Origin: Patescibacteria group bacterium
GTDB lineage: Bacteria; Patescibacteriota; Gracilibacteria; UBA4473
DNA length: 64,000 bases
Direction: 5' to 3'
Assembly (NCBI GenBank): GCA_965660445.1
Contig: CBFIAK010000001.1
Coordinates: forward strand, 42,121-106,120
Shown here: piece by piece, positions 1 through 64,000 of the stretch
How the letters are laid out: the number at the start of each line of letters is the position of its first letter
How positions within the stretch are numbered: position 1 is the first letter of the stretch
The notes under the pieces: generated by a model
The model's database searches: none
What the model saw: the letters and a program-made list of their open reading frames with translations, nothing else
Told to the model about the DNA's origin: nothing
Made by a program: the position numbers and the translations under genes

Positions 1-127
1 CTGCTCGAATACGATTTTTGGGATTCAGTGAATACCAAGGTACCAGACCATCAAATTGGTATTCTTTCACCAAAGGGGTGTCAGCAACTGATTGAAGTGA
101 TGATTGTCCAAACACCGAATGAGCCCC

Positions 128-163
128 AAAAAAAAGGAAAAAAGGAGCGACAATTGTCACTCC
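128..163 (-). terminator. Intrinsic terminator downstream of fusA
   Basis: Minus-strand hairpin GGAGTGACAATTGTCGCTCC (plus 144-163, one mismatch) is followed by T6CCT8 (plus 128-143), about 40 nt past the fusA stop. Confidence 0.7.
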
Positions 164-204
164 TAAAATTTGAAGAATGAGTCGTTGTATACCAATCATA
201 CCTT

Positions 205-2298
205 TTATTTTCGTTCACTAATAATTTTTTCCGAAACACTTGATGGGACTTTATCATAATGAGAAAACTCCATTGAATAACTCGCACGTCCTTGTGTAAA
301 TGATCGAAGATCAGTTGCATACCCAAACATGGACGCCAAAGGAATTTTTGCTTGTACACATTTTGCAAGTCCTCGGTCACCACTTTCTTGAATAATTCCT
401 CTTCGAGACGAAATATCTCCCATAACATCTCCTAAGTAATCTTCTGGTGTGACAATCTCAACAGACATAATAGGTTCCAAAAGAACTGGTTTTGCTTTTT
501 TTGCTCCTTCTTTGAAAGCATGAATAGCTGCTGTTTTAAACGCTAATTCTGAAGAGTCCACATCATGATAAGACCCATCAATAAGCTCTACTTCTACATC
601 AACAACAGGATACCCTGCCAAAACTCCTCGATTAATAGCTTCTGTAAACCCTTTTTGACATCCCGGAATGTATTCATTTGGAATAGAAGCTCCTTTAATA
701 GAGTTAATAAACTTAAACGAAGCATCATCATCTGTGGTTTTGACTCTTGGTCGAATTTTACAAACAACATGTCCAAACTGACCACGTCCTCCTGATTGCT
801 TCTTATGCGTATATTCTGATTCTACTTCTTGTTGAATTGTTTCTCTATACGCTACTTGTGGTTGTCCGATATTTGCTTCGACTTTAAACTCTCGTTTCAT
901 ACGATCCACTAAAACATCAAGATGTAATTCACCCATCCCCGACATAATAGTTTGTCCAGTATCTTCATCCGTATACACTTTGAATGTTGGATCTTCTTCT
1001 GCAAGTTTTTGTAACGCCAACCCCATTTTTTCTTGATCGGCTTTTGTTTTTGGTTCAATAGAAATTGAAATAACTGGTTCTGGAAAGTTCATAGACTCAA
1101 GCACAATGGGTTGTTTTTCATCACATAATGTTTCCCCTGTTTTTGTACTCTTAATACCCACAACCGCTCCAATATGTCCAGCAGGAATTTCTTGAATTTC
1201 TTCTCGAGTATTGGCATGCATTTGAAGCAATCGTCCAATACGTTCTTTTTCTCCTGAATTTACGTTGTACACATATGACCCAGAACTTAAGACACCTGAA
1301 TACACACGCACAAAAGTAATTCGTCCCACATATGGATCGGTTGCAATTTTGAATGCCAAAGCAGCGAGTGGTTCTGTTTTGCTTGGTTTTCGTCTAATAA
1401 TTTCTTCTGCATTGTCTGGATGATGCCCATCAATACTTCCTACATCTAATGGGGTTGGCAAATAATACGTAACCGCATCAAGCAGAGGTTGAACTCCTTT
1501 GTTTTTGAGAGCCGTTCCTGTTAAAACTGGTACAAAATGCCCCTTAATAGTTGCTTTTCGAATTCCTGCTCGAATTTCATCGACTGTTAACTCACTACCC
1601 TCAAGATATTTTTCCATCAATGCTTCATCCGTAGTTGCAATCGCTTCTAACATTTTCCCTCTCCATTCTTGTGCAACTTTCATTTCTTCAGCGGGAACAT
1701 CAATTACTTCTAGTTCTTTTCCTGCATCATCATGATAAATAGTCGCTTTCATTTCTACTAAGTCAATAATCCCTTGAAACTGAGACTCTATTCCAATGGG
1801 AAGCTGAATAGGATATGCATCTTTCGTAAGTCGCTCAATAATCGATTCGTATGAACGCCAAAAACTCGCCCCTGTTCGATCAAGTTTATTGATAAAACAC
1901 ATTCGAGGAACTTTATACGTATCAGCTTGTCGCCATACAGTTTCTGATTGTGGCTCAACACCCGCAACACCATCAAACACACAAACCGCTCCATCAAGGA
2001 CTCGAAGTGATCGCTCTACTTCTACCGTAAAATCAACGTGCCCAGGTGTATCGATAATATTAATCTGACAATCTTGCCAAAAACAAGTTGTTGCCGCAGA
2101 AGTAATAGTAATTCCACGCTCTTGTTCTTGTTCCATCCAGTCCATAGTTGCCTGACCATCATGAACTTCCCCAATTTTATGTGACCGTCCTGTATAAAAC
2201 AAGATTCGTTCGGTTACAGTGGTTTTTCCAGCATCAATATGGGCAATAATCCCGATATTTCGCACTTTGTCTAATGAGTAATGTTGAGGTTTTGACAT
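205..2298 (-). CDS. fusA: Translation elongation factor G
   Basis: GTPase motifs [17 protein letters not shown] and NKLD, with full-length EF-G architecture. The track start at 2304 is TTG; the first ATG at 2298 (MSKPQHY) is preferred. Confidence 0.95.
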
Positions 2299-2339
2299 AG
2301 TCAATAAAAATTAAAAAAATACAGCTAAAAATCGTGTGG

Positions 2340-2367
2340 ATTGTAAAAAGTGTTCTAAAAATGTCAA
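2340..2367 (-). promoter_or_regulatory. Sigma70-like promoter for fusA (TTGACA-16-TACAAT)
   Basis: On the minus strand TTGACA (plus 2362-2367), a 16-nt spacer, then TACAAT (plus 2340-2345), about 35 nt upstream of the fusA ATG. Confidence 0.55.
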
Positions 2368-2423
2368 TACAATCCAAGAGAGCATACCAAAAGAACCCAA
2401 AAAAAAGAAACCAAATTATTCCC

Positions 2424-2864
2424 TTAACGGTTTGAAAACGATTTCAAGAGAGTATCAAGTTTTTTCTGTCCCTCAACATACAATTCTTCAATATACGAAC
2501 GAGAAGCATTATATAATTCATCTATTTTTTGTTTTCCTTCTTTTGTTTTGTATTCAGCCGTTGTTTTTGCTTTTTCATACCAAGCCTGTAGATCAATCAT
2601 CATTGTTTGATATTTATGAGATAATGTGTTTTTTTGTTTCTCATAATATTGCGATGTAGCATCTGCTTGTTTTTCCACGCAAGCCTCAACCTCAGCTTGA
2701 TACACATTCACCGCCTCTATACCAGAATCCCAAAAAGATGACAATGAACCAGACAATGAATCAAGCTGGCTCTGCACTTGCTTATTTGCTGTTTCATACA
2801 TTTTTTTTGCTGATTCATACCATGATTCGGCTGTATCACGATTATTGTTTTCTAAAGGAGGCAT
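2424..2864 (-). CDS. Hypothetical helical/coiled-coil protein (147 aa)
   Basis: ORF 2424..3098 trimmed to the internal ATG at 2864, because the longer form overlaps smpB and its N-terminus is low complexity. No family recognised. Confidence 0.45.
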   Translation of the reverse strand: MPPLENNNRDTAESWYESAKKMYETANKQVQSQLDSLSGSLSSFWDSGIEAVNVYQAEVEACVEKQADATSQYYEKQKNTLSHKYQTMMIDLQAWYEKAKTTAEYKTKEGKQKIDELYNASRSYIEELYVEGQKKLDTLLKSFSNR

Positions 2865-2974
2865 ATAAAAAGAATTTAAGAATTCAATAGAAATAATACC
2901 AGAAAAAGAAAAACAAACAAACCTAAAAAAAGCCACTTGAAGCAAAATAAAAACTATGATACACATAAAAGACA

Positions 2975-3412
2975 ATGATTCAGAATAAAAAAGCTTTTTT
3001 TGATTATGACATCCAAGACACACTGCTTGCGGGAATGGTTCTTCAAGGATGGGAAGTGAAATCAATTCGCAATCAAAACGCTCATATAAAAGGAGCATGG
3101 ATTAAGATTCGAAACGGAGAAGCTTTTTTAGAAAATTTTCAGATAAATCCATACAAATTTGCCCCTGAGTCAAAGCAAACTACAACACAAGTAAAACTAT
3201 TATTGAAGAAAAAAGAAATAGATTCGCTTGAACGAAAAATAAAGGAAAAAAACATGAGTCTTGTTCCGTTACGTATTCTTGATCGATCAAAACATATCAA
3301 GTGTGAGATCGGTATTGGGAAAGGACGAAAAAAATACGAAAAACGAAACGTTTTAAAAGAACGAACTGAAAAACGAGAAATTGCACAAAAATTGAAAAAA
3401 TTTCGAACATAA
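2975..3412 (+). CDS. smpB: SsrA-binding protein SmpB
   Basis: 145 aa. The start KKAFFDYDI..LLAGMVLQGWEVKSIR..AWI and the basic C-terminal tail are typical of SmpB. Confidence 0.9.
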   Translation: MIQNKKAFFDYDIQDTLLAGMVLQGWEVKSIRNQNAHIKGAWIKIRNGEAFLENFQINPYKFAPESKQTTTQVKLLLKKKEIDSLERKIKEKNMSLVPLRILDRSKHIKCEIGIGKGRKKYEKRNVLKERTEKREIAQKLKKFRT

Positions 3413-3425
3413 GTAGTATCAAAAT

Positions 3426-3887
3426 ATGAAAGAACCAAAAAAGCTGTCACTTGCGGAATCAAAAGTTATTGATTCTCGAACGGCCAACAATGGTCAAATT
3501 ATTCGACGTCGTCGCGAATGCCTCCACACTGGACAACGCTTCACAACCTTTGAACGTATTCAAACATCAAACCTTATTGTTCTGAAACGAGATGGAACAT
3601 CTGAACCATATGATCGAGAAAAACTCGAGAAAGGGATTATGATATCCTGCGGAAAAAGAGCTATATCGATCAATATTATTCATGCCCAACTTTCAGAACT
3701 CGAAGAAAAATGGAGCCAAAAAGGAAGTGTTGAATCACAACAAATTGGAGAGGATATTATGAAAATGTTAAAAAAAATAGATGATGTGGCTTATATCAGA
3801 TTCGCTTCAGTCTACAAAAAATTTCAAGATATTGAAACGTTTAAGAAAGCACTTGATGAAGTTCTTGAAAAACACAACGAGTCATAG
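3426..3887 (+). CDS. nrdR: NrdR-family transcriptional repressor with degenerate zinc ribbon
   Basis: The VIDSR..RRRRxC..RFTTFE core and an ATP-cone with VAYIRFASVYKKFQDIETF are present. Three of the four expected zinc-ribbon cysteines are absent, and an in-frame stop at 3411-3413 rules out an N-terminal extension. Confidence 0.8.
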   Translation: MKEPKKLSLAESKVIDSRTANNGQIIRRRRECLHTGQRFTTFERIQTSNLIVLKRDGTSEPYDREKLEKGIMISCGKRAISINIIHAQLSELEEKWSQKGSVESQQIGEDIMKMLKKIDDVAYIRFASVYKKFQDIETFKKALDEVLEKHNES

Positions 3888-3939
3888 ATTTTAAAAAAAG
3901 TTCTGTTGTTTTTTTCTTCTTCTTTCATACTATAACAGC

Positions 3940-4503
3940 ATGGATATAATATTTATTGGTATACAAGGATCAGGAAAAGGCACTCAAGCACGATTATTAC
4001 AAGAAAAAAAGGGGTATGCTCTTTTTGAAACAGGTGCTCAATTGCGCTCTATAAGTCAAGAAAACTCAGTACTCGGAAAAAAGATAAAAAAAATTATTGA
4101 GAATGGAAATCTCGTTGAAAATGAAACGGTTATGGCATTAGTTGAGACTTTTTTGGAATCACACAATGCATCTCAGCCAATTCTTTTCGATGGGATCCCT
4201 CGTTTTGAAACACAACGTCAATCACTCGAAACACTTCTCAACAATCAAAACCGATTATTTCATGTGATACACATAACCCTTCCTGAATCAGAAGTGCTCA
4301 AACGTCTGCACGAACGAGCTGAAAAAGAAGGACGAAAAGATGACACAAAAGAAGCAATTCAAACACGAATTCAGCATTTTTATACATACACACAACCACT
4401 CATCGATACATGGAAAAAAGAAAACAAAATAACAACTATTAATGGAGACCGACCACTCCAAGATGTTCATACAGACATTCTTTCTCTCATCAATTCACTG
4501 TAG
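3940..4503 (+). CDS. adk: Adenylate kinase (short type)
   Basis: 187 aa with P-loop GIQGSGKGTQ and an ILFDGIPR segment. No Cys-rich LID. Confidence 0.85.
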   Translation: MDIIFIGIQGSGKGTQARLLQEKKGYALFETGAQLRSISQENSVLGKKIKKIIENGNLVENETVMALVETFLESHNASQPILFDGIPRFETQRQSLETLLNNQNRLFHVIHITLPESEVLKRLHERAEKEGRKDDTKEAIQTRIQHFYTYTQPLIDTWKKENKITTINGDRPLQDVHTDILSLINSL

Positions 4504-4511
4504 ATTTATTC

Positions 4512-5261
4512 ATGAAAATTATCCCAAAGACTCCAGAACAGATTCAACTCATGAGACAAGCGGGTACTATCTGGCGTGAAACAATTGAGGTATTAAAAAA
4601 ACACATTCAGGAGGGAACAACGCTTCTTTCTTTAGATGCTATTGCAGAAGAAACAATCCGAAGCAAAAATGCCATTCCTGCTTTCAAAGACTTTGAAGGA
4701 TTTCCAAACACGCTCTGCACAATGCTCAATAGTGAAGTTGTTCATGGAATTCCTGATAATCGAACACTCAAAAATGGAGATTTACTCACCATTGATGGCG
4801 GATGCATTTATAAAGGATGGTATAGTGATGCCGCTTTTAGTATAATTGTAGGTGGCGATGAAATGAATCCCGCACGAGCTCGGTTTTCAAAAACAGTATA
4901 CCAAGCACTTCAACAAGGCTGTCAAATGGCTCGCACAGGTAATACCCTCGGAGATATTGGCTGGGCGATTGAAAAACATATTACTGAAAACGGATATACG
5001 CTGTGTAAAGAATACACGGGGCACGGTATTGGTATGTCTATGCATGAAGAACCATATGTCTATAATTATGGAAACCGTCATGAAGGTATGAAACTGCGCA
5101 CAGGTATGACCTTATGCATTGAGCCTATTGTGACTATGGGGAAACCAAAAGTAAAAATCCTTTCTGATGGATGGACGGTCGCAACACATGATGGAAAAGA
5201 TGCTTGCCAGTGGGAACACTGCGGAGTTGTAACTCCTGATGGGTTTGATATTTTCGTCTAA
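4512..5261 (+). CDS. map: Methionine aminopeptidase type I
   Basis: 249 aa with pita-bread fold motifs VVHGIP, DGGCIYKGWYSD, TGHGIG, EP and WEH. Confidence 0.9.
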   Translation: MKIIPKTPEQIQLMRQAGTIWRETIEVLKKHIQEGTTLLSLDAIAEETIRSKNAIPAFKDFEGFPNTLCTMLNSEVVHGIPDNRTLKNGDLLTIDGGCIYKGWYSDAAFSIIVGGDEMNPARARFSKTVYQALQQGCQMARTGNTLGDIGWAIEKHITENGYTLCKEYTGHGIGMSMHEEPYVYNYGNRHEGMKLRTGMTLCIEPIVTMGKPKVKILSDGWTVATHDGKDACQWEHCGVVTPDGFDIFV

Positions 5262-5264
5262 AAC

Positions 5265-6830
5265 ATGAACACAGAATCCAAACAGAAAACACGAACATTC
5301 AAAAATAAAATCGGTCTTCTTATTGGTATTTTTGTGGTGTGTATTGGGATAGGAATTCTCATTGTGATTATTCCGTTTCTAAAACTCGGTATTGGCACAA
5401 GCCCGACGCTTATTGTACTTATTAACGAAAACGAAGCTCGTCCATGTGGAGGATTTTTAACCGCCTACGGTGTCGTGCAGTTATTCCCTCCTCAATTCGA
5501 AATATCTGATATCTACGCACTCAAAGATCATGATTTTGGAGTATCTTCATTTCCGATTACGCAGGTATCTGAAAAACAATATTTTTGGGATTTAGGGACA
5601 TCAACAAATAAATACGAATGCAGTAAAACCCTCACTGATGCCTACAATCATATATCATCAACACCGGTCACCCAAACAATTCTTGTCCCCTTTGCAAGCA
5701 TTGAAAAACTCCTTAATCCTCTTTTTCCGCTTATTCTTGATGGAGAAAGTGTTGATCAATCAAACTTTTTTTCATTTTTCTCACGCAAAGCCGCAGATGT
5801 AGACCGCCATGACGAAGAAGCTCTTCAGGGACGGAAATCTCCGATGAAAATACTGGCAAAAGAAAGCATAAAAAAGGTTCTCACACACCCCACAGCACTC
5901 TTTTCTGTGTGGAAAAAATCACAAGAAATGATACAAAGTGAAGAGATATTCACTCCACATGCTTCACAAAACTCAAAAGAAACAAGTCCTGAACTTCGCA
6001 TCGTTGAATGGAATCTTGGAGGAGGAAAGAGTTCTCGATACCTACAAAAAAAACTCACAATGCGTATCACAGAAACAAGTCCTCAGCTATGGAATATAAA
6101 TATTACTTTTACAGCACAAAACCACAGTCAAAATGATGCACCACTCGGACAAGACTGGAAGGGTGTTTTTTCGGTACAATTTCCTGATTTTTTATCACTC
6201 ACATCAGAAGAAATATCTGCACATATCCCAACAAATGGAGTTTTTGAAACCAAGTGGTACACAACGTACAGAGGAAACCTTCCATCATTAAGTATAAGAA
6301 CCAACGCATATCAGTCATTATTCGCTGATATTTCTGTTTCTGCATTTCCTCAACAAACCATTCACTCTCACACACTCAACACAAAAGAACATTTCGGAGT
6401 ATTTTGGGGGCAGATTTATGAGTACCAAGCACTGGATTGGAATATTACAAAAGACCAAATTCCACCCTTTATTACACGACATACTATTATTCCAATTAAT
6501 ATCATTGATGGAGCTTTAGAAAACGAAACCAAGAAAGCACAATTCAAAGAAAACAGTCTCTTTGTAGAACTTCATTTCAATGAAGAAATAAACATTATTC
6601 AACCACTTCGTACACAACTAATCGATACACAATGGGAAAACGAACAAGAGGAACACCTATCTCATACACAATATCACCTTTTATCAGACAAAAAAACACT
6701 CTTACTCGCATTTCCAAGTACAATAAAACAAAAAAATGAACGCTACAAAATTCAAGTCGAAAACATAGAAGATCTCTTCGGAAATCGCCTTATTACAAAG
6801 CCTCGAACGGTTATAGACCGCACAGAATAA
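5265..6830 (+). CDS. Membrane-anchored DUF4012-like protein
   Basis: 521 aa with an N-terminal TM helix followed by NENEARPCGGFLTAYG, which resembles the DUF4012 NxxExRPxGGFxGxYG signature from memory. Confidence 0.5.
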   Translation: MNTESKQKTRTFKNKIGLLIGIFVVCIGIGILIVIIPFLKLGIGTSPTLIVLINENEARPCGGFLTAYGVVQLFPPQFEISDIYALKDHDFGVSSFPITQVSEKQYFWDLGTSTNKYECSKTLTDAYNHISSTPVTQTILVPFASIEKLLNPLFPLILDGESVDQSNFFSFFSRKAADVDRHDEEALQGRKSPMKILAKESIKKVLTHPTALFSVWKKSQEMIQSEEIFTPHASQNSKETSPELRIVEWNLGGGKSSRYLQKKLTMRITETSPQLWNINITFTAQNHSQNDAPLGQDWKGVFSVQFPDFLSLTSEEISAHIPTNGVFETKWYTTYRGNLPSLSIRTNAYQSLFADISVSAFPQQTIHSHTLNTKEHFGVFWGQIYEYQALDWNITKDQIPPFITRHTIIPINIIDGALENETKKAQFKENSLFVELHFNEEINIIQPLRTQLIDTQWENEQEEHLSHTQYHLLSDKKTLLLAFPSTIKQKNERYKIQVENIEDLFGNRLITKPRTVIDRTE

Positions 6831-6844
6831 GAATGAAAAACTCA

Positions 6845-6872
6845 TTGACTTCTCACCTCAACCCCTTACAAT
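6845..6872 (+). promoter_or_regulatory. Sigma70-like promoter (TTGACT-16-TACAAT)
   Basis: TTGACT 6845-6850, a 16-nt spacer, TACAAT 6867-6872, 30 nt upstream of the ATG at 6902. Confidence 0.55.
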
Positions 6873-6901
6873 AGACAGAGAGATTTATATCAACCCTCTT
6901 T

Positions 6902-7231
6902 ATGAATTCTCACTCCGAAAAACGAATACAGTTATCGTTTTTAATACAAAAAACGAACACACTGTTAACGACCTATTTGAGTATTATCACCCTCATTCTT
7001 GGATTCCTCTATTTGTTTGGACTCAATACTGTTGCTATGCGTGGGTATATACTCACACAAGAAGCCTACAAAAGCCAAGTTATAGCCCAAGAATTAGAAC
7101 GACTTGATTCCCAAATTACAGCACTAGATACAAAAGAATTTCTCACGAAAAAAACAGAGGCCTCTTTTATGGTTTATAACAATAAAAAAGATTTCTTAGT
7201 ATACAAGGCTCATTATACAGCACAAAAGTAA
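6902..7231 (+). CDS. Single-pass membrane protein with coiled coil (FtsL/DivIC-like topology)
   Basis: 109 aa: one TM helix (LTTYLSIITLILGFLYLFGL) then a heptad-like segment. Topology only, no sequence family recognised. Confidence 0.4.
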   Translation: MNSHSEKRIQLSFLIQKTNTLLTTYLSIITLILGFLYLFGLNTVAMRGYILTQEAYKSQVIAQELERLDSQITALDTKEFLTKKTEASFMVYNNKKDFLVYKAHYTAQK

Positions 7232-7274
7232 TAACAAAAACTCATACTTACAGCGAAAAATCAAGGTCATTTTT

Positions 7275-7302
7275 TTGTCATTTGTTCGAATACCTCTATA
7301 AT
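7275..7302 (+). promoter_or_regulatory. Sigma70-like promoter for clpC (TTGTCA-16-TATAAT)
   Basis: TTGTCA 7275-7280, a 16-nt spacer, TATAAT 7297-7302. It overlaps a GTCATTT direct repeat at 7266 and 7277. Confidence 0.55.
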
Positions 7303-7328
7303 TAAAGGATTTTATAAAAATAAACTTC

Positions 7329-9980
7329 ATGTCTCATTTTGATTCATTTACCAAACTTGCGAAGAACATCATTATTTTTGCTCAAGAAGAAATGCAAAGG
7401 CTCGGAGACGAAAAGCTTTCTACTCAACACATATTATTAGGAATACTCCGCCAACCGAAATCTGTTGGAGGAAAGGTATTACATCAGTTTGGGATTGATT
7501 ATGAAAATGCGTTTCGTGTGGCACAAACACTGGCACACAAAACTGATGGTGAAGAGAGAGGCACCGAGGAAGAAGCAAAAATATTTTCTCAACAAACACA
7601 AACTATCATTTCAGCTTCTGCTCAAACAGCGCTTGATTTTGGGCACTCAATGGTTGATTCTGAGCATATTCTTTATGCTTTATGCCAAGAAAGTAGCGGT
7701 GGAGCTTATGACATACTTGAAACACTTATGGTACCTCCGATGGTGATTAGTGATCAATTAGAAACATTGTTTAAGCAAACAAAGAATACAAATGAAGACA
7801 CGCCACATCAAGACATACAAACAACAACACCAACAGCGCAACAATTTGAGCAATTACTCAATGGTATTCAGGGGATTTTAGTGGGAATGAGTGTCGGAGT
7901 TGGTGAATCAAAGCAAATGGATGATCAACCATTTACCCATATGGATGAAGAAGATCAGAGTATGGAACACCATGCTCGAACACGCAAAAAGAAGAAGCTT
8001 GCTCTTGATTATTTTTGTATAGATTTCACAGAAATGGCAGAAGACGGAAAACTCGATCCGGTTATTGGTCGTGATGATGAAACAAAACGAATGGTACAAA
8101 TTCTCGCTCGAAAAAATAAAAACAATCCTATCTTATTAGGGGATCCAGGAGTTGGAAAAACAGCGATTGTTGAAGGACTTGCTCAACAAATAGTACAAGG
8201 GAATGTTCCTGATAAACTTATTGATAAACGAGTTCTTTCTCTTTCTATGGCAAACCTTATTGCGGGAACGAAATATCGAGGAGAGTTTGAAGAACGGCTC
8301 AAACGTATTATAGAAGAGGCATCAGAAGCTGATAATGAAATCATCCTTTTTATTGACGAACTTCATACTATTATGGGAGCTGGGTCGGCAGAAGGATCTC
8401 TTGATGCAGCAAATATACTCAAGCCTGCACTTTCTCGAGGACTTATCCAAATGATTGGAGCGACTACTGTAGAAGAATACCGGAAACATATTGAAAAAGA
8501 TGCGGCACTTGCTCGTCGATTTCAATCGATTGACGTACCCGAACCATCACTTGAAGACGCTCTCAAGATTCTTAAAGGGCTTAAACCTCATTATGAAGAA
8601 CATCATTTTGTTCGTATTGATGATGAAGCGTTAGAAAAAGCAGTTGAGCTTTCTGATCGATATATAAACGATCGATTTTTACCTGATAAAGCCCTTGATC
8701 TTATTGATGAAACCTGTGCATCACAATCGATTACACACAGACTGAATGGAAAAGAAATTCGTGCACTACGACAACGGATTTCAAAAATACAAACACAGAA
8801 AGAAAAGGCAGCTGTCGATCAAAACTACGAGAAAGCAAACAAGTTCTACCAAGAAGAACAACGGCTTGAAGAAGAGTTACAAGCTTTAAAAACAAAAAAA
8901 GTTGTTGGACGAAAACCTAAAAAAATAACGGCTGAAAACATTGCTCAAATACTGCAAGATATCACCAAAATACCCGTCACAAAAATGATGGATAATGAAA
9001 CCGAAAACCTCAAAAGTATGGAATCTGATCTCAGAAAACATATTATTGGACAAGAAAAAGGAATTTCAGAAGTTGCCAAATATATCCGCCGGTCTCGTAT
9101 AGGGCTTCATGATCCACGCCGACCGAGAGGAGTTTTCTTATTTCTTGGACCCACCGGAGTTGGGAAAACAGAACTCGTAAAACAACTCGCAAAAACCGTA
9201 TATCATGACGAAAAAGCGTTGATTAAGATTGATATGTCTGAATTCTCATCGCCTCATACAGGTTCTCGACTTGTAGGAGCACCTGCAGGATACGTGGGGT
9301 ACGAAAACGGAGGAGAGCTGACTGAAAAAGTACGACGAAAGCCATACAGTATTCTTTTGTTTGATGAAATTGAAAAAGCTCATCGAGATGTACACAATAT
9401 GCTCTTGCAAATTTTCGAAGACGGACAATTAACAGACGGAAAAGGACGACAAGTATCTTTCCGAAACACGATTATCATTATGACTTCTAATATTGGATCT
9501 GAACGATTTAAGTCGAATGCAAAAAATATTGGGTTTAGCACCTCAAAACAAGAACAAGAAAAAGGAGAACAAGAACTCAAAACCATTACCAAAGATGTAC
9601 TTGAATCATTAAAACAGACTTTTTCACCAGAATTCATAAACCGACTTGATTCCACAGTTGTATTTCATCCTTTGTCAAAAGAATCAATTAAAAAAATTGT
9701 GGCGTTACATATTGAAGAGTTCCAAAATCGACTCAACAAGAAAGGAATCACACTGAAAATAAGTGGATCTCCTATAAACGCGTTAGCGGCTCGGTCGTAT
9801 AACCCAGAAACAGGAGCTCGTGAAGTTCGACGTATTATTGCGGATCAGTTAGAACATCCTCTTGTTGAAGCATTAATGCATGGAGATATTCATGAGAACG
9901 ATACCGTTCAAGTGCGATATAACACAAGCACAGAACAATGTGAGTTTCAACGCGTTCTCAAAACCACAAAAAAGAAGTAA
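7329..9980 (+). CDS. clpC: ATP-dependent Clp protease ATP-binding subunit ClpC
   Basis: 883 aa with Clp_N repeats, two AAA+ modules (GDPGVGKTA, GPTGVGKTE), a short UVR-like middle linker rather than a long ClpB M-domain, and an IGF ClpP-docking tripeptide. Confidence 0.85.
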   Translation: MSHFDSFTKLAKNIIIFAQEEMQRLGDEKLSTQHILLGILRQPKSVGGKVLHQFGIDYENAFRVAQTLAHKTDGEERGTEEEAKIFSQQTQTIISASAQTALDFGHSMVDSEHILYALCQESSGGAYDILETLMVPPMVISDQLETLFKQTKNTNEDTPHQDIQTTTPTAQQFEQLLNGIQGILVGMSVGVGESKQMDDQPFTHMDEEDQSMEHHARTRKKKKLALDYFCIDFTEMAEDGKLDPVIGRDDETKRMVQILARKNKNNPILLGDPGVGKTAIVEGLAQQIVQGNVPDKLIDKRVLSLSMANLIAGTKYRGEFEERLKRIIEEASEADNEIILFIDELHTIMGAGSAEGSLDAANILKPALSRGLIQMIGATTVEEYRKHIEKDAALARRFQSIDVPEPSLEDALKILKGLKPHYEEHHFVRIDDEALEKAVELSDRYINDRFLPDKALDLIDETCASQSITHRLNGKEIRALRQRISKIQTQKEKAAVDQNYEKANKFYQEEQRLEEELQALKTKKVVGRKPKKITAENIAQILQDITKIPVTKMMDNETENLKSMESDLRKHIIGQEKGISEVAKYIRRSRIGLHDPRRPRGVFLFLGPTGVGKTELVKQLAKTVYHDEKALIKIDMSEFSSPHTGSRLVGAPAGYVGYENGGELTEKVRRKPYSILLFDEIEKAHRDVHNMLLQIFEDGQLTDGKGRQVSFRNTIIIMTSNIGSERFKSNAKNIGFSTSKQEQEKGEQELKTITKDVLESLKQTFSPEFINRLDSTVVFHPLSKESIKKIVALHIEEFQNRLNKKGITLKISGSPINALAARSYNPETGAREVRRIIADQLEHPLVEALMHGDIHENDTVQVRYNTSTEQCEFQRVLKTTKKK

Positions 9981-10096
9981 GTCTTCAAAAAACATAATCG
10001 TATGAAACTATTACGGAAGTCTGTATACGTTTCATGATGACTGAAACAAGAAAGAAGTATTGCATTTTTTTGAAAAATAGATAAAAATGCTGCACG

Positions 10097-10576
10097 ATGA
10101 AAAAAGAAACAAAACCTCAAACAACCCAATCAAATGAGATCGAGACACTCATAGCAGAAAACGAGAAACTAAAAATAGAACTTGAAGAAGCAAAACAACT
10201 TCAAATAAGAGCTCTTGCTGATTTACAAAACGTACAACGACGAGAAAGCGAACAAAAATCAATGTGGTCACGTGACGCGGTAGTATTCTTTTTTCAAAAA
10301 CTCATTCCTCGATTAAACGAAGTAATGCAGTGCGGAAAACACACGCAAGATAAAAATGTTCAAAAAACCATCACGACGTTTCTTGAGAGTTTAGAAAAAC
10401 AAGGACTTGTGATGATAAACCCAAAACAAGGAGATGTTATTGATCCAAATATACACGAAGTTCTTCTTGTGGCGGAAGGCAAAAAAGACACTGTTGTGTC
10501 TGTGCTAGAAATCGGATGGCAGTTTCAAGACAGAGTCATTACTCCTGCAAAGATATCAGGCGGACAAGACGTATAG
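10097..10576 (+). CDS. grpE: Nucleotide exchange factor GrpE
   Basis: 159 aa with an N-terminal coiled coil, ALADLQNVQRR and a C-terminal beta domain. No dnaK is adjacent. Confidence 0.8.
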   Translation: MKKETKPQTTQSNEIETLIAENEKLKIELEEAKQLQIRALADLQNVQRRESEQKSMWSRDAVVFFFQKLIPRLNEVMQCGKHTQDKNVQKTITTFLESLEKQGLVMINPKQGDVIDPNIHEVLLVAEGKKDTVVSVLEIGWQFQDRVITPAKISGGQDV

Positions 10577-10594
10577 TTTATAACATTCTCTCTC

Positions 10595-10711
10595 ATGGCA
10601 AAAAAGAAAACATTTCGTATAAAAAAGAAAAAATTAGCCCTTCAAATAATCGTTTGGATTATTATTGTAGCGCTTTTAGGAACCGTCTTCTTACCTGCAT
10701 TTTTAGGCTGA
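10595..10711 (+). CDS. Candidate 38-aa membrane peptide
   Basis: ATG 10595, MAKKKTFRIKKKKLALQIIVWIIIVALLGTVFLPAFLG, i.e. a basic N-terminus plus one TM helix. Its TGA stop overlaps the mnmA ATG (TGATG at 10709-10713). It is below the ORF-track size cutoff. Confidence 0.35.
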   Translation: MAKKKTFRIKKKKLALQIIVWIIIVALLGTVFLPAFLG

Positions 10712-11787
10712 TGAATGCGTCTAAAAAAGTTCTTCTTGGGTTTTCAGGTGGGGTTGATAGTAGTGTGTGTGCTCAATTATTACAAGAACAAGGATACGAA
10801 GTAACTGGGCTTTTTTTAAAAACATGGGATGATGAACACTGCACGAGTCAACGCGATAGTTTTGATGCTCGAATGGTGGCTGACAAACTCAATATTTCTT
10901 TGTATACTTTAGACTTATCACAAGAATATAACGATTTTGTTTTTCAGTATTTTTTAGATCAAAACAGAGCTGGTCGAACACCAAATCCTGATATTTTATG
11001 TAATAAATATATAAAATTTTCAGCATTTTTGAAAAAAGCAGACGAGCTTTCGATTCCATTTATTGCAACAGGACATTATGCACATAATTACTGGAACGAA
11101 TCACAGAAAAAACAGGAGCTTTTGATTCCAAAAGACACACACAAAGACCAAACGTATTTTTTGTATACACTCAATCAAAACATACTCGCACGAACAATAT
11201 TTCCCCTTGCTCACCTCACAAAATCAGAAGTAAGACAGAAAGCTCAATTACTCACATTTCCAAATGCAGATAAAAAAGATTCTGTGGGTATTTGCATGGT
11301 AGGAGACCGAAACTACAAATCGTTTATTCAACAATACATTTCAAAAAACGAAGGACCTATTCGAGATATACGCACTCAAAAAACAATTGGATCACATGAA
11401 GGGCTCTCCTTTTATACCATTGGACAACGACGAGATTTGGGTATTGGCGGAGTTAAAGGATGTGAAGAAAAACCATGGTTTGTTGTCCGAAAAGAGAAAA
11501 CACAAAACACATTATGGGTTTCTCAATATGAAGACGATTTATTATTTTCAGAACTCACCGCTCATTCACTTCATTGGGTGAGCGGAAATGCTCCGGACAC
11601 AACCAAAACCTATACCGCTAAAATACGTTATCGCAGCGAAGGAAGTCCTTGTGAGATACGCATAGAAAATGACACCCTTCATATTCGGTTTCATAGTCCT
11701 GTTCGAGCCGTAGCAATAGGACAATCCGTCGTTTTATATGAAGGAAATAAATGTCTTGGTGGAGGAGAAATTATCGAAAGCACCTGA
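10711..11787 (+). CDS. mnmA: tRNA-specific 2-thiouridylase MnmA
   Basis: PP-loop LLGFSGGVDSSV immediately after the ATG at 10711. The track start at 10516 adds 65 non-homologous residues that overlap grpE. Confidence 0.9.
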   Translation: MNASKKVLLGFSGGVDSSVCAQLLQEQGYEVTGLFLKTWDDEHCTSQRDSFDARMVADKLNISLYTLDLSQEYNDFVFQYFLDQNRAGRTPNPDILCNKYIKFSAFLKKADELSIPFIATGHYAHNYWNESQKKQELLIPKDTHKDQTYFLYTLNQNILARTIFPLAHLTKSEVRQKAQLLTFPNADKKDSVGICMVGDRNYKSFIQQYISKNEGPIRDIRTQKTIGSHEGLSFYTIGQRRDLGIGGVKGCEEKPWFVVRKEKTQNTLWVSQYEDDLLFSELTAHSLHWVSGNAPDTTKTYTAKIRYRSEGSPCEIRIENDTLHIRFHSPVRAVAIGQSVVLYEGNKCLGGGEIIEST

Positions 11788-11826
11788 TACTTGTCAAAAA
11801 ATATTTTGTGTCTATAGTGAAAACAC

Positions 11827-12972
11827 ATGAAAAAGCTAATTTTGACATTCATATTTTTGATGGGACTTATCCCAGGTATTACTACTCATGCACAACGAGT
11901 ACCAACTCTTGATTTCTTTCACGGAGAAACGTGTCCACATTGCCATAGAGAAAAAGAATGGTTTCCTGATCTTCAAAAACTCTACCCAGATCTTCAAATT
12001 AATGAATATGAGGTGTGGTTTAATGCGGAAAATAATGAGTTAATGAAACAACGTTTGCGAGAACTCGGGCAAACATCTTCAGGAGTACCAACAAATATTA
12101 TTGAAACAGATGTTGTGGTTGGGTTTCGACCTGACGATATTCTTGCCGCGCTTGAAAAACACTATGGACCACCACAAGAAATAAGCGCAGACTCTCAAAC
12201 CACTACGCCAGAGGTAGACGATGAATCGTGGCGAAAATATCTTGATAAATCATGGCCCATCATGAGTATTATTTTAGGAATAGTCGATGGGTTTAACCCT
12301 TGTGCTATGTGGACACTCTTGATTCTTATTGGGTTTTTACTCGGTATGGAAGACACACGAAAACGATGGTTAGTGGGGAGTGTTTTTGTAGGAAGCTCTG
12401 CTATCATTTATTTTCTAGCATTGCTCGCGTATTTACTTGGGTTTGAGAGCATTCTTTTATTTGCAAGTGGAAATGTCATGGGGTGGATATTTCGAATTGT
12501 AGGGGTGCTTGCTTTAGCAACAGGAGCTATTGCCCTCAAGACTAGTTTCAAAAAAACAGTTGATTGTGATGTACGAGACGCAAAAAGCAAAAAAGAGTTT
12601 CGTGACAAACTCGCTGAAATACTGGAGCGTGATGAAATATACATGGTTCTCATTGGAGTTGTGGGGTTAGCGTTTTCGGTTAATATGGTTGAACTTTTAT
12701 GTAGCTTTGCGATTCCTACAGCCTTTACTGGAACACTCGTATCTTTAGATCTTCCGTTTTATCAACAGATAATAGCGATTGTTCTATATGACATTATGTA
12801 TATTTTAGACGATGTATTGGTACTCGTGATTGCTCTATGGACGCTCAACCTAAAAATCATTACCAACAACAAAATCATTCAGTATTCCCATTTAATAGGA
12901 GGAATTCTTCTCGTACTTATTGGTCTTCTTCTGATTTTCGATCCAGGAACACTTACACGACTCACGAGTTAA
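11827..12972 (+). CDS. Thioredoxin-fold CxxC domain fused to a DsbD/CcdA-like polytopic membrane domain
   Basis: 381 aa with a signal peptide, a CPHC motif, then about 6 TM helices with an NPC motif in the first helix. Confidence 0.5.
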   Translation: MKKLILTFIFLMGLIPGITTHAQRVPTLDFFHGETCPHCHREKEWFPDLQKLYPDLQINEYEVWFNAENNELMKQRLRELGQTSSGVPTNIIETDVVVGFRPDDILAALEKHYGPPQEISADSQTTTPEVDDESWRKYLDKSWPIMSIILGIVDGFNPCAMWTLLILIGFLLGMEDTRKRWLVGSVFVGSSAIIYFLALLAYLLGFESILLFASGNVMGWIFRIVGVLALATGAIALKTSFKKTVDCDVRDAKSKKEFRDKLAEILERDEIYMVLIGVVGLAFSVNMVELLCSFAIPTAFTGTLVSLDLPFYQQIIAIVLYDIMYILDDVLVLVIALWTLNLKIITNNKIIQYSHLIGGILLVLIGLLLIFDPGTLTRLTS

Positions 12973-13424
12973 TGAAACCAAAAACACGTCTTTCAATTGA
13001 AACTTTTTTTCAGGAATCTGAAAAATACATACAACGTGTTCGATATGAATATGGTGCTGTTTTAGATCCAAAGAACCCACAATCAACTGATTGTTCTGGG
13101 TTTTTGTATGGCTTATTCGCTCATCTCGGTATAACTATACCGAGATGCTCTATTGAACAATACGAAGCCTGTGAGATCATACATCACCCAACAGAAAAAC
13201 CGAACCCCGAAGGTGGAAAACGTGGTGATTTACTCTTTTGGTACGGAGAACGACCAAACAAAACCATGAATATAAACCATGTAGCCGTTATTGAGAAATA
13301 TCTCGGGAATCAGCAATACCAAACGATTGAGTCTGCGAGGAGCGAAAACGGAGTCGCTCGTGTTGTACGAACCCTTGAAGAAAAACATCGTATTGGACGG
13401 TTTCCTTTTTTTTGTAGCCCATGA
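12972..13424 (+). CDS. NlpC/P60 (C40) family peptidase
   Basis: 150 aa with catalytic Cys context DCSGFLYGLF and a downstream His (NHVAVI). The ATG overlaps the upstream stop (TAATG at 12970-12974). The track start at 12837 lies inside the previous gene. Confidence 0.7.
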   Translation: MKPKTRLSIETFFQESEKYIQRVRYEYGAVLDPKNPQSTDCSGFLYGLFAHLGITIPRCSIEQYEACEIIHHPTEKPNPEGGKRGDLLFWYGERPNKTMNINHVAVIEKYLGNQQYQTIESARSENGVARVVRTLEEKHRIGRFPFFCSP

Positions 13425-14086
13425 ATCACAGATTTTCAATTCTTCGTTCGGTATTAGAACTCATCACGCTGATTGCTTTTTTTTATTTAGTGGTTCATTT
13501 AAATGGGCATGCCATACTGCTCTTGCTTGATCATGGACACGCAGATCATCACCACATAACCGAGACCGTATCTATTGTGTCTCATTGGGAAGAATGGGCA
13601 TGGGGCATTGGAATAAGTCTTCTTTTTATTGGTATATGGCAAAAAACACCATTACGACACCTTATACCGTGTCAGCATGAACATTGTCACACAGAAAAAC
13701 CACTCTCCCATTTACTCGCCATTGGAGCTTTGTGTTTGCATTTTTTCCCGGAAGCAGGAATTCGATATTCATTACTCGAAACATTCTCGTTTCAATGGGA
13801 ATCAGTATTAGTACTCGTAGGGTTTATATCACACATACTGGTTGATATTCTCATTACATTTCATTTAGCGTCTTATTGGAACACACTTCCAAAACGCATA
13901 CTCTGTGTTCTCTTTATTGGAAGCATTTGGGGAGTCGCATTCTTTGCGCATAACTGGATAGACGTTATTTTTTCTCATACAACAGAGGGGTTGTTTCTTT
14001 TAATAAGCGGGTTTATACTGTCGATGTTTCTTCATCTTCCTCATAAACCAAAATCATGTGTGGTTTGTGAATCGCAACCATCATAA
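13421..14086 (+). CDS. His-rich polytopic membrane protein, function unknown
   Basis: 221 aa with several TM helices plus DHGHADHHH and CQHEHCH clusters. The start overlaps the upstream stop (ATGA). Confidence 0.5.
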   Translation: MNHRFSILRSVLELITLIAFFYLVVHLNGHAILLLLDHGHADHHHITETVSIVSHWEEWAWGIGISLLFIGIWQKTPLRHLIPCQHEHCHTEKPLSHLLAIGALCLHFFPEAGIRYSLLETFSFQWESVLVLVGFISHILVDILITFHLASYWNTLPKRILCVLFIGSIWGVAFFAHNWIDVIFSHTTEGLFLLISGFILSMFLHLPHKPKSCVVCESQPS

Positions 14087-15849
14087 TGGAACAAAAAACC
14101 GCTTTACGCATACTCAAAACCGGAGAAAACGTTTTTTTAACAGGTGCAGCAGGAACAGGAAAAACGTATGTATTGCATCAATTTATAAAATGGCTCTACA
14201 CACATCGCATATCAGTGGCTATTACGGCTTCCACTGGAATTGCCAGTTCTCATATTGCTGGGCAAACGATTCATAGTTGGAGTGGTATTGGTATTCGAGA
14301 AACACTCACTCGCAAAGACTGTGATACGATTGCTCGTAAAAAAGTGGTACGTGAACGAATTGAGTCGACTCATGTTTTGATCATTGATGAGATGTCGATG
14401 ATTTCTCGCCAAACACTTGAGGCTCTTGATGAACTGTTTCGGTTTATACGGTTATCAAACGCACCGTTTGGTGGTATGCAAGTGGTGGTATGTGGAGACT
14501 TTTTTCAGCTTCCACCAGTAAGCAAAACCCCTATACCCAACACACAAAAATTTGCGTTTATGTCTCCTTTATGGGGGCAAGCAAGGTTTCAGGTGTGTTA
14601 CTTAAAAGACCAGTTTCGACAAAACGAAGACGATCTCGCTGGGTTTTTGGACGAAATTCGGTCAGGAGAAGTATCAGATAGTCGTATCAATCAGCTCCAA
14701 GAGTGTATTGAACGCACGCAAGAAGAAACTCCGGAACAAACCTATACGAAACTCTATACACATAACATTGATGTGGATACATTAAACGAAAAAGAACTAA
14801 ACGCGCTGCCCTCTCCGGGATATGAGTTTGTAGGCATGGGATCAGGTGACAAATCGGGCATAGAAATACTAATGAAATCAGTATTAGTACCGCACCGTAT
14901 GGTATTAAAAAAAGGAGCTCCTGTTATGTTTATTAAAAATAATCCAAAAGTGGGATACCACAATGGAACACTTGGCACCATTACTGATTTTACATCAGAA
15001 GGGTTTCCCGTGGTCACGACACGAGACGATCGAGATATTTATGTAACACAGGAAGAATGGAGTATTCGTGATCGGTACGGAACACCTCAATCAACGTATA
15101 GCCATATTCCATTACGCCTCGCATGGGCTATTACCGTACATAAAAGCCAAGGGATGACACTTGATGAAGCAGAAATGGATTTATCAAAGACGTTTGAAAC
15201 AGGGCAAGGATATGTCGCGTTATCGAGAGTACGCAATTGGAGAGGATTAAGACTTCTCGGATGTAATAGCACAGCATTACAGATTGATCCACTTGTATTA
15301 CAAGCCGATAAACGGTTTCAAGAACTCTCACAAGACGGAGAACAAAACATACTCAATACCGATTCATCATTGATTGAAAAACGTATTGAAGACAGACGTT
15401 TATCACAAGAAAATTCTATGAAAGAAGAAGAAATGCCTTTGTTTCTCTCTGAAAAAAAGAAAGTAAAAATAAAGAAGAGTGTAGTCAAACCAGAACCTCA
15501 AAAAAAAGTATCAACCTATAGTGTGACCAAATCGTTATTACTCGAGAAAAAGCCAATTGAGTCTATTATGGAAGCACGAGGAATGAATTATGATACGATT
15601 ATCAAACACATTGAACATTTAGTCATAGAAACACCTGATTTAGATATCGATTATTTACGTCCTGAAAAAAAAGACATGGCAAAAATGACGATGGGGTTCA
15701 TACAAGCAGAACAGAAAGCAACCGCTGAAGACCGTGATAAAGACGGACATGTAAAACTCAAACTTGTTTTTGAGACTCTTAATGAGTCTTATTTCTATAA
15801 CGATTTAAAAATCGCACGACTTTTTTTATTAGACCGCACAAAAAACTAA
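14086..15849 (+). CDS. Pif1/RecD-like SF1B DNA helicase with C-terminal helix-turn-helix-like extension
   Basis: 587 aa with Walker A GAAGTGKT, Walker B LIIDEMSM, GDFFQLPPV, TVHKSQG and YVALSRV. The start overlaps the upstream stop (TAATG). Confidence 0.8.
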   Translation: MEQKTALRILKTGENVFLTGAAGTGKTYVLHQFIKWLYTHRISVAITASTGIASSHIAGQTIHSWSGIGIRETLTRKDCDTIARKKVVRERIESTHVLIIDEMSMISRQTLEALDELFRFIRLSNAPFGGMQVVVCGDFFQLPPVSKTPIPNTQKFAFMSPLWGQARFQVCYLKDQFRQNEDDLAGFLDEIRSGEVSDSRINQLQECIERTQEETPEQTYTKLYTHNIDVDTLNEKELNALPSPGYEFVGMGSGDKSGIEILMKSVLVPHRMVLKKGAPVMFIKNNPKVGYHNGTLGTITDFTSEGFPVVTTRDDRDIYVTQEEWSIRDRYGTPQSTYSHIPLRLAWAITVHKSQGMTLDEAEMDLSKTFETGQGYVALSRVRNWRGLRLLGCNSTALQIDPLVLQADKRFQELSQDGEQNILNTDSSLIEKRIEDRRLSQENSMKEEEMPLFLSEKKKVKIKKSVVKPEPQKKVSTYSVTKSLLLEKKPIESIMEARGMNYDTIIKHIEHLVIETPDLDIDYLRPEKKDMAKMTMGFIQAEQKATAEDRDKDGHVKLKLVFETLNESYFYNDLKIARLFLLDRTKN

Positions 15850-15850
15850 T

Positions 15851-16282
15851 ATGAAAGAGAACCAAATAGCCATTTCATGGGATGACGAACACGAAATGAA
15901 AACAGAATGGATTCAGTTAGAAAAAGCCATTACTGATAGAGGATCAAAATATAGTATTACGGCTGGCAGAGTAAGAACCAATACTGAAATAAAACAGTTT
16001 CTAAAGAAAGTGAAATCCAATAAAAAGTATGCAAAAGCGACACATAATACATATGCCGTTCGTGTTCGAAAAGACGGAAAAGTTTACGAAAGTAAGAACG
16101 ATGACGGCGAAACAGGAGCGGGGATGGTTATTTTAAGACAACTACGCAATCACAACTGGGTAAATATAGTGGTAGTGGTGACACGTTGGTTTGGAGGAAT
16201 ACAATTGCATGCCGATCGGTTTCGACATGTGCAAGATGGAACTGATATGATACTGAATGTTCTGGAAACAAAAAAAGAATAG
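15851..16282 (+). CDS. yigZ: YigZ/IMPACT (UPF0029) family protein, N-terminal domain only
   Basis: 143 aa with GSKYSI..AKATHNTYA..DDGE..AG, characteristic of the IMPACT N-terminal domain. Confidence 0.65.
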   Translation: MKENQIAISWDDEHEMKTEWIQLEKAITDRGSKYSITAGRVRTNTEIKQFLKKVKSNKKYAKATHNTYAVRVRKDGKVYESKNDDGETGAGMVILRQLRNHNWVNIVVVVTRWFGGIQLHADRFRHVQDGTDMILNVLETKKE

Positions 16283-16338
16283 ATTTTTCGCAAAAACGAG
16301 GTACAGTTTGAACAATTATTATTTCGTATTCCACAAAG

Positions 16339-17208
16339 ATGACCATTCCTCCAGAAGTGATGACACAGATTAAAAAAGCTCAACAAGGAGAAATGACTGA
16401 GTATTATATCTACACAGCGTTATCGCAGAGAGTTTCCCATACACACAACCGAGACATTTTAACCCGCATTGCTGAACAAGAAAAATCACACAGTGAGTTT
16501 TGGGCACAATACACAGGCACACAAGCCACACCAAACGCATGGAAAGTATGGTGGTTTACAACTATTGCTCGTTTATTTGGGCTTACGTTTGGATTAAGAC
16601 TTATGGAAAAAGGCGAAGTACATGCACAAAGCATGTACGCATCAATTATCGAGTATGTACCTGAAGGCAAATCTATACTTGAAGACGAAAAACAACACGA
16701 ACAAGAACTCATCGAATTACTCCATGAAAAAAAACTCGATTACATGGGTTCGGTTGTTTTAGGACTTAACGATGCGTTGGTAGAACTAACAGGCGCACTA
16801 GCAGGATTATCGTTTGCGTTTCAGAACACACATCTTATTGCTGTCACAGGGCTCATTACAGGTGTAGCAGCATCGTTTTCGATGGCAGCATCTGAATATT
16901 TATCAAATAAAGCAGATGGGAACAAAGATGCTCATATATCGGCTTTGTATACAGGGTTAGCCTATATTGGAACGGTTCTCTTTTTAGTCACTCCATTTTT
17001 CGTATTCACGCATTACGCAGTTGCTTTGGGAGTTTCGCTCAGTATATCAATTTTGATTATTTTCTTTTTCAATTTTTACCTCTCTATTGCACGAAACACA
17101 GAGTTTTGGAAACGTTTTTTTGAGATGGCGGGTATTAGTCTTGGTGTATCAGCTCTGAGTTTTGGTATTGGTATTTTTGTACGATTTTATTTTGGGATTG
17201 AGGTATAG
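16339..17208 (+). CDS. Ferritin-like domain fused to a VIT1/CCC1-family iron/manganese transporter
   Basis: 289 aa with an N-terminal rubrerythrin/ferritin-like ExxH segments (EQEKSHSEF, EDEKQHEQE) followed by VIT1-like TM helices (GLNDALVELTGALAG). Confidence 0.65.
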   Translation: MTIPPEVMTQIKKAQQGEMTEYYIYTALSQRVSHTHNRDILTRIAEQEKSHSEFWAQYTGTQATPNAWKVWWFTTIARLFGLTFGLRLMEKGEVHAQSMYASIIEYVPEGKSILEDEKQHEQELIELLHEKKLDYMGSVVLGLNDALVELTGALAGLSFAFQNTHLIAVTGLITGVAASFSMAASEYLSNKADGNKDAHISALYTGLAYIGTVLFLVTPFFVFTHYAVALGVSLSISILIIFFFNFYLSIARNTEFWKRFFEMAGISLGVSALSFGIGIFVRFYFGIEV

Positions 17209-17298
17209 CAAACACCAACCGTGTCCCGATATATCGAGAAACAGTATCCCTCCTTTTCATTGCCTCGTTTCACTCGTTATTCAAAGCACATTCAACTG

Positions 17299-17387
17299 TG
17301 GCGGGCAGAATATGTCTCCTACCCTTTATAGCTATTATTTAATATTTCAATGAGACAAACAAGACACTATAAAAAAGGGTGTCTCAA
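17299..17387. repeat. attL-like site: TGGCGG core plus P'-type arm
   Basis: TGGCGGGCAG..GTCTC.. then CAATGAGACAAACAAGACACTATAAAAAAGGGTGTCTCAA, which includes the hairpin GAGACAC-N11-GTGTCTC. It is nearly identical to 20425-20467. Confidence 0.55.
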
Positions 17388-17389
17388 AA

Positions 17390-20092
17390 TTAAAGATTAT
17401 TTTTTGCCTTAATTAGCGCGATATCTTTATTATTATTTCTTGTTTTCAAAGAATCTAGGATCTTTTGACCTGCCTCTGGAGTCCAATATATTTTTAGGTT
17501 TTCTCTAGCTCGTGTAATAGCTGTATAAAAAATATTATGAGTAATCAACTCTTCTGTTTCGGCCGTGATTACAATCTTAACCGAATTATATTCCAACCCT
17601 TGTGCTTTATGGATTGAAACTGCATAAGCTACCTGAAAAGGAATTATTGTGTCCAAAGAGTCATCATCTTCATCAGTACTTTTATACTTGTTAACAACAA
17701 AACGAATCACAGAGGTGTCATCAGATTCACTATCAAGAAGTTCAAGATCATACCTAGACGCTTCAAATCCATTGATAACTTTTCCAATTTCAATATCAAA
17801 TTGTATTTGATCTTCAGAGCTATTTATATCGATGATTCTACCTTTTAAGTTATTATAAATTAAAGGCGAAAATCGTTCTGCCTCGTTAAACAAAATAGGA
17901 TCATTGACCTTATAGGTTTGGATTCCCCATCTCACTGTTTTGTTTTTGTTATTATTTTGTAAAAACCTATTAATATTATTTATTCCATAAAGCCCATCAT
18001 AATTTAAACAAAGAATAATTTCATCGTTTTGTGTATAATCAAAAATTGACTCATCAAGCCTTGCTGAATATTGGTTTCTTGTTATATGCTCAACAATATC
18101 ATCATCAATATTTCGAACTTTATCCCAAAGATCAAGTAAGTTTTTATTTGTTGTTCGGTAAGGCTTCGTTAGTTCAAAAACTGAATGATCTCGTATAAAT
18201 GGTCTAATTACACTAAACCAATTTCCGAATAGAATTGATTCAATTTGGAATATGTCACCAACTAAAACTATAGATAAAAAAGAAACTTTCTCTAATATTT
18301 TTTGCATATCAGTATTACTAACAGTACTGCATTCATCAATAAAGAGTAGATCGAACTCACTATCTTGATTACTTCGAGACAAGAACTTGGATATAGTTTG
18401 AAATTTGCAATTAGAGGCTTGAACTTTTCTTCTCAAATTATCTACAGCAGGGTTTGTGTTTGCTAGATAAAGTTTTCGTTCATCATTAAAAAAATGTGAT
18501 ATGTGATTTATCAGAGTTGATTTGCCAGTTCCTGCCGCACCATAAATTAGAGCTACTTTGGAGCTTTCAAACATTTGTTCAATAAACGATTTTTTTTGAT
18601 CGCAATCAATATCGTAATCAGAAAAATTCAACCAAGCACTAACCGATTTCGAATAGTCTTTAAAGCCTGTTAATGAAAGATCCTTTAATTCATTAATAAT
18701 ATATAATACATCTTTTTCATACCCCCTCATATAAATATGATTCTTATAGCTATCAAGTTTTCGATTTCCGTGAGTAAAATAAAGTGAATTATTATAAGTT
18801 TGAATAAGATCATCAACATTCTCAAAATGATCTAACTCTTCTTGTGGAGTGTATAAATATCCATTAACTTCTGTGTTATTTTTCACAAATCTTGCGAGTA
18901 TTTCGTGCTCTCTACCAGTTGAATCAATGCAATCAAACAAATCTGAAATTTTAGGATTATGGTTTTTTAGAGACGTATTAAATGGCATTTCATCAAAAGG
19001 AATACAACCATATTCAAGTTTTAAATCTGATAACTTTATACAAGATGTTCCTGTATACTGCTTTTTTATAATCTGGTTATTTAACCGATAGAGCAAATAA
19101 GCAATAATATTATGACCTGCTTTTTTATTTTTAATTAAACCTCGACATTCGTCTAAAATACTCAAAAAATGTATAGTTTTAACTCTTGTTTTTAATGCAT
19201 CCTGAAAATCTTTATAATTATCATCAGGAAGATTCATAATTTCAGGAACACTAAGACCAGACCTCTTAAGAAGAGACATTAGTTCTCGTGATTCTGGAGA
19301 GTTTCCTCTCATTTTAAGTTCACTTCCAAATATTTTGGCAAAATTATTGAGCTCACATGGCCTAATTGAGATCTCCCAATCATCAATAATTTGAATCGGC
19401 ATCTGTTTATTCAAAACACTTATATAATCATTACTAATTGAAAGTTTAACGGCATAATTTTTGGAAACATCAAATCGTGTAAATGCAATAATTCTATCAA
19501 ATTTACTTATGTTATTACTTGCTCGAGTAAAAGTTACCTCATAATAAACTTCATATTGAACAAAAAAGGGTTTTATCTTTTGAATATAGTATCTGTCACC
19601 TGTGGATGATTTAGATCTTCTTGATGCTGGCTGTTTAATTTTGTCAACGATCTTTTCATAATACTCACTAAGTGCTGGATCTGTATTTATGGGGAAATCA
19701 CGAATATTACTAAGAACATCAAGTCCATACTGTCTTTTGAGAAAAGATCTTATTTTCAATAGGTATTCATAGTACTTCAAAATTAATCTTTCAGAGTTTT
19801 CTTCATCAAGGGTGTAATGAGAAGCTGAGATTTTTAACAAGCTATGAAATTTTTTTAAGAACTTCAACTTTCCCATTCGGCCTACAAAAGCATTAGCTTC
19901 CTCAATATTTTCGTAATTAATTTTTATATCATCCCCATTACTGAAAATCTTCAATGAGATATGTTCAACAAAATTCCTAAGCTGGGAAAGCATATTTTGA
20001 GAGAGAATACCCCTTTCTGTAACGTCAAATTTATCAATATTAGCACAAAGAAGTTTATCGATATCTAAGATGGCTTTATCTATTTTTTGCAT
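17390..20092 (-). CDS. 900-aa SF1B (RecD/Pif1/Dda-like) helicase with about 510-aa uncharacterised N-terminal region carrying a HEPN-like Rx4H motif
   Basis: C-terminal half has Walker A GAAGTGKST, Walker B LLFIDECS, VGDIFQ, SIHKAQGLEY and YTAITRAREN. The N-terminus has LRNFVEH (R39-H44). The gene looks more AT-rich than its neighbours by eye. Confidence 0.8.
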   Translation of the reverse strand: MQKIDKAILDIDKLLCANIDKFDVTERGILSQNMLSQLRNFVEHISLKIFSNGDDIKINYENIEEANAFVGRMGKLKFLKKFHSLLKISASHYTLDEENSERLILKYYEYLLKIRSFLKRQYGLDVLSNIRDFPINTDPALSEYYEKIVDKIKQPASRRSKSSTGDRYYIQKIKPFFVQYEVYYEVTFTRASNNISKFDRIIAFTRFDVSKNYAVKLSISNDYISVLNKQMPIQIIDDWEISIRPCELNNFAKIFGSELKMRGNSPESRELMSLLKRSGLSVPEIMNLPDDNYKDFQDALKTRVKTIHFLSILDECRGLIKNKKAGHNIIAYLLYRLNNQIIKKQYTGTSCIKLSDLKLEYGCIPFDEMPFNTSLKNHNPKISDLFDCIDSTGREHEILARFVKNNTEVNGYLYTPQEELDHFENVDDLIQTYNNSLYFTHGNRKLDSYKNHIYMRGYEKDVLYIINELKDLSLTGFKDYSKSVSAWLNFSDYDIDCDQKKSFIEQMFESSKVALIYGAAGTGKSTLINHISHFFNDERKLYLANTNPAVDNLRRKVQASNCKFQTISKFLSRSNQDSEFDLLFIDECSTVSNTDMQKILEKVSFLSIVLVGDIFQIESILFGNWFSVIRPFIRDHSVFELTKPYRTTNKNLLDLWDKVRNIDDDIVEHITRNQYSARLDESIFDYTQNDEIILCLNYDGLYGINNINRFLQNNNKNKTVRWGIQTYKVNDPILFNEAERFSPLIYNNLKGRIIDINSSEDQIQFDIEIGKVINGFEASRYDLELLDSESDDTSVIRFVVNKYKSTDEDDDSLDTIIPFQVAYAVSIHKAQGLEYNSVKIVITAETEELITHNIFYTAITRARENLKIYWTPEAGQKILDSLKTRNNNKDIALIKAKNNL

Positions 20093-20210
20093 TCAAAAAT
20101 AATTGAAGAAAATAATACTCTTATACTACTTTTTTGAAAAATATTGAATAGGATTCTTTATCCAAAAAAGGCAAAAGGGTCAATAAACTGTAACATTATA
20201 GTCTTTAATT

Positions 20211-20467
20211 CCACTGCCCTTACTGATCTCTCCACCATAGTGACCAACCTTCCAACCCTTTCGACGACTCTAAGGGTTTAAACAGGTCTTAACAAGCAAA
20301 AATCATAATGTACCACTCCCTAGGAAGTAGATCACTATGACGTATTAGTGAATTGTATGGCGGGCAGGAACGGTCTCATGTCTTATCTGTCATTATCATT
20401 AGCCTTTTTTGTATATCTTTTTATCAAAATGAGACAAATGAGACACTATAAAAAAGGGGTGTCTCAA
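20211..20467. repeat. attP-like junction between the two elements (P-type arm + TGGCGG core + P'-type arm)
   Basis: 20211-20357 aligns co-linearly with 24134-24282 through the blocks ACTGCCCTTA, CGACGACT.T.AAGG.TTTA and ATTAGTG..TTGT.TGGCGG. 20364-20467 aligns with 17305-17387. Confidence 0.55.
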
Positions 20468-20578
20468 TTTTCATAATGTTACAAATGTTACACCGTAGAA
20501 GGGGCATTAAATAAGGAAAAAAATCCTAGACTTCAAAATCCATTGCGTCATCAATTGAATACAAATTTTATTCAACAA

Positions 20579-21817
20579 ATGAATAAGTTAGTACCAGAAG
20601 TGAAATACTGCATCTATGCGAGGAAGTCGAGTGAATCGGATGAGAAACAAGCCCTATCGATTGGATCACAGATAACCGAAATGCAACGGCTGGCAGAAAA
20701 AGAAGGACTCAAGGTCGTTGAGAGCATCCAAGAGAGCAAATCTGCCAAAGACTCGGGGCAAAGAGCAGGATTTACACAGCTTCTCGCAGGGCTTGAGGAA
20801 GAGCGGTTCAATGCCATTCTCACATGGGCACCAGATCGGCTGAGTAGAAATGCGGGAGACCTTGGGAAACTGGTAGATCTAATGGATCAGAAGGTGCTTG
20901 TGAAGATTCAGACAAGCGGACAGGCATTCACAAACACTCCTGATGAAAAATTCCTGCTCATGATCCTGTGTTCTCAAGCCAAGTTAGAAAACGATAACAG
21001 GTCAAAGAATGTGAAACGAGGACAACGAACACGGTGCGAAATGGGAACTAGTCCTGGACCCGTGCCACTTGGATATAAACTCATCCGAGGACAAAAATAC
21101 GGAGAAGCGAGTAAGATTTTAATCGATACGGAACAAGCCCCATTCGTTAAAAAAGCATTCGAATATATCGCTTATGAGAACTTAAGTGGACGACAGGTAA
21201 AAGAATATCTGGAAGATGAAGGATTCCGTAATAAACAAGGGAAAGTCATTGGATATAGTCGAATTTTCAAAATCATTAAAGAACCGTTTTACTACGGTGA
21301 GTTTGATTATGGAGGAATCCGATACAAAGGAACTCATAAACCGATAATCACAAAAGAACTCTTTGATGCTGTTCAAGACAAACTGCAAAAATATGCGGTT
21401 CGAGAAAAATGGGGACGAAAAGATTTTTACTTCAATCGGATTCTGAAATGTGCTGAGTGTGGATCAGGTGTCAGTGGAACAGAACACACAAACAGACATG
21501 GAACCAAATACATCTACTACAAATGCAACAAATATGGCGGAACAAAAAAATGTAGTTGCAAATACATTCGAGAAGAAAAACTTTTTGAAGAAGTGGCAAA
21601 AATCATTGTCGACGTAAAAGAAGAACATCTTCGAATGAATCGACGAATCAAAGAAGACTTAATAATGATAAATCGGCATCACAGAGAAAAACCAATAACA
21701 ATCCAAGAGCATTTAATCTCCATACTCAAGGATGGAACGAAAAAAGAGAAATCTGATATTTTGAGGAGTTTTAAAGAGAAATTATTATTGAAAGATGGGA
21801 AAATAGTATTGTTTTAA
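20579..21817 (+). CDS. Large serine recombinase (resolvase/invertase catalytic domain + recombinase domain + zinc ribbon)
   Basis: N-terminal YARKSS catalytic-serine context, a central recombinase domain, and a Cys cluster CAECGSG..YYKCNKYGGTKKCSC. The track start at 20543 is TTG; ATG 20579 is preferred. Confidence 0.85.
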   Translation: MNKLVPEVKYCIYARKSSESDEKQALSIGSQITEMQRLAEKEGLKVVESIQESKSAKDSGQRAGFTQLLAGLEEERFNAILTWAPDRLSRNAGDLGKLVDLMDQKVLVKIQTSGQAFTNTPDEKFLLMILCSQAKLENDNRSKNVKRGQRTRCEMGTSPGPVPLGYKLIRGQKYGEASKILIDTEQAPFVKKAFEYIAYENLSGRQVKEYLEDEGFRNKQGKVIGYSRIFKIIKEPFYYGEFDYGGIRYKGTHKPIITKELFDAVQDKLQKYAVREKWGRKDFYFNRILKCAECGSGVSGTEHTNRHGTKYIYYKCNKYGGTKKCSCKYIREEKLFEEVAKIIVDVKEEHLRMNRRIKEDLIMINRHHREKPITIQEHLISILKDGTKKEKSDILRSFKEKLLLKDGKIVLF

Positions 21818-21900
21818 CGTCAGGAATATACGAAGTTTTGCGACTGAAAGGAGTAAAATTTGGGTGAAGCCTGCAAGGATTTTCTCTTTAAGCCTTGTTA
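21815..21900. repeat. Cassette-associated repeat R2 (attC-like, degenerate)
   Basis: Shares the blocks TAAC.TCAGGA, AAGTT, TTTGGG, CCTGCAAGGA, TTTCT and CCTTGTTA with R1 at 22531-22606. It lies immediately 3' of the 2H phosphoesterase gene in the minus direction. Confidence 0.5.
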
Positions 21901-21971
21901 TGTGGTTTTTCTGCAAGAAAAACTGCTGGAGAAAATCTTTGATTTTCGTAAGCACAGTATGACGGAGGACA

Positions 21972-22469
21972 CTATCTACTAGAATAAAAATCCTGTATTT
22001 CTTTCCAACTTCCATCAATCTTTTTTGCTAAAGAGTATCTTGAGATTCTATCTTTTCGACTAATTAATTCTTTTGAAGTTCTATCAAATTGTGAAGATGA
22101 TTTTGAAATTGTTAAATGTGGATTATAATTATCTTCAAAATATTGTTTTGCGATTACATCAAATTCTGAATCAGCATAATTTCTTACAACAGAAACAATT
22201 CCTTTATGCAATTGCAAAAGCTCATCAGAACGAGATAATTTTAACACTAAAGAATCTTTATCAAAATCATCGAAACCTAAAGTTTCAAATTCAAAAGGAT
22301 TAAAACTAATTTGAGAAAAATCAGTAACCAATTTATTTTCATGTTTAGGTTTCATATAGAAAAAACAAAGTGTAGAATGTAAACCAGAACTTGGTAGAAC
22401 TAAATTATTTTGTCTCGAAATTAAATTGGACAATTCTTCGTTTGGTCGAAAATAAGCAAGATACTTCAT
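21972..22469 (-). CDS. 2H phosphoesterase superfamily protein (LigT/cyclic phosphodiesterase-like)
   Basis: 165 aa with two HxT/S motifs in the expected hydrophobic context (GLHSTLCFF and NPHLTISK). Confidence 0.7.
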   Translation of the reverse strand: MKYLAYFRPNEELSNLISRQNNLVLPSSGLHSTLCFFYMKPKHENKLVTDFSQISFNPFEFETLGFDDFDKDSLVLKLSRSDELLQLHKGIVSVVRNYADSEFDVIAKQYFEDNYNPHLTISKSSSQFDRTSKELISRKDRISRYSLAKKIDGSWKEIQDFYSSR

Positions 22470-22530
22470 AAATTAAGGAAAGAAATACAGTAATATAAAT
22501 ATTTGGATAGTGTTCGAGTAATATTGCACA

Positions 22531-22606
22531 TAACATCAGGATTTAACAAAGTTCGCGGAGCGAATTTGGGAAATTCCTGCAAGGAATTTCTGTTAAATCC
22601 TTGTTA
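22531..22606. repeat. Cassette-associated repeat R1 (attC-like)
   Basis: Perfect 10-bp inverted repeat GGATTTAACA (22539-22548) / TGTTAAATCC (22591-22600), enclosing hairpins TTCGC-GGA-GCGAA and GAAATTCCT-GCA-AGGAATTTC. It lies 3' of the isochorismatase-family gene in the minus direction. Confidence 0.55.
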
Positions 22607-22670
22607 AATGAGGGTGAGCGAAGCGAAAGGCTGCAAGCCGTCCCCGACTGACTGCAAGGAAGGAGAGTTT

Positions 22671-23189
22671 CTACAAACAAACGTCATCAGTCAAGAGAAT
22701 TTGCTTTTTACCAAGAATATGTTTTAAACTATCAATTGCCGAATCATGATTATTTTTCCCATGTAAAGAATTACAAGCATCTTCAATTACAAAAGTTTCA
22801 ATATTATTATCAAATAAATCCATCGCAGTTTTGATAATACAAACATCCGTGTAAATCCCAGTAAGATAAATTTTTGTAATTTTATTAGTTTTAATGAATT
22901 CTTTTAATTCATTATTTAATACAGTATAAGTATTATGCTGAATGTTTATATTGTCTGATGTTTGTAATTCGGAAAATAGTTTTTGATCTTCTTTATTTTG
23001 AAATTTAGTCCAACTTAATTGTTTTTCAAATAAAGATTTTCCATCATTAACAAATGTTGGAAAAACTATTTTTCCATTAAATGATTCTTTCAATTTTAAA
23101 AGATTCGGCAATATATTCTCAGATTCTTGGTATCTAAAACCTTCTTGCATATCAATTATTAAAAGCAAATTCTCCATAATATAAAACAT
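22671..23189 (-). CDS. Isochorismatase/nicotinamidase-family cysteine hydrolase
   Basis: 172 aa with LLIIDMQEGF (catalytic Asp context) and LTGIYTDVCII (catalytic Cys context). An alternative ATG lies at 23177. Confidence 0.7.
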   Translation of the reverse strand: MFYIMENLLLIIDMQEGFRYQESENILPNLLKLKESFNGKIVFPTFVNDGKSLFEKQLSWTKFQNKEDQKLFSELQTSDNINIQHNTYTVLNNELKEFIKTNKITKIYLTGIYTDVCIIKTAMDLFDNNIETFVIEDACNSLHGKNNHDSAIDSLKHILGKKQILLTDDVCL

Positions 23190-23311
23190 AAATTACTTTG
23201 TATATAAAAGTTTGTTTGTAGAAATTTCATTTAACTCGTTTTTATCCAACCTTTGTATTTCAAATATAGCAATTTCTTGTATGTTATGCAAACTTTTATT
23301 ATTCTTTGGAT

Positions 23312-24124
23312 ATGGAAAATATTTTGGACAAAACCGAACGAGTTTGGAAATTGAGAAACTACTCCCCAAAAACTCGCAAAGCATATCTGTTCTACATAAG
23401 AGAGTATATCAGTTTTTCTAAAGGAAAAGGAATTAAAGATAAACAAAAAGCGATTGAAGATTTTTTGCTTGATAAATACAATCGTAAACAATCTCCGCAA
23501 ACAGTTAATCTGGCACTCAATGCGGTAAAATTTCTGTACGCGGAAGTTTTGAAAGATCCACAAAAGATTGACTTGAAGTTTGCGAAGAGAGACAAGAAAT
23601 TACCCATTGTTTTGTCTCATGCAGAAATTAAAGAAATTATCCAGGCGACTGAAAATGCAAAATACAAACTCATGATTTCGCTTGGCTATGCTTGCGGTCT
23701 GCGTGTGAGTGAAGTTATAAATCTACGTGTTGCAGATTTGGATATTGATGAACTCGTCGTACATATCAAAGGAGCAAAGGGGAAAAAAGACAGAATCAGT
23801 GTTTTGCCAGAAAAATTACAAAATGATTTGCGAAATATCATTGCAGGCAAAAGTAATAATGATTTTATCTTTGCCTCTAATCGAGGAGGAAAACTCACAA
23901 CAACGTCTTTACAAAAAATGTTCCGCAAAAGTTTAGCCAATACGAACATAAGAAAACCCGCTACCTTTCACTCATTGCGTCATTCATTCGCCACGCATTT
24001 ACTCGAAAATGGAACCGATGTGAGATATGTGCAAGAACTGCTTGGGCATTCCAACATCCGCACCACACAAGTGTATACGCAAGTAACAAATCCAAAGTTA
24101 AAGAACATAAAAAGCCCTTTATAA
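23312..24124 (+). CDS. Tyrosine recombinase, XerC/D-IntI-like
   Basis: 270 aa with an N-terminal SAM-like YSPKTRKAYLFYIREYISF, then GLRVSE, HSLRHSFATHLL and LLGHSNIRTTQVYT. It lacks the roughly 35-aa insertion typical of integron integrases. The track start at 23306 is TTG. Confidence 0.85.
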   Translation: MENILDKTERVWKLRNYSPKTRKAYLFYIREYISFSKGKGIKDKQKAIEDFLLDKYNRKQSPQTVNLALNAVKFLYAEVLKDPQKIDLKFAKRDKKLPIVLSHAEIKEIIQATENAKYKLMISLGYACGLRVSEVINLRVADLDIDELVVHIKGAKGKKDRISVLPEKLQNDLRNIIAGKSNNDFIFASNRGGKLTTTSLQKMFRKSLANTNIRKPATFHSLRHSFATHLLENGTDVRYVQELLGHSNIRTTQVYTQVTNPKLKNIKSPL

Positions 24125-24133
24125 ATATTTTTA

Positions 24134-24288
24134 AAACTGCCCTTATCGCACATACCTCATAGGAAGCAAAAACTCCTACCCATGCGACGACTTTGAAGGC
24201 TTTATCAACGCTAAATACCCCAAATGTCCCAATGCCCCATCCACCATAGTGGAAAGGAACCAGGTGCCATTAGTGCGTTGTCTGGCGG
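24134..24288. repeat. attR-like site: P-type arm plus TGGCGG core (= CCGCCA 3' end of tRNA-Ser)
   Basis: Co-linear similarity to 20211-20363. The core is the last 6 nt of the tRNA gene. Confidence 0.55.
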
Positions 24289-24373
24289 AGAGAGAGGGAT
24301 TCGAACCCTCGGTTCCGGAAAACGGAACACACGCTTTCCAAGCGTGCGCATTCGACCACTCTGCCATCTCTCC
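24283..24373 (-). tRNA. tRNA-Ser (anticodon GGA), class II with long variable arm, CCA encoded
   Basis: Reverse complement GGAGAGA-TG-GCA..TGC-G-CACGC-TTGGAAA-GCGTG-T-GTTCCG-TTTTC-CGGAAC-C-GAGGG-TTCGAAT-CCCTC-TCTCTCC-G-CCA folds as a cloverleaf, 91 nt. Confidence 0.92.
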
Positions 24374-24467
24374 TTTTCATCGCATTGGCGGTATCCTATC
24401 ACAAACGTTCCTTCATTCAAGCAAAAAAAGTTGAAAAAAATCCGAAAAACTCCCACAATCAAAACAC

Positions 24468-25496
24468 ATGAATCGATTATTCTGGCTATCAAGTCTCTTT
24501 TTATGCACCGTCGCATGGGCATCTCCCATGCCTTATAAGGCGTCATTACAGTCATATACCAATCAAAGAATCCCTCAAAATGCAGTTGGGGCGCATATAG
24601 CCACGCTTCATATACAGGCTCATGAAGACATTGCTGTTTCTGAAATCCATGTATGGGCGAAAGGACTCGTCACCAGTGACGATTTTGAAAATGCATGGAT
24701 CGAAACGAGTACTCAAGTTTCAAGCTTTCAATCGCCTTTTTTTAATGATAACACCAGTCATATACGGTTTCGAGACCCTATTTATATCTCAAAAAACGAA
24801 GAAATAAGTTTTGATATATTTTTAAGTCTGCGCCAGAACATTGCGAATCGAAATTTTTCACTTGATGTCCAAAACATAGTACTTGAAAACAAAAACCACA
24901 AAACAACGCCTATCACTTTACTCGAAACACAGCAAACAACTATTTCTGGATTCGAAGCACCTGAAATAAAAATCATACCGCTTGGTTCAGATACCGTAAT
25001 TCCCATGGGACGCACACGAGAACTTGCACGGTTTCAAATACAAAACACAAACGCAACACCTATAAATCTTAAAAACATTCAACTCGAAAACATTGGTACG
25101 GCGAACTTGCATGAGAGTTTTTCTTCTCTCAGTCTTATACATCAAAACACCGTACTCGCAAACGCATCACCACAACAAAATGAAACGATTACTTGGGAAA
25201 TTCCTTCGTTTGTTATCGAAAGAAACCAATCGGCAACATTCCAAGTCAGCGGACAACTTCTCTACGCACAAGACGGAAAAACTCTCCAGTTTCAAATCAA
25301 AAACGCTACTGATATAAAAACAAAACACAATGATCAGTCTTCATATGCTCGTATTATCTCATCATTACCCGTTTCACTCTCTACTCATACACTTCGCGGA
25401 GGCGGACTATTTACACGCCCATATAGACACAAATATTCTGGATTGCGTCGATCAGGAATCGAAATAAAAAACCCGTGGTATTTTCGCAATCACTAA
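24468..25496 (+). CDS. Secreted hypothetical protein
   Basis: 342 aa with signal peptide MNRLFWLSSLFLCTVAWASP. No family recognised. Confidence 0.5.
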   Translation: MNRLFWLSSLFLCTVAWASPMPYKASLQSYTNQRIPQNAVGAHIATLHIQAHEDIAVSEIHVWAKGLVTSDDFENAWIETSTQVSSFQSPFFNDNTSHIRFRDPIYISKNEEISFDIFLSLRQNIANRNFSLDVQNIVLENKNHKTTPITLLETQQTTISGFEAPEIKIIPLGSDTVIPMGRTRELARFQIQNTNATPINLKNIQLENIGTANLHESFSSLSLIHQNTVLANASPQQNETITWEIPSFVIERNQSATFQVSGQLLYAQDGKTLQFQIKNATDIKTKHNDQSSYARIISSLPVSLSTHTLRGGGLFTRPYRHKYSGLRRSGIEIKNPWYFRNH

Positions 25497-25698
25497 AGAA
25501 CAGAAAAACCCGCAAAACAAAGCAAAAAAATTTGACTTATTCTGTATCACAATTATTATCGCCCCCGATTATAGTTTGTATACAAATCTTGTGTTTTTCT
25601 TTCCATGCAAAAAAAACTTCTCCAATAAAGCATTACTGATCTTGTTTGGTAAAGCTCTATAAGAGTGTTTATTTTTATTTTTTCACCCTTCTTGTTCT

Positions 25699-28600
25699 AT
25701 GGTTGCCGTACAAAAATTCAATTTTCCAGCAAAACTTTCTCCTGTAAAAAAAGAAGGAGAACGATATTTTTTCACGTCTGATATCGGAGATGGGTTTGAG
25801 TTCCCAGATCTTATTCAAGTACAAACCAATTCTTATGACTGGTTTTTAGGAGAAGGACTTCAAGAACTCATTGATTCTATAAATCCTATTGAAGACGCAA
25901 CAGGAAAAAAACTAAAACTAGAAATAAAAAGTTACGACATTGAACCTCCTAAATACGATTTAGATACGTGTCATAAAAAAGGATTGTCATATGAATCAAT
26001 CATTCGAGCACAAGTAGCGCTCACCAATCTTGAAACTGGAGAAATCAAGGAACAAGAAGTTTATTTTGGACAAATTCCACAAATAACAGATCAAGGAACA
26101 TTTATTATTAATGGGATTGAACGGATTATTGTTTCTCAAATTGTACGAAGCCCTGGAGCGTTTTTTGCAGAAATGCAAAACATGCCAAATGCATTTACAG
26201 CAAAACTGATTCCAAAACGAGGAGCATGGATTGAAATTGAAACTGACAAAAGAGGTCTTATTTGGGTGAAAGTCGACCGAAAACGAAAAATACCAGTGAC
26301 CATGTTTTTGCGAACATTCGGGTATGATACGGATAAAAAAATTCTAGACTTGTTTAAAAATGAAACAAAAGGACTCACTGAAAACCCAATTTTAAAAACA
26401 CTTGAGAAAGACGAAGCAACAACTGAAAAAGAAGCATGGCAAGGAGTTTATAAACGAATTCGTCCAGGAGATTTAGCAACACCTGAAAACGCTAAAGTGT
26501 TTTTAGATGATATGTTTTTAAATTTTCGAAAATACGATTTAGGACCTATTGCGCGATACAAAATCAATAAAAAGTTTGATTTAAAAACGCCAAACACTCC
26601 AGAAGGCCGCACTTTTCAATTAGAAGACTTTATTGAAATGGTACGTGAAATTATACGACTCAATAACGGATCAGGACAAGGTCCTGACGATATTGATCAT
26701 TTAGCGAATCGACGTATCCGAGGGGTAGGAGAACTCGTACAAAACAAGTTTCGAATCGGATTGCTTCGAACAGAACGTATTATTCGAGACCGAATGTCTA
26801 TTGTCGATCTCGAAACCGTGACTCCAACTCAAATTGTAAACTGCAGACCAATCACAGCTGCAATGCATGAGTTCTTTGCATCTGCACAACTTTCGCAATT
26901 CATGGATCAAACAAATCCTTTAGCCGAACTTGAACACAAACGACGAATTTCAGCTATGGGTCCAGGGGGGCTTTCACGAGAACGAGCATCATTTGAAGTA
27001 CGTGACGTACACCCATCTCAATACGGGCGTATTTGTCCGGTCACAACACCAGAAGGTCCGAATATCGGACTCGTATTACACTTAGCATCGTATGCAAAAG
27101 TGAATGAATATGGGTTTTTAGAAACTCCATATCGAACAGTCTCTCATGTAATTGCAAATGATGGAACTGCTGTCATAGGACGAAGAGTAAAAGAAGAAAT
27201 CCTTGATGGAAAAAAAGTTATTATCTCAAAAGACCAAATCTGCACAAAAGAACAAGCAGAAGCCATCAAGAAAATAAAAGACAAAAAAGAAATTAAAGTA
27301 CAGGCTTATATCACAGATGAAGTACAATATTATGACCCAGATGCTGAACGAAAAATGTGTATTGCACAAGCGAACACCATTTTAAACGACAGAGGAGAAT
27401 TTACGAAAAGTTTTATTTCTGCTCGTAAAAACTATGAACCTGGAACCTATGATGAATCGATGGTGACACATATTGATATTTCTCCAAAACAGATTGTGTC
27501 TCTTTCTACATCACTTATTTCATTCCTTGAACACGACGACAATACTCGTGCATTGATGGGATCAAACATGCAACGACAAGCAGTTCCTCTTATTATGCCA
27601 GATTCCCCTATTGTTGGAACAGGAATGGAAAAGATCACATCACGAGACCAATGTATTCGAGCTGAAGAAGATGGAGAAATTAAGTATGCTGATGCGAATG
27701 AAATCGTATTTGTCAGCAAATCAGGAAAAAAGAAAACATATTCACTCAAAACATTTTATCGATCAAACCAATCGACTTGTATCACACAGAAAACAAAAGT
27801 AGTGAGTAAACAAAAAGTAAAAAAAGGTGATGTCTTAGCTGATGGAGCTTCTGTAGAAAACGGAGAGCTTGCCATTGGGCAAAACTTGATCGTTGCGTAC
27901 ATGTCATGGAGTGGGTACAACTACGAAGATGCGATTATTATTTCTGAACGGTTAGTAAAAGAAGGGTCATACAATTCTATTCATATTGAAAAATATGAAC
28001 TCGATGTTCGTGACACAAAACTTGGGCCCGAAGAACTCACTGCAGACATTCCAAACGTAGCAGCCGCAAAACTCAAAGACTTAGACGAAAATGGATTGGT
28101 TCGTATTGGATCAACGGTTCTGGCAGGAGATATTCTTGCCGGAAAAGTGACTCCGAAAGGAGAAAGTGAATTAACCGCTGAAGATCGATTATTAAGAGCT
28201 ATTTTTGGAGAAAAAGCAAACGATGTAAAAGATTCTTCTCTTCGGCTTCCACGAGGATCTGGAGGGAAAGTGATTGACGTAAATATACTTGATCGATCAC
28301 AAGGTGACGATTTACCAAATGGAGTATTGAAACGAATTCAGATTTTAGTAGCACAGCTACGACATTTAGAAGCAGGAGACAAAATGGCAGGACGACACGG
28401 GAACAAAGGAGTTATTTCTCGAGTTGTACCAATTGAAGATATGCCACATATGGAAGACGGAACGCCAGTTGATATTATTCTTAATCCTCTTGGGGTATCG
28501 TCTCGTATGAACATTGGACAAATTCTCGAAACACATTTAGGAATGGCAGCCTATAAGATGGGTATAAAAGTAGCAACTCCAGTACTGAATGGAATCTCGT

Positions 28601-29346
28601 TAGACAAAATACAAGAGTTCCTCAAAGCAAACAATTTACCGGAAGACGGAAAGTTCCAACTCTATGACGGACGAAGTGGAGAAGCGTTTAAAAACCGAAC
28701 AGTGGTAGGGATTGCCTATATGGTAAAATTAAGTCACTTGGTGGAAGACAAAATGCATGCTCGGTCTGTTGGACCATACTCATTAGTAACCCAACAACCG
28801 TTTGGAGGGAAAGCACAAAACGGAGGTCAGCGGTTAGGAGAAATGGAAGTTTGGGCACTCGAAGCATACGGAGCAGCACACACACTTCAAGAAATGTTAA
28901 CTATCAAATCCGATGATGTACATGGGCGAGGAAAAGCGTATGAAGCAATTGTAAAAGGTGAACCAATCGAACTTATTTCTATTCCTGAATCGTTCAACGT
29001 GCTTATTAAAGAGCTTCAAGCATTAGGACTCAAAGTAGAACTCTTAAAAGACGGACAAGAAGTAAACGATAAGATTATTCAGTCACTTGATCCAAAAGAA
29101 GACCAGAAACGACAAGAGTATGAAAACGAAAAACTCAAATCTGAAAAAAGTTTATTAGAAGAATCAGAAGATTTTCAAGAAGTAGCCGATGAAGACGATG
29201 TTATCGCTCATGAAGCAGGACTCGGAATTTCATTAAGTGATGAAGAAACGGGAGTCGATGACGATGACGATGACGATGACGATCGCCCACAAGATGAGAA
29301 TGAAGATGGATTTGACGATGACGACGATATTCGAGAAGACAACTAA
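25699..29346 (+). CDS. rpoB: DNA-directed RNA polymerase subunit beta with a 93-aa acidic C-terminal tail
   Basis: 1215 aa with conserved blocks including GPGGLSRERA, RDVHPSQYGRICP, NMQRQAVPL, GRHGNKGV and GGQRLGEMEVWALEAYGAA. Confidence 0.97.
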   Translation: MVAVQKFNFPAKLSPVKKEGERYFFTSDIGDGFEFPDLIQVQTNSYDWFLGEGLQELIDSINPIEDATGKKLKLEIKSYDIEPPKYDLDTCHKKGLSYESIIRAQVALTNLETGEIKEQEVYFGQIPQITDQGTFIINGIERIIVSQIVRSPGAFFAEMQNMPNAFTAKLIPKRGAWIEIETDKRGLIWVKVDRKRKIPVTMFLRTFGYDTDKKILDLFKNETKGLTENPILKTLEKDEATTEKEAWQGVYKRIRPGDLATPENAKVFLDDMFLNFRKYDLGPIARYKINKKFDLKTPNTPEGRTFQLEDFIEMVREIIRLNNGSGQGPDDIDHLANRRIRGVGELVQNKFRIGLLRTERIIRDRMSIVDLETVTPTQIVNCRPITAAMHEFFASAQLSQFMDQTNPLAELEHKRRISAMGPGGLSRERASFEVRDVHPSQYGRICPVTTPEGPNIGLVLHLASYAKVNEYGFLETPYRTVSHVIANDGTAVIGRRVKEEILDGKKVIISKDQICTKEQAEAIKKIKDKKEIKVQAYITDEVQYYDPDAERKMCIAQANTILNDRGEFTKSFISARKNYEPGTYDESMVTHIDISPKQIVSLSTSLISFLEHDDNTRALMGSNMQRQAVPLIMPDSPIVGTGMEKITSRDQCIRAEEDGEIKYADANEIVFVSKSGKKKTYSLKTFYRSNQSTCITQKTKVVSKQKVKKGDVLADGASVENGELAIGQNLIVAYMSWSGYNYEDAIIISERLVKEGSYNSIHIEKYELDVRDTKLGPEELTADIPNVAAAKLKDLDENGLVRIGSTVLAGDILAGKVTPKGESELTAEDRLLRAIFGEKANDVKDSSLRLPRGSGGKVIDVNILDRSQGDDLPNGVLKRIQILVAQLRHLEAGDKMAGRHGNKGVISRVVPIEDMPHMEDGTPVDIILNPLGVSSRMNIGQILETHLGMAAYKMGIKVATPVLNGISLDKIQEFLKANNLPEDGKFQLYDGRSGEAFKNRTVVGIAYMVKLSHLVEDKMHARSVGPYSLVTQQPFGGKAQNGGQRLGEMEVWALEAYGAAHTLQEMLTIKSDDVHGRGKAYEAIVKGEPIELISIPESFNVLIKELQALGLKVELLKDGQEVNDKIIQSLDPKEDQKRQEYENEKLKSEKSLLEESEDFQEVADEDDVIAHEAGLGISLSDEETGVDDDDDDDDDRPQDENEDGFDDDDDIREDN

Positions 29347-29362
29347 AGAAAAAAAATCAAAA

Positions 29363-29390
29363 GGCAGAAACTTATTATTTCTGCCTTTTT
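29363..29390 (+). terminator. Intrinsic terminator after rpoB
   Basis: GGCAGAAA-CTTATTA-TTTCTGCC followed by TTTTT, 17 nt after the rpoB stop. Confidence 0.8.
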
Positions 29391-29392
29391 AA

Positions 29393-29467
29393 GCACGTAT
29401 CGTATAATGGCTATTATACGGCCTTGCCAAGGCTGAGACACGGGTTCGACTCCCGTTACGTGCTCCA
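29393..29467 (+). tRNA. tRNA-Gly (anticodon GCC), CCA encoded
   Basis: Acceptor GCACGTA/TACGTGC, anticodon arm CGGCC-TTGCCAA-GGCTG, T arm ACGGG-TTCGACT-CCCGT, discriminator T, CCA. 75 nt. Confidence 0.88.
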
Positions 29468-29693
29468 CAGTTGAATTTGAGATAAGCAAGGAGCGAAGTG
29501 ACGCAGTCGAATCCAAAGATACGGTGTCCCAAATACATCGGGACTATTTCAAGTACGTCATCATCCTAGAAGCGACAAGCGAAGCGAGTCGGAAATGGAA
29601 TGTTGTCGGAACAAAGAAAAATAAACATAAAAATTAAAAAACAAGTTTCCATGGAAAAAGAAAAAGATTAATATACGATTAAGAAAAAAACTC

Positions 29694-30413
29694 ATGGAAA
29701 TAATAACACTTGTTGTATTCACTTTTATTGCATCGGCAATTGGTACAACGACAAGTTTTGGGACATCAACATTTATGGTTCCTGTTCTCGGTTTTTTTTA
29801 CCCACTTCCCATCACATTACTATTTAGTGGTATTATCCATTGGCTTGGGAATCTTTGGAAAATGCATTTTTTCCGTTCGGGAGCCCAAACAAAACTTATT
29901 CTTTTATTTGGTATCCCCGGAATCATAACGAGTTATTTGGGAGCGCAACTCATTCCTGATATTTCAGAAGTATTACTATCGCGATCACTCGGAATATTTT
30001 TTATACTCTATGTTCTTTTTTTGTTCAAACACAAAAACTGGAAAATAATCGCCAATACACCAAGTGCTTTGATTGGAGGAGTTTTATCGGGGTTTAGCTC
30101 TGGTATATTTGGAGTAGGTGGTGCTATTCGAGCGGCGTTTCTCTCTGCATACGATTTAAAAAAAGTAAGCTTCATTTTTACGGCAGGAGCGATTGGAGTC
30201 TTTATTGACACAGGAAGAATAACAAAATACATGCTTGACGGAGTAACACTCGAAAACAATTTACTCATTGCTCTGGCATTCGCTATTCCTGCTTCATTTC
30301 TTGGTGGATATGCTGGTCGAAAAATAAACGACAAAATTCCTCAAGAAAAATTTCGAAACGTTATTGCATTTGCATTATTACTTATGGCTTTTAAATATAT
30401 TTTTTGGCCATAA
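29694..30413 (+). CDS. TauE/SafE (DUF81) family anion exporter-like membrane protein
   Basis: 239 aa with about 7 TM helices and a Gly-rich pattern (GIPGIITSYLGA, GGVLSGFSSGIFGVGGA) typical of the family. Confidence 0.65.
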   Translation: MEIITLVVFTFIASAIGTTTSFGTSTFMVPVLGFFYPLPITLLFSGIIHWLGNLWKMHFFRSGAQTKLILLFGIPGIITSYLGAQLIPDISEVLLSRSLGIFFILYVLFLFKHKNWKIIANTPSALIGGVLSGFSSGIFGVGGAIRAAFLSAYDLKKVSFIFTAGAIGVFIDTGRITKYMLDGVTLENNLLIALAFAIPASFLGGYAGRKINDKIPQEKFRNVIAFALLLMAFKYIFWP

Positions 30414-30459
30414 GGATATATTCAAAACCAAAAATAAAAACTTAATATAATTTCCAATT

Positions 30460-31113
30460 ATGACACAAAAAAACATGTACACATTCTTCATCATTTTAGG
30501 CAGCCTCCTTACTATCTGGTTTTTATATAGCTGGCTATCGGTTCGTGCTATTGAAAAACCAAAGTATAGTGTAATATCAAGTACTCAAAATTATGAGATA
30601 CGTGAATATGCTTCATATATTATTGCCGAAACAAAAGTAAGTGGTGTAAAAAATCGTGATAAGGCAGTTCGAAAAGGGTTTCCGATAGTAGCAGATTACA
30701 TATTTGGAAACAACACCTTACAAGATAAAATTGCTATGACCGTACCAGTAAATACGCAAACAGATAATTCAGAAAAAATAGCCATGACTGTTCCTGTTAA
30801 CACAGAAGAAGAAAAAAAAGACGGTATCTATAAAGTATCTTTCGTAATGCCGAGTAATTACACACTTGAAACATTACCAATCCCCAATGACAACCGAGTA
30901 ATACTTAAAGAAGTCCCCTCTCGAAAAGTAGCGGTAAGAAAATTTACATGGTCTGCACAAGATTTTATCGTAAAAAAACAAGAAGAAGCACTTCTTTCTG
31001 CTCTGAATAATGATGGAATTAAAACTGTGGGAGCAATAAATTTAGCACGATACAATCCCCCATGGACCATTCCTTTTATGCTTCACAACGAAGTACAGAT
31101 AGAAATTGAATAA
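30460..31113 (+). CDS. SOUL heme-binding family protein with N-terminal membrane anchor
   Basis: 217 aa with EKPKY..YEIREY, two IAMTVPV motifs and a C-terminal ARYNPPWT..NEV, characteristic of SOUL/HEBP. Confidence 0.7.
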   Translation: MTQKNMYTFFIILGSLLTIWFLYSWLSVRAIEKPKYSVISSTQNYEIREYASYIIAETKVSGVKNRDKAVRKGFPIVADYIFGNNTLQDKIAMTVPVNTQTDNSEKIAMTVPVNTEEEKKDGIYKVSFVMPSNYTLETLPIPNDNRVILKEVPSRKVAVRKFTWSAQDFIVKKQEEALLSALNNDGIKTVGAINLARYNPPWTIPFMLHNEVQIEIE

Positions 31114-31252
31114 CAAAAATTGACAAAATATTTTACAGAAAAATATACAATTATTATCAATATTCAAATTAGGGAAGCACAGGAGCGCTAAGGCGCTCGA
31201 ATTCAGAATCTTGAATCTGGAATCTTGGTAAAATTACAGGAATCACAAAAAA

Positions 31253-31285
31253 ATCACAAGGCTGTGCAAAATCTTGTGATTTTTT
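31253..31285 (+). terminator. Intrinsic terminator-like hairpin
   Basis: ATCACAAG-12 nt loop-CTTGTGAT followed by TTTTT, in the convergent intergenic region. Confidence 0.5.
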
Positions 31286-31386
31286 CCATAATTCATAATT
31301 CTTAATTCACAATTCCAATATGAGCGAATGAATTCCTATACAAAGGAAGGGGGTATATGGGGGAAACCTTTGGTTTCAACCCATAA

Positions 31387-31770
31387 TCAAAGTTCCCCCC
31401 CCGAATCCACATTCCCTGCCCCAAGCAATGTATTAGCAATAGCAAACGAGAGAAGTATTACAAGGATCCCTAAAGCCGCATAAAGGAGTATTTTTTTCGG
31501 TTTATCAGTGTCATCACCGGCCGCCACAATATACAATACGCCTCCGTAAATAAACATAACCACGGCTATAAGCCCAACAAATGATAAAACATAGTTTATA
31601 ATAGTGAGGACTCCTTCTCGAAAACTCCCATCATAACTGGTTGATTGTTGAATAGCTTGTGGGTTATCTGTTGAACGAACCATTCCTCTGTTTTGTGCAA
31701 GAGCCACAGAAGGTGCTATAAACACTGATCCACAAAACAAAAAAGCCAAAGCCAAAACAAATTTTTTCAT
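31387..31770 (-). CDS. TrbC/VirB2-like type IV secretion pilin-family protein (CPR type)
   Basis: 127 aa from ATG 31770: signal peptide, then two TM helices flanking GGVLYIVAAGDDTDKPKK. It is a paralog of 51761..52177. The track start at 31779 is GTG. Confidence 0.65.
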   Translation of the reverse strand: MKKFVLALAFLFCGSVFIAPSVALAQNRGMVRSTDNPQAIQQSTSYDGSFREGVLTIINYVLSFVGLIAVVMFIYGGVLYIVAAGDDTDKPKKILLYAALGILVILLSFAIANTLLGAGNVDSGGEL

Positions 31771-31826
31771 AAGAGTCACTATAATTTCGGTTGAATTTTA
31801 ATTGTATTTCCGAAAAAATACAATTA

Positions 31827-33848
31827 ATGGATCTCTCTTTTCCGCTTGAGAATATTCTCAAGACAACAACAGCTCATATAAAGAAACTCAAAAAAATAGG
31901 CATTCATACTCTGGGTGACTTATTGCAATACATGCCGAGAACTATTGAGTCGACCGAACTGATTACTGATTTTAATGATATTCAGTTTGGAGTAAAAAAT
32001 TCACTGTCTGGAACGCTCTGTGATATACGAAAAGAACGCACTCCTCGTGGGAAAACACTTACCAAAGCTGCATTCGTACTGCCCAATGGGGCAACCCTTG
32101 ATGTCATTTGGTTTCAAACCCCCTACATACTCCGAACTATACAAGACGAAACACACGTATTTCTCGTTGGAAAAGTCAACCGACAATACGGAAAAATTCA
32201 AATACAGAACCCTGAAGTCCATATAAAAGACACGATTCATGTTGGGAAACTTCGAGCGGTATATCCCGAATCTCCTCCACTGACTTCAAAATGGTTTCGT
32301 GAAAAAATAGCAGGCGTTCTTCTCTACACAAAAAAATTTCCCGATATTATTCCATCTCATATCCGAGAATCTGAAAACCTCCTCTCAAAACCAGAAGCCC
32401 TTACCTGTATTCACAATCCTGACTCTACCGAACAATGGAATCTTGCTCGACGCACACTCGCGTTTGAGGAACTTCTTATTCTTCAGTCTCGGGTACTGCA
32501 ACGAAAGAAACAGTACCAAAATGACCAAAAAAGCAAATACCGTATTCCATTCAATCCAGAAGAAATAAAGAAAGATTTTCAGATTATTCCGTTTGAACTC
32601 ACTAATGGACAAAAGAAATGTTTACTCGATATACTCAAAGATTTTGAACGATCTCAACGAGCCCATCGACTGCTCCAAGGCGATGTCGGAAGCGGAAAAA
32701 CCATTATTGCGTTTTTAGCCATGCTTCAGATTATAAAACAAGGCGGACAAGCAGCGCTCGTTGCACCAACAGAAATTCTTGCAAAACAACATTTTAAAAA
32801 TGCCTTACAATTTTTTCCAACACAGTATCGAACTGAACTTTTGACAGGATCGGTAACGGAAAAAGAAAAATCTCGTATAAAAACTCAATTACGAACAGGT
32901 CAAATTCAAGTTCTAATTGGTACCCATGCTTTGTTTACTCCTGACACTGAGTTCAAAGACCTTGGTATTGCTGTTATTGATGAACAACACCGATTTGGTG
33001 TAAAACAACGTGCTGTATTGGGACAAACCAATGCGCATGTGCTTTCCATGACAGCAACGCCAATCCCTCGAACACTTGCACTCACTATTTACGGAGACCA
33101 AGACATTTCTCAAATCACAGAACTCCCCCCCGGAAGAAAACCCGTTATTACTCGTATTGTTAGTGACCAAAAGACACAAACACTGTGTTATCGATTTATA
33201 GAAGACCAGATGGTCAAAGAGAAACAAATATTTTGGGTTTGTCCTCTTATTGATGAATCTGATGCCATTGAAGCAAAAAATGTAAAAGCACAGTATGAAC
33301 ATATTGCAAAAGATCTCTACCCTGCACGACGAGTAGAGTTATTACATGGCAAGATGAAACCAAAAGAAAAAGATGCTATCATGACTCGGTTTAAGAACAA
33401 AGAGTTTGATATTTTGGTATCGACATCGGTTATTGAAGTAGGAGTCGATATTCCCAACGCAACTATTATGGTTATTGAAAACTCAGAACGGTTCGGGCTA
33501 TCTCAACTTCATCAGTTTCGAGGACGTATTGGAAGAAACGATCGGCAGTGTTATTGTTTTTTAATGGTTGGCAAACAAGAAGACAAACACAAAGAACGCC
33601 TTCGTGCTCTGGAGAAAACCACTGATGGACTGAAGCTCGCTGAAATAGATTTGAAACTGCGTGGTATGGGAGAAATATACGGCACACGACAATCGGGACT
33701 GCCACAATTTAAATGCGCAGACATCAGTGATGTTGCTTTGCTTCAATTAACCCGAGACTACGCACTTTCTCTGATAGAAGATGACTCTTCTCTACAATCG
33801 CATCCATACTTAAAAAAAGCAGTAGAAGAAGAAAGCATAGAACTCTAG
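31827..33848 (+). CDS. recG: ATP-dependent DNA helicase RecG
   Basis: Wedge domain plus SF2 motifs GDVGSGKT, DEQHRFGV, MTATPIPRTL and QLHQFRGRIGR. The track start at 31791 is TTG; ATG 31827 is preferred. Confidence 0.9.
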   Translation: MDLSFPLENILKTTTAHIKKLKKIGIHTLGDLLQYMPRTIESTELITDFNDIQFGVKNSLSGTLCDIRKERTPRGKTLTKAAFVLPNGATLDVIWFQTPYILRTIQDETHVFLVGKVNRQYGKIQIQNPEVHIKDTIHVGKLRAVYPESPPLTSKWFREKIAGVLLYTKKFPDIIPSHIRESENLLSKPEALTCIHNPDSTEQWNLARRTLAFEELLILQSRVLQRKKQYQNDQKSKYRIPFNPEEIKKDFQIIPFELTNGQKKCLLDILKDFERSQRAHRLLQGDVGSGKTIIAFLAMLQIIKQGGQAALVAPTEILAKQHFKNALQFFPTQYRTELLTGSVTEKEKSRIKTQLRTGQIQVLIGTHALFTPDTEFKDLGIAVIDEQHRFGVKQRAVLGQTNAHVLSMTATPIPRTLALTIYGDQDISQITELPPGRKPVITRIVSDQKTQTLCYRFIEDQMVKEKQIFWVCPLIDESDAIEAKNVKAQYEHIAKDLYPARRVELLHGKMKPKEKDAIMTRFKNKEFDILVSTSVIEVGVDIPNATIMVIENSERFGLSQLHQFRGRIGRNDRQCYCFLMVGKQEDKHKERLRALEKTTDGLKLAEIDLKLRGMGEIYGTRQSGLPQFKCADISDVALLQLTRDYALSLIEDDSSLQSHPYLKKAVEEESIEL

Positions 33849-33935
33849 AAAACACAGAAAGACGCAAAAAATATTTTGCGAAAAACGAGTAATACTGCTA
33901 TCGTCGGAAAGCATTATTTTCAAACAGACATACTT

Positions 33936-36254
33936 ATGGCACAAAACCTTGTTATTGTTGAGTCTCCTGCAAAGGCAAAAACAATCGAAAAATTTTTAGG
34001 AAAAGATTTCGTTGTAAAATCAAGCTTCGGACACATTCGAGACCTTCCATCAAAAGGAATGAATATTGATATTGAAAATGGGTTTGCTCCTCATTATGAG
34101 ATTAATACCGATAAGAAAAAGGTCGTTAATGAGCTCAAGAAAATAGCAAAAGAAAGTACTGTCTGGCTCGCATCCGATGAAGACCGAGAAGGAGAAGCTA
34201 TTGCATGGCATTTAGCGGAAGCACTTCATTTAGACCCCAAAAAAACAAAGAGAATAACGTTTCATGAAATCACAAAACCAGCTATTTTAAAAGCGATTGA
34301 GAACCCACGAGTTATAAACAAAGATCTCGTTGATGCTCAACAAGCACGTCGAGTACTTGATCGACTTGTGGGATATGAAATTTCACCAATATTATGGAAG
34401 AAAATACGAACAGGACTTTCTGCCGGAAGAGTGCAATCAGTGGCTGTTCGGCTTATTGTTGAACGAGAAGAAGAGATTCGAAAATTTGATTCAAAATCAA
34501 GTTTTAAGGTAATGGCTGAGTTTGATTTAAAAGACGGAAAAGTTTTAAAAGCAGAACTCAAGAAAAAAATTCCAACAATCGAAAAAGCTCAAACATTTTT
34601 AGAGACTATTAAAGACGCTTCGTTTCAGATTTCTGATATTATCACAAAACCAGGAAAACGCACTCCGGCTGCTCCATTCACAACATCAACACTCCAACAA
34701 GAAGCCAGTCGAAAACTTGGATTTTCGGTAAAACAAACCATGACTGTTGCTCAAAAACTCTATGAATCAGGGAAAATAACCTATATGCGTACTGATTCTA
34801 TGAATTTGTCAGAAACGGCTATTTCACAGATAGAATCTGAGGTAAAAACCGAGTTTGGAAAAGAATATTTTCAAAAACGCGTCTTTAAAACGAAGTCTTC
34901 TACAGCGCAAGAAGCACATGAAGCAATCCGTCCAACCGATACATCCAAACGAGACCAAGGATCTGATTCTAATGAAAAACGGCTCTATGAACTTATCTGG
35001 AAAAGAACAGTAGCCTCACAAATGGCTGATGCTCTTCTTGAAAAAACAGTTGTACACATTGATATTTCTACACATGAATCACAATTAGTCGCTGAAGGAG
35101 AAGTGATTCAGTTTCCAGGATTCCTAGAAGTCTATATTGAAAGTTCTGATGACGAAGATGATAATGCACTCGAAAAGAACATTCTTCCACCTCTTGCAAA
35201 AAATCAGATATTACCTTTGAAGACACTACAAGCAAAAGAAGGATTTGATCGATCTCCTCCTCGATACACAGAGGCAAGTTTAGTAAAGAAAATGGAAGAA
35301 ATGGGAATTGGACGACCATCAACCTATGCTCCAACGATTTCAACTATTCAAGACCGAGGATACATTGAGAAAAAAAGCACCGAAGGCACAAAACGTCATT
35401 ATGCCTTTTTAGTACTCAAAAAAGGGGCTATCATCAATGAAGAAAAAACCGAAACCACAGGAGCTGAAAAAAACAAACTATTCCCTACCGATACTGGAAA
35501 AGTCGTCAATGAGTTTCTAATGAGATGTTTTCCTACTATTTTAGATTATCATTTCACGGCAAAAGTTGAAGAAGAATTTGATGCCATTGCTCATGGAAAA
35601 GAACGATGGAATCGAATGATTCAAGAATTCTACACTCCGTTTCATGCATCAGTAGAAGAAACAGGGGAAATATCTCGAAGTGAAATTTCGTATGCACGAG
35701 AAGTTGGTATTGATCCAAAAACAAAAAAACCTATTTTTGCTCGTATTGGACGATTCGGCCCCATGCTACAACTCGGAGAAACTGAAAGCGAAGAAAAACC
35801 ACGGTTTGCCTCTATCCCAAAAGATGTCTCTATTGACGATATTACACTTGAACAAGCTCTTCCTTTATTTGAACTTCCACGTGTTATTGGAAAAACAAAA
35901 GACGGTACCGAAATTACCGCTCAGATCGGACGATTTGGTCCGTATATTAAACACGATAAGACTTTTGTATCAATCCAAGAAACAGAACTTTTTGATATAA
36001 CCCTTGAAGAAGCTGAGAAAAGAATCAATGAGAAAAAAGAAGAAGCTCAAAACCGTATTATTCATGATTTCACAGAAAAAGGTATTCAAGTACTCAAAGG
36101 TCGATACGGTCCGTATATCACAGACGGAAAGAAAAACGCAAAAATACCAAAAGACAAAGCACCCGAATCCCTTACGCAAAAAGAATGCGAAGACCTGCTT
36201 TCAAAAGCTCCTGACCGAAAAAAACGAGGATTTGTACGAAAAACAAAGAAATAG
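33936..36254 (+). CDS. topA: DNA topoisomerase I
   Basis: Toprim start LVIVESPAKAKTIEKFLG, the catalytic Tyr context GKITYMRTDS, and three Cys-free C-terminal repeats (GRFGPMLQ, GRFGPYIK, GRYGPYIT). ATG 33936 is preferred over the track start 33876. Confidence 0.93.
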   Translation: MAQNLVIVESPAKAKTIEKFLGKDFVVKSSFGHIRDLPSKGMNIDIENGFAPHYEINTDKKKVVNELKKIAKESTVWLASDEDREGEAIAWHLAEALHLDPKKTKRITFHEITKPAILKAIENPRVINKDLVDAQQARRVLDRLVGYEISPILWKKIRTGLSAGRVQSVAVRLIVEREEEIRKFDSKSSFKVMAEFDLKDGKVLKAELKKKIPTIEKAQTFLETIKDASFQISDIITKPGKRTPAAPFTTSTLQQEASRKLGFSVKQTMTVAQKLYESGKITYMRTDSMNLSETAISQIESEVKTEFGKEYFQKRVFKTKSSTAQEAHEAIRPTDTSKRDQGSDSNEKRLYELIWKRTVASQMADALLEKTVVHIDISTHESQLVAEGEVIQFPGFLEVYIESSDDEDDNALEKNILPPLAKNQILPLKTLQAKEGFDRSPPRYTEASLVKKMEEMGIGRPSTYAPTISTIQDRGYIEKKSTEGTKRHYAFLVLKKGAIINEEKTETTGAEKNKLFPTDTGKVVNEFLMRCFPTILDYHFTAKVEEEFDAIAHGKERWNRMIQEFYTPFHASVEETGEISRSEISYAREVGIDPKTKKPIFARIGRFGPMLQLGETESEEKPRFASIPKDVSIDDITLEQALPLFELPRVIGKTKDGTEITAQIGRFGPYIKHDKTFVSIQETELFDITLEEAEKRINEKKEEAQNRIIHDFTEKGIQVLKGRYGPYITDGKKNAKIPKDKAPESLTQKECEDLLSKAPDRKKRGFVRKTKK

Positions 36255-36391
36255 ATTGACACAAAGCATGAAATATTTTATAAATAAAATAGTTCTTTTC
36301 AAACGTGATTGATAGGATGAGAAAAATATTTTCTTCACCTATCACACACCTATAAATAGCAACACATTTCAAATTATATTGGAGGTCAGTA

Positions 36392-36538
36392 ATGGCAAAA
36401 TTACTCGGATGGATCATTTTGATAATGCTTGGAATAGCACTTATATCAAGCTTCGCGCCTGCAGTTGTTATCGGTGGAATTATACTCTTTGGTGCCGGAT
36501 ACTACTTAGTAAAAGGCGATTCTAGCACAAGCAGTTAA
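36392..36538 (+). CDS. Candidate 48-aa two-helix membrane peptide
   Basis: GGAGG at 36381-36385 sits 6 nt before the ATG. Sequence is MAKLLGWIILIMLGIALISSFAPAVVIGGIILFGAGYYLVKGDSSTSS, followed by a terminator hairpin. It is below the ORF-track cutoff. Confidence 0.5.
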   Translation: MAKLLGWIILIMLGIALISSFAPAVVIGGIILFGAGYYLVKGDSSTSS

Positions 36539-36553
36539 TTCCCGAACACAAAA

Positions 36554-36583
36554 ACACTTATGGAACTCATAGGTGTTTTTTTT
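36554..36583 (+). terminator. Intrinsic terminator after the small membrane ORF
   Basis: ACACTTAT-GGAACTC-ATAGGTGT followed by T7. The T-run overlaps the tatD stop on the other strand. Confidence 0.65.
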
Positions 36584-37454
36584 ATACGCTATACAGTTTT
36601 TTTGCGTTCTCAAATAATTGCAAACCGCATTCATATTCATCAATATTTTTAATGTGTGCAATCAATTGCACAACTTCTTTTAAAGTTGAGGCATCGTTTC
36701 GCTTTACTCCATTTTTTCGAGCTTGTTGTGGCACTAAAAATGGGCTATCAGTTTCAGTCACAAGGTATTCAAGAGGAACCGCACGAACAACATCTCTGAG
36801 TGTGTCTGATTTTGGATACGTGAGCACACCACCAATACCAATAAAAAAACCGTATTCTTGAGTCATCTTTAAAGCACACGCCGTATCACTTGAAAAACAA
36901 TGCACAACTCCTGAAAGTCCTTGAACTTTATAAGTGCGAAGGGCTTCTTCAAATTCGCGATAGGCATCACGCACATGAAACACAAGCGGTTTACGAAACA
37001 ATCGTGCAAGTTGAATATGCATTTCAAATGATTCATATTGCCGTGCCAGTATTTCAGGCGAATTATTGTGGTACAAATCAAACCCAGTTTCTCCAAACCC
37101 AACGACGTTCTCGTTCTGTTTTTTCGTTACATCCGAAAAAAAGGAAAACAGTTCTTGAAAATTATGTGCTTGTAATTCATATGATTCAAACCCCGAAGGT
37201 CTGTAATTTTTTTTTGCAGAAAAACAATCCAATACATCACACGGATGTACCCCAAGTGTTGCATACATACCTTCATATTTTTGAGCGAGTGCCAAGGCTG
37301 CCATACTTGATACTTCTTCACATCCAATTTGAACTTGATGAGAAACCCCTGCGTCCTTACAAGTACTTAAAACCGATTCAAGATCGTTATCAAACGCAGA
37401 AAAATAAAGATGGGTATGCGTTTCAAAAATTGGATATAATGTATTGTCAGACAT
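36582..37454 (-). CDS. tatD: TatD-family metal-dependent hydrolase/DNase
   Basis: 290 aa from ATG 37454 with FETHTHL at the N-terminus, then VGFGETGFD, VFHVRDA, GVVHCFS and ETDSPFL. Confidence 0.85.
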   Translation of the reverse strand: MSDNTLYPIFETHTHLYFSAFDNDLESVLSTCKDAGVSHQVQIGCEEVSSMAALALAQKYEGMYATLGVHPCDVLDCFSAKKNYRPSGFESYELQAHNFQELFSFFSDVTKKQNENVVGFGETGFDLYHNNSPEILARQYESFEMHIQLARLFRKPLVFHVRDAYREFEEALRTYKVQGLSGVVHCFSSDTACALKMTQEYGFFIGIGGVLTYPKSDTLRDVVRAVPLEYLVTETDSPFLVPQQARKNGVKRNDASTLKEVVQLIAHIKNIDEYECGLQLFENAKKLYSV

Positions 37455-37467
37455 AAATAAAAAAACA

Positions 37468-38265
37468 CTAAAAAATTGAAGGGCGAGATGTCCCTTTCCA
37501 CTTCCAAAGATACTGAAAAACCGATCGTACATGAATCCAAAACGTTCGTTTTTTCATACTCCGAAACACGCCTTCTCCCGATAATCGTTTTTGTTCATGA
37601 AAAGCTTTCACAGTCGGTACCTGAAGAACCCTATACCCTGCATGCCAACACCGACGACATAAATCCGTATCTTCTAAGAATAAGAAAAAACGGTCATCAA
37701 ACCCGTTGAGAACTGACATGAAAAAATCTTTCTTCATCAGTAAAAAACTCCCTTGTGCCCATTCAACCGGAAACGCATCTTTCCGATGTGGGTGAACATG
37801 TTTCACATGAAAAAATCGTTTTTTCAGTAACGAAAAAAAGGTAGGAAACTTCCACGTATTTGCTAATGGCACATGATCGCTTGTCTCTAACAATGGGGTT
37901 ACAATACCGTTTTGAGGATTACTCAAAAGCACAGAGAGAAGTGATTCAAACACCGGTTCACAAAACTCTATATCGGGGTTTATAAACGCAACATAGTTTC
38001 CCATAGCAAATTGAACGCCTTGCATATTTCCTTTTCCAAACCCAATATTTTGTTGTAATTCAACCACATGCACTCGCTTATCATGCGCTACGGCCTCCAC
38101 ACACACACGAAATCTATCTTTCCCTGAATGATTATCCACAATAATCCATTCCCACTCAATATGAGGTGGAAATTTCTTTAAAGACTCATATAACCGCAAC
38201 AACTTTTGTTCTGTTCGATAATGAACGGTTATCAACGAAATGGTTTGTGAACCTGTATCACTCAT
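37468..38265 (-). CDS. Family 2 glycosyltransferase
   Basis: The start ISLITVHY..IIVDNHS and a later DxD-like motif (LEDTDL) fit the GT-A fold. ATG 38265 is preferred over GTG 38271. Confidence 0.7.
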   Translation of the reverse strand: MSDTGSQTISLITVHYRTEQKLLRLYESLKKFPPHIEWEWIIVDNHSGKDRFRVCVEAVAHDKRVHVVELQQNIGFGKGNMQGVQFAMGNYVAFINPDIEFCEPVFESLLSVLLSNPQNGIVTPLLETSDHVPLANTWKFPTFFSLLKKRFFHVKHVHPHRKDAFPVEWAQGSFLLMKKDFFMSVLNGFDDRFFLFLEDTDLCRRCWHAGYRVLQVPTVKAFHEQKRLSGEGVFRSMKKRTFWIHVRSVFQYLWKWKGTSRPSIF

Positions 38266-38279
38266 ATTCACTCATCAGT

Positions 38280-39629
38280 CTAAATATTTTTTTCAAAAAA
38301 GGAAACGATATCTGATTGACGCACCGTTTCTTGTGTTCCAGTTTTCATATTCTTTACACAAACTGATTGCGTTTTTATCTCGTCTTCACCAATAACACAC
38401 ACCCACTCTACCCCAAGATAATCAGCATATTCAAACTGTTTCTTCATTTTCTTTTGTTCCAAATACGTTTCTACTCGAAACCCACTACAACGCAGCATTT
38501 TTTGCAGTGCAAACGAAGTCCCCATACCTTCCTGATCGTGTTGCACAATTAAAATATCACAAGGAGATAGAAACGTATCAACAACAACCCCTTCATCGAA
38601 TAACTGATGAAGTAACCGAGTTAACCCAATAGACATCCCAACTCCTGGGTACGATTTTCCAGTAAACAAAGAGGTTAAATCATCATATCGCCCTCCTGAA
38701 CAAATAGATCCAAGATGTGGAAACCGAGTCAGCGTTGTTTCGTAAATCGTACCCGTATAATAATCAAGCCCTCTCGCAATAGATATATCAGGGCGATAAT
38801 ACTGAGCATCGCCTTGCATACACGCTAAAGTATCAAACACAATCCGTAATTGATGCAACCCTTCTTGCCCTTCTTCCGATAATGAAAAAGACTGAAAAAA
38901 CTCAAAAAAATCAGCGTAATTATTATCTGGAGATGGTTCGAATGCCATTATATCTAAAAGTTGTGCTTGCTGAGCATCCGATAACCCAAGAACACGCAAA
39001 GACTCTTTCACAAACCCAATTCCTTTTTTCTCCATATCGTCGATAATATCGATACATTGTTTCAGGTTTGTTTCATTCACTCCGCAGTGTTGTAAAACAC
39101 CACGCAATAATTTTCTATTACTGATACGTACTACAAATTCGCCAATATTCAGTTTTGAAAAAACATCAATCATAATAGAAGGAAGTACTCCGTCATGTTC
39201 AATCGCCAATGATTCTGATCCAACAATATCAATATCACATTGATCAAATTGTCGAAACCGTCCTTTCTGTGCTCGTTCACCACGAAAAACAGGCCCTATA
39301 CAATATCTGCGAAAAGGAAACCGAATATCGTTCAAATGACGAGCAATATACAACGCTAAAGGTACAGTATGGTCAAACCGCAATGCGTTTCCAGAATGAG
39401 ACGTATCAGTTTCATCATCAAGTAATCGTTTCAGAACATACATTTCTTTTGGATTTCCTCCTTTCGCCAAAAAATTTTCTTCTCGTTCAACCATTGGTGT
39501 AGTCACCGGAAAAAATCCATACGATTCAAAAACATGTGTAATTGTTTGTACCCATTGTTGTTTTATTCGTTCTTGTGAAGGTGTAAACTCTGGAAACCCA
39601 CTCGGACACGAAACATTGTGAGAAGACAT
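38280..39629 (-). CDS. hisS: Histidyl-tRNA synthetase
   Basis: 449 aa with class II motifs including FRGERAQKGRFRQFDQCD and GGRYD, plus a C-terminal anticodon-binding domain. Confidence 0.88.
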   Translation of the reverse strand: MSSHNVSCPSGFPEFTPSQERIKQQWVQTITHVFESYGFFPVTTPMVEREENFLAKGGNPKEMYVLKRLLDDETDTSHSGNALRFDHTVPLALYIARHLNDIRFPFRRYCIGPVFRGERAQKGRFRQFDQCDIDIVGSESLAIEHDGVLPSIMIDVFSKLNIGEFVVRISNRKLLRGVLQHCGVNETNLKQCIDIIDDMEKKGIGFVKESLRVLGLSDAQQAQLLDIMAFEPSPDNNYADFFEFFQSFSLSEEGQEGLHQLRIVFDTLACMQGDAQYYRPDISIARGLDYYTGTIYETTLTRFPHLGSICSGGRYDDLTSLFTGKSYPGVGMSIGLTRLLHQLFDEGVVVDTFLSPCDILIVQHDQEGMGTSFALQKMLRCSGFRVETYLEQKKMKKQFEYADYLGVEWVCVIGEDEIKTQSVCVKNMKTGTQETVRQSDIVSFFEKNI

Positions 39630-39640
39630 ACCATAAAAAA

Positions 39641-40903
39641 TTAAGAGATGAGACGTTGCAGTTCTTGTTGATCAATATCGGGCCCAATACCGCAAAACCG
39701 TAAATGTTGAGGATCAAGAATCCGTTGAGCAAGATTTTGTACCTGATCCGCTGTTACAGCTCGATACTGATCTTTCAGTGTTTCGAAATGAACTGTCGTA
39801 TTATAGAGAAGTTGATCTTTTCCAAAATGATGAGCGATATCTTCTGTATCTTCTGTTAATAAATCCATCTTCCCGCACAGATAATTCTGTGCTTTTTCGA
39901 GTTCTCCTTCAAGTAAACCATGCTCTCGTATATTTTTATATTCATACACTATTGCTTCCACGGCTTTGAGTACATCTTGCAACCGAACCCCTGCGCGAGT
40001 TGTTAAAAGCCCTGTGTCTGTAAACTCATCAACACTGGTCCGAATAGAATAACACAAACCCTTACTTTCTCGAACGTTCTGAAACATACGAGCACTCATA
40101 TTGCCTCCAAGAACCGCGGCTAATACTTTTAGTACTGGAAACTCTGGATCGTTTTCAGCCAATGCCCGACACCCAATCGATATATGATATTGTTCTGTTT
40201 TTTTTGTTCGTATTTTATATTTCTCCGTCACGATATCCGCATCAAACGGAGGGAAAGAAAGTGTTTGTGATTGGTGTGGAAACTGAAAATATGATTCTAA
40301 CACATCAAGTGATGTCTCATCTACCGCTCCTGCAACAGTAATCACTGTGTTTTCCGGCACATATAATGCATTTTTATAGGCTATAAATTGATCCTGAGTA
40401 ACAGAACGAATCAATTCCTTTGTTCCAATTTGATCTCGTCCTAAGGGTTGATCACCAAAAACAAGTTGTTCAAAATCCCAACTAATTTGATACATAGGAG
40501 CATCTAAATACATGGCCATTTCTTCTAAAATAACCCCTCTTTCTTTTTCTATTTCTTCAGGATCAAACCGAGAGTGAAGCATCATATCAGAAAGAACGTC
40601 ACAGGCTTTTTCAAAATGAGCTTTCCCGCTCTTTACATAATATCCAGCATACTCTTTCCCTGTAAACGCATTAAAAGCCCCTCCAAAGCAATCGACCGCT
40701 TCTGATACAGCCTTTGGAGTTGTGTATTTTTTTGCCCCCTTAAAAAACATATGTTCTAAAAAATGCGAAATTCCAGCAATTGATTTATCTTCGTAACGAG
40801 ATCCAGCCCCAACCAAGATAAGGGTTGTCACTACTGATGTTCCTTCAAGAGCAACCGCTTGCAATCGTAATCCATTTTGAGTAGTTCGTGTATAAACTTT
40901 CAT
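39641..40903 (-). CDS. M16-family zinc peptidase (pitrilysin-like)
   Basis: HFLEHMFFKG inverted zinc motif (HxxEH) and two M16 domains. ATG 40903 is preferred over 40942. Confidence 0.8.
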   Translation of the reverse strand: MKVYTRTTQNGLRLQAVALEGTSVVTTLILVGAGSRYEDKSIAGISHFLEHMFFKGAKKYTTPKAVSEAVDCFGGAFNAFTGKEYAGYYVKSGKAHFEKACDVLSDMMLHSRFDPEEIEKERGVILEEMAMYLDAPMYQISWDFEQLVFGDQPLGRDQIGTKELIRSVTQDQFIAYKNALYVPENTVITVAGAVDETSLDVLESYFQFPHQSQTLSFPPFDADIVTEKYKIRTKKTEQYHISIGCRALAENDPEFPVLKVLAAVLGGNMSARMFQNVRESKGLCYSIRTSVDEFTDTGLLTTRAGVRLQDVLKAVEAIVYEYKNIREHGLLEGELEKAQNYLCGKMDLLTEDTEDIAHHFGKDQLLYNTTVHFETLKDQYRAVTADQVQNLAQRILDPQHLRFCGIGPDIDQQELQRLIS

Positions 40904-40989
40904 GCTTGGATTGTACGAGAATAAAGCAGAAAAACAACACAAAATGAAGAAAACTTGATTCTTTTATTGAGAAAAATCATACTCATAGT

Positions 40990-42204
40990 ATGAAACGTAC
41001 TTGGATCACAAAAGCAACTCTGATTCATCTCAATATACTTTGTTTACTCCTTCCTTTACACGGAAGTATAACTGTATTTTTCCCCGAACCTTTTCGATTC
41101 TGGAAAGAATACATACTTCTATTTTTTCTCTGTGTCTGGATATTTCAAGAAATACAGACCCCTCAAAAATGGATTTTTAAAAGTACTGAAACACTGAGTG
41201 CAAGTATGGTCATCCTCACAGGACTTCACCTATTCACCGCTCCACACACACTCACGGCTTTACATGCAGCCCGATATATAACCCTTGGATTTCTTCTCTA
41301 CACTCTATTCAAGCGACTCATCTATACTCACAACTACCCAATTACACTGCAAAACATAAGTCGATACCTATTCTGGGGATGTGGTTTGTCTGTTCTTTTT
41401 GGTTTATGGGCACATTTTGCAGGCGGTTACTCTGTACTTCAACAATGGTATTCAACCACTATTTCATCATGGGTTCCAAGCCAAACAATCCCCCTTTACC
41501 ATGCTGTTAATGATATACCTCGAATGCAAGGTACTGCATCAGGTCCCATTGAGTTTTCACACCTACTTCTCGCATCACTCATGATACTTCCCTACGCAAA
41601 ACTCAAGAAATGGGTTCTTTTCATGGGGATATTACTCCTCTTAACAGGTATACTTATGAGTGCATCACGATCTGCTTTTTTTATCGCTTTTATTATACTC
41701 GCATTTCAAAGTGCAAGATGGTACAACCTCCCAAAAACGACCCTGCAAACACTTATTGCTGGACTCTTTGTTCTTATTACCATTGGTATGTCATTCAACC
41801 CAACACTGCCCGCAAAAATAGTCTACAGAGCCGGCACATCCGATCACATAACTCGTCCCATAGAAGGAATCGGAAAAGCAATAACTAATCCCCTTTGGGG
41901 AGATCTCGGATCTGTTGGCCCAGCGGCGCGAGCGTACAATCTAACTCATCACAATGATGATAAAGCTTTCATTGCTGAAAATATATTTATTGATTACTGG
42001 ATTCAGCTTGGTATTTTGGGGTTATGTATATCAATTTCTTTTTTCATTGCCCTGTGGAAAACAATGGGAAACAATGGGAGAATTTGGGTTTTGTCTATTC
42101 TTATAGCAGGAAACATAGCCACTATTTTTGATATGACACCCATAAGTATCTTGTTTTTTATTCTATTAGTGGTATTGTCAAACAAACATAATCCTTCCTC
42201 ATGA
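40990..42204 (+). CDS. O-antigen ligase/polymerase-like (Wzy_C) polytopic membrane protein
   Basis: 404 aa with at least 10 TM helices and a SASRSAFF segment typical of the family loop. Confidence 0.55.
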   Translation: MKRTWITKATLIHLNILCLLLPLHGSITVFFPEPFRFWKEYILLFFLCVWIFQEIQTPQKWIFKSTETLSASMVILTGLHLFTAPHTLTALHAARYITLGFLLYTLFKRLIYTHNYPITLQNISRYLFWGCGLSVLFGLWAHFAGGYSVLQQWYSTTISSWVPSQTIPLYHAVNDIPRMQGTASGPIEFSHLLLASLMILPYAKLKKWVLFMGILLLLTGILMSASRSAFFIAFIILAFQSARWYNLPKTTLQTLIAGLFVLITIGMSFNPTLPAKIVYRAGTSDHITRPIEGIGKAITNPLWGDLGSVGPAARAYNLTHHNDDKAFIAENIFIDYWIQLGILGLCISISFFIALWKTMGNNGRIWVLSILIAGNIATIFDMTPISILFFILLVVLSNKHNPSS

Positions 42205-43283
42205 ATGGTTTAGCCCATCATATCGATAATTTATTTATTATACTCGGGTATATGGTTTGTAGTTTTGTAATTGCTATACTCTTATTTCCTGATTTCATAC
42301 AGTTTGTAAAAGATTTTAAGATAACCCAAAAAATCAGAGAAGATGGTTTAAGTGGTGGTACTGCAAAATTATTTCGTGAACTTCATGCTCATAAATCAGG
42401 AACTCCAACAATGGGAGGAATTGTGATTATAACTGCCATTCTCTCAACAGTCCTTATCTCACGTATATTGTCTTATTATGGTATTATCGATAGCTCTCTC
42501 TTAAACCGAGGTGAAACCTATCTCCCTATTGCAACGCTCATTAGTGTTGGGATATTGGGCGTTATTGATGACTACTTAAATATTAAAGAATCCTCCAAAC
42601 AAAAAGGGTTATCGGCACGAGTAAAACTCTGGAGTCTTATTGTGTTTTCAATTGCAGGCGCCTTATGGTTCACCTTAAAGCTCGAATACTCGAGTATTCA
42701 TATTCCAGGAATAGGAGATTTCGAAATAGGGTTCTTTTATTTTCCTTTATTTATTTTGGTACTCGTAGGAACTTCAAATTCGGTAAACTTAACCGATGGG
42801 CTCGATGGACTCGCAGGTGGACTGCTCGCTATCGCCTATGGAATATTCGGAGCTATATCATATTTCTCAGGGCAACCTATTTTAGCTACTTTTTGCGCTG
42901 TTATTATGGCAGCTCTTATTGCATTTTTATGGTTTAATGTTCCTCCAGCAAAAATATATATGGGGGATACTGGCTCTCTCTCTCTTGGCGCGACTCTCGG
43001 AGTGATTGCGATGATGACTAATTCTCTCGCTATATTACTTATTGTTGGGTTTATTTTTATTCTTGAGACACTGTCTGTCATTTTGCAATTGTTTTGGAAA
43101 AAACATTTTCAAAAAAAACTGTTTCTTATTGCCCCTATTCATCATCATTTTGAAGCAAAAGGATGGTCAGAAACTCAAATCGTAATGAGGTTTTGGATTC
43201 TCGGTGCTTGCATAGGAGTAGTCGGACTTCTGGTTGGACTTTTGGGTATGGGAAACCGAGAATTTTCTCTTTTTCTTTTTTAA
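42201..43283 (+). CDS. mraY: Phospho-N-acetylmuramoyl-pentapeptide transferase
   Basis: KSGTPTMGG, NSVNLTDGLDGLAGG, MGDTGSLSLG and PIHHHFE. The start overlaps the upstream stop (ATGA). Confidence 0.93.
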   Translation: MNGLAHHIDNLFIILGYMVCSFVIAILLFPDFIQFVKDFKITQKIREDGLSGGTAKLFRELHAHKSGTPTMGGIVIITAILSTVLISRILSYYGIIDSSLLNRGETYLPIATLISVGILGVIDDYLNIKESSKQKGLSARVKLWSLIVFSIAGALWFTLKLEYSSIHIPGIGDFEIGFFYFPLFILVLVGTSNSVNLTDGLDGLAGGLLAIAYGIFGAISYFSGQPILATFCAVIMAALIAFLWFNVPPAKIYMGDTGSLSLGATLGVIAMMTNSLAILLIVGFIFILETLSVILQLFWKKHFQKKLFLIAPIHHHFEAKGWSETQIVMRFWILGACIGVVGLLVGLLGMGNREFSLFLF

Positions 43284-43315
43284 GTTTTTAAGTATAGTAC
43301 AACTCACTTACACGC

Positions 43316-44494
43316 ATGCAAATACAAGGTACTACACTTCAACCAAAGAAAAAAAACATGATTGCTTTTCTTGATCAAGGAGAAACCCTTGGAGGAACAG
43401 AACGATTTTTACTTGATTTTATAAACAGTCTTTCACAAGAAGACCAAAAAAGAAATCCCTCTATTGTACTAGGCGGATCATCAAGAAAATATAGAGAACG
43501 AATACCAGAAACAATCCCTATTTATTCATTTTCTTTTCCATCTGTAAAAGGAAACCTATTTACAAAAATATGGAGACTCTTTCAAATTATTTCTTCAGCA
43601 CAAAAACTGAATAAAAAACTCAAAACTGAACAAATAACAACTGTTTTTTCAAACACTCCCCGAACAAGTTTTGTTATGTTTTTCGCAAAAATTTTATGGA
43701 GAACACGATCACGATGGATTGTAATGATTCATGATTTTTCTATTCCCGGAAAGATTCTTTCTCGCATTGTCGCTCAATGCAATACCGTTGTTGTTAGTTC
43801 TACAGCAGCACGTAATTACGTGCATGCTCATATTCGACCAAAAGATTATAAAAAAATAAAAATTGTCGAAAACAGTGTTGATGTTGATGCATTACCAAAT
43901 ATATCGACTCCAACAGAAATCAAGAATATACTCATGCTCGGACGAATAGATCCGCAAAAAGGACAAAAATACGCTTTAGAAGCGGCTGATTTACTACTCG
44001 AACGAAACCCTGATCTGCAGTTTAAGATTGTCGGGAGCCCATTTGAAAAAGATGAACGAACCGTGAGATACAACCAAGAAATTCATGAGTTTGTAAAAGA
44101 ACGAGAACTTTCCAATGTATCATTTCAAGAAGAAGTATCAAATCCTTTTGAAGTTATTGCACAATGCGATTGTTTACTAGCACTTCCCACACAACCTGAA
44201 TCATTTGGAAGAATTGTTATAGAGGCACTCGCTATGGGAAAACTCGTTATTGTGTTTCGTGAAACTGGGCCAAAAGAGATTATGCAAAGCTATGAACAGT
44301 TTATAGGGGTATCGGTAAAACCCTTGGTTATAGAAAAAAATGCAATGACTCTCGCCGAAACCATTGGTCATTTTGCAGATCATCCTGACGATAGTCATAT
44401 TTACACAGAAAAAGCTCGTGAATTTGTTCGAAAACAGTTTTCTGCACAAGAAAGTAAAAAAAGACTTCTTCATATTTTAACCCATTCTGACTAA
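43316..44494 (+). CDS. GT4-family (GT-B) glycosyltransferase
   Basis: C-terminal ESFGRIVIEALAMGK (EX7E-type motif). The start is uncertain; an alternative ATG lies at 43358. Confidence 0.7.
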   Translation: MQIQGTTLQPKKKNMIAFLDQGETLGGTERFLLDFINSLSQEDQKRNPSIVLGGSSRKYRERIPETIPIYSFSFPSVKGNLFTKIWRLFQIISSAQKLNKKLKTEQITTVFSNTPRTSFVMFFAKILWRTRSRWIVMIHDFSIPGKILSRIVAQCNTVVVSSTAARNYVHAHIRPKDYKKIKIVENSVDVDALPNISTPTEIKNILMLGRIDPQKGQKYALEAADLLLERNPDLQFKIVGSPFEKDERTVRYNQEIHEFVKERELSNVSFQEEVSNPFEVIAQCDCLLALPTQPESFGRIVIEALAMGKLVIVFRETGPKEIMQSYEQFIGVSVKPLVIEKNAMTLAETIGHFADHPDDSHIYTEKAREFVRKQFSAQESKKRLLHILTHSD

Positions 44495-44517
44495 CAAAGA
44501 GGAACGGTTCTAAATAA

Positions 44518-44546
44518 TTGACAAAATTACAAAAAATGACTACAAT
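44518..44546 (+). promoter_or_regulatory. Sigma70-like promoter upstream of uvrA (TTGACA-17-TACAAT)
   Basis: TTGACA 44518-44523, a 17-nt spacer, TACAAT 44541-44546. Confidence 0.5.
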
Positions 44547-44560
44547 GGCGCTACCAAGAA

Positions 44561-44584
44561 AGCGCATATTGGGCGCTTTTTTTT
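44561..44584 (+). terminator. Terminator-like hairpin between the promoter and the uvrA start
   Basis: AGCGC-ATATTGG-GCGCT followed by T8. The arm AGCGC can alternatively pair with GCGCT at 44548-44552. Confidence 0.55.
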
Positions 44585-44606
44585 GTATTTCACTGATTTA
44601 TTTTTC

Positions 44607-47477
44607 ATGCAAGACCACATAATTGTTCGCGGTGCACGTATGCACAACCTTAAGAATATTAATGTGGATATTCCCCGTAATAAGTTAACCGTGATTACAG
44701 GTGTTTCAGGATCAGGAAAATCATCACTGGCCTTTGATACGATTTTTGCGGAAGGACAACGCCGGTACATGGAAAGTTTATCAACCTATGCACGGCAGTT
44801 TTTAAAACTCCAAGAAAAAACAGAAGTTGATTCCATTGATGGACTCTCTCCAGCTATTTCAATTGATCAAAAGACAATCATTCGAAATCCTCGATCAACG
44901 GTTGGGACTGTGACTGAAATCTATGATTATATGCGGTTATTGTTTGCAAAACTCGGAACGCCTATAAATCCCCTCACAGGAAAAAAACTCGAATGTCAAT
45001 CTCCAAGTCAAATTGCCGACACTATCCAAGAATGGAAAGAAGGTGAGAAATTCATGGTACTTGCACCACTCATAAAAGATAAAAAAGGTGAACACAGACA
45101 CATTATCTCTAAAATACAAAAAGCAGGTTTTGTACGCCTCAGGATTGATGGATTTGTAACGACGATAAATGAAGACATAGAGCTAGATCCAAACAAAAAA
45201 CATTCTATTGAAATTGTGGTTGACCGTCTTGTGAAAGCCGATTATTCACCTCGATACAAAACACTCGAATCAGGAGACAAAATTGAAGAACAAAACGATG
45301 ATCGACTTCGATTGATTGATTCACTTGAAACAGCTCTTAAGTTTGGAGAAGGAATTGTTGTTATCCACACTCTTTCTGATGAAATGGATCATCTTTTTTC
45401 CGAACACTTATCGGACCCTGAAACAGGATTTTCATTTCCAGAGCTTGAACCACGACTTTTTTCATTTAATTCTCCCCATGGAGCCTGTTTAAAATGTCAC
45501 GGATTGGGGTACAAACTCACACTTGATCAAGATTCAACATTTAATGATAATCTTTCTATTCGTGAAGGAGGTATTCTTCCATGGGCATCACTCGGCATGA
45601 ATGCACAACGATGGTACTTTTCAGTCCTCGAAGCCGTTGGAAAAATATATAATTTCAGTCTCGATGAACCACTATCGCGAATATCAGATGATACAAAAAC
45701 AAAGCTTCTTGAAGGGTTTGGATCAGAAGTATTTAACGTTCCACTGAAAGGTGCTTATAGCGGAAGACATACCGAAACAAATTTTGAAGGCATCATTCAT
45801 CAAACAGAGAAACGATATAACGAATCTGATTCTGAGTTTGTGCGCAAAAAACTCAGTGAGTTTATGCGTGAACAATCGTGTAGCGAATGTCATGGTACGC
45901 GCTTAAATATATACGCTCAAAATGTTTTTGTTGACGATAAAAACATAGCGCAATTATGTCAGATGTCTATTTCTGAGTTCAAAGAATGGATAGGATCGCT
46001 CAAGATTTCACAATTTAATGAAAAAATAGCTCGTCCAATTCAAAAAGAAATTGTCGATCGACTCGGATTTCTTGAAAAAGTAGGTTTGAGCTACTTAAAT
46101 CTTTCTCGAACAGCCAACACTCTTTCAGGAGGAGAAGCACAGAGAATTCGGCTCGCCACGCAAATCGGATCGTGTTTGCAAGGCGTACTGTATGTACTTG
46201 ATGAACCATCTATTGGACTTCATCAAAAAGACAACACAAAACTGATTGAAACACTCAAAAATCTCCGTGATATAGGAAATACGGTCATTGTTGTTGAACA
46301 CGATGAAGACACCATTCGAGAAGCTGATTTTGTTATTGAAATTGGTCCCAAATCCGGAAAAAATGGAGGACATTTGGTATGCTGTGGTGCATTAGAAGAA
46401 ATAAAAGATATTCCGTGTGAAACTGCTGATTTCTTATTTGGAAGACAAAGCATTGATATCCCCCGAGTACGTCGACACCCAATTGGAAAACTATCGATTC
46501 GTGGTGCAAGAGAAAACAATTTAAAAAATATTGATATTGATATTCCATTAGGAATATTGGTAGGAGTTTCTGGCGTATCAGGGTCTGGAAAAAGTTCTCT
46601 TATAAACAAAATTTTAGTACCAACACTTGCTCGAAAACTGAATCGCGCAAAATCTTTATCAGGAGCTCATGACAGCATTGAAGGCATTGAACAACTCGAT
46701 AAACTCATTTCTATTGATCAAACGCCTATTGGGCGAACCCCTCGTTCAAACCCGGCCACTTACACTGGTGTTTTTACGGATATCCGAGATGTTTTTTCAT
46801 CTCTTCCAGAATCAAAAATTCGAGGATATAGCAGTGGACGATTTAGTTTTAATATTAAAGGAGGACGATGTGAATCATGTAGTGGAGACGGAATCAAAAA
46901 AATAGAAATGCATTTCTTGCCAGATGTATATGTACCCTGTGAAGTCTGTAACGGAAAACGGTATAACCAAGAGACACTTGAAATTAAATACAGAGGAAAA
47001 TCTATTTATGAAGTTCTTGATATGACCGTTGAAGAAGCGTTACAATTTTTTGAAAATTTTTCAAATATTGCTCATAAACTAGAAGCATTACACTCCGTTG
47101 GACTTGGGTATATTCATCTAGGGCAAAGTGCTGTAACACTTTCTGGAGGAGAAGCACAACGAGTAAAACTCGCCAGTGAACTCATGAAAAAAGCTACAGG
47201 AAACACGATTTATGTACTCGACGAACCCACAACTGGACTTCACTTTAGTGATGTCAAACGATTACTCGAAACCATTCAAAAATTAGTCGACAAAGGCAAC
47301 TCTGTGATTGTTATTGAGCATAATCTAGACGTCTTAAAATGTTGTGACTATTTGATTGATCTCGGTCCTGAAGGTGGACACCGAGGAGGACATATCGTTG
47401 GCATGGGAACTCCTGAAGAATTAGCAAAAAATAAAGAGAGCTTCACAGGACATTTCCTAGAAAAGATGATTTCTTAA
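44607..47477 (+). CDS. uvrA: Excinuclease ABC subunit A
   Basis: Two ABC ATPase modules ([10 protein letters not shown] twice, LSGGEAQR twice) and Cys-rich zinc modules. ATG 44607 is preferred over TTG 44583. Confidence 0.95.
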
Positions 47478-47486
47478 AAAGTTTCC

Positions 47487-47515
47487 TTGAAAAAAAGAGT
47501 AAAAGAGAGTATAAT
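47487..47515 (+). promoter_or_regulatory. Sigma70-like promoter (TTGAAA-17-TATAAT)
   Basis: TTGAAA 47487-47492, a 17-nt spacer, TATAAT 47510-47515. It lies inside the 5' end of track ORF 47487..47993, which argues against that start. Confidence 0.5.
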
Positions 47516-47537
47516 GATACGATTTTTATATTTTTCT

Positions 47538-47993
47538 ATGAAATCTATTACATACCAACACGCTCAAGCGAGAAATATCATATTTCAGAATTTTCATGAT
47601 CATGATGAAGATTGGTTTCCCAATAGATGTGAAATCGACAGTCCAGAAGTAGATAGTGTCGAAGATATGCAAATCATTCTGAAAGAGCTCGGATATTATG
47701 AAGGGGAGATTGATAATTTAGGAGGAAAAGTCAGTTCTTTTGATCAAACTTCAGACGCAGTAAAACAATTTATTAAAGATTGGAATCGTGAAAACCCTGA
47801 AGATATAATCAATGGAGAAAATGAAACCGATACCATCACAAGCTATGTGACTCCAGAAATAATGAAACGACTTCAATATGTCGCTTTGAAAAAACAAATC
47901 AACTGGGAACTCAATGAACTCAAAGACCGATTCAAAAAAATAACCCCTCAAAATATTCAGAAGAAGAAAAAAAATAATATAAGTCGACAATAA
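47538..47993 (+). CDS. Hypothetical protein with a possible peptidoglycan-binding-like segment
   Basis: 151 aa from ATG 47538. ILKELGYYEGEIDNLGG..SDAVKQFIK loosely resembles PG_binding_1. The start is uncertain. Confidence 0.4.
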   Translation: MKSITYQHAQARNIIFQNFHDHDEDWFPNRCEIDSPEVDSVEDMQIILKELGYYEGEIDNLGGKVSSFDQTSDAVKQFIKDWNRENPEDIINGENETDTITSYVTPEIMKRLQYVALKKQINWELNELKDRFKKITPQNIQKKKKNNISRQ

Positions 47994-48094
47994 CTTGACA
48001 ATATTATATATTTGTTTTATAAAGGAGATGCTCTTTGAGTCGACGAAACAACTCAAACATACAAATATTATAAACAATAAAAAAAGGAGTCTTT

Positions 48095-48631
48095 ATGCAA
48101 AAGCATATAGTTGCGATAATTCTTATCGCTTTCAGCGCACTGCTACTAAGCAGCTGCGGAACCAATTTTAACGGTTCACAAACAAACACATATGCCCCAC
48201 AATGGTTTGATTATAACGGGGGTGAATCTGTAGGTCTTGATGTTCAACGATACTTCTCAAAAAGGCTTACAGAAGCTGGAAAAGGAGAAAGATCTGAGGA
48301 CAAACTCTATGATCCTCGTTCAAAAACAGGAACACTGATAGTAGATGGCAAGCACTACACACTCAAAGAAATTACTCCTTCACATTTAGTGATTGAGTTC
48401 TATGCTCCTCAGGGTTGTGCTGGTGCGCAATCTGGAAGGATACAAATCAAAAATGATGCTGGGTATTGTACTAGTTGTTGCAAAATCCAGTATTATCCAC
48501 AAGATCTCGCGGTTAGTACCCGACTTGATGAAGTGTGGAAAGAAGTCCAAACATGGTACGAACGTGCTGGATTTGGCCTGTTAATACCAGAGGAATCAAA
48601 TGATATCCAATGGTTTAACAAATTTTTCTAA
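48095..48631 (+). CDS. Lipoprotein, function unknown
   Basis: 178 aa with signal peptide and lipobox LLSSC. AAGGAG lies 8 nt upstream of the ATG. Confidence 0.6.
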   Translation: MQKHIVAIILIAFSALLLSSCGTNFNGSQTNTYAPQWFDYNGGESVGLDVQRYFSKRLTEAGKGERSEDKLYDPRSKTGTLIVDGKHYTLKEITPSHLVIEFYAPQGCAGAQSGRIQIKNDAGYCTSCCKIQYYPQDLAVSTRLDEVWKEVQTWYERAGFGLLIPEESNDIQWFNKFF

Positions 48632-48650
48632 ATCGTCGACTAGAGCACCT

Positions 48651-48683
48651 AATCCTCGTTTCAATAGAAACGAGGATTTTTTT
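48651..48683 (+). terminator. Intrinsic terminator after the lipoprotein gene
   Basis: 10-bp stem AATCCTCGTT / AACGAGGATT with an 8-nt loop, followed by T5. Confidence 0.75.
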
Positions 48684-48690
48684 AAAATTA

Positions 48691-50127
48691 TTATGATTTC
48701 TTTTTTCCTTTTTTGAGTCGTTCCTCATGTGATTCCATCGCATCTCGAAATTCAACCACAAGTGGGGTTCCAAAAAAACCAAATTTTTCTCTTAATTTGT
48801 TTTCAACATATCGTTTATACGAAAAATGAAACGCTTTTTTATTATTCACGAAAAAGAGAAACTTTGGAGGAAGCGTATCAACCTGTGACGCATATTTAAT
48901 CACTCCGCGTTTCGTCCCTACCATAGGCGTTATGTGCTGGTAATAAACATCTGGAATAAACCGATTCAGCTCCGCCGTTGAGACTCGCTTATTCATTTCT
49001 GAAAAAATTCCTCTTAAGGTTTCAAAAAGATCCTGCACTCCTTTTCCTGTTTTTGCTGAAAAAAAGACAACAGGCGCCCATGATGCAAATGGTATTTTCT
49101 GATGCAAATAATGCCAATAATCTTTTTTTACCCGATCTAAGTCTTTTCCCCACATTGGTATTTCTTCTAAATCTCGTTCATCTGTTTCCTCTTGTGCTTT
49201 TGTTTTTTCTCGTACTAAATCAAATTTATTCACCCCAATAACAAGCCCTTTTCCGGCATCAATAGCAGCACCTGCGAGTGCTAAATCTTGATGAGTAACT
49301 CCATCCAGAGCATCAATGAGTAAAATTGCCACATGGCACGTTTCAATCGCTCGTTTTGTTCTTACAGAACTCCAAAACTCAATATCACGTTCAATACGCC
49401 CTGGACGACGAAGACCAGCGGTATCTAAAAACATATACGATTGTCCTGATTCATCAGTGTATGCCACATCAATAGTATCACGAGTTGTCCCTGCTATTTC
49501 TGATACCACTGATCGTTTTTGCCCCAAAATACTATTAAGCAAAGAACTTTTCCCAACATTTGGTCGCCCCAAAAATGCAACCCGAAGAGTATCTGTTTCT
49601 TCTGTTACTTCTGGTTCTTTTCCATGCCCTTTTTCCATCAATAATGCCTCGAGGGCATCTTCAAGTTCCCACATCCCAGCATAATTTTTTGCAGAAATAG
49701 CAAGTGGTACTCCAAACCCAAACTCTGCATATTCAAATAAATGCATATTTGAACCATCATCAATTTTATTCGCTACAAAAATAAGTGGTTTTTTCTTTCG
49801 TCTTAATGACTCAATAATATCATAGTCATCAGTAGTGAGTGGATTCTTCCCGTCAATTAAAAACAAAATCAAATCGGCATTATCAGAAGCTAATCGTGCT
49901 TGTGTTTGAATTTCCGCATCAAGATTTTCTCCCTTCGTATTCGTAAGCCCCGCGGTATCTAAAAGCCAGTAATCAACTTTTTCACCATGTATCTTTTCCA
50001 TAAGACTATCTCGAGTAGTTCCAGATATTGGAGATGTAATCGCTTTGTTCTGTTTCGCAAAACAATTAAAAAGGGTTGATTTTCCTACATTGGGTCTCCC
50101 AACGATAGCAACAAGAGGCAGTGACAT
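48691..50127 (-). CDS. der: Ribosome-associated GTPase Der/EngA
   Basis: Two tandem GTPase domains (GRPNVGKST twice, DTAG twice, NKID/NKFD) plus a KH-like C-terminal domain. Confidence 0.93.
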   Translation of the reverse strand: MSLPLVAIVGRPNVGKSTLFNCFAKQNKAITSPISGTTRDSLMEKIHGEKVDYWLLDTAGLTNTKGENLDAEIQTQARLASDNADLILFLIDGKNPLTTDDYDIIESLRRKKKPLIFVANKIDDGSNMHLFEYAEFGFGVPLAISAKNYAGMWELEDALEALLMEKGHGKEPEVTEETDTLRVAFLGRPNVGKSSLLNSILGQKRSVVSEIAGTTRDTIDVAYTDESGQSYMFLDTAGLRRPGRIERDIEFWSSVRTKRAIETCHVAILLIDALDGVTHQDLALAGAAIDAGKGLVIGVNKFDLVREKTKAQEETDERDLEEIPMWGKDLDRVKKDYWHYLHQKIPFASWAPVVFFSAKTGKGVQDLFETLRGIFSEMNKRVSTAELNRFIPDVYYQHITPMVGTKRGVIKYASQVDTLPPKFLFFVNNKKAFHFSYKRYVENKLREKFGFFGTPLVVEFRDAMESHEERLKKGKKKS

Positions 50128-50189
50128 AAAAAAAAGAATAGAGTGGATTTCAACTTAACAAATATTAAATACTTTGTAAAATAAACACA

Positions 50190-51500
50190 ATGATAAATGC
50201 TCTCCGCCATATAATTCCAGAACGGTTTCCATTGCGATTATGGTACCATAAAACTTCTGCGATGCTTGCTAGCACTGTTTATAGGTTTCCAGGACACCAT
50301 ATGAGCGTTATTGCTGTTACTGGAACAAGTGGAAAATCAACAACAATCGAGCTTTTGCATTATATTCTCAGTAGTGCTGGTTTTAATGTCGGATCTCTTT
50401 CAGGAATTCAGTTTCGTATAAAAGACCAAGTATTTCCAAACCATTCACTGCGAACATCTCTCAGACCATGGGATACGCAAAAATGGCTTCAGAAAATGAA
50501 AAAAGAAGGATGTGAGTATGCACTGGTAGAAATATCTTCACATGCTATTGATCAAAATCGACATTGGGGTATTGGTATAGATACAGGCGTCATAACCAAT
50601 ATTTATGACCACGAACATCTTGATTACCACAAAACCTTTGAAGCATACAAAAACACAAAACTTCATTTACTCGAATCTCTCAATCACGAATACCGAAAAC
50701 CAAACGTTCCAAAACGAGCTATTATTAATAACGATAATCCTGCATGCACAGAAGCACGTCATATTCATTGTGATGATATATGGACGTATTCATTTTCAAC
50801 CGAAAGCGACTATCATGCGACCAACATTGAACTTTCTCAAACAGATATTCAGTTTGATATTCGAATTCCGAACCACGAAGCCCACATTCGAGTCCCTCTT
50901 ATTGGAATGCATAACGCACAAAACATACTCTGTGCCATCACTATAGCATCCGCACACGGGGTATCACTCCAACACATACAAAAATGCCTCGAATCGTTTC
51001 CAGGAGTTCCTGCTCGATTAGAACCAATAGGAGATAAAACCCTTGGTTTCTCTCTTCTTTTAGATTATACCTATAAACCATCGGCACTCCAAAATGTACT
51101 CAAAACACTGAAAAACGTAACCAAAAAGAGACTCGTTGTTGTCTGGGGTGGGGCTGGAGGTCGCAGTGAAGAAAACTGGAAAGAGTCAGCAAAAGAACTC
51201 AAAAAATATGCCGATGAAATAGTACTCACAACTGATGATCCATACGAAAAGGATCCTCGATATATTAGCGAAGTTATAAAATCAGTTATCGAACGTCAAG
51301 AAGGTGATGGATTTTTTGATATTCCCGACCGATACGAAGCAATACGGTATGCAATTCTAACTGCAGAAAAAGGAGATACGGTTCTTATTGCCGGAAGAGG
51401 ACACGAAAGCATCCAAACCATTGGAAAAACAAAAATACAATTTGAAGACAAAAAAGTATGCGAAGAAATACTCCAACACCGAACTCATTACATAAAATAA
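50190..51500 (+). CDS. murE: Mur ligase family protein, MurE-like with short N-terminus
   Basis: P-loop VTGTSGKSTT at residues 44-51, a central domain, and C-terminal TTDDPYEKDP at the position of the MurE DNPR motif. It is about 60-70 aa shorter at the N-terminus than classical MurE. Confidence 0.7.
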   Translation: MINALRHIIPERFPLRLWYHKTSAMLASTVYRFPGHHMSVIAVTGTSGKSTTIELLHYILSSAGFNVGSLSGIQFRIKDQVFPNHSLRTSLRPWDTQKWLQKMKKEGCEYALVEISSHAIDQNRHWGIGIDTGVITNIYDHEHLDYHKTFEAYKNTKLHLLESLNHEYRKPNVPKRAIINNDNPACTEARHIHCDDIWTYSFSTESDYHATNIELSQTDIQFDIRIPNHEAHIRVPLIGMHNAQNILCAITIASAHGVSLQHIQKCLESFPGVPARLEPIGDKTLGFSLLLDYTYKPSALQNVLKTLKNVTKKRLVVVWGGAGGRSEENWKESAKELKKYADEIVLTTDDPYEKDPRYISEVIKSVIERQEGDGFFDIPDRYEAIRYAILTAEKGDTVLIAGRGHESIQTIGKTKIQFEDKKVCEEILQHRTHYIK

Positions 51501-51584
51501 TTCAAAAAAATATTATCATAAAAAAACAAGTCATATCCTTCTTTTTCCTTGCCAAAAAAAGCCCTACTCCTCTATAATAAGACA

Positions 51585-51659
51585 GCATTGAAAAGTGAAA
51601 CACTTTGAAATGTACTATTTAGATTGAGAGAAGAGAAACCGTCTTTCCGGCGGTTTTTT
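51585..51659 (+). ncRNA. Candidate small RNA (about 75 nt) with its own promoter and terminator
   Basis: TTGCCA (51549-51554), 18 nt, TATAAT (51573-51578). Then hairpin AAAGTG-AAA-CACTTT and a terminal stem ACCGTC/GGCGGT followed by T6 (51638-51659). Confidence 0.3.
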
Positions 51660-51692
51660 CTTGTCTTTTTAAAAAAACATATTTCAATTGAT

Positions 51693-51730
51693 ACAAAAAA
51701 AACATCTCGATTGCCGAAGCAATCGAGATG
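51693..51730 (-). terminator. Intrinsic terminator of the pilin-like gene
   Basis: Perfect 12-bp stem CATCTCGATTGC / GCAATCGAGATG, with a UUCG loop on the minus strand, followed on the minus strand by T8 (plus 51693-51702). Confidence 0.85.
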
Positions 51731-51760
51731 AAATAACTATCAAGAGAAAGGAATGATTCC

Positions 51761-52177
51761 TTAGTTTTGACCGCCACTGTTTTGGTTTCCCGCACCCAGT
51801 ATAGTATTGACCAAAGCAAACGAAATCAAAACCACAATAATACCAATAGCTGCATACATAAGCACTTTCTTTGCTTTTTCTGTATCGTCCCCACCAGCTG
51901 TAATATACAAGAAACCTCCATAAATTACCATAATAGTAGCAATAAGCCCCAAAAAGAATAGAAAGTAGTTTACAATAGTAAGAACTCCTTGCCGTGCAGA
52001 CCCTCCAAAGCTCGTAGACTGCATAACGTTATCTGGATTATCATAGTCATTAATCATTGGACTTGTTGATCCTCCTGTTCCCACAGTATTACTTTGCGCT
52101 AACGCTGGAGTCGCATCAAAAGCGAGAAGTCCTAAAACTGATAGAAATCCAAAAGCGAGAAGAAACATTTTTTTCAT
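51761..52177 (-). CDS. TrbC/VirB2-like type IV secretion pilin-family protein (CPR type)
   Basis: 138 aa with a signal peptide ending ALAQ, then VLTIVNYFLFFLGLIATIMVIYGGFLYITAGGDDTEKAKK plus a second TM helix. It is a paralog of 31387..31770. Confidence 0.65.
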   Translation of the reverse strand: MKKMFLLAFGFLSVLGLLAFDATPALAQSNTVGTGGSTSPMINDYDNPDNVMQSTSFGGSARQGVLTIVNYFLFFLGLIATIMVIYGGFLYITAGGDDTEKAKKVLMYAAIGIIVVLISFALVNTILGAGNQNSGGQN

Positions 52178-52299
52178 GATAATTTGAAATGAATAAAAAA
52201 TATGTGATTACTTATGGAGTATAATTGCTCACACAAAAAAGCACAATATAGGTTTCGTGTTTTAGATTGACAATATATTCCAAACCTTTCAGTTTTACA

Positions 52300-53223
52300 C
52301 TACTTTGTTGTCAGATAATGTTCTACATCAAGAGCCGCTTTGCAACCCATACCAGCTGCAACAACAGCTTGTTGATAATGTGGATCAGCACAATCACCAG
52401 CAATAAACACGGAAGGAATATTTGAATGAGTATGATTTTTTATCTGTAAATACCCTTTGTCATCCATATCAAGATGTCCCTTTAAAAATCCGGTACTCGG
52501 AATTCTTCCAATAGCCATAAAAAGACCGTCAACTGGAAGTTCACTTGTACTCTTATCTTGAGTATCTGTTAGTTCTAAAGATTCAAGTTTTATTTCTCCT
52601 TTTAAATCACTCACGGCTTTATTCCAAATAATTTCTATTTTTTCGTTCTCAAACACCCGTTGCTGCATTGGTTTAGAAGCTCTCAATGAATCACGCCGAT
52701 GAATAAGATATACCTTGGAAGCAAATTTTGTTAAGAAAGATGCTTCTTCGCACGCCGTATCTCCACCACCAACAACAGCTACCGTTTTATTACGAAAGAA
52801 TGCTCCATCACATGTAGCACAAGCTGTATACCCCTTCCCAAAAAACCGTTCTTCATCTTTTCCTAAACGCAACCATCGGGCAGCCGCACCAGTAGCAACA
52901 ATAACACTATCGGCTTCATATTGAGAAACATTGGTTCTTATTTTTAAGTTTTGAGAATCCGAAAAATCAACTGATTCAACTGTTTCATACGCAAACCGAG
53001 TACCAAATTCTTGTGCTTGAGCTTTCATACGCTGCATAAGCAATGGTCCAGTCATTCCAGGGGATGTTCCTGGAAAGTTTTCAATATCAGTTGTCCCCAT
53101 AAGCTGCCCACCAGGATCAGATCCTTCAAAAACAAGTGGTTGTAGGTCTGCACGAGAAGCATATAATGCAGCCGTAAGGCCTGCAGGGCCTGATCCAATA
53201 ATGATAAGTTTTTCACGTGTCAT
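52300..53223 (-). CDS. trxB: Thioredoxin-disulfide reductase
   Basis: FAD motif IIGSGPAGLTAA, redox-active CATCDG, and NADPH motif VVGGGDTA. ATG 53223 is preferred over 53253. Confidence 0.92.
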   Translation of the reverse strand: MTREKLIIIGSGPAGLTAALYASRADLQPLVFEGSDPGGQLMGTTDIENFPGTSPGMTGPLLMQRMKAQAQEFGTRFAYETVESVDFSDSQNLKIRTNVSQYEADSVIVATGAAARWLRLGKDEERFFGKGYTACATCDGAFFRNKTVAVVGGGDTACEEASFLTKFASKVYLIHRRDSLRASKPMQQRVFENEKIEIIWNKAVSDLKGEIKLESLELTDTQDKSTSELPVDGLFMAIGRIPSTGFLKGHLDMDDKGYLQIKNHTHSNIPSVFIAGDCADPHYQQAVVAAGMGCKAALDVEHYLTTK

Positions 53224-53343
53224 AAAAAAGAGAAAGAAAAGAAATACAGTCAAATGGTACTCAAGAAAGAAAAAACTTCAAAAAAAATATACCTCTGTTA
53301 TACTTCGCGTTGATCTTGTATTTCTTTATTTATTCTTTCTATC

Positions 53344-54417
53344 ATGAGCATTGAACCATTAAAAACCATGTACACAAACGCTATTCCGTTTCTAGAAATA
53401 ATGATTTTAGGAAACAGTGTCGGCAATATCATTTTTTCTTTTGTCCTCTTCTTTGTTTTGTTTTGGATACTTCGTATTTTTCGAAAAATAATACTCATCA
53501 AACTCTCATCGTGGGTCAAAAATACTGAAACCGATATCGATGATGAAATATTAAGTGTTATATCAAACGTATCACCGCTTTTTTATTGGGTAATTGCATT
53601 TTTCATTGCGACACAAAAACTCGTTCTCTCTCCATGGATTGGAAACCTTATTCACGGAATATTTATAGTTATTATTGTGTACGAAATCATAAAAGCCACT
53701 CAAAACATACTCAACTACATTCTTCAAAAAGTCATCGCCGATAAAGACTCCACCGCGCTGGCTGGGATTAACCTTATTATTCGCATTGTCTTATGGAGTA
53801 TTGGTCTGTTGATGATATTATCAAACCTAGGAATAAATGTTTCAGCTCTTATTGCCAGTATGGGAATTGGAGGTATTGCTATTGCCCTTGCCGCTCAAAA
53901 TATACTCAGCGACCTTTTTTCTTCTTTTTCGATCTACTTTGATAAACCGTTTCAAATAGGCGATTATATTGTCGTTGGAACTGATAATGGAATTGTGAAA
54001 AAAATAGGACTCAAAACGACACGAATTCAAACACTTCAAGGAGAAGAACTTGTTATTGGGAACAAAGAACTGACAAATGTTCGTGTACAAAATTTTAAAA
54101 AACTCAAAGACCGACGTGTAGTCTTTCATTTCGGTGTCACTTATGACACAAAACCAGAAACACTTCGCACAATCCCACAAATCATCAAAGATATTATCAA
54201 CTCAAAAGAACTCACAGAATGTGATCGAGTTGTATTCACAAAATTTGCTGATTCAAGTCTTGATTTCGAAGTCGTTTATTACGTACATTCAAAAGAATAT
54301 AACGATTATGCACACGTGCAACATGATATCAATATTGATATTAAACAAATATTTGACGAGAAAGGAATTAGTATGGCGTTCCCAACGCGCACTATTCATT
54401 TGGAACAAACGACGTAA
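53344..54417 (+). CDS. MscS-family mechanosensitive channel
   Basis: 357 aa with N-terminal TM helices, a pore-lining GIGGIAIALAAQ segment and a beta-domain (PFQIGDYIVV). Confidence 0.8.
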   Translation: MSIEPLKTMYTNAIPFLEIMILGNSVGNIIFSFVLFFVLFWILRIFRKIILIKLSSWVKNTETDIDDEILSVISNVSPLFYWVIAFFIATQKLVLSPWIGNLIHGIFIVIIVYEIIKATQNILNYILQKVIADKDSTALAGINLIIRIVLWSIGLLMILSNLGINVSALIASMGIGGIAIALAAQNILSDLFSSFSIYFDKPFQIGDYIVVGTDNGIVKKIGLKTTRIQTLQGEELVIGNKELTNVRVQNFKKLKDRRVVFHFGVTYDTKPETLRTIPQIIKDIINSKELTECDRVVFTKFADSSLDFEVVYYVHSKEYNDYAHVQHDINIDIKQIFDEKGISMAFPTRTIHLEQTT

Positions 54418-57376
54418 TTCCAAACGATTGCCAAAACAAAATATCTTCATCGTTATTGGGGTCTCTCAATGGGAATTCGAACCGTTGTAAATGCTCATGA
54501 GCGTCTTTAAGCTCCGCAATAACCTGTGCTCGATCTTCATCGGTTACTTGTAATGATCGCTGAGAAAACTTTCCGTTTTTATCGGGAGTCAGGAAATCTA
54601 ATTCACAAGAAGATACCGTCCAAGAAAACCCTTTTGCTGATCGGGCAAGTAAGTCATAAAAAACAAGCTGTCTCCAATATCGACCACCTTGTTGTATAGC
54701 TTTTGGCATTCCTGATTTGTAATCGACTATTTTCACTTGTGTACGATTCGAATCTAAAAATAATAATTTATCAACCTTTCCTGTAATACGGATTCCATCA
54801 ATGGTCGGCACAAAAGGACCAAAATCAAACTCTGTCATCGCATCAGCACTCAATGATTCTTGTCTTTTTTCGAAATACTGATCCAATGCAGATAATCCAT
54901 CTGCTTTCAGTTTCAAAAACAAATCATGTTCTAAATTCTGCCCCCGCAAAGCACGTTCGAATTGTTGTAATAAAACTTCTTTTGTGGGTTTTATCCCCGA
55001 CTGATGCCAAAGTCTTATATATCGTTCCAATGCTTGATGAAGAGCTGTTCCATATGCCATAGTGGGCAATGGTCGACGTGGAAACCGATACAAGTTTTGG
55101 TATAAAAACTTTCGAGGACATTCTAAAAAGGTTTGTAAACTGGTTGCAGACCACACAAAGGATTGAACAATCGGCGCTAATATATCTTTTTCAGACGGTA
55201 AAAGCTGGGGAGTATCGGCATGAGAAGATAAAAAAACTGGAAGTTTTTTTTGCAGTGCTCCTTCTTGTTCTTCTTGTGAGGTATAAACCACTTTTTCATC
55301 TGGTATTTCATCAAGGAATAAAGATGGTGTTTTTTGTTTTCCTGAAAAATCAGTATGGGCATACGATAAAAAGAGTTCCTTTTTAGCACGTGTAAGAGCT
55401 ACAAAAAAGAGTCTTCGTTCGTCCTCATTTTCATTCGATTCTGATGCGAAAACATGAGGGATAGGCAATCCCGACCGAGATCTCGTATTGCCCCAAACCC
55501 CGTCGAGCATACCTGGTAAAAATACGATATCAAACTCGAGTCCTTTTGATTTATGCGCTGTCATAATACGAACAGATCTCGAATCTAACGGCAACGGATC
55601 AGGGGACAAAGAAATCCCAAGCTCCTGATGCAGTTCAATACGGTGTAATAAATCATCAAGTGTTTCACAGCGTTGTTCTCGAATCCAATCTAAAAATTTA
55701 CGAATATTTTGCCATGCAGAAATTGTTCGTTCAGAACGAAGAGTTGATAAATAAGAGCCCATACCCGATTCATACAATAACTTTTCTGTGAGCACCTCTG
55801 GACGACAGTGCCAATACTCTTTTCGGAACGTAATGAGAACATCAATCGTTTCCTGCAAAGAAGGATATTGTTCTCCTTGTTCTAAAAGGAAAGAAATGAG
55901 TGCTGTATCTGGATCTTGTTTTTTTTGTTTATCAAAATCAAGCATCAAACGAATCAAGACTTCTTTTTCTATCGGAAAAAAAGGAGCATGTAAAATCTGC
56001 ATTAGCTTATCATTGTGTGTTGGGTTTGAAAAAATCTGAAGCATTCCAATAAGTATTTGTACAAAATCGTGATCAAACACGTTTTGAAACACTTGTGCTG
56101 CTACGGGAATACCAAAAAGAGGTAAAGCATGAGCTACTTCTTTTACTTCTCTATTATTGCGCACTAAAACAGCGATATCGTTTGGCTGAACACCTTCTTG
56201 TAAAGCGTTTTGGATCCGATCAACAATAAAGCCAAGCTCCATATATCGAGTTTCAAACTCTGATTTTGTTATTTTCCCTGCATAGTGAACATTTTCACCC
56301 GATGATATAAGCGATTTATGGGGATCCACTCGTTGTTCATTATTCTTAATACTTGAGAAGGCAACATCTAAAATACATTGTGCAGATCGATAGTTTTGAG
56401 TGAGTGTAATATTCGACCGTGTGGGAAATCTATTCTGAAATTCAAATATATTCTCAACACTCGCCCCCTGAAACCGAAATATAGCCTGATCGTCGTCCCC
56501 TACCGTAAAAATATTCGGCGATTGGTCATAGTCAGTCAGAGACCATAAAATTGAGTTTTGTGCAGTATTCGTGTCTTGATATTCATCCACTAAAATCCAT
56601 TGGAACCGTTCTTGTAGATCAAGTTTTACGTGTTCATTTGTTTTCAGTGCTGAAACAACCCACATCAATTGGTCATCAAAATCAAAAAAACCATGTTGAG
56701 CCAATACTGTTTCATACACTTCCCAAAACGCAACCGTCTCATGCATAAGGTTTATTTTTCTATCAATTTCTATTCGTTTTGTAGGTTTAAAATCACCTTT
56801 TTTATAATCTCCCATAGCACGAGAATAAAAATTTGATGGATCTGATTCGAGTCGTTCTTGTTCTTCTGGTATTCGGTTTCGATAATCTTGAGGCGATATG
56901 TTTTCTCGTTTCAAATGAGATATAAGCGAAAGAAAACTATTTTTATAATAAAAATCGTTCCATCGAGTCGAAAGATGCTCCCATGACCGAGACTGAACTG
57001 TTTCTTGGAATGCCAATGCTTTTTGAAGATCATCCGCAACCACTCGATCACCACGAATATCATAAAAATGGTCATAATATTGATTCATAACCCATTCACA
57101 AAACCCATGAAACGTTGATATTTTAATAGCATACGCTTCTTTTCCAATCCAACGCCGAAGTCGGTCTTTCATTTCTACCGCTCCGTTTTCGGTAAACGTT
57201 AAGCACAATATATTATCAGGATTTGCTCCCACATCACTCGACAACAAATGCGCAATGCGCGTTGTCAATAAATGAGTTTTTCCTGTTCCAGGACCTGCCA
57301 AAACTAATACCGGACCCATAAGTGTCTCGACCGCTTTTCTTTGTTCGGGGTTGAGGGTTTTGAGTAAATCTTTCAC
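54392..57376 (-). CDS. UvrD/PcrA-like SF1A helicase fused to a C-terminal PD-(D/E)XK nuclease domain (AddA/AddB-like)
   Basis: 994 aa with N-terminal GPGTGKTH, DEYQDTN and a C-terminal helicase lobe, then ECPRKFLY..GKVDKL..VDYKSG nuclease motifs. GTG start. The 3' end overlaps the convergent mscS gene by 26 nt. Confidence 0.8.
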   Translation of the reverse strand: MKDLLKTLNPEQRKAVETLMGPVLVLAGPGTGKTHLLTTRIAHLLSSDVGANPDNILCLTFTENGAVEMKDRLRRWIGKEAYAIKISTFHGFCEWVMNQYYDHFYDIRGDRVVADDLQKALAFQETVQSRSWEHLSTRWNDFYYKNSFLSLISHLKRENISPQDYRNRIPEEQERLESDPSNFYSRAMGDYKKGDFKPTKRIEIDRKINLMHETVAFWEVYETVLAQHGFFDFDDQLMWVVSALKTNEHVKLDLQERFQWILVDEYQDTNTAQNSILWSLTDYDQSPNIFTVGDDDQAIFRFQGASVENIFEFQNRFPTRSNITLTQNYRSAQCILDVAFSSIKNNEQRVDPHKSLISSGENVHYAGKITKSEFETRYMELGFIVDRIQNALQEGVQPNDIAVLVRNNREVKEVAHALPLFGIPVAAQVFQNVFDHDFVQILIGMLQIFSNPTHNDKLMQILHAPFFPIEKEVLIRLMLDFDKQKKQDPDTALISFLLEQGEQYPSLQETIDVLITFRKEYWHCRPEVLTEKLLYESGMGSYLSTLRSERTISAWQNIRKFLDWIREQRCETLDDLLHRIELHQELGISLSPDPLPLDSRSVRIMTAHKSKGLEFDIVFLPGMLDGVWGNTRSRSGLPIPHVFASESNENEDERRLFFVALTRAKKELFLSYAHTDFSGKQKTPSLFLDEIPDEKVVYTSQEEQEGALQKKLPVFLSSHADTPQLLPSEKDILAPIVQSFVWSATSLQTFLECPRKFLYQNLYRFPRRPLPTMAYGTALHQALERYIRLWHQSGIKPTKEVLLQQFERALRGQNLEHDLFLKLKADGLSALDQYFEKRQESLSADAMTEFDFGPFVPTIDGIRITGKVDKLLFLDSNRTQVKIVDYKSGMPKAIQQGGRYWRQLVFYDLLARSAKGFSWTVSSCELDFLTPDKNGKFSQRSLQVTDEDRAQVIAELKDAHEHLQRFEFPLRDPNNDEDILFWQSFGITSFVPNE

Positions 57377-57423
57377 ACGCTACAGTATAGTACAATGAAA
57401 AAAAAGGTCACCTTATTTTCATC

Positions 57424-58518
57424 TTATACATTAAACCGAAAATGAAGAATATCTCCATCTTGCACTACATAATCACGACCTTCTGTTCTCATTTTTCCGT
57501 TTTCTTTTGCTCCAGCTTCACCATTAAATGCAACAAAATCATGAAATGCGATTGTTTCTGCACGAATAAACCCTTTTTCAAAATCAGTATGAATTGCTGC
57601 GGCTGCTCGAGGAGCAGTATCTCCTTTATAGATAGTCCAACTACGCACTTCTTTTACTCCCGCTGTAAAATAGTTTTGTAATTTGAGTATCTCAAACCCT
57701 TTTTGTATCAATGATTCAAGTCCTGACTTCTCAGCACCAATATCTTGTAAAAACGCAAGCGAATCATCGGGAGACAACGAAGCAAGTTCCGCTTCAATTT
57801 GGGCACAAATAGGCACAATCGGAATGTCTTGGTATCCGCCAATTTTTTCTCGAAACCGATATTCATCAAACCCAGAAAAATCCGATTCCGACACATTCGC
57901 CACAATAATAAACGGTTTATTCGTTAATAACTGAAACCGACGAGCAATATGCTCTTCTTTTTCATCACATTCTACGGTTCGGGCAAGCCCCCCTTCTTGC
58001 AACACTGTTTTATATCGTTCCAGTAATGCAACTTCTGCTTTTGCGTCTTTGTCTCCTGACTTCGCTTTTTTACTCGTTCGTTCTATTTGTCGTTCTACAC
58101 TTTCAAGATCAGCAAATATAAGCTCTGTAATAATAATTTCTAAATCATTTTTTGGATCTACTTTTCCATACACGTGATGAATATCGGTACTTTCAAAATC
58201 ACGAAGCACATGGCAAATAGCATTACATTCACGAATATGAGACAGAAACTTATTTCCAAGCCCTTCTCCTCGAGAAGCACCTTCAACCAATCCGGCAATA
58301 TCAACAAATTCAACAATTGAACGGACAACTCGTTCGGGCTGAACGATTCGAGTCAATGTATCAATACGCTGATCAGGCACTTCAACAATACCTATATTTG
58401 GATCAATAGTACAAAACGGAAAATTCTCTGCCGCTGCTTTTTGAGACTTAGTAAGTGCATTAAAAAGCGTTGATTTTCCGACATTTGGTAACCCCACAAT
58501 ACCTATTTTTAAGTTCAT
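57424..58518 (-). CDS. ychF: Ribosome-binding ATPase YchF
   Basis: GIVGLPNVGKSTLFNALT, the coiled-coil insertion and a C-terminal TGS-like domain (DGDILHFRFNV). Confidence 0.93.
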   Translation of the reverse strand: MNLKIGIVGLPNVGKSTLFNALTKSQKAAAENFPFCTIDPNIGIVEVPDQRIDTLTRIVQPERVVRSIVEFVDIAGLVEGASRGEGLGNKFLSHIRECNAICHVLRDFESTDIHHVYGKVDPKNDLEIIITELIFADLESVERQIERTSKKAKSGDKDAKAEVALLERYKTVLQEGGLARTVECDEKEEHIARRFQLLTNKPFIIVANVSESDFSGFDEYRFREKIGGYQDIPIVPICAQIEAELASLSPDDSLAFLQDIGAEKSGLESLIQKGFEILKLQNYFTAGVKEVRSWTIYKGDTAPRAAAAIHTDFEKGFIRAETIAFHDFVAFNGEAGAKENGKMRTEGRDYVVQDGDILHFRFNV

Positions 58519-58606
58519 AAGAAAAAATTTTTAAATCCTTGCTAGTAAACAAAAAGTTATCAAAAGTGTCAACACGAAAAAAAACAAAAAAGATTCTTAA
58601 AATTTT

Positions 58607-58634
58607 TTGACCTTGAACAACTTTTGTGTATACT
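58607..58634 (+). promoter_or_regulatory. Strong sigma70-like promoter (TTGACC-16-TATACT)
   Basis: TTGACC 58607-58612, a 16-nt spacer ending in TGTG, TATACT 58629-58634. Confidence 0.6.
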
Positions 58635-58640
58635 CAAAAA

Positions 58641-58830
58641 CGATACTGAAATGAGCGTCTTTCTTTCGATCTTTTTCTCCTAATCACCTTTAAAAGGGAT
58701 TTCCGAACAGGTATTTCCGTGGAGATACCGTACGAAAACCCACCTGTGGTCACCTCAGGAAAATAGAGGCATAAAGGAAGGCGTCATTTTGGTAGCACAC
58801 ATTAAAAATCGTTGTAAAACGATTTTTTTT
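58641..58830 (+). ncRNA. Structured RNA candidate (about 190 nt): independent ncRNA or cis-regulatory leader, identity unknown
   Basis: It lies between a near-consensus promoter and a strong terminator (AAAAATCGTT-GTAA-AACGATTTTT, T-run to 58830). Internal helices include ACAGGT/ACCTGT enclosing GGTAT/ATACC, CCTC-N9-GAGG, and a closing AAATGA/TCATTT. No ORF. Confidence 0.45.
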
Positions 58831-58873
58831 ATGTTACAGTGCTCAAAAACCAGTATTTATATTTTTAGTTTTC

Positions 58874-59218
58874 ATGACGACTGACACAGACATTGCACAC
58901 ATTATTCATCAATTAATACACCTTATCGATCAAAAAGATGATAAAATAAGTATGGAAGAAAACACTTTAGCACACAATATTACAGCGCTTGAAACTCGGT
59001 TTTCAGAAGAACTACAAAACCAACAAATTGCCGATATATACCTAGACCCTAATAAAGAAAAACTCTATCTAGAAACTCACTGGAGCCCAGACTTAATTCC
59101 TGAAACAATTATCAGTGTGGACATCAACGGAATTATTACGAAAGAGAAAATAACGCCAGATCATGTTATTTTTGATTTATACGCAGCAGAAGAAACCGAT
59201 GAGACTGATGAAATATAA
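58874..59218 (+). CDS. Acidic hypothetical protein (114 aa)
   Basis: ORF with ATG start. No family recognised. Confidence 0.4.
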   Translation: MTTDTDIAHIIHQLIHLIDQKDDKISMEENTLAHNITALETRFSEELQNQQIADIYLDPNKEKLYLETHWSPDLIPETIISVDINGIITKEKITPDHVIFDLYAAEETDETDEI

Positions 59219-59227
59219 AAATTACTC

Positions 59228-59593
59228 TTATCGGTAATACGGAGACACATTTGTAAAATATTCGATTGTTTTTTGAGTGATACACACTACATCAATACGA
59301 AACTCTTGAGTATCGTATGGACGAGGAGCATACCAAAAAAAGTGGTGAGCCGTACGTTCTATTTTTTTTAGTTTCTGAGGTGTTACTGATTCTTGTGGTT
59401 TTCCAAAAAAAAGAGAGTTTCTTGCTTTTACTTCCACGAGAACATATTCTTTTTCGTTTGGGTCATAAAATATATGATCAATTTCTCCAAACCGAGAATG
59501 ATAGTTACTCGTTACCCATTCAAGTCCTTTTGACTCTAGAAATACGCGAGCATCGGACTCACCTTTTCGACCAAATTGTTGAGTGTTTCCCAT
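59228..59593 (-). CDS. yraN: YraN (UPF0102) family endonuclease-like protein
   Basis: GRKGES.A..FL...G......NY....GEID.I......VLVEVKAR pattern. ATG 59593 is preferred over GTG 59599. Confidence 0.75.
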   Translation of the reverse strand: MGNTQQFGRKGESDARVFLESKGLEWVTSNYHSRFGEIDHIFYDPNEKEYVLVEVKARNSLFFGKPQESVTPQKLKKIERTAHHFFWYAPRPYDTQEFRIDVVCITQKTIEYFTNVSPYYR

Positions 59594-59599
59594 ATTCAC

Positions 59600-60175
59600 T
59601 CATGAGTATGAAGAAGGGGCGAGAAAAATCAATTCTTCTACTTGTTCAACCATCATTTCAACCGTATCATTCAGCACCACATGACTATAAAACGGAGCCA
59701 GCGAAAACTCGTGTTCCATAGAAATAATGCGTTGTTGTAACTCGTCTTTACTCATCGCGCCCCTGTGTTGAATACGTCTCAACAATTCATCTTTTCCACC
59801 AGTAAGACTCAAAAACAAAGAAAGATATGATCCTTGTGGTAACTTTTTTCGAATTTGCTCAAACCCTTGCACATCAAACTCTTTCACGACTGTTTTTCCT
59901 TGTTTTGCTGGCACAAAAATAGAATCTCTATCGGTCCCATAATAATCTCTGTTATGCACAAAAGCATACTCTAAAAAATCATTCTTTTTTATTTTTTCTT
60001 GAAACTCTTTACGAGATATAAAGTAATACGGGCTTCCATTTGATTCTCCTTCTCGAGGCGGACGAGTCGAATAACTCGGTGGAAACACCCAGTCACTGTG
60101 TTTCGTTTTGAGTTCTTGAATAAGCGTTCCCTTTCCAACTCCTGATGGACCAGAAACAAACACTATTTTGCCCAT
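59600..60175 (-). CDS. gmk: Guanylate kinase
   Basis: 191 aa with P-loop SGPSGVGKGTL and STRPPREGE..G..Y.F. The start overlaps the ftsH stop (TAATG). Confidence 0.9.
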   Translation of the reverse strand: MGKIVFVSGPSGVGKGTLIQELKTKHSDWVFPPSYSTRPPREGESNGSPYYFISRKEFQEKIKKNDFLEYAFVHNRDYYGTDRDSIFVPAKQGKTVVKEFDVQGFEQIRKKLPQGSYLSLFLSLTGGKDELLRRIQHRGAMSKDELQQRIISMEHEFSLAPFYSHVVLNDTVEMMVEQVEELIFLAPSSYS

Positions 60176-62019
60176 TATGCATTACTTGGTTCAAAATACG
60201 TTAAGAATTCTTCACGAGTCATGTTTTCTTTTGTGAGCAGGTCTTCTGCAATTTTTTGAAGCATATCTTTTCGTTGTGTCAAAATATCAATACATCGTGC
60301 CTCTGCATGAAGAACGAGTTTTTGAACTTCTTCATCAATAAGACGCGCTGTTGATTCCGAAAACTCTTTTTCATGGACATCTACCCCCGCAAACCCTTTT
60401 GTTTTTTCAGCAAAAACAACGGGACCTATTTTTTCTGGATCCCCCATTCCATAGGTCATCACCATTGATCGAGCAATATTTGAAATTCGCTCTAAATCGT
60501 TTGAAGCTCCTGTTGTAGCCTGTCCAAAAAAGAGTCGTTCTGCAATACGTCCTCCATGCAGAGACACCATTTCGTCTTTCATTTTTGATTCACTCGAAAG
60601 ATATCGGTCTTCTCGAGGTAAAAACCATGTTAATCCCAAAGCCCCCCCACGAGAAATAATAGAAATTTTATGCACTGGTTCGCAATTTTCAGTAAAATGT
60701 CCCGCAATAGCATGTCCAACTTCATGATAAGCGATTATTTTTCGTTCTTCTTCATTGATACGGCGAGATCGTCTTTCTGGTCCCATAGAGACTTTTTCAA
60801 CGGCTTCAAGTAATCGCGATTGAGAAAGAGATGATTCTCGTTGTTTTACTGTTGCAATAGCCGCTTCATTTAAAACATTTTCGAGATCAGCACCAGAAAA
60901 CCCAACTGTTTTTGATGCAATTTCTTGAAAATCTATATCAGAAGCAAGTGTTTTATTTTTTGCATGAAGTGATAATATTTTTTCACGAGCATTCATGTCT
61001 GGCATATCAATATGAATACGTCGATCAAATCGCCCCGGACGAAGCAATGCTTTATCCAGAACATCTGGACGGTTCGTAGCGGCAATAACAATCACCGATG
61101 TATCGTTATCGAACCCATCCATTTCTGTAAGAATTTGGTTAAGGGTTTGTTCTCGTTCATCATGACCTCCTCCCATACCTTGTCCTCTTTGTTTTCCAAT
61201 AGCATCAATTTCATCAATAAAAATTATTGACGGAGCATTTTTTTGAGCGGTTTTAAACAAATCACGCACACGACTCGCCCCCACACCAACAAACATTTCT
61301 ACAAACTCTGAACCTGAAACTGAATAAAAAGGAACATTTGCTTCTCCCGCAATTGCACGAGCGACAAGCGTTTTTCCAGTTCCAGGAGCCCCTACCAAAA
61401 GAACACCTCTTGGGATTTTTGCTCCCATTTTATGATATTTTTTAGGGTTCTTAAGAAAATCAACAACTTCTTCTACTTCTTCTTTCGCTTCTTCTGCACC
61501 TGCAACATCAGCGAATTTTGTTTTCGCTTTTGTATGATCATACATTTTGGCTCGAGATTTCCCAAACCCAAACGGACCGTTATCGCCCCCCATATTACCC
61601 GCTTTTCGAGTCAGGAAAATAAGCAAGAAAACAATAAGAATAATAGGTCCCACCGCCAAAAGCACTTGCCCCCAAATAGCTCTTTTTGTGGTATCTATAA
61701 CATTTATTTCAGCGGGATTCGTTTGGTCAGTGAGTCCTAAATCTGCGATAGTTGCTGATGGTTCTTTGACGGTTAAAAATATTTCTCCTGTTTCCGTTTC
61801 TGCTTTTAGTTCATTATTTTCAATAGTAATAGACGCAAACTCTTGGTTTTCATATGATCGCATAAATTCAGTAAGAGATACTTCTTTTGTTTCTTGTGTT
61901 GTAAACAAAGTATCCGTATCACCAAAAACAAAAGTGAGCCCTGTGAGAATAAGAGCAATAAGGAAAACATAAAAAAAAGGATTTGGTTTTTGTGGGAAAT
62001 TTTTCGGTGTTGGTTTCAT
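60175..62019 (-). CDS. ftsH: ATP-dependent zinc metalloprotease FtsH
   Basis: Two N-terminal TM helices, AAA+ GAPGTGKT, an SRH region and zinc motif [10 protein letters not shown] 62019 is preferred over 62055. Confidence 0.95.
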
Positions 62020-62095
62020 AAAAAAACAATAAAAAGACGACAGCATACTACCCAAACAAAAGGTTTTGGCAATACTTTCTCGAAAAAAAAATCTA

Positions 62096-62614
62096 TCAAG
62101 AATAGGAAACTGATTGCATCAATTTCTTTCTTTGTTTTTCAGATAAATAATCAATAAACAAGACTCCTTCTATATGATCATACTCATGCAAAAAAATACG
62201 AGCATTCCAACCATCAAGTTTTGTTTCACACCAATGACCGTCTTCGTTTTGCCAACGTACTTTTATTTTTTTCGGACGAGATACTTTCCCAAACATACCC
62301 GGAAGAGATAAACATCCTTCTTCTAAAGACACTTTCGCAGGAGACGTTTCCAGAATCTCTGGATTGATAAACGCAACGACTTTTTGTTTTTTTGTATCAT
62401 GAGCATGAAGGAGTACCAAAAAAATTCGTTTAGCAACTCCCACTTGATTTGCAGCAAGACCAACCCCCATAACACCATCATCAGTCGGCTGTGTCATAGT
62501 TTGGGTCATATCTTCAATCAGCCTTTTTAAATCATCATCAAACTCTGTCACCGGCTCACTTTTTGTTCGCAACGGTTCTTTTTGTGTTCCTACAAGAATA
62601 GGGAGGAGTGTCAT
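62096..62614 (-). CDS. def: Peptide deformylase
   Basis: GVGLAANQVG, EGCLSLPG and HEYDHIEG motifs. Confidence 0.93.
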   Translation of the reverse strand: MTLLPILVGTQKEPLRTKSEPVTEFDDDLKRLIEDMTQTMTQPTDDGVMGVGLAANQVGVAKRIFLVLLHAHDTKKQKVVAFINPEILETSPAKVSLEEGCLSLPGMFGKVSRPKKIKVRWQNEDGHWCETKLDGWNARIFLHEYDHIEGVLFIDYLSEKQRKKLMQSVSYS

Positions 62615-63942
62615 TCTTGGTCTGTATTAAGATTCGTTTGTCGGTCTTCAAATGCTTCTTGTATACGGGTTCGCACCCCTGCTGGATTTCCTAAAATCCG
62701 CAAAGCCTCATCCATAACAGGATCTCTATCATTTTCATAGTCCTGTGATGTTCGTTCAATTTCAATATCAGGCGTAATTCCTGATTCATGAATAGAGCGT
62801 CCTAAAGGAGTAAGCCATTCAGCCATAGTTACTTTTAAACTTGATCCATCAGAAAGAGGAATTAGGTTTTGCACAGTTCCTTTTCCAAAACTTGTTTCTC
62901 CAATAAGCAAGGCTCTCTTATGGTCTTGCACTGCTCCAGCAAGAATTTCCGAAGCCGAAGCCGAACCTTTGTTTATAAGAACCACTAATGGAATATCAAG
63001 AAATCCACCGCCTCGACGAGCCATAATTTCGGCTGTGTTTCCAAACTGTCCTCCTTCTGTTTTCACAATAACAACATTTTCAAGAAACTCTGAAATAATT
63101 TCAACAGCAGAATCTAAAAGTCCTCCACCATTATTTCGCAAATCAAGGATCATTCCTTTTGGTTCTAGTAAAAGTGCTTCTGAAAGGAAAGCTCGAAACT
63201 CAGAAAGAACAGTGTTTCCAAACTGAGAAATTTCAACCGTCAAAATTTCGTTTTCAAGGTTCCATTCAATAGCTTTAAGAATAATATTATCTCGTACAAT
63301 TGAAATTTTGAGAGGCTCGTCTTCTCCTTCTCGAATAACAGTGAGTTCTACTTTTTCTCCTTTTGGTCCTCGAATAAGAGTCACTGCCTCACTAATATTC
63401 ATTCCTTGTGTCGATTTTTCGTCAATTTTAAAAACGACATCGCCTGCACGAAGTCCTGATGTTTCAGCGGGAGACCCTTTTAAAGGAGTAATAATAACGA
63501 TACTTCCATCACGAATACCAATTTCAGCTCCAATTCCTTCAAATTCACCCGACATCGCATTTTCAAATTCAACCGATTCGGTTGGAGTCATAAAAACGGT
63601 ATAAGGATCTTCTAAAGAATCAATGAGACCTTTTGTTGCCCCATAGATTTGATCTTTTGTATTAAATGCATCGGCTTTTAAATAATTTGATTCGAGCTGA
63701 TGCCATGCTTCCCAGAAAATACTCAAATCAACTTCTTTCTCTTTTCTTTGTTTATCAAGGAACGTTTTGAAATTTGATGTTTTTGAAATAACAACATCTT
63801 GTAGTTTTTGGGTTGATTCTGGGTTTTCGTCTGACGAAGGACCTTGAAAGGTATGAAGACTTAAGTTCCAGCCGAGGAGAAAGCTAATAACAGGGAGCAC
63901 AAAGATTAATAAAAGTTTTATATTTCGGTTATAATGAACCAT
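62611..63942 (-). CDS. ctpA: S41-family carboxy-terminal processing peptidase
   Basis: N-terminal TM anchor, a PDZ segment (GAEIG..SPAE..GL..GD), and catalytic regions GSASASEI and SFGKGTVQ. Its stop overlaps the def start (ATGA). Confidence 0.88.
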   Translation of the reverse strand: MVHYNRNIKLLLIFVLPVISFLLGWNLSLHTFQGPSSDENPESTQKLQDVVISKTSNFKTFLDKQRKEKEVDLSIFWEAWHQLESNYLKADAFNTKDQIYGATKGLIDSLEDPYTVFMTPTESVEFENAMSGEFEGIGAEIGIRDGSIVIITPLKGSPAETSGLRAGDVVFKIDEKSTQGMNISEAVTLIRGPKGEKVELTVIREGEDEPLKISIVRDNIILKAIEWNLENEILTVEISQFGNTVLSEFRAFLSEALLLEPKGMILDLRNNGGGLLDSAVEIISEFLENVVIVKTEGGQFGNTAEIMARRGGGFLDIPLVVLINKGSASASEILAGAVQDHKRALLIGETSFGKGTVQNLIPLSDGSSLKVTMAEWLTPLGRSIHESGITPDIEIERTSQDYENDRDPVMDEALRILGNPAGVRTRIQEAFEDRQTNLNTDQE

Positions 63943-64000
63943 GTATGTGTATTTAAAATCTAAATCTCAATAACAAAGAGACCTCTGCATAATATAAATA

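What the first reader, a model, noticed from the sequence alone, without database searches (positions are those of the whole stretch)
17209..24373. Two tandem integrative elements at the 3' end of tRNA-Ser(GGA), with an attL / attP-like / attR repeat pattern
The hexamer TGGCGG, which is the complement of the tRNA-Ser ...CCGCCA 3' end, occurs at 17299, 20358 and 24283. Sequence to the right of the core is shared by sites 1 and 2. Both read GCAG..GTCTC.., then the nearly identical CAA(AA)TGAGACAAA-NN-AGACACTATAAAAAAGGG(G)TGTCTCAA (17348-17387 and 20425-20467). Sequence to the left of the core is shared by sites 2 and 3. The segments 20211-20357 and 24134-24282 have the same length of about 146 nt, with co-linear blocks ACTGCCCTTA, CGACGACT.T.AAGG.TTTA and ATTAGTG..TTGT.TGGCGG. 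Left of site 1 is unrelated VIT1 flank, and right of site 3 is the tRNA body. This B-core-P', P-core-P', P-core-B' arrangement is what tandem insertion of two related elements into one attB would leave. Element 1 (about 3.05 kb, 17305-20357) encodes no recombinase, so it may be a non-autonomous satellite mobilised by element 2. Element 2 is about 3.9 kb (20364-24282).
Basis: partly seen in the sequence, partly recalled or inferred. Interest (0 to 1): 0.78.

Follow-up and report, generated by a model that had tools for sequence, protein, structure and literature searches.

The report
Tandem mobile islands beside tRNA-Ser
Two related mobile DNA islands sit head-to-tail at the end of a serine tRNA gene in a candidate-phyla-radiation (CPR) type bacterium; one carries only an anti-phage helicase, and the other carries a serine recombinase plus a small integron-like gene-capture unit whose integrase lacks the domain that defines integron integrases.

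Summary
TGGCGG occurs at 17299, 20358 and 24283. The hexamer alone is not significant. The arms are. R1 and R2 share a 40-nt block at 92-94% identity (global z=9.2). L2 and L3 match at 105 of 167 aligned columns (z=8.2), and 0 of 1475 random window segments score as high.

An unrelated genome (L140) settles what the arms are. One ~18-kb element there has the same R arm at one end (42/42 nt identical). At the other end it has the same L arm (79.5% over 146 nt), abutting tRNA-Tyr. It encodes two large serine recombinases and no tyrosine recombinase. So L and R are the P and P' arms of a family of elements that insert at tRNA 3' ends.

- **Element 1 (17305-20357):** arms plus one full-length PDC-S53 defence-candidate helicase, no recombinase.
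- **Element 2 (20364-24282):** a serine recombinase plus an integron-like unit. That unit has an IntI-like integrase lacking the IntI-specific domain, an attI site and two cassettes with attC-like sites.

This integrase family is 82-94% identical across many CPR lineages. In 43 loci its attC-like arrays lie only upstream and antisense. Mobility in this genome was not shown, because no close relative exists in the databases searched.

The parts
16339..17208 (+). VIT1-family gene, the host gene on the left of the insertion
   Evidence: Pfam VIT1 E=1.4e-11. GC matches the flanks.
17209..17298 (.). Host flank (B arm) left of site 1
   Evidence: No similarity to L2 or L3 (z=-0.6 and -0.9). The Logan contig carrying the host flank ends at 17279.
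17299..17387 (+). Site 1 (attL-like): core TGGCGG(GCAG), then the R1 arm ending in the motif AATGAGACAAACAAGACAC-TATAAAAAAGGG-TGTCTCAA
   Evidence: R1 is 93.5% identical over 46 nt to the R arm of L140.
17390..20092 (-). Only gene of element 1: a 900-aa SF1 helicase, full-length member of the PADLOC defence candidate PDC-S53
   Evidence: PADLOC PDC-S53 1336 bits, residues 1-899 against model positions 1-895 of 900. Pfam AAA_30, Viral_helicase1 and UvrD_C_2.
20205..20357 (+). L2 arm (P arm of element 1), non-coding
   Evidence: 105/167 identities to L3, z=8.2. Fold energy is not different from shuffles.
20358..20476 (+). Site 2 core TGGCGG(GCAG) and the R2 arm (P' arm of element 2). Together with L2 this forms the attP-like junction.
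   Evidence: The R2 motif is 42/42 identical to L140. Logan contigs break at 20439-20455, inside the motif.
20579..21817 (+). Large serine recombinase, 412 aa (alternative TTG start at 20543)
   Evidence: Pfam Resolvase, Recombinase and Zn_ribbon_recom. Best NCBIfam hit CcrB at 119 bits, far below that model's cut-off. It is 91-95% identical to recombinases in phage-like islands L140 and L141. Its last ~7 residues diverge at the attC2 junction.
21812..21904 (-). attC2, the distal attC-like site. Its R' box GTTAAAA overlaps the serine recombinase stop codon.
   Evidence: nhmmer hit 21904-21815, 32 bits, with a model built only from L051 sites. Its R'' box CACATAAC is the reverse complement of the attC1 R' box GTTATGTG. 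It does not fold well.
21818..22533 (-). Cassette 2: a 165-aa 2',5' RNA ligase / 2H phosphoesterase-like ORF (21972-22469) plus attC2
   Evidence: Pfam 2_5_RNA_ligase2 E=2.7e-9. Boundaries read from the G|TT rule.
22528..22610 (-). attC1, an attC-like imperfect palindrome
   Evidence: Single-strand DNA fold -20.8 kcal/mol, z=-7.6. Its R'' box CATTTAAC is the reverse complement of GTTAAATG at attI.
22534..23234 (-). Cassette 1: a 172-aa isochorismatase-family ORF (22671-23189) plus attC1
   Evidence: Pfam Isochorismatase E=1.5e-28. GC 23-31%.
23190..23311 (.). attI region and integrase promoter region. The crossover lies between 23234 and 23235 (minus strand ...AAAACGAG|TTAAATG).
   Evidence: About 75 nt upstream of the integrase gene are conserved across loci. 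Conservation stops abruptly at ...AAC|T(G/C)GTTTTTAT. Several contigs start exactly there.
23312..24124 (+). IntI-like tyrosine recombinase, 270 aa, lacking the IntI-specific additional domain
   Evidence: Best NCBIfam hit is TIGR02249 integron integrase, 226 bits against a cut-off of 265, matched in two stretches. Best PDB hit is VchIntIA 2A3V, E=4e-46, with residues ~211-241 of that chain unmatched.
24134..24282 (+). L3 arm (P arm of element 2), between the integrase stop and the tRNA 3' end
   Evidence: 63% identical to L2. It is 79.5% identical over 146 nt to the arm abutting tRNA-Tyr in L140, E=6e-33.
24283..24373 (-). tRNA-Ser(GGA), intact. Its last six bases CCGCCA form the site 3 core (24283-24288).
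   Evidence: ARAGORN and Rfam. Logan contigs overlap at 24284-24312.

Best explanation
The 7.0-kb block 17299-24288 is a composite island. I infer it was built by successive site-specific insertion of two related integrative elements at the 3' end of tRNA-Ser(GGA).

Both elements belong to a CPR family whose circular attachment site is L arm, then a short core equal to the last 6-8 nt of a tRNA, then R arm. The family travels with large serine recombinases.

Element 2 (tRNA-proximal, 20364-24282) looks like a much-reduced member. It keeps the R arm, one serine recombinase and the L arm. In the cargo position next to the L arm it carries an integron-like unit. That unit is an IntI-like tyrosine recombinase, an attI site, and two promoterless cassettes on the opposite strand, each ending in an attC-like hairpin.

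Element 1 (distal, 17305-20357) keeps only the two arms and one defence-candidate helicase. It could therefore move only if a recombinase is supplied in trans.

Shown here: the arm homologies, the same arms bounding one element at another tRNA in another genome, the gene content, and the integron-type cassette boundaries.

Inferred: the serine recombinase (rather than the tyrosine one) acts on the L/R sites, the two elements arrived separately, and either can still move.
For: - **Arms:** R1/R2 and L2/L3 homologies are far above chance, while the outer flanks are unrelated.
- **L140:** one element with host-TGGTGGG-R at the left and L-TGGTGGG-tRNA-Tyr at the right. R is 42/42 identical to R2 and L is 79.5% identical over 146 nt to L3. 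It encodes two serine recombinases, 46% and 91% identical to the window's, and no tyrosine recombinase hit.
- **Helicase relatives (62-64% identity):** they lie directly after tRNA-Ser(TGA) twice, after a tRNA-Ser 3' end, after tRNA-Gln and after tRNA-Asp. In four of these loci a convergent serine recombinase follows. The arm starts with a conserved motif right after CCA, (G/T)ACAATTnAnTA, which L2 and L3 also have.
- **R motif next to the same genes elsewhere:** it sits ~75-110 nt upstream of a serine recombinase gene in both the window and L140, and directly after the helicase stop in both the window and L115.
- **Foreign composition:**
- **Assembly breaks:** Logan contigs identical to the window are 47-59 kb long in the flanks. 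They break three times within the 7 kb, each break within 100 nt of one of the three sites.
- **Integron-like part:**
  - attC1 folds with z=-7.6.
  - The R'' box of each cassette is the reverse complement of the R' box that precedes it, 8/8 nt twice.
  - A model built from six L051 sites finds 83 sites in 43 sources, all upstream of the integrase gene and antisense to it.
  - The boundary rule holds across arrays: 15/34 perfect matches to the preceding site against 3/72 to a site's own R' box.
Against: - No empty site, single-occupancy site or circular junction could be retrieved. The 342-aa neighbour protein has no homologue among 5.8 billion proteins, and the tRNA 60-mer is absent from JGI metagenomes.
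- Two of the three Logan breaks are not at the TGGCGG cores. One is 20 nt to the left of site 1. The other is 81 nt to the right of site 2, inside the R hairpin.
- Serine integrases normally destroy attB on integration, so tandem insertion is less expected than with tyrosine integrases.
- The recombinase next to the R arm in L140 is only 46% identical to the window's. Which serine recombinase subgroup reads the arms is therefore open.
- L2 and L3 are only 63% identical, so the two elements are old or arrived from different sources.
- The serine recombinase has an altered C-terminus at the attC2 junction.
Confidence: 0.72

Rival explanations
1. The architecture is the same, but the IntI-like tyrosine recombinase next to the tRNA is the enzyme that inserts the elements at the tRNA 3' end. 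It might do this in addition to handling cassettes. The serine recombinase would then be cargo or a relic.
For: - In 33 of 80 GTDB loci a homologue of this integrase lies 6-430 nt from the 3' end of a convergent tRNA: Ser, Leu, Ala, Val, Lys, Ile or Trp.
- L064 and L080 share the integrase 3' end (90%) and the arm (88%) up to the CCA of different tRNA-Ser isoacceptors. Identity then drops to 66% in the tRNA and 50% in the host flank.
- In L051 and L074 the whole integron is bracketed by direct repeats that include the tRNA 3' end, with no homologue of the window's serine recombinase found by tblastn in those loci.
- Tandem insertion is typical of tyrosine integrases.
Against: - L140 has both arms and no tyrosine recombinase.
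- The L and R arms were not found next to the other 80 integrase loci, apart from an R motif in L071.
- The protein is a 270-aa Xer/IntI-type enzyme with no arm-binding domain.
- Most tRNA-adjacent loci show no flanking direct repeat.
Confidence: 0.2
2. There was one insertion, not two. A single ancestral element, or a tandem dimer formed during its integration, was later remodelled by deletions and by replacement of one helicase copy with the integron. Site 2 would then be an internal relic, and element 1 was never an independent or mobilisable unit.
For: - In related islands the helicase and a serine recombinase are neighbours in one element.
- In L121 they are divergent, as in the window.
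- The integron sits exactly where the helicase lies in L109-type islands, between the arm and the recombinase 3' end.
- Neither element is complete.
Against: - L2 and L3 are only 63% identical while the R motifs are 92-94% identical. This uneven divergence fits two different source elements better than a recent duplication.
- Logan contigs separate element 1 from element 2 as distinct assembly units.
Confidence: 0.15
3. The repeats are not recombination sites. They would be shared regulatory or terminator motifs of neighbouring genes, and the block would be ordinary diverged chromosome.
For: - The R motif looks like an operator or terminator. It has three GAGACA half-sites and a hairpin.
- It lies next to gene ends or starts.
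Against: - In L140 the same two arms lie at the two ends of an 18-kb island of phage-like and defence genes abutting a different tRNA.
- GC composition, gene content and the assembly breaks all mark the block as foreign.
Confidence: 0.03

Closest known systems
SCC elements of staphylococci (SCCmec, composite and pseudo-SCC islands); comparison from established knowledge, not tested here
   Same: - Large serine recombinases of the Ccr type. CcrB is the best NCBIfam hit of the window's recombinase.
- Insertion at the 3' end of one conserved gene.
- Short direct repeats at each junction.
- Tandem accretion of several elements.
- Members without recombinase genes that depend on others.
- Cargo of defence or resistance genes.
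   Different: - The target here is a tRNA 3' end (Ser, and Tyr in L140), not rlmH.
- Only one recombinase is present, not a CcrA/CcrB pair, and the CcrB score is far below the family cut-off.
- The arms are long (~110-150 nt) and conserved.
- The host is a CPR bacterium.
Tandem accretion of integrative elements at tRNA or other att sites, such as ICESt1/ICESt3 with CIMEs in Streptococcus thermophilus; from established knowledge
   Same: - A non-autonomous element that keeps only att sites and cargo lies next to an autonomous relative.
- The same attL / internal att / attR pattern is present.
   Different: - Those systems use tyrosine integrases with identical cores.
- Here the arms co-occur with serine recombinases, and the shared core is only 6-8 nt.
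Integrons (class 1 and chromosomal integrons; the IntI structure is VchIntIA, PDB 2A3V)
   Same: - The integrase is divergent from an array of promoterless cassettes.
- attI is adjacent to the integrase gene.
- attC-like imperfect palindromes carry RYYYAAC and GTTRRRY-type boxes.
- The crossover is at G|TT, so each cassette carries the last six bases of the preceding site.
- IntI is the closest solved structure and the best-scoring family.
   Different: - The recombinase lacks the ~30-residue IntI-specific domain (I2 helix) that defines IntI and is considered necessary for attC recombination (the definition is quoted in 10.1101/2022.02.06.479319).
- It scores below the TIGR02249 cut-off.
- It is 82-94% identical across many CPR lineages.
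- It is often placed next to a tRNA 3' end.
Prophages with large serine integrases (phiC31, Bxb1, A118); from established knowledge
   Same: - The same three-domain recombinase architecture.
- The recombinase gene lies close to the attachment site.
- Relatives lie next to terminase and methylase genes.
   Different: - Known serine integrases rarely target tRNA genes, share only a 2-bp crossover, and do not leave tandem arrays.
- No capsid genes were seen in the related islands.

Membership tests
tRNA-associated integrative element / genomic island in tandem | Inserted next to the 3' end of an intact tRNA gene | tested here: met
   tRNA-Ser(GGA) at 24283-24373 is intact, and foreign DNA starts at its CCA end.
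tRNA-associated integrative element / genomic island in tandem | Junctions share a core. Element-specific arms recur in the pattern B-P', P-P', P-B'. | tested here: met
   Arm statistics. The same arms bound one element at tRNA-Tyr in L140.
tRNA-associated integrative element / genomic island in tandem | The element encodes its own site-specific recombinase | tested here: met
   Met for element 2, which has a serine and a tyrosine recombinase. Not met for element 1, which has only a helicase.
tRNA-associated integrative element / genomic island in tandem | Empty site, single occupancy or excised circle exists in related genomes or reads | tested here: inconclusive
   No relatives were retrievable. 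The Logan assembly breaks near all three sites, but the positions are not exact.
Integron | IntI tyrosine recombinase with the IntI-specific additional domain (I2 helix) | tested here: not met
   TIGR02249 scores 226 bits against a cut-off of 265, matched in two stretches. The alignment to 2A3V skips residues ~211-241 of that chain. All close homologues are 270 aa.
Integron | attI next to the integrase gene, with the cassette array on the opposite strand | tested here: met
   The conserved upstream block ends at AAC|T. All 83 attC-like hits are upstream and antisense.
Integron | attC sites are imperfect palindromes with R''/R' boxes that fold as single strands | tested here: met
   attC1 folds with z=-7.6, but attC2 does not fold. 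The 77 related sites have a median z of -3.3.
Integron | Cassette boundary at G|TT: the R'' box of cassette n complements the R' box that precedes it | tested here: met
   Window: 8/8 nt twice. Across arrays: 15/34 perfect against 3/72 for a site's own R' box; L045 obeys the rule along a chain of five sites.
Integron | Demonstrated cassette excision and insertion by the integrase | not testable with these tools
   Needs a recombination assay or junction reads.
Large serine recombinase integrative element | Resolvase, Recombinase and zinc-ribbon domains | tested here: met
   Pfam hits. PHROG integrase family 95.
Large serine recombinase integrative element | Recombinase gene adjacent to the attachment site | tested here: met
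   R2 ends 112 nt upstream of the gene. L140 has the same layout.
Large serine recombinase integrative element | att sites of ~40-50 bp with a 2-bp crossover and attP x attB directionality | not testable with these tools
   The crossover point cannot be placed without an empty site.
PDC-S53 (PADLOC phage-defence candidate) | Full-length match to the family model | tested here: met
   1336 bits, residues 1-899 against model positions 1-895 of 900. The defence function itself is untested.

The most novel reading that the evidence does not exclude
CPR bacteria carry a widespread, horizontally spreading integron system whose integrase lacks the I2 domain held to be essential for attC recombination. 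The platform is also habitually placed at tRNA 3' ends. This would be either a pre-I2 stage or a reduced form of integrons. It could also be an enzyme that handles both cassette capture and tRNA-site insertion. It would be invisible to tools that require the IntI-specific domain.
Probability: 0.4. Interest if true: 0.82.

Novelty: new variant of a known kind. Interest (0 to 1): 0.62.

Why it matters
Tandem islands at a tRNA gene are ordinary in themselves. Three things here are less ordinary.

- **Attachment site defined by sequence alone.** The attachment site (L arm, tRNA-end core, R arm) of a family of CPR mobile elements can now be written down, and it travels with large serine recombinases. 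Those enzymes are not usually associated with tRNA targets or with tandem accretion. It gives a testable attP/attB pair for organisms that have no genetics.
- **A minimal non-autonomous element.** Element 1 shows that a single defence-candidate gene can persist with only the two arms.
- **An integron-like unit without the defining domain.** The cassette-boundary signature of integrons is clear across 43 loci. Yet the integrase lacks the domain that the field treats as the defining innovation for single-strand attC recombination. If the enzyme is active, that bears on how integrons evolved from Xer-like recombinases. It would also mean that standard integron finders miss a large reservoir of cassettes in CPR bacteria.

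Tried and rejected
- **Empty site via DNA:** a 60-nt tRNA-Ser pattern found nothing in JGI metagenomes.
- **Empty site via the neighbour protein:** the 342-aa protein has no homologue at all.
- **Exact-protein look-ups:** each returned only one Logan contig, all from the same sample and identical to the window.
- **Arms as a known RNA:** Rfam found only the tRNA. L2 and L3 do not fold better than shuffles and share no ORF.
- **L and R arms as part of the tyrosine integrase unit:** BLAST of the arms against 80 integrase loci gave nothing except an R motif in L071.
- **R2 as part of the serine recombinase gene unit:** rejected for the closest phage-like relative, L107, where homology starts only ~60 nt upstream of the gene.
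- **A third cassette containing the serine recombinase:** no matching R'' box GTTAAAAC exists.
- **Direct repeats of the tRNA end upstream of the integrase as a general rule:** significant only in L051, L066 and L074 among 17 testable loci. Two apparent repeats were simply other tRNA genes.
- **Literature:** searches for integrons in CPR/Patescibacteria found no description in the held library. That is absence in the library, not proof of novelty.

Full report
**1. The observation**

The window (37% GC) carries tRNA-Ser(GGA) at 24283-24373 on the minus strand. TGGCGG, the complement of its CCGCCA end, is at 17299, 20358 and 24283. It occurs nine times on the plus strand of the window, so the hexamer alone means nothing. 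TGGCGGGCAG is confined to sites 1 and 2.

The arms are real.
- To the right of the core, sites 1 and 2 share a 40-nt block at 92-94% identity. The global alignment scores z=9.2.
- To the left of the core, 20205-20363 and 24130-24288 align with 105 identities in 167 columns. The z-score is 8.2-8.6, and none of 1475 random window segments scores as high.
- The left flank of site 1 and the tRNA body to the right of site 3 resemble nothing else.
- GC drops to 28-30% in 17.5-20.2 kb and to 22-32% in 21.8-23.5 kb.

**2. Gene content**

Pfam, NCBIfam, PADLOC and PHROGs give the following order, left to right:
- host VIT1 gene;
- a 900-aa SF1 helicase (minus strand) that is a full-length member of the PADLOC defence candidate PDC-S53 (1336 bits);
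- a 412-aa large serine recombinase;
- two small minus-strand ORFs, one 2H/2',5' RNA ligase-like and one of the isochorismatase family;
- a 270-aa tyrosine recombinase;
- the tRNA.

**3. What the arms are**

The closest relatives of the serine recombinase (91-95% identity) lie in phage-like defence islands. One of them, L140, is a 446-kb contig from another sample. It holds a single ~18-kb element.
- Its left end reads host flank, then CTGGTGGG, then an R arm whose 42-nt motif is identical to R2.
- Its right end is an L arm 79.5% identical over 146 nt to L3 (E=6e-33). This arm runs straight into TGGTGGG, the 3' end of tRNA-Tyr(GTA).
- The element encodes two serine recombinases, a LexA-like repressor, methylases, terminase-like proteins and restriction/defence genes. 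It has no tyrosine recombinase hit.

L and R are therefore the two arms of the attachment site of a mobile family that inserts at tRNA 3' ends with a 6-8 nt core. The window's TGGCGGGCAG resembles the tRNA-Tyr end TGGTGGGCAGAG. That hints at an earlier residence of these elements at a tRNA-Tyr.

**4. Element 1**

Helicase homologues at 62-64% identity were fetched from IMG/VR and metagenomes.
- They lie immediately after tRNA-Ser(TGA) twice, after a tRNA-Ser 3' end at a contig start, after tRNA-Gln and after tRNA-Asp.
- In four of these loci a convergent serine recombinase follows the helicase.
- Right after the CCA they share the arm start (G/T)ACAATTnAnTA, which L2 and L3 also have.
- In L115 the R motif follows the helicase stop, as R1 does in the window.

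Element 1 therefore looks like a member of this family reduced to arms plus one cargo gene.

**5. Element 2 contains an integron-like unit**

The evidence in the window:
- Two 44-nt repeats (family D1) lie downstream of the two small ORFs.
- On the minus strand, attC1 (22528-22610) is an imperfect palindrome that folds with z=-7.6.
- Its first box, CATTTAAC, is the reverse complement of GTTAAATG in the integrase-proximal region.
- The first box of attC2, CACATAAC, is the reverse complement of GTTATGTG at the end of attC1. This is the cassette-boundary signature of integrons, with the crossover at G|TT.

The evidence from the 80 GTDB loci that hold integrase homologues:
- The ~75 nt upstream of the gene are conserved up to ...AAC|T(G/C)GTTTTTAT, and conservation stops there.
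- Several contigs begin at exactly that base.
- L051 shows six cassettes.
- A profile built only from those six sites finds 83 sites in 43 sources, every one upstream of the integrase gene and antisense to it. One of them is attC2 of the window.
- Across arrays, the variable four bases of a site's first box match the preceding site's last box perfectly in 15 of 34 cases. They match the site's own last box in only 3 of 72. The sites fold with a median z of -3.3.

The recombinase itself:
- It scores best against integron integrase (TIGR02249, 226 bits, cut-off 265) and against VchIntIA (2A3V, E=4e-46).
- It lacks the ~30 residues of the IntI-specific domain. The literature treats that domain as defining and necessary (10.1101/2022.02.06.479319).
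- The family is large (>7600 hits). Its top members are 82-94% identical across Kaiserbacteria, Moraniibacteriota, Saccharibacteria-labelled, Peregrinibacteria and other MAGs. That level of identity implies horizontal spread.

**6. Which enzyme inserts at the tRNA**

The case for the serine recombinase:
- L140 has the arms and no tyrosine enzyme.
- The helicase islands carry serine recombinases.
- The window and L140 share the same recombinase subgroup at 91% identity.

The case for the tyrosine recombinase:
- 33 of 80 homologues lie 6-430 nt from a convergent tRNA 3' end.
- L064 and L080 share the integrase end and the arm (88-90%) up to the CCA of different tRNA-Ser genes.
- In L051 and L074 the whole integron is bracketed by repeats that include the tRNA end.

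I favour the serine recombinase for the L/R arms of this window, and I keep the tyrosine enzyme as a live rival. The integron occupies the cargo position next to the L arm. That position holds defence genes in L140, L141 and L107, and it holds the helicase in L109-type islands. The last ~7 codons of the serine recombinase diverge at the attC2 junction, which suggests a recombination joint there.

**7. Evidence for current mobility is indirect**

Logan contigs from ERR15116713 are identical to the window. They cover 6339-17279, 17275-20455, 20439-24312 and 24284-35496. The flanking contigs are 47-59 kb long, yet the 7-kb block is cut three times, each cut within 100 nt of a site. Exact repeats between the arms are at most 18 nt, which is too short to break a k=31 assembly graph. 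Structural heterogeneity in the sample is therefore likely. Two of the cuts are not at the cores, and I cannot explain their positions without reads.

No empty site could be sought. The neighbouring 342-aa protein has no homologue, and the tRNA pattern is absent from JGI metagenomes.

**8. Verdict**

The block is a new member of a known kind (tandem accretion at a tRNA, closest in logic to composite SCC islands). Its embedded integron-like platform is a new variant of a known kind and is the most interesting part.

Noticed in passing
L051:2262-2481 and L051:8843-9062: In this MAG the whole integron (integrase plus six cassettes) is flanked by ~220-nt inverted repeats at ~90% identity. It also has a 27-33 nt direct repeat made of a terminator palindrome plus the CCACCA end of tRNA-Ala.
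   Followed up: partly
window 17275-17279, 20439-20455, 24284-24312: Short-read contigs of the same population break at these three places, with overlaps of 5, 17 and 29 nt. Only the last coincides with a proposed core. The middle one lies at the centre of the R2 hairpin.
   Followed up: partly
L103 (IMG/VR contig, 26 kb): The contig is a head-to-tail repeat of a 9117-nt unit with terminase-like, methylase, ribonucleotide reductase and NUDIX genes. Each unit carries a tRNA-3'-like segment, TGGCGGAGCACCTAGGTCTGGAACCC, 70 nt from an R motif. This looks like an attP on a circular or concatemeric element.
   Followed up: partly
L071:9040-9190: An integrase homologue (60% identity) is followed by a terminator hairpin, a tRNA-3'-like fragment and the R motif, with no tRNA gene. 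This matches the layout of site 2 in the window.
   Followed up: partly
L111:1028-1256: Downstream of an 89%-identical integrase lies a same-strand tRNA-Ser(GGA). About 115 nt further on is a second tRNA-Ser 3' fragment, GGGAGAATCCCACCCTCTCCGCCA, followed by a terminator. It may be a displaced tRNA end.
   Followed up: no
window 21805-21818: The serine recombinase is 5 residues shorter than its 91-95% relatives. Its last ~7 residues diverge exactly where the attC2 R' box overlaps its stop codon.
   Followed up: partly
window 14086-15849: A PIF1-family helicase with a C-terminal HTH_40 domain lies two genes upstream of the insertion site, in host-like DNA. It is unrelated to the PDC-S53 helicase.
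   Followed up: no
L109:4287-7274 and L140:11313-20201: Relatives of these islands carry type I or type ISP restriction-modification genes, a Thoeris ThsB TIR protein, and SNF2 and PD-(D/E)XK genes next to the serine recombinase. The family therefore acts as a defence-gene carrier in CPR bacteria.
   Followed up: partly

Follow-up and report, generated by a model that had tools for sequence, protein, structure and literature searches.

The window, which is the whole stretch of 64,000 nucleotides analysed here, comes from a bacterium of the Patescibacteria group and contains a variable island of about 7 kb next to a serine tRNA gene. Contigs from a second sample (ERR15116713) with identical host genes mark its limits, as one of them ends at window position ~17281 and another resumes at 24285. 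The island and the elements on it are as follows.

17282..24283, no strand: variable island of ~7 kb between a VIT1-family gene and the 3' end of tRNA-Ser(GGA), placed by the second-sample contigs, the tRNA, Pfam and dips in GC content
17284..17389, no strand: left bipartite element, made of the hairpin GAGACAC-N11-GTGTCTT and TTTGTCTCATT, a spacer, and GAGAC-N6-CTGCCCGCCA
17390..20092, minus strand: gene of 900 aa, an open reading frame and end-to-end member of the PADLOC family PDC-S53
20358..20467, no strand: right bipartite element, natively located 5' of the serine recombinase gene, from comparison with a helicase-free locus (L035)
20543..21817, plus strand: large serine recombinase (Resolvase, Recombinase and Zn_ribbon_recom domains; CcrB/XisF-like), divergent to the helicase gene
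21972-22469, minus strand: 2H phosphoesterase (Pfam)
22671-23189, minus strand: isochorismatase-family hydrolase of the isochorismatase/nicotinamidase type (Pfam)
23306-24124, plus strand: tyrosine integrase (Pfam), adjoining the tRNA

The 900-aa gene is flanked by a direct repeat of ~40 nt (37 of 40 positions identical) with a second block of 20 nt, at 17299-17387 and 20358-20467. The left element is the 3' flank of the helicase module and forms its junction with host DNA. It is conserved, spacer included, in a Gracilibacteria locus (L001, 12700-12821), and the helicase module together with its 3' flank is 81% identical in nucleotide sequence to a Gracilibacteria locus. The serine recombinase gene, which starts 76 nt past the right repeat, shares 73% nucleotide identity with the recombinase of the Gracilibacteria helicase locus, and weaker matches occur at L021 and L015. 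At the helicase-free locus L035, similarity to the window begins exactly at 20358 and extends to 21798 with 83% nucleotide identity. The helicase gene is a discrete module of ~3.1 kb on the tRNA-Ser island, bracketed by two copies of the site that natively lies ahead of the recombinase gene. The first-pass annotation had described the element as recombinase-less, which is misleading because the repeat on either side of the helicase gene natively lies 5' of the neighbouring serine recombinase gene; moreover, a tyrosine integrase lies next to the tRNA. The flank repeats are unlike integron attC sites or structured RNAs, since folding them as single strands gave only a short hairpin (z -0.4 to -1.5). 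The Rfam scan returned tRNAs only, and a search of the left island boundary for a duplicated tRNA 3' end was negative. The same boundary has an 18-nt resemblance to the 5'/upstream region of the tRNA, possibly by chance.

The open reading frame at 17390..20092 was confirmed as a minus-strand gene for 900 aa. Reading TGA as a sense codon, as in Gracilibacteria, was considered and set aside, as it hardly changes the number of open reading frames of at least 300 aa (27 vs 33). A promoter and terminator scan showed no enrichment above shuffled sequences. The protein is divided into the following parts, all encoded on the minus strand.

19628..20092: N-terminal six-helix domain, aa 1-155, possibly with a HEPN-like fold (AlphaFold model)
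19961..19978: proposed Rx4H motif LSQLRNFVEHISL, R39-N-F-V-E-H44 (conservation counts)
19772..19822: block S91-H92-Y93-T94 ... R102-x4-Y107, alternative candidate for an active or interaction site (conservation)
19358..19600: five-stranded beta unit, aa ~165-245, probable OB fold for ssDNA binding (AlphaFold model and Foldseek)
18608..19357: mixed alpha/beta linker, aa 246-495 (AlphaFold model)
17468..18601: SF1B helicase core of the RecD/Pif1/Dda type, aa 498-875 (AAA_30, Viral_helicase1, AAA_19, UvrD_C_2)
18515-18541: Walker A motif GAAGTGKST of the helicase core

The C-terminal half is predicted from its motifs to be an intact SF1B motor of the RecD/Pif1/Dda type. Pfam places AAA_30 at aa 501-665 (6e-20) and UvrD_C_2 at aa 822-866 (2e-11), and helicase motifs I (Walker A), II (DE), III, V, and VI are all found in the protein. 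The motifs quoted in the first-pass annotation are present (as GAAGTGKST, DECS, VGDxxQ, SIHKAQGLE, and YTAITRA). Across 95 divergent sequences, conservation is at least 93% at the key positions, namely G518/G521/G523/K524, D586/E587, G612/D613/Q616, H828/K829/Q831/G832/E834, and Y856/T857/T860/R861. The best PDB sequence matches of the protein include RecD2 (3e1s), RecD (1w36_D), and Pif1. The motif set and the AAA_30 and UvrD_C_2 domains are shared with RecD2, RecD, Pif1, and Dda. In contrast, the RecD2 model TIGR01448 matches aa 391-887 at 1.7e-36 with 126 bits and does not reach its cut-off of 500 bits, and the RecD equivalog scores 91 against 310 bits. These known helicases also lack the N-terminal extension of 500 aa specific to PDC-S53, and the 900-aa gene lies in neither a RecBCD nor a housekeeping context. 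The host encodes its Pif1 separately, at 14086-15849.

Over its entire length the protein matches the PADLOC profile PDLC05035 of PDC-S53 (E = 0, 1335.8 bits), with aa 1-899 aligned to positions 1-895 of 900. The second-best PADLOC family, PDC-S68, reaches 90 bits on the helicase part only. A further match of aa 2-873 is to phrog_325 (E = 4e-81), which PHROG labels a 'Dda-like helicase'. The earlier statement that the first ~510 aa match nothing therefore stands for Pfam and PDB sequences, which give no match to aa 1 to ~495 even at E<=10, and falls for PDC-S53 and PHROG 325, which span the whole protein including the N-terminus. By sequence, the protein is a new member of the catalogued single-gene candidate family PDC-S53: it shares the end-to-end profile match, the length of ~900 aa, the single-gene organization, and a relative inside a type I restriction-modification (R-M) operon, and it has no structural difference from the family, whose N-terminal half has no named domains. 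The 3,507 homologs (62-65% identity over the full length) occur in Patescibacteria, Bacillota, Bacteroidota, and Proteobacteria. The N-terminal region falls into 942 representative clusters at 50% identity, and among the best 150 of these, those that are not short or fragmentary are ~840-1,000 aa long. The architecture of the family is fixed at ~900 aa and four parts in many phyla. The PDC families are 145 phage defence candidates nominated for their embedding in Hma, BREX, DISARM, or type I R-M systems, and their curation, as described, left out likely known defence systems, proteins associated with the mobilome, and those that have functions other than defence (Payne et al., bioRxiv 10.1101/2024.01.29.577857). 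PDC-S53 is named in no paper found by the literature search.

In the AlphaFold model of the N-terminal domain (160 aa, pLDDT 87), helices span aa 3-21, 27-50, 60-72, 74-91, 97-122, and 139-153. The N-terminus had been called all-helical, which is right for aa 1-155 and wrong beyond, where a beta unit occupies aa 167-242. The R39-x4-H44 motif, correctly located at nt 19961-19978, had been taken as the signature of a HEPN ribonuclease, and a canonical HEPN ribonuclease at the N-terminus, with R39 and H44 as the catalytic pair and the helicase as coupled sensor, was considered first among the possible functions of this domain. It is very improbable. Of the two proposed catalytic residues, R39 is kept in 94 of 95 divergent relatives and is followed by a polar residue (N in 52/95, otherwise T, D or H), but H44 is kept in only 31 of the 95, the others having A, Y, G, S, Q or L, even though it is present in the 900-aa protein and in 91 of 120 close relatives (76%). 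The check on the conservation of the pair in homologs thus came out in favour of the arginine and against the histidine, and conservation of the Rx4-6H motif across the family was not found. The motif is also frequent by chance, as shuffling of the N-terminal 500 aa yields Rx4H in 39%, Rx4-6H in 77%, and R[NDH]x3H in 8% of cases, and the 900-aa protein has two more Rx4-6H matches, at R303 and R630. Its position differs as well. In HEPN domains the motif is found where the third core helix ends or the next loop starts, in a bundle of two alpha-hairpins (PMC3710099), whereas R39-H44 is in the middle of model helix 2 (aa 27-50), which only one helix precedes. Fusions of HEPN domains to SF-I helicases have been described from R-M contexts (PMC3710099), which is in line with such an enzyme.

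Searches at the sequence level speak against the canonical HEPN ribonuclease. No HEPN family was found in Pfam at E<=10 with the protein, its pieces, or 46 diverse relatives, so that the profile searches proposed for the N-terminal region ended without a HEPN match, and the family profile search found no HEPN chain among PDB sequences. Pfam on the N-terminal 500 aa and three sub-pieces gave nothing relevant at E<=10, the Pfam scan of the 46 diverse N-terminal domains gave no recurring family, and PDB searches with the single sequence and with the 46-sequence profile returned only noise, i.e. a bacterioferritin and a designed protein. The structural comparison was less uniform. No Foldseek match reached E<=0.001, either for the 500-aa model against PDB and BFVD or for the 160-aa model against PDB; on the other hand, HEPN-superfamily structures make up 10 of the 50 top weak matches of the six-helix domain in PDB, where the best match is non-significant at E = 0.82. 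These recurrent HEPN matches comprise five KNTase entries as well as 7ae6, 8xeh, 8xdj, 2hsb, and 9bj6; their TM-scores range from 0.24 to 0.54, and all have E>0.8. Judging by the conservation counts, the R39-x4-H44 pair is not what the family conserves. In the divergent relatives the conserved positions are instead E43 (84/95, with Asp in 7 more), S91 (88/95), H92 (93/95), R102 (79/95), and Y107 (93/95), and H92 is in the loop ahead of helix 97-122 of the model. An atypical HEPN-like site around H92 and R102 remains a candidate because 10 of the 50 top weak Foldseek matches are HEPN structures.

The helical domain is followed by a beta unit with strands at aa 167-178, 181-190, 201-205, 214-226, and 229-242 in the 500-aa AlphaFold model (pLDDT 84). 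SSB, RPA70N, Rim1, and LEF-3 recur among its many independent local Foldseek matches, with a probability of 0.82-0.99 (up to 0.95 in PDB and 0.99 in BFVD) and rmsd of 3.6-5 Å over 80-110 columns, the E-value for the whole query being only 0.04-1. From the model, aa ~165-245 are probably an OB-fold unit for ssDNA binding, and Y169, E185, K197, Y213, and E247 are conserved in it. The linker (aa 246-495) has no match in Pfam, PDB, or Foldseek, and its conserved residues are G326, N328, Y332, Q345, F366, P370, H378, and N434.

The genomic neighbourhoods of the homologs were surveyed for a defence context, and this bore out the expectation: homologs occur within type I R-M operons or adjoining them, in defence islands, and in the accessory gene blocks of prophages, and not in conjugation modules. 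In type I R-M operons, the homolog lies between HsdS and HsdR (L008), follows in the order HsdR-HsdM-HsdS-homolog (L016), or adjoins HsdM-HsdS-HsdR (L015). In defence islands, it has Lamassu on one side and McrBC on the other, near a type IIG enzyme (L005), or is flanked by CBASS and R-M systems, near a gene for a ThsB-type TIR protein (L006). In C. beijerinckii it is the last cargo gene of an element with integrase and replication genes. Two temperate phages have it in an accessory block opposed to the replication genes, beside a type IIS R-M system or DNA methyltransferases. At 15 further loci, the most frequent of the 121 neighbours are type I R-M parts, ResIII/SWI2-SNF2 ATPases, serine recombinases, and PycC. 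A conserved partner gene was sought and rejected, as upstream and downstream genes vary by locus and just one neighbour is shared, a 278-aa gene that both phages have. Across the loci compared, the gene stands as a single gene without an obligatory partner.

The same neighbourhoods bear on the possibility that the protein is not immune at all and serves its own element as an accessory helicase for replication, recombination, or mobilisation, like Dda or RecD-like helicases. This is unlikely, even though several observations suit it. The gene is always on or near mobile DNA, and it travels with a large serine recombinase in the window, L001, L015, and L021; yet a near-identical recombinase occurs without the helicase gene, homologs lie inside chromosomal type I R-M operons, and at L003 and L009 the homolog is solitary among housekeeping genes, without defence neighbours. 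The label of phrog_325 and the combination of a probable OB fold with an SF1B motor would suit DNA replication, but both carrier phages encode their own replication helicase, primase or polymerase, and the homolog is in the opposed block. Directly downstream of repB-DUF536 on a 10.7-kb plasmid of L. plantarum, the homolog is where a replication helper may be expected; plasmids with a homolog are, however, only 5 of 72,556, and relaxase, T4SS, and Rep are absent from the 25 most frequent neighbour families (121 neighbours at the 15 further loci).

A role in counter-defence or in competition between elements, for instance as an anti-restriction helicase or by interference with rival elements, is quite improbable. 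The 2H phosphoesterase and isochorismatase/nicotinamidase-type enzyme classes occur among phage anti-defence genes. Both are encoded on the same island, and the cargo or moron position on prophages and islands, often adjoining R-M systems, would agree with a counter-defence factor. Against it, homologs are on the same strand as chromosomal type I R-M operons and contiguous with them, or inside multi-system defence islands, which is the pattern of defence genes, and the PDC curation is described as leaving out mobilome-associated and non-defence proteins.

The best explanation is that the protein is probably a PDC-S53 single-gene candidate defence against phages or other mobile elements, built of a helical domain, a probable OB unit, a linker, and an SF1B motor. 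The broad proposal of the first-pass annotation, a horizontally mobile defence candidate made of one protein, has accordingly held up, with a full-length PDC-S53 member and homologs in defence-type contexts, and its HEPN reading of R39-x4-H44 has not. The OB unit and the motor may engage ssDNA or replication and recombination intermediates that arise as a phage or plasmid replicates. ATP-driven 5'-3' translocation would then either derail the replication of the invader, the protein being a helicase effector that needs no nuclease, or activate the N-terminal helical domain, in which the near-invariant polar residues R39, E43, H92, R102, and Y107 may mark a functional site. If that site were an atypical HEPN-like RNase site, abortive infection could be the outcome. 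The search of the 900-aa protein brought up no domain recognisable as a nuclease or another effector. Counted against the defence reading are several loci without defence neighbours (L003, L009), the position after repB-DUF536, which fits a replication helper, the 'Dda-like helicase' label given by phage annotators, and the candidate status of PDC-S53, as PDC systems are termed 'unvalidated' in another paper.

Helicase-centred or single-protein defence is found in Nhi, Hna, GajB of Gabija, HamB of Hachiman, and the RecD-like helicase of type IV-D CRISPR-Cas. The PDC-S53 protein resembles these in having an SF1 or SF2 motor as its core and in its occurrence in defence islands. In contrast, they have a nuclease domain or partner, or a CRISPR complex; none of these is detected in the PDC-S53 protein, and no partner gene is conserved. 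PADLOC matches to typeIV_RecD, GajB, and MkoA are confined to the generic helicase core, at 1e-20 to 1e-5 compared to 0 for PDC-S53.

A more speculative and rather doubtful extension of the defence reading is that the N-terminal domain is a highly divergent, unrecognised RNase of the HEPN type, with its site at H92/R102 and contributions from E43 and R39, gated in cis by the OB-fold ssDNA sensor and the SF1B motor. In that case PDC-S53 would be an abortive-infection enzyme of one chain, triggered by its helicase, that spreads as a cassette captured at a serine-recombinase site. Points of likeness to the HEPN superfamily (treated, with its AbiV and AF0298 variants, in PMC3710099 and bioRxiv 10.1101/2024.05.05.592566) are the helical bundle fused to an SF1 helicase in R-M neighbourhoods, the conserved Arg followed by a polar residue, and the conserved acidic residue in model helix 2 (E43-x4-K48). 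HEPN helix 2 has a conserved acidic residue, typically in Ex3[KR]; the E-x4-[KR] seen here (E/D at residue 43 in 91/95, K/R at residue 48 in 55/95) is relevant only if model helix 2 is HEPN core helix 2. In the HEPN variants AbiV and AF0298, the motif His is replaced by an upstream His (PMC3710099), to which the near-invariant H92 upstream of the conserved R102 may correspond, and AbiV (9bj6) and AF0298 (2hsb) are among the weak Foldseek matches of the six-helix domain. The differences from HEPN are the lack of a sequence or profile match, the place of R39-x4-H44 in another helix with H44 not conserved, and the place of R102 near the start, not the end, of its helix.

PDC-S53 is a large family (>3,500 proteins, 942 clusters at 50% identity) of many phyla, in which half of the protein has no assigned domain. 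Its division into four parts, from the helical domain and the probable OB fold to the linker and the SF1B motor, offers experimenters a domain map, and the near-invariant residues R39, E43, H92, R102, Y107, and K524 are targets for mutation, whereas R39 and H44 are the wrong mutant pair to depend on. The link of the module to a large serine recombinase in bacteria with small genomes of the Patescibacteria type is of some interest for the acquisition of immunity by reduced genomes. Protection without any nuclease, if true, would add one more to the few helicase-only immune effectors.

Translation of the open reading frame at 17390..20092 on the minus strand gives a 900-aa product, in which every SF1B helicase motif quoted in the first-pass annotation is present. 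In Pfam, AAA_30 covers aa 501-665 and UvrD_C_2 covers aa 822-866, while the NCBIfam RecD2 model is matched sub-threshold over aa 391-887, and RecD2, RecD, and Pif1 are among the best PDB sequence matches. Nothing resembling a nuclease domain was detected in any part of the protein. GC content is ~0.29-0.33 over the gene vs ~0.38-0.41 in the host genes on its left. The first ~495 aa have no sequence match in Pfam or PDB, even at E<=10. The earlier statement that the first ~510 aa match nothing recognisable is nevertheless misleading, since two other families, PDC-S53 and phrog_325, span the N-terminus too.

PDC-S53 (model PDLC05035), a phage defence candidate family of PADLOC-DB, is matched end to end with E=0 and 1335.8 bits, aa 1-899 aligning on profile positions 1-895 of 900. 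The remaining PADLOC-DB matches (PDC-S68, type IV-D RecD, GajB, and MkoA) are far weaker and fall mainly in the helicase half. In PHROGs too there is a full-length family, phrog_325 'Dda-like helicase', matching aa 2-873 (E=4e-81). By sequence, then, the protein adds a member to a family that is catalogued but so far candidate-only. The PDC set comprises 145 untested 'phage defence candidates', single- or multi-gene, nominated because relatives are embedded in Hma, BREX, DISARM, or type I R-M systems (bioRxiv 10.1101/2024.01.29.577857). Another paper describes PDC systems as unvalidated, and PDC-S53 was not found by name in the literature searched.

The family is large, with 3,507 proteins matching at E<=1e-5. 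The top 120 are ~900 aa long and 61-83% identical across their full length, their named sources being Moranbacteria, Kaiserbacteria, Peregrinibacteria, Virgibacillus, Clostridium, Gracilibacillus, and Massilibacteroides. Further carriers, from a scan of genomes, are Saccharibacteria, Gracilibacteria, Cyclobacteriaceae, and Alpha- and Gammaproteobacteria. When aa 1-500 alone served as the query, an exhaustive search returned 942 representative clusters. The 150 listed are ~840-1,000 aa long, short proteins and fragments set aside, and among these the N-terminal half therefore appears always joined to this helicase.

Both AlphaFold models of the N-terminal half are confident predictions (aa 1-500, pLDDT 84 and pTM 0.79; aa 1-160, pLDDT 87 and pTM 0.81). 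The modelled layout is as follows:
aa 1-155: N-domain of six helices (aa 3-21, 27-50, 60-72, 74-91, 97-122, and 139-153)
aa 167-242: five-stranded beta unit
aa 246-495: mixed region, fold not assignable from the model or Foldseek

Foldseek aligned the beta unit locally, in many independent matches, with OB-fold ssDNA-binding proteins. In PDB, LEF-3, Rim1, and RPA70N had a probability of 0.82-0.95, and SSBs of bacteria and mitochondria ranked lower; in BFVD, probabilities ran up to 0.99, the rmsd being mostly 3.6-5 A across 80-110 columns. Its conserved residues in the 95-sequence alignment include the aromatics Y169 and Y213 as well as E185, K197, and E247.

The first-pass annotation had read R39-x4-H44, carried by LSQLRNFVEHISL at nt 19961-19978, as the Rx4H signature of a HEPN ribonuclease. 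Such motifs are common by chance: when the N-terminal 500 aa are shuffled, 39% of the resulting sequences contain Rx4H, 77% Rx4-6H, and 8% R[NDH]x3H, and two extra Rx4-6H matches lie at R303 and R630 of the same protein. Conservation divides the pair. R39 is invariant in 120 close homologs and is kept in 94/95 sequences of a divergent alignment (94 divergent representatives included, 29-57% identity), whereas H44 is kept in 91/120, with Y, L, D, Q, or S as replacements, and in 31/95, where A (20), Y (11), G (7), and S (5) are among the substitutes. Other residues kept in the divergent alignment are E43 (84/95, plus 7 Asp), S91 (88/95), H92 (93/95), R102 (79/95), and Y107 (93/95).

No HEPN family in Pfam was matched at E<=10 by the whole protein, its pieces, or 46 diverse N-domains, and a 46-sequence profile found no HEPN chains in PDB. 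Two alpha-hairpins make up the HEPN core, and core helices 2 and 3 are often separated by an insert; Rx4-6H is found where core helix 3 ends, and helix 2 has a conserved acidic residue (PMC3710099). The position of R39-H44 is unlike this, since in the model the pair sits mid second helix with one helix only before it. Neither the conservation nor the position of the motif is that of a canonical HEPN. The mechanistic hook of the first-pass annotation is largely refuted, and an N-terminal HEPN acting through the R39/H44 pair is very improbable.

Foldseek with the isolated N-domain gave no significant match (best E=0.82). Ten of its top 50 matches, all non-significant, are HEPN-superfamily structures: the HepT toxins 7ae6, 8xeh, and 8xdj, AF0298 (2hsb), AbiV (9bj6), and five kanamycin-nucleotidyltransferase entries. 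Members of the AbiV and AF0298 families typically lack the motif His but retain the Arg, and a strongly conserved upstream His substitutes for the missing one (PMC3710099). H92 with R102-x4-Y107 and the helix-2 E43-x4-K48 resemble this pattern; however, R102 lies near a helix start. In L. lactis AbiV the motif is 91-RNHKSKH-97, and neither residue is strictly conserved across the AbiV family (AbiV structural paper).

In the window, the gene lies in a variable island. Two contigs of a second sample, ERR15116713, bear on its boundaries: one shares the host genes (ClpB ... Pif1, UPF0029, VIT1) in identical form and breaks off at ~17281, and the other starts exactly at the tRNA-Ser(GGA) 3' end, 24285. 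The island is accordingly placed at ~17282-24283 (~7 kb), with one serine and one tyrosine recombinase plus three cargo genes:
17390..20092 (-): helicase gene
20543-21817: large serine recombinase
21972-22469: 2H phosphoesterase (2'-5' RNA ligase / cyclic phosphodiesterase superfamily)
22671-23189: isochorismatase/nicotinamidase-family hydrolase
adjoining tRNA-Ser(GGA): tyrosine integrase

Enzymes of the 2H phosphoesterase and isochorismatase/nicotinamidase classes have links to immunity and counter-immunity based on cyclic nucleotides or NAD. At the left boundary, 17246-17263 is alike in 16/18 nt to 24366-24383 (tRNA-Ser 5' end and upstream), a similarity that differs from the tRNA 3'-end duplication to be expected and may be chance or a remnant. 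A sub-threshold Rfam match to 'Plastid-psbl-rps4' at 24286-24329 (+), opposite the tRNA-Ser strand, scores 49.6 bits where the gathering score is 68, and is most likely a tRNA-sequence artefact. Another SF1B helicase, of the Pif1 family and with HTH_40 at its C-terminus, is encoded separately at 14086-15849, 1.5 kb upstream; it is host core, identical in the second sample's contig, and unrelated to the island helicase.

A bipartite direct repeat lies on both sides of the helicase gene: a hairpin block GAGACAC-N11-GTGTCTY, then TTTGTCTCATT, a spacer, and GAGAC-N6-CTGCCCGCCA. The stretch 17284-20151, including the helicase 3' flank and spacer, is 81% identical in nucleotides to a Gracilibacteria locus (L001/L019), whose helicase has 83% protein identity. 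The window recombinase gene is 73% identical in nucleotides to the recombinase of the Gracilibacteria helicase locus and has weaker matches in two Saccharibacteria helicase loci. A same-cluster recombinase (90% protein identity clustering) stands elsewhere (L035) among host-type genes, with the bipartite site and without the helicase; its similarity to the window begins exactly at 20358 and ends at 21798 (83% nt). These alignments assign the left repeat copy to the helicase module and the right copy to the native 5' flank of the serine recombinase gene. The helicase gene thus forms a discrete ~3.1-kb module between two copies of a recombinase-linked site, and the module may have been gained or lost by recombination there. 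The earlier description of the element as recombinase-less holds in the narrowest sense only, as a serine recombinase neighbours it and the repeat copies are tied to its site.

Large serine recombinases are recurrently linked to the helicase family, at 20543-21817 in the window, at three Patescibacteria loci (L001, L015, and L021), and in two more bulk-scan ORFs. On a Sporosarcina plasmid, the helicase copy has a small recombinase-family gene and a tyrosine recombinase nearby. Directly downstream of the window recombinase, an unrelated 44-nt direct repeat (82% identical; 21857-21900 and 22563-22606) brackets the lone 2H-phosphoesterase gene, so that two single-gene modules, each with its own repeats, stand one per side of the recombinase. 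Compared with shuffled sequences, the second 44-nt copy shows somewhat better folding (z=-2.1).

The proposed survey of homolog neighbourhoods bore out a defence context at several loci, with R-M, Lamassu/McrBC, and CBASS neighbours:
L008, Peregrinibacteria: homolog flanked by HsdS and HsdR
L016, Anaeromicropila: HsdR-HsdM-HsdS-homolog, 20-nt gap
L015: homolog adjoins HsdM-HsdS-HsdR
L005, Gracilibacillus: homolog flanked by Lamassu and McrBC, type IIG enzyme near
L006: homolog flanked by CBASS/ParB-methyltransferase and YhcG/XhoI/Eco57I/ThsB-TIR genes

The C. beijerinckii homolog (L004) is the terminal cargo of a mobile element of the integrase/Rep/DnaC-like kind. At two further loci (L003 and L009) no defence neighbours were obvious, the homolog being solitary among housekeeping genes, and no conserved partner gene was found across the loci compared. 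Among 121 neighbours from 15 additional loci, scanned in bulk, the highest ranks went to ResIII, serine recombinases (4 ORFs), SWI2/SNF2, type I R-M subunits, and PycC.

A helicase serving its own carrier element is distinctly less probable than a defence protein. The sole observation in favour of a replication-helper role is a small L. plantarum plasmid on which the homolog directly follows repB-DUF536. Relaxase, T4SS, and Rep families are absent from the 25 most frequent neighbour families of the bulk scan, and 5/72,556 plasmids have the helicase gene. The temperate phages phi1605 and TPDSL_ph1, whose homologs are ~41% identical over aa 1-500, both have their own replication enzymes; there the homolog block runs opposite to the early and replication genes and borders on either a type IIS R-M system accompanied by recombinases or DNA methyltransferases. 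In both phages an 83%-identical 278-aa hypothetical gene (8146-8982 in each) precedes the homolog by 18 nt, and a ~70-aa gene comes after it. The 278-aa gene may be a lineage-specific partner, and is absent from every other locus examined.

With family membership, architecture, an intact motor, modular mobility, and defence-type neighbourhoods established, a defence role for the protein is somewhat favoured, and a counter-defence role is quite unlikely. In the defence role, the probable OB unit and SF1B motor would engage ssDNA intermediates of invading replicons. Translocation would then act directly, or would switch on the conserved N-domain (R39, E43, H92, R102, and Y107). The N-domain could be an atypical HEPN-like RNase, an RNase-type effector being a minority possibility within the defence role. 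A defence reading will be no surprise to the specialist. PDC-S53 is nevertheless a big, untested, and half unannotated family, for which this analysis supplies a concrete domain map and a mutant list.

What the first reader, a model, noticed from the sequence alone, without database searches (positions are those of the whole stretch)
21812..24124. Integron-like layout: divergent tyrosine recombinase plus two promoterless-looking cassettes, each followed by an attC-like repeat
Reading the minus strand away from the tyrosine recombinase gene (23312..24124, +), the order is as follows. First a 122-nt spacer containing GTTAAAT (plus-strand ATTTAAC, 23229-23235, next to the palindrome GAAATTTC). 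Then ORF 1 (isochorismatase family), repeat R1, ORF 2 (2H phosphoesterase) and repeat R2. R1 (22531-22606) and R2 (21815-21900) are about 70 percent identical by eye. R1 has a perfect 10-bp inverted repeat GGATTTAACA / TGTTAAATCC. Its cores ATTTAAC and GTTAAAT fit the attC R'' RYYYAAC and R' GTTRRRY consensus. They are separated by about 60 nt, which is within the attC size range. The same ATTTAAC heptamer recurs at the attI-like position. Implied cassette lengths are about 690 and 730 bp. The recombinase N- and C-termini resemble IntI (YSPKTRKAYLFYIREYISF; HSLRHSFATHLL..LLGHSNIRTTQVYT). To my knowledge integrons have not been described in CPR-type bacteria. Three caveats apply. The recombinase (270 aa) lacks the IntI-specific insertion. 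The R2 cores are degenerate (TTTTAAC / GTTATGT). The R1 interior folds as two short hairpins rather than one bulged stem.
Basis: partly seen in the sequence, partly recalled or inferred. Interest (0 to 1): 0.7.

Follow-up and report, generated by a model that had tools for sequence, protein, structure and literature searches.

The report
Integron-like gene cassette array in CPR bacterium
A small, very conserved recombinase in this ultra-small (CPR) bacterium sits beside a docking site where single-gene cassettes, each ending in a foldable DNA signal, have been inserted one after another; it works like an integron, but the enzyme lacks the domain thought essential for integrons.

Summary
R1 (22527-22610) and R2 (21811-21904) belong to a family of about 70-200-nt Y-shaped sites. 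A covariance model found 110 same-strand copies in 81 sources. Of these, 109 lie upstream of a conserved 270-aa tyrosine recombinase. Only AAC...GTT is invariant, and 22 of 26 base pairs covary. A conserved attI-like junction (xxxxxAAC|TSGTTWTTAT) lies 75-168 nt upstream of the recombinase start in 67 of 81 sources. The decisive test is the cassette signature. The five variable bases at the far end of a site complement those at the next element towards the recombinase in 41 of 80 pairs, against 5.4% by chance (P about 1e-30). Both window pairs match 8/8. In ten samples of one species with an identical recombinase, the sequence is identical up to AAC and then carries at least six different first cassettes. 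Window cassette 1 recurs at about 90% nucleotide identity in an unrelated contig, and the homology starts exactly at G|TT. The recombinase is closest to IntI by HMM, sequence and fold, but it lacks the IntI-specific domain and scores below the curated cutoff. This is therefore a new variant, not a canonical integron. I found no prior description.

The parts
23312..24124 (+). 270-aa tyrosine recombinase, closest to IntI but without the IntI-specific insertion
   Evidence: Pfam PF00589 and PF13495. Best NCBIfam model is TIGR02249 integron integrase, 226 bits, below the 265 cutoff, matched in two stretches. Best PDB hit is 2a3v VchIntIA, 160.9 bits; IntI4 residues about 211-241 have no counterpart. 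Foldseek top hit is 2a3v. More than 120 clusters at 82-94% identity, nearly all 270 aa.
23236..23311 (.). attI-like conserved region between the cassette junction and the recombinase start; the core is TCGTTTTTATCCAACC at 23236-23251
   Evidence: Conserved at 75-85% across loci while the sequence to its left is unrelated. The junction motif AAC|TSGTTWTTAT is present in 67 of 81 sources, 75-168 nt from the start codon. In one species, homology among 10 samples ends exactly at AAC.
23228..23235 (+). Junction octamer CATTTAAC: the first bases of cassette 1 joined to attI; the crossover lies within or next to AAC
   Evidence: It is the exact reverse complement of the outer right box of R1, GTTAAATG 22603-22610.
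23263..23292 (-). Outward-facing promoter-like site (TTTGCA-18-TATATT with TG), a candidate cassette promoter
   Evidence: Consensus scan. TTGCAT-N16-18-TAxxxT occurs in 22 loci; the -10 element lies a fixed 27 nt from the junction in 21. This is a consensus match only.
22534..23234 (-). Cassette 1 (701 bp): one ORF followed by site R1
   Evidence: Boundaries come from the cassette signature. About 90% nucleotide identity to L096, starting exactly at G|TTAAATG.
22671..23189 (-). ORF1, isochorismatase-family cysteine hydrolase
   Evidence: PF00857, 1.5e-28. Homologues at 76-84% identity in many CPR assemblies and in assemblies labelled as DPANN archaea.
22527..22610 (+). Site R1, attC-like, a well-formed three-way junction; the folding strand is +
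   Evidence: Covariance model score 65.6 bits, E 2e-12. ssDNA fold -22.2 kcal/mol, z -6.7.
21818..22533 (-). Cassette 2 (716 bp): one ORF followed by site R2
   Evidence: The R2 right box GTTATGTG is the reverse complement of the R1 left box CACATAAC, 8/8.
21972..22469 (-). ORF2, 2H phosphoesterase / 2'-5' RNA ligase superfamily
   Evidence: PF13563, 2.7e-9; TIGR02258, 1.1e-6.
21811..21904 (+). Site R2, the terminal attC-like site; a hybrid whose two halves do not pair
   Evidence: Covariance model score 54.9 bits, E 8.5e-10. No stable fold, z about 0. Each arm resembles the arms of other sites.
24283..24373 (-). tRNA-Ser(GGA), convergent, its 3' end 158 nt from the recombinase stop codon; a recurrent neighbour of the platform
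   Evidence: ARAGORN and Rfam. A convergent tRNA or tmRNA lies within 500 nt in 29 of 77 loci.

Best explanation
This is an integron-type gene-capture platform. The recombinase (23312-24124) recombines a double-stranded attI-like site just upstream of its own gene (crossover within or next to AAC at 23233-23235) with attC-like sites carried by circular single-gene cassettes. Each insertion puts the newest cassette next to attI and splits its site. As a result, the last bases of every site in the array belong to the next cassette. The attC-like site acts as folded single-stranded DNA of the strand complementary to the cassette ORFs. It has an outer stem closed by the invariant AAC/GTT, and a 2-4-nt pyrimidine bulge on one side only. 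It also has a covarying 10-bp stem and two hairpins that often carry GNA triloops. Cassettes point away from the recombinase. They are probably read from an outward promoter in the attI region. Shown here: the architecture, the structure conservation, the strand bias, the chimeric boundaries, the population-level turnover at attI, and one cassette reused elsewhere. Inferred: that this recombinase is the catalyst, that the substrate is ssDNA, that the junction is resolved by replication, and that the promoter functions. The window carries two cassettes (an isochorismatase-family hydrolase and a 2H phosphoesterase), and the second ends in a defective hybrid site.
For: Site family: 110 same-strand hits in 81 sources, 109 of them upstream of the recombinase, although 448 kb downstream was searched against 276 kb upstream. 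Structure: 93.3% of cells paired against 71.2% in shuffles; 22 of 26 pairs with compensatory changes; covariation score 0.538 against 0.151, and at most 0.088 when slid. Only AAC...GTT(A) and the junction motifs are invariant. Cassette signature: 41 of 80 neighbour pairs are perfect against a 5.4% null (P 1.4e-30). A site's own two ends match in 2 of 92 cases, and the wrong-side neighbour in 3 of 44. Both window pairs match 8/8. Population evidence: 10 samples with an identical recombinase and identical downstream synteny are identical up to AAC and then carry at least 6 different first cassettes, and the signature is 8/8 in those samples too. Cassette reuse: window cassette 1 and L096 share about 90% nucleotide identity starting at G|TT. 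Cassette anatomy: 105 cassettes, median 819 bp. In 84 of the 92 cassettes of 2.5 kb or less that have an ORF of 40 aa or more, the largest ORF points away from the recombinase with the site at its 3' end. The cargo spans 69 Pfam families in 82 proteins. Folding strand: G-T 279 against A-C 40; C-GNA-G 124 against 6; the + strand is more stable in 94 of 109 sites, P 1.7e-15; the bulge is on one side only in 109 of 110. Recombinase: the best HMM, the best PDB sequence hit and the best fold match are all IntI.
Against: The recombinase lacks the IntI-specific additional domain, which the literature calls necessary for integron recombination. It also scores below the TIGR02249 cutoff. My site model finds nothing in a class 1 integron, so the sites are a separate family from classical attC, and the IntegronFinder model was not run. 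R2 and at least two other sites are hybrids with breakpoints in the middle of the site, which the integron crossover does not predict. There is no experimental evidence of recombination, circles or transcription. The site model was trained on sites found next to recombinases; position and strand were not used in the training.
Confidence: 0.82

Rival explanations
1. The recombinase is the housekeeping chromosome-dimer resolvase of CPR bacteria (a single-recombinase Xer, like the XerS/difSL module). On this view the attI-like site is dif, and the 'cassettes' are small elements that exploit Xer, as CTX phage does with a folded ssDNA site.
For: The protein is a minimal Xer-like recombinase, collinear with XerA. 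The literature places 'Cand' recombinases of candidate phyla among Xer-like, presumed essential enzymes. It is under extreme purifying selection: 85% amino-acid identity with third codon positions near saturation. By eye, the attI core reads like ATAA-N6-TTAT, as in dif. In XerS the site is adjacent to its recombinase gene (my own knowledge).
Against: A separate protein that scores much better on XerD/XerC (235-251 bits) is encoded within a few kb in L016 and L066. The cassette recombinase itself scores best on IntI. There is no switch of coding strand at the locus in the window. Only 3 loci with at least 1.5 kb of upstream sequence lack detectable sites. The cassettes are single promoterless-looking ORFs with none of the replication or regulatory functions expected of Xer-exploiting elements. 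This rival would change the enzyme's primary role, not the cassette mechanism.
Confidence: 0.1
2. The sites are recombined as ordinary double-stranded sites, like pdif modules on Acinetobacter plasmids, and not as folded single strands. The palindromy would then only reflect binding of two recombinase monomers.
For: The enzyme lacks the helix that IntI uses to read extrahelical bases. Hybrid sites exist whose halves come from different sites.
Against: The stems keep pairing while their sequence changes freely (645 compensatory cells), which duplex protein recognition does not select for. There is a strong strand asymmetry: G-T against A-C, GNA triloops 124 against 6, and a one-sided bulge. All sites are in direct orientation, and the boundaries lie at one end of the site.
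Confidence: 0.05
3. The region is a conventional tRNA-targeting genomic island. The recombinase would be the island integrase next to tRNA-Ser, the ORFs would be cargo, and the repeats would be incidental terminators or RNA elements.
For: A convergent tRNA or tmRNA lies within 500 nt of the recombinase stop codon in 29 of 77 loci. GC content is low at 17-20 and 22-24 kb. One hairpin in R1 resembles a terminator.
Against: There is no direct repeat of the tRNA 3' end in the window. The recombinase has no arm-binding domain. This view does not explain the arrays, the boundary signature or the turnover at AAC. The folding strand is antisense to the cassette mRNAs. There is no Rfam match.
Confidence: 0.03

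Closest known systems
Integrons (IntI, attI, attC; class 1 mobile integrons and sedentary chromosomal integrons of Vibrio)
   Same: The recombinase gene and cassette array are divergent. The attI lies next to the recombinase gene with an outward promoter-like site. The cassettes carry a single ORF of about 0.5-1.5 kb, and their sites conserve structure while only AAC/GTT is invariant. The site boundaries are chimeric, and the strand complementary to the cassette ORFs (the bottom strand) is the one that folds. Cargo is highly diverse and includes a toxin-antitoxin cassette.
   Different: The recombinase has no IntI-specific additional domain (270 aa against about 320-337). Every site is a Y-shaped three-way junction with conserved GAAGTT/AATTTGGG junction motifs, GNA triloops and a one-sided pyrimidine bulge. 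My model does not detect a classical attC. Arrays are short, 1-8 sites in the 6-10 kb examined. The recombinase is unusually conserved. The platform often abuts the 3' end of a tRNA gene.
Xer/dif systems and the elements that exploit them (CTX phage ssDNA hairpin integration; the XerS/difSL module)
   Same: A minimal Xer-like recombinase. The site may lie next to the recombinase gene. A folded ssDNA partner, a single strand exchange and tandem accumulation at one site are all known for CTX phage (my own knowledge).
   Different: A separate XerC/D-like gene coexists in two genomes. The inserted units are single promoterless-looking genes, not phages or plasmids. All share one site family and one orientation.
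'Cand' subgroup of Xer-related tyrosine recombinases from candidate phyla (Smyshlyaev et al. 2021, PMC8138268)
   Same: Probably the same or an overlapping protein group: short, simple tyrosine recombinases from candidate phyla.
   Different: That work classified the proteins only and grouped them with presumed housekeeping Xer enzymes. The text I read describes no sites, cassettes or arrays. I did not test whether this protein belongs to their subgroup.
pdif modules of Acinetobacter plasmids
   Same: Gene modules bounded by Xer-type recombination sites.
   Different: pdif sites are 28-bp duplex sites in alternating orientation that use host XerC and XerD (my own knowledge). The sites here are 70-200-nt structured sites in direct orientation, next to a dedicated recombinase.

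Membership tests
Integron | Integrase belongs to the IntI family (curated model TIGR02249) | tested here: not met
   TIGR02249 is the best-scoring model, but at 226 bits it is below the curated cutoff of 265. IntI is still the closest solved relative by sequence and by fold.
Integron | IntI-specific additional domain near patch III (the I2 helix, the intI_Cterm profile of IntegronFinder) | tested here: not met
   The alignment to VchIntIA skips IntI4 residues about 211-241. The TIGR02249 match is split in two. Nearly all close relatives are 270 aa. The feature is defined in PMC9668308 and PMC4889954.
Integron | attC: an imperfect inverted repeat in which structure, not sequence, is conserved, with AAC and GTT triplets in the outer boxes | tested here: met
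   AAC...GTT is invariant, and 22 of 26 pairs show compensatory changes.
Integron | Sites are detected by the IntegronFinder or HattCI attC models | not testable with these tools
   The model files are not held. In the reverse test, my model does not hit the class 1 integron L092, which includes the dfrA14 attC.
Integron | attI next to the integrase gene, with cassettes inserted there | tested here: met
   A conserved junction is present in 67 of 81 sources. Homology among samples of one species ends at AAC, beyond which lie at least 6 different first cassettes.
Integron | Chimeric sites: the bases beyond the crossover belong to the next cassette | tested here: met
   41 of 80 pairs are perfect against a 5.4% null, P 1.4e-30. 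Controls give 2 of 92 and 3 of 44. The class 1 example shows the same pattern by eye.
Integron | Cassettes carry a single ORF, mostly without a promoter, co-oriented, with the site at the 3' end | tested here: met
   84 of 92 are co-oriented, and the ORF covers 80% of the inter-site space. Absence of a promoter was not tested.
Integron | The bottom strand is the one that folds and recombines | tested here: inconclusive
   Sequence statistics favour folding of the strand complementary to the ORFs. Recombination itself was not tested.
Integron | A cassette promoter (Pc) in the integrase gene or attI region | tested here: inconclusive
   A promoter-like site lies at 23292-23263 (-). TTGCAT-N16-18-TAxxxT occurs in 22 loci; the -10 element lies a fixed 27 nt from the junction in 21. 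These are consensus matches only.
Xer/dif chromosome dimer resolution | The genome's only or main Xer recombinase, acting at a dif site in the terminus region | tested here: inconclusive
   A better XerC/D candidate coexists in L016 and L066. There is no coding-strand switch at the locus. The terminus position could not be determined.
tRNA-targeting integrative island | A direct repeat of the tRNA 3' end at the far end of the island, and an integrase with an arm-binding domain | tested here: not met
   No repeat of 15 nt or more in the window. The only domains are SAM_4 and the catalytic domain.

The most novel reading that the evidence does not exclude
This may be a distinct and widespread integron lineage confined to CPR/Patescibacteria. 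Its integrase never acquired, or has lost, the I2 additional domain. It would recognise Y-shaped single-stranded DNA sites through a one-sided pyrimidine bulge and conserved junction motifs. On that reading it is either a living intermediate between Xer/dif and integrons or an independent invention of cassette capture. The roughly 0.9-kb platform (attI plus recombinase gene) would itself be mobile and would target the 3' ends of tRNA and tmRNA genes. Its cassettes would circulate among CPR bacteria and possibly DPANN archaea.
Probability: 0.4. Interest if true: 0.92.

Novelty: new variant of a known kind. Interest (0 to 1): 0.85.

Why it matters
Integrons are defined partly by an integrase domain held to be necessary for recombining folded attC sites. 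I found no report of integrons in CPR bacteria, a large share of bacterial diversity. Here a complete cassette-capture architecture, with population-level evidence of turnover, runs on a minimal Xer-like enzyme that lacks that domain. Three consequences follow if this holds. First, standard integron finders, which require the IntI-specific profile, would miss this class. Second, it offers a natural test of how single-stranded-site recombination evolved from Xer-type enzymes. Third, it gives reduced-genome symbionts a dedicated route to gene gain. Its cargo consists of small enzymes such as methyltransferases, hydrolases, deaminases and a restriction endonuclease. The compact 270-aa enzyme with structured sites may also interest people who build DNA-integration tools.

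Tried and rejected
- Looking up the recombinase from the TTG start found nothing. The ATG form found a single 3.9-kb contig with the same layout, so it showed no variation.
- All-against-all BLASTP of 92 cassette proteins found no shared cassettes among species representatives. Cassette reuse had to be found through homologues of ORF1.
- The large serine recombinase and the RecD-like helicase to the left of R2 are not recurrent partners of the system.
- A scan of viral contigs found no relatives.
- Rfam gave no match at either threshold.
- The supplement holding the IntegronFinder attC model is not available. I did not build a proxy model from a few class 1 attC sites, because a negative result would not have been informative.
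- No direct repeat of the tRNA-Ser 3' end was found.
- GC skew follows the coding strand, so it could not locate the replication terminus.
- L098 and L099 have small co-oriented ORFs upstream of the recombinase but no detectable site. These may be decayed arrays.


Full report
**What is in the window**

The order on the + strand is as follows:
- a large serine recombinase gene, 20543-21817 (+)
- repeat R2
- a 2H-phosphoesterase ORF, 21972-22469 (-)
- repeat R1
- an isochorismatase-family ORF, 22671-23189 (-)
- a 122-nt spacer
- a 270-aa tyrosine recombinase gene, 23312-24124 (+)
- a convergent tRNA-Ser(GGA), 24283-24373 (-)

The domain assignments hold. R1 and R2 are a real direct repeat, 82% identical over 44 nt. 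Their core pattern occurs only at these two places in 64 kb, with 0.00-0.15 expected. R1 folds very stably as single-stranded DNA (z about -7). R2 does not. There is no Rfam match at either threshold.

**The repeats belong to a large family tied to the recombinase**

The recombinase has thousands of relatives. The best 120 clusters are 82-94% identical, nearly all 270 aa, and where a source names them they are mostly labelled as many different CPR lineages. A scan of species-representative genomes gave 80 loci. BLAST and a regular expression then found R-like elements upstream of the recombinase in many of them.

I aligned 29 of these elements. The consensus fold is a three-way junction:
- an outer stem closed by the invariant AAC and GTT
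- a 10-bp second stem whose sequence varies freely
- one hairpin closed by the conserved AAGTT/AATTT
- a second hairpin closed by GGG/CCY

A covariance model built from this alignment found 112 matches in the window plus the 80 loci. Of these, 110 are on the recombinase strand and 109 lie upstream of the recombinase. More sequence was searched downstream (448 kb) than upstream (276 kb). The window has exactly two hits, R1 (65.6 bits) and R2 (54.9 bits).

Covariation across the 112 matches is strong:

| Measure | Observed | Control |
|---|---|---|
| Cells forming a standard pair | 93.3% | 71.2% in shuffles (0 of 500 reach the observed value) |
| Pairs with compensatory changes | 22 of 26 | 15.6 in shuffles |
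| Covariation score | 0.538 | 0.151 in shuffles; at most 0.088 when partners are slid |

**There is an attI-like site**

The spacer upstream of the recombinase is conserved across loci. The sequence to its left is unrelated. Conservation starts at xxxxxAAC|TSGTTWTTAT, present in 67 of 81 sources, 75-168 nt from the start codon. In the window this reads CATTTAAC|TCGTTTTTATCC, with AAC at 23233-23235.

**The cassette signature is the decisive test**

Suppose circular cassettes insert by a crossover at AAC/GTT, as in integrons. Then the bases beyond the crossover at the far end of each site belong to the next cassette. The outer box next to a cassette's ORF must also complement the bases at that cassette's own start.

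I compared the five variable bases beside GTT of each site with those beside AAC of the next element towards the recombinase:

| Comparison | Perfect matches |
|---|---|
| Next element towards the recombinase (predicted to match) | 41 of 80 |
| Subset where the next element is attI | 20 of 38 |
| Random pairs between loci (null) | 5.4% (binomial P 1.4e-30) |
| A site's own two ends | 2 of 92 |
| Neighbour on the wrong side | 3 of 44 |

In the window both pairs match 8/8. The R2 right box GTTATGTG complements the R1 left box CACATAAC. The R1 right box GTTAAATG complements the attI junction CATTTAAC.

**Population-level turnover**

One recombinase protein (P0030) occurs unchanged in many samples of one marine species. 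The downstream genes are the same in each (2-hydroxyacid dehydrogenase, SecG, a solute-binding protein, RNase J). In ten such contigs the DNA is identical from the recombinase start back to AAC|TGGTTTTTATCTGAAC. Beyond that point it diverges completely, into at least six different first cassettes. The boundary signature holds there too, at 8/8 in L082, L083, L084 and L087. Most contigs that carry this gene are short, and many break just upstream of it. That pattern fits strain-variable arrays.

**A window cassette is reused elsewhere**

Homologues of ORF1 at 76-84% identity are widespread. In contig L096 the homology to window cassette 1 is about 90% at the nucleotide level. It begins exactly at G|TTAAATG and runs through the ORF, the 3' untranslated region, the outer box and the first arm of the second stem. 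L096 has no recombinase. There the cassette is followed by an antitoxin-PemK cassette and a second, weak site.

**Cassette anatomy**

The loci yielded 105 cassettes with a median length of 819 bp (interquartile range 656-1175). In 84 of the 92 cassettes of 2.5 kb or less that have an ORF of 40 aa or more, the largest ORF points away from the recombinase with the site at its 3' end. That ORF fills 80% of the space between sites. The proteins are almost all unrelated to one another. They span 69 Pfam families in 82 proteins, including methyltransferases, a deformylase, a racemase, Mrr, deaminases and a radical SAM enzyme. Arrays are short, with 1-8 sites in the 6-10 kb examined.

**Which strand folds**

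Three statistics point to the recombinase-sense strand, which is the bottom strand relative to the cassette ORFs:
- At paired positions there are 279 G-T cells against 40 A-C cells. Two nearly invariant G-T positions supply 193 of the 279.
- C-GNA-G pentamers number 124 on this strand against 6 on the other, and this strand folds more stably in 94 of 109 sites (P 1.7e-15).
- A 2-4-nt pyrimidine bulge (TTT, TC, TTC) lies between the two stems on the 5' side only. Nothing lies opposite it in 109 of 110 sites.

GNA triloops closed by C-G are a hallmark of very stable DNA mini-hairpins (my own knowledge). The folding strand is antisense to the cassette mRNAs. Both points argue for a DNA role and against an RNA role.

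**The recombinase**

| Comparison | IntI | Xer relatives |
|---|---|---|
| NCBIfam models (bits) | TIGR02249: 226, below the 265 cutoff | XerA 209.7, XerD 182.5, XerC 178.6 |
| PDB sequence search (bits) | VchIntIA 2a3v: 160.9 | XerA about 140, XerD 93 |
| Foldseek on an AlphaFold model (pLDDT 74.9) | 2a3v ranks first | XerA ranks next |

The alignment to VchIntIA is split, and about 31 IntI residues (211-241) have no counterpart. That stretch is the IntI-specific additional domain. The literature treats it as defining and necessary.

IntI1 on plasmids is about 38% identical, also in two pieces. Third codon positions among relatives are near saturation (about 50% identity) while the proteins stay about 85% identical. 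The enzyme is therefore under very strong purifying selection. In L016 and L066 a different protein scores far better on XerD/XerC (235-251 bits) and lies within a few kb. The cassette recombinase is therefore not the only Xer-like enzyme in those genomes.

**Promoter**

A promoter-like site faces the cassettes at 23292-23263 (TTTGCA-18-TATATT with TG). A TTGCAT-N16-18-TAxxxT element occurs in 22 loci; the -10 element lies a fixed 27 nt from the junction in 21. These are consensus matches only.

**Relation to known systems**

In function and architecture this is an integron. It fails two membership criteria, the curated IntI score and the additional domain. My model also does not recognise a classical attC in a class 1 integron. 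The IntegronFinder model itself could not be run.

My literature searches found no description of integrons or attC sites in CPR/Patescibacteria. The closest mention is a 'Cand' subgroup of Xer-related recombinases, described without any sites. The library does not cover every journal, so an earlier report cannot be excluded.

**Rivals**

- *Housekeeping Xer/dif with exploiting elements.* The coexisting Xer and the IntI-like score weaken it. It would in any case leave the cassette mechanism unchanged.
- *Duplex-only recombination.* It does not explain the covariation or the strand asymmetry.
- *A tRNA island with incidental repeats.* It does not explain the arrays, the boundary signature or the turnover, and no tRNA repeat exists in the window.

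**Open points**

- R2, L047:1701 and the L096 site are hybrids whose halves come from different sites. Their breakpoints lie at conserved central motifs. The integron crossover does not predict this.
- The platform abuts the 3' end of a tRNA or tmRNA gene in 29 of 77 loci, sometimes within 2-4 nt. This suggests that the platform itself moves.
- Catalysis by this enzyme, the ssDNA substrate and transcription from the outward promoter are all inferred.

Noticed in passing
window 24125-24373; L010, L053 and 27 other loci: A tRNA or tmRNA gene lies convergent with the recombinase, its 3' end within 500 nt of the stop codon, in 29 of 77 non-redundant loci (Ser 14, Leu 5, Ala 5, and one each of Ile, Val, Lys, Trp and tmRNA). 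No locus has a same-strand tRNA there. The gap is only 2-4 nt in L053 and L010. The attI-plus-recombinase platform therefore seems to be mobile and to target tRNA 3' ends. In L053 the far junction reads TTATAAAC|TGGTGCC, which resembles attI (AAC|TGGTT).
   Followed up: partly
window 21811-21904 (R2); L047:1701-1788; L096:6661-6754: These are hybrid sites: the two arms of the second stem come from different sites and do not pair. The breakpoints fall at conserved central motifs, either the AATTTGGG junction or the CCTGCAAGG hairpin loop. The end-of-site crossover does not explain this. Exchange at microhomology or a second crossover point are both possible.
   Followed up: partly
window 22611-22670 and 21905-21925; similar flanks in L002, L004, L017, L047, L054: Extra GC-rich mini-hairpins lie between the ORF stop codon and the site, outside the modelled structure. 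Examples are GCGAAGC, GGCTGCAAGCC and TTTTTCTGCAAGAAAAA. Motifs such as GAGCGAAGCGA also recur at cassette starts next to attI in other loci. Their function is unknown.
   Followed up: no
window 17390-21817: A low-GC block (about 0.30) holds a 900-aa RecD/TraA-like helicase (-) and a 424-aa large serine recombinase (+). The recombinase stop codon lies inside the outer box of R2 (TTGTTTTAAC). This looks like a second mobile element abutting the end of the array. It is not a recurrent partner in other loci; only L057 and L035 have relatives.
   Followed up: partly
recombinase genes of the window and L001-L031: The recombinases are 80-89% identical in protein across nominally distant CPR lineages, yet third codon positions are only about 50% identical, close to saturation. 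Purifying selection is unusually strong for a mobile-element enzyme. I did not resolve whether old horizontal spread or vertical descent explains the distribution.
   Followed up: partly
P0131, P0189, P0193, P0200, P0220; L095:6001-6507: Close homologues (46-82%) of the window's isochorismatase cassette protein are labelled as DPANN archaea. L095 carries an 82% homologue among archaeal ribosomal protein genes (S19e, L31e) with no attC-like site nearby. This may reflect gene exchange between CPR bacteria and DPANN archaea, or it may be a binning error.
   Followed up: partly
L096:5930-7720 (and L097): Here a cassette cluster has no recombinase. It holds the isochorismatase cassette, preceded by a diverged attI-like remnant (AGTTCGGTAAAAAGGTG|TTAAATG), and then an antitoxin plus PemK toxin cassette with a weak second site. 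This is analogous to attC clusters that lack an integrase and to toxin-antitoxin cassettes in integrons.
   Followed up: partly
L016:983-1891; L066:5376-6320: A separate XerC/D-like recombinase (302-314 aa, best models XerD/XerC at 235-251 bits) is encoded close to the cassette recombinase. In L016 its start overlaps the stop codon of the cassette recombinase gene.
   Followed up: yes
window 23236-23300 and the attI regions of L001-L080: The attI region contains a direct repeat, TTATCCAAC...TTATGCAAAC (TTATACGAA twice in distant relatives). By eye its core reads xxxATAA-CTSGTT-TTATxCRAA, which recalls the arm-spacer-arm layout of dif. In L003 and L009 the cassette-side arm and the conserved arm form a perfect inverted repeat (TTCGTA...TACGAA).
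   Followed up: no
L098:8358-10000; L099: A recombinase 89% identical to the window's has two small co-oriented ORFs upstream (HIT family, 141 aa; an unknown protein, 303 aa), followed directly by mur genes. The model detects no site at E below 0.1. This may be a decayed or fixed array.
   Followed up: no
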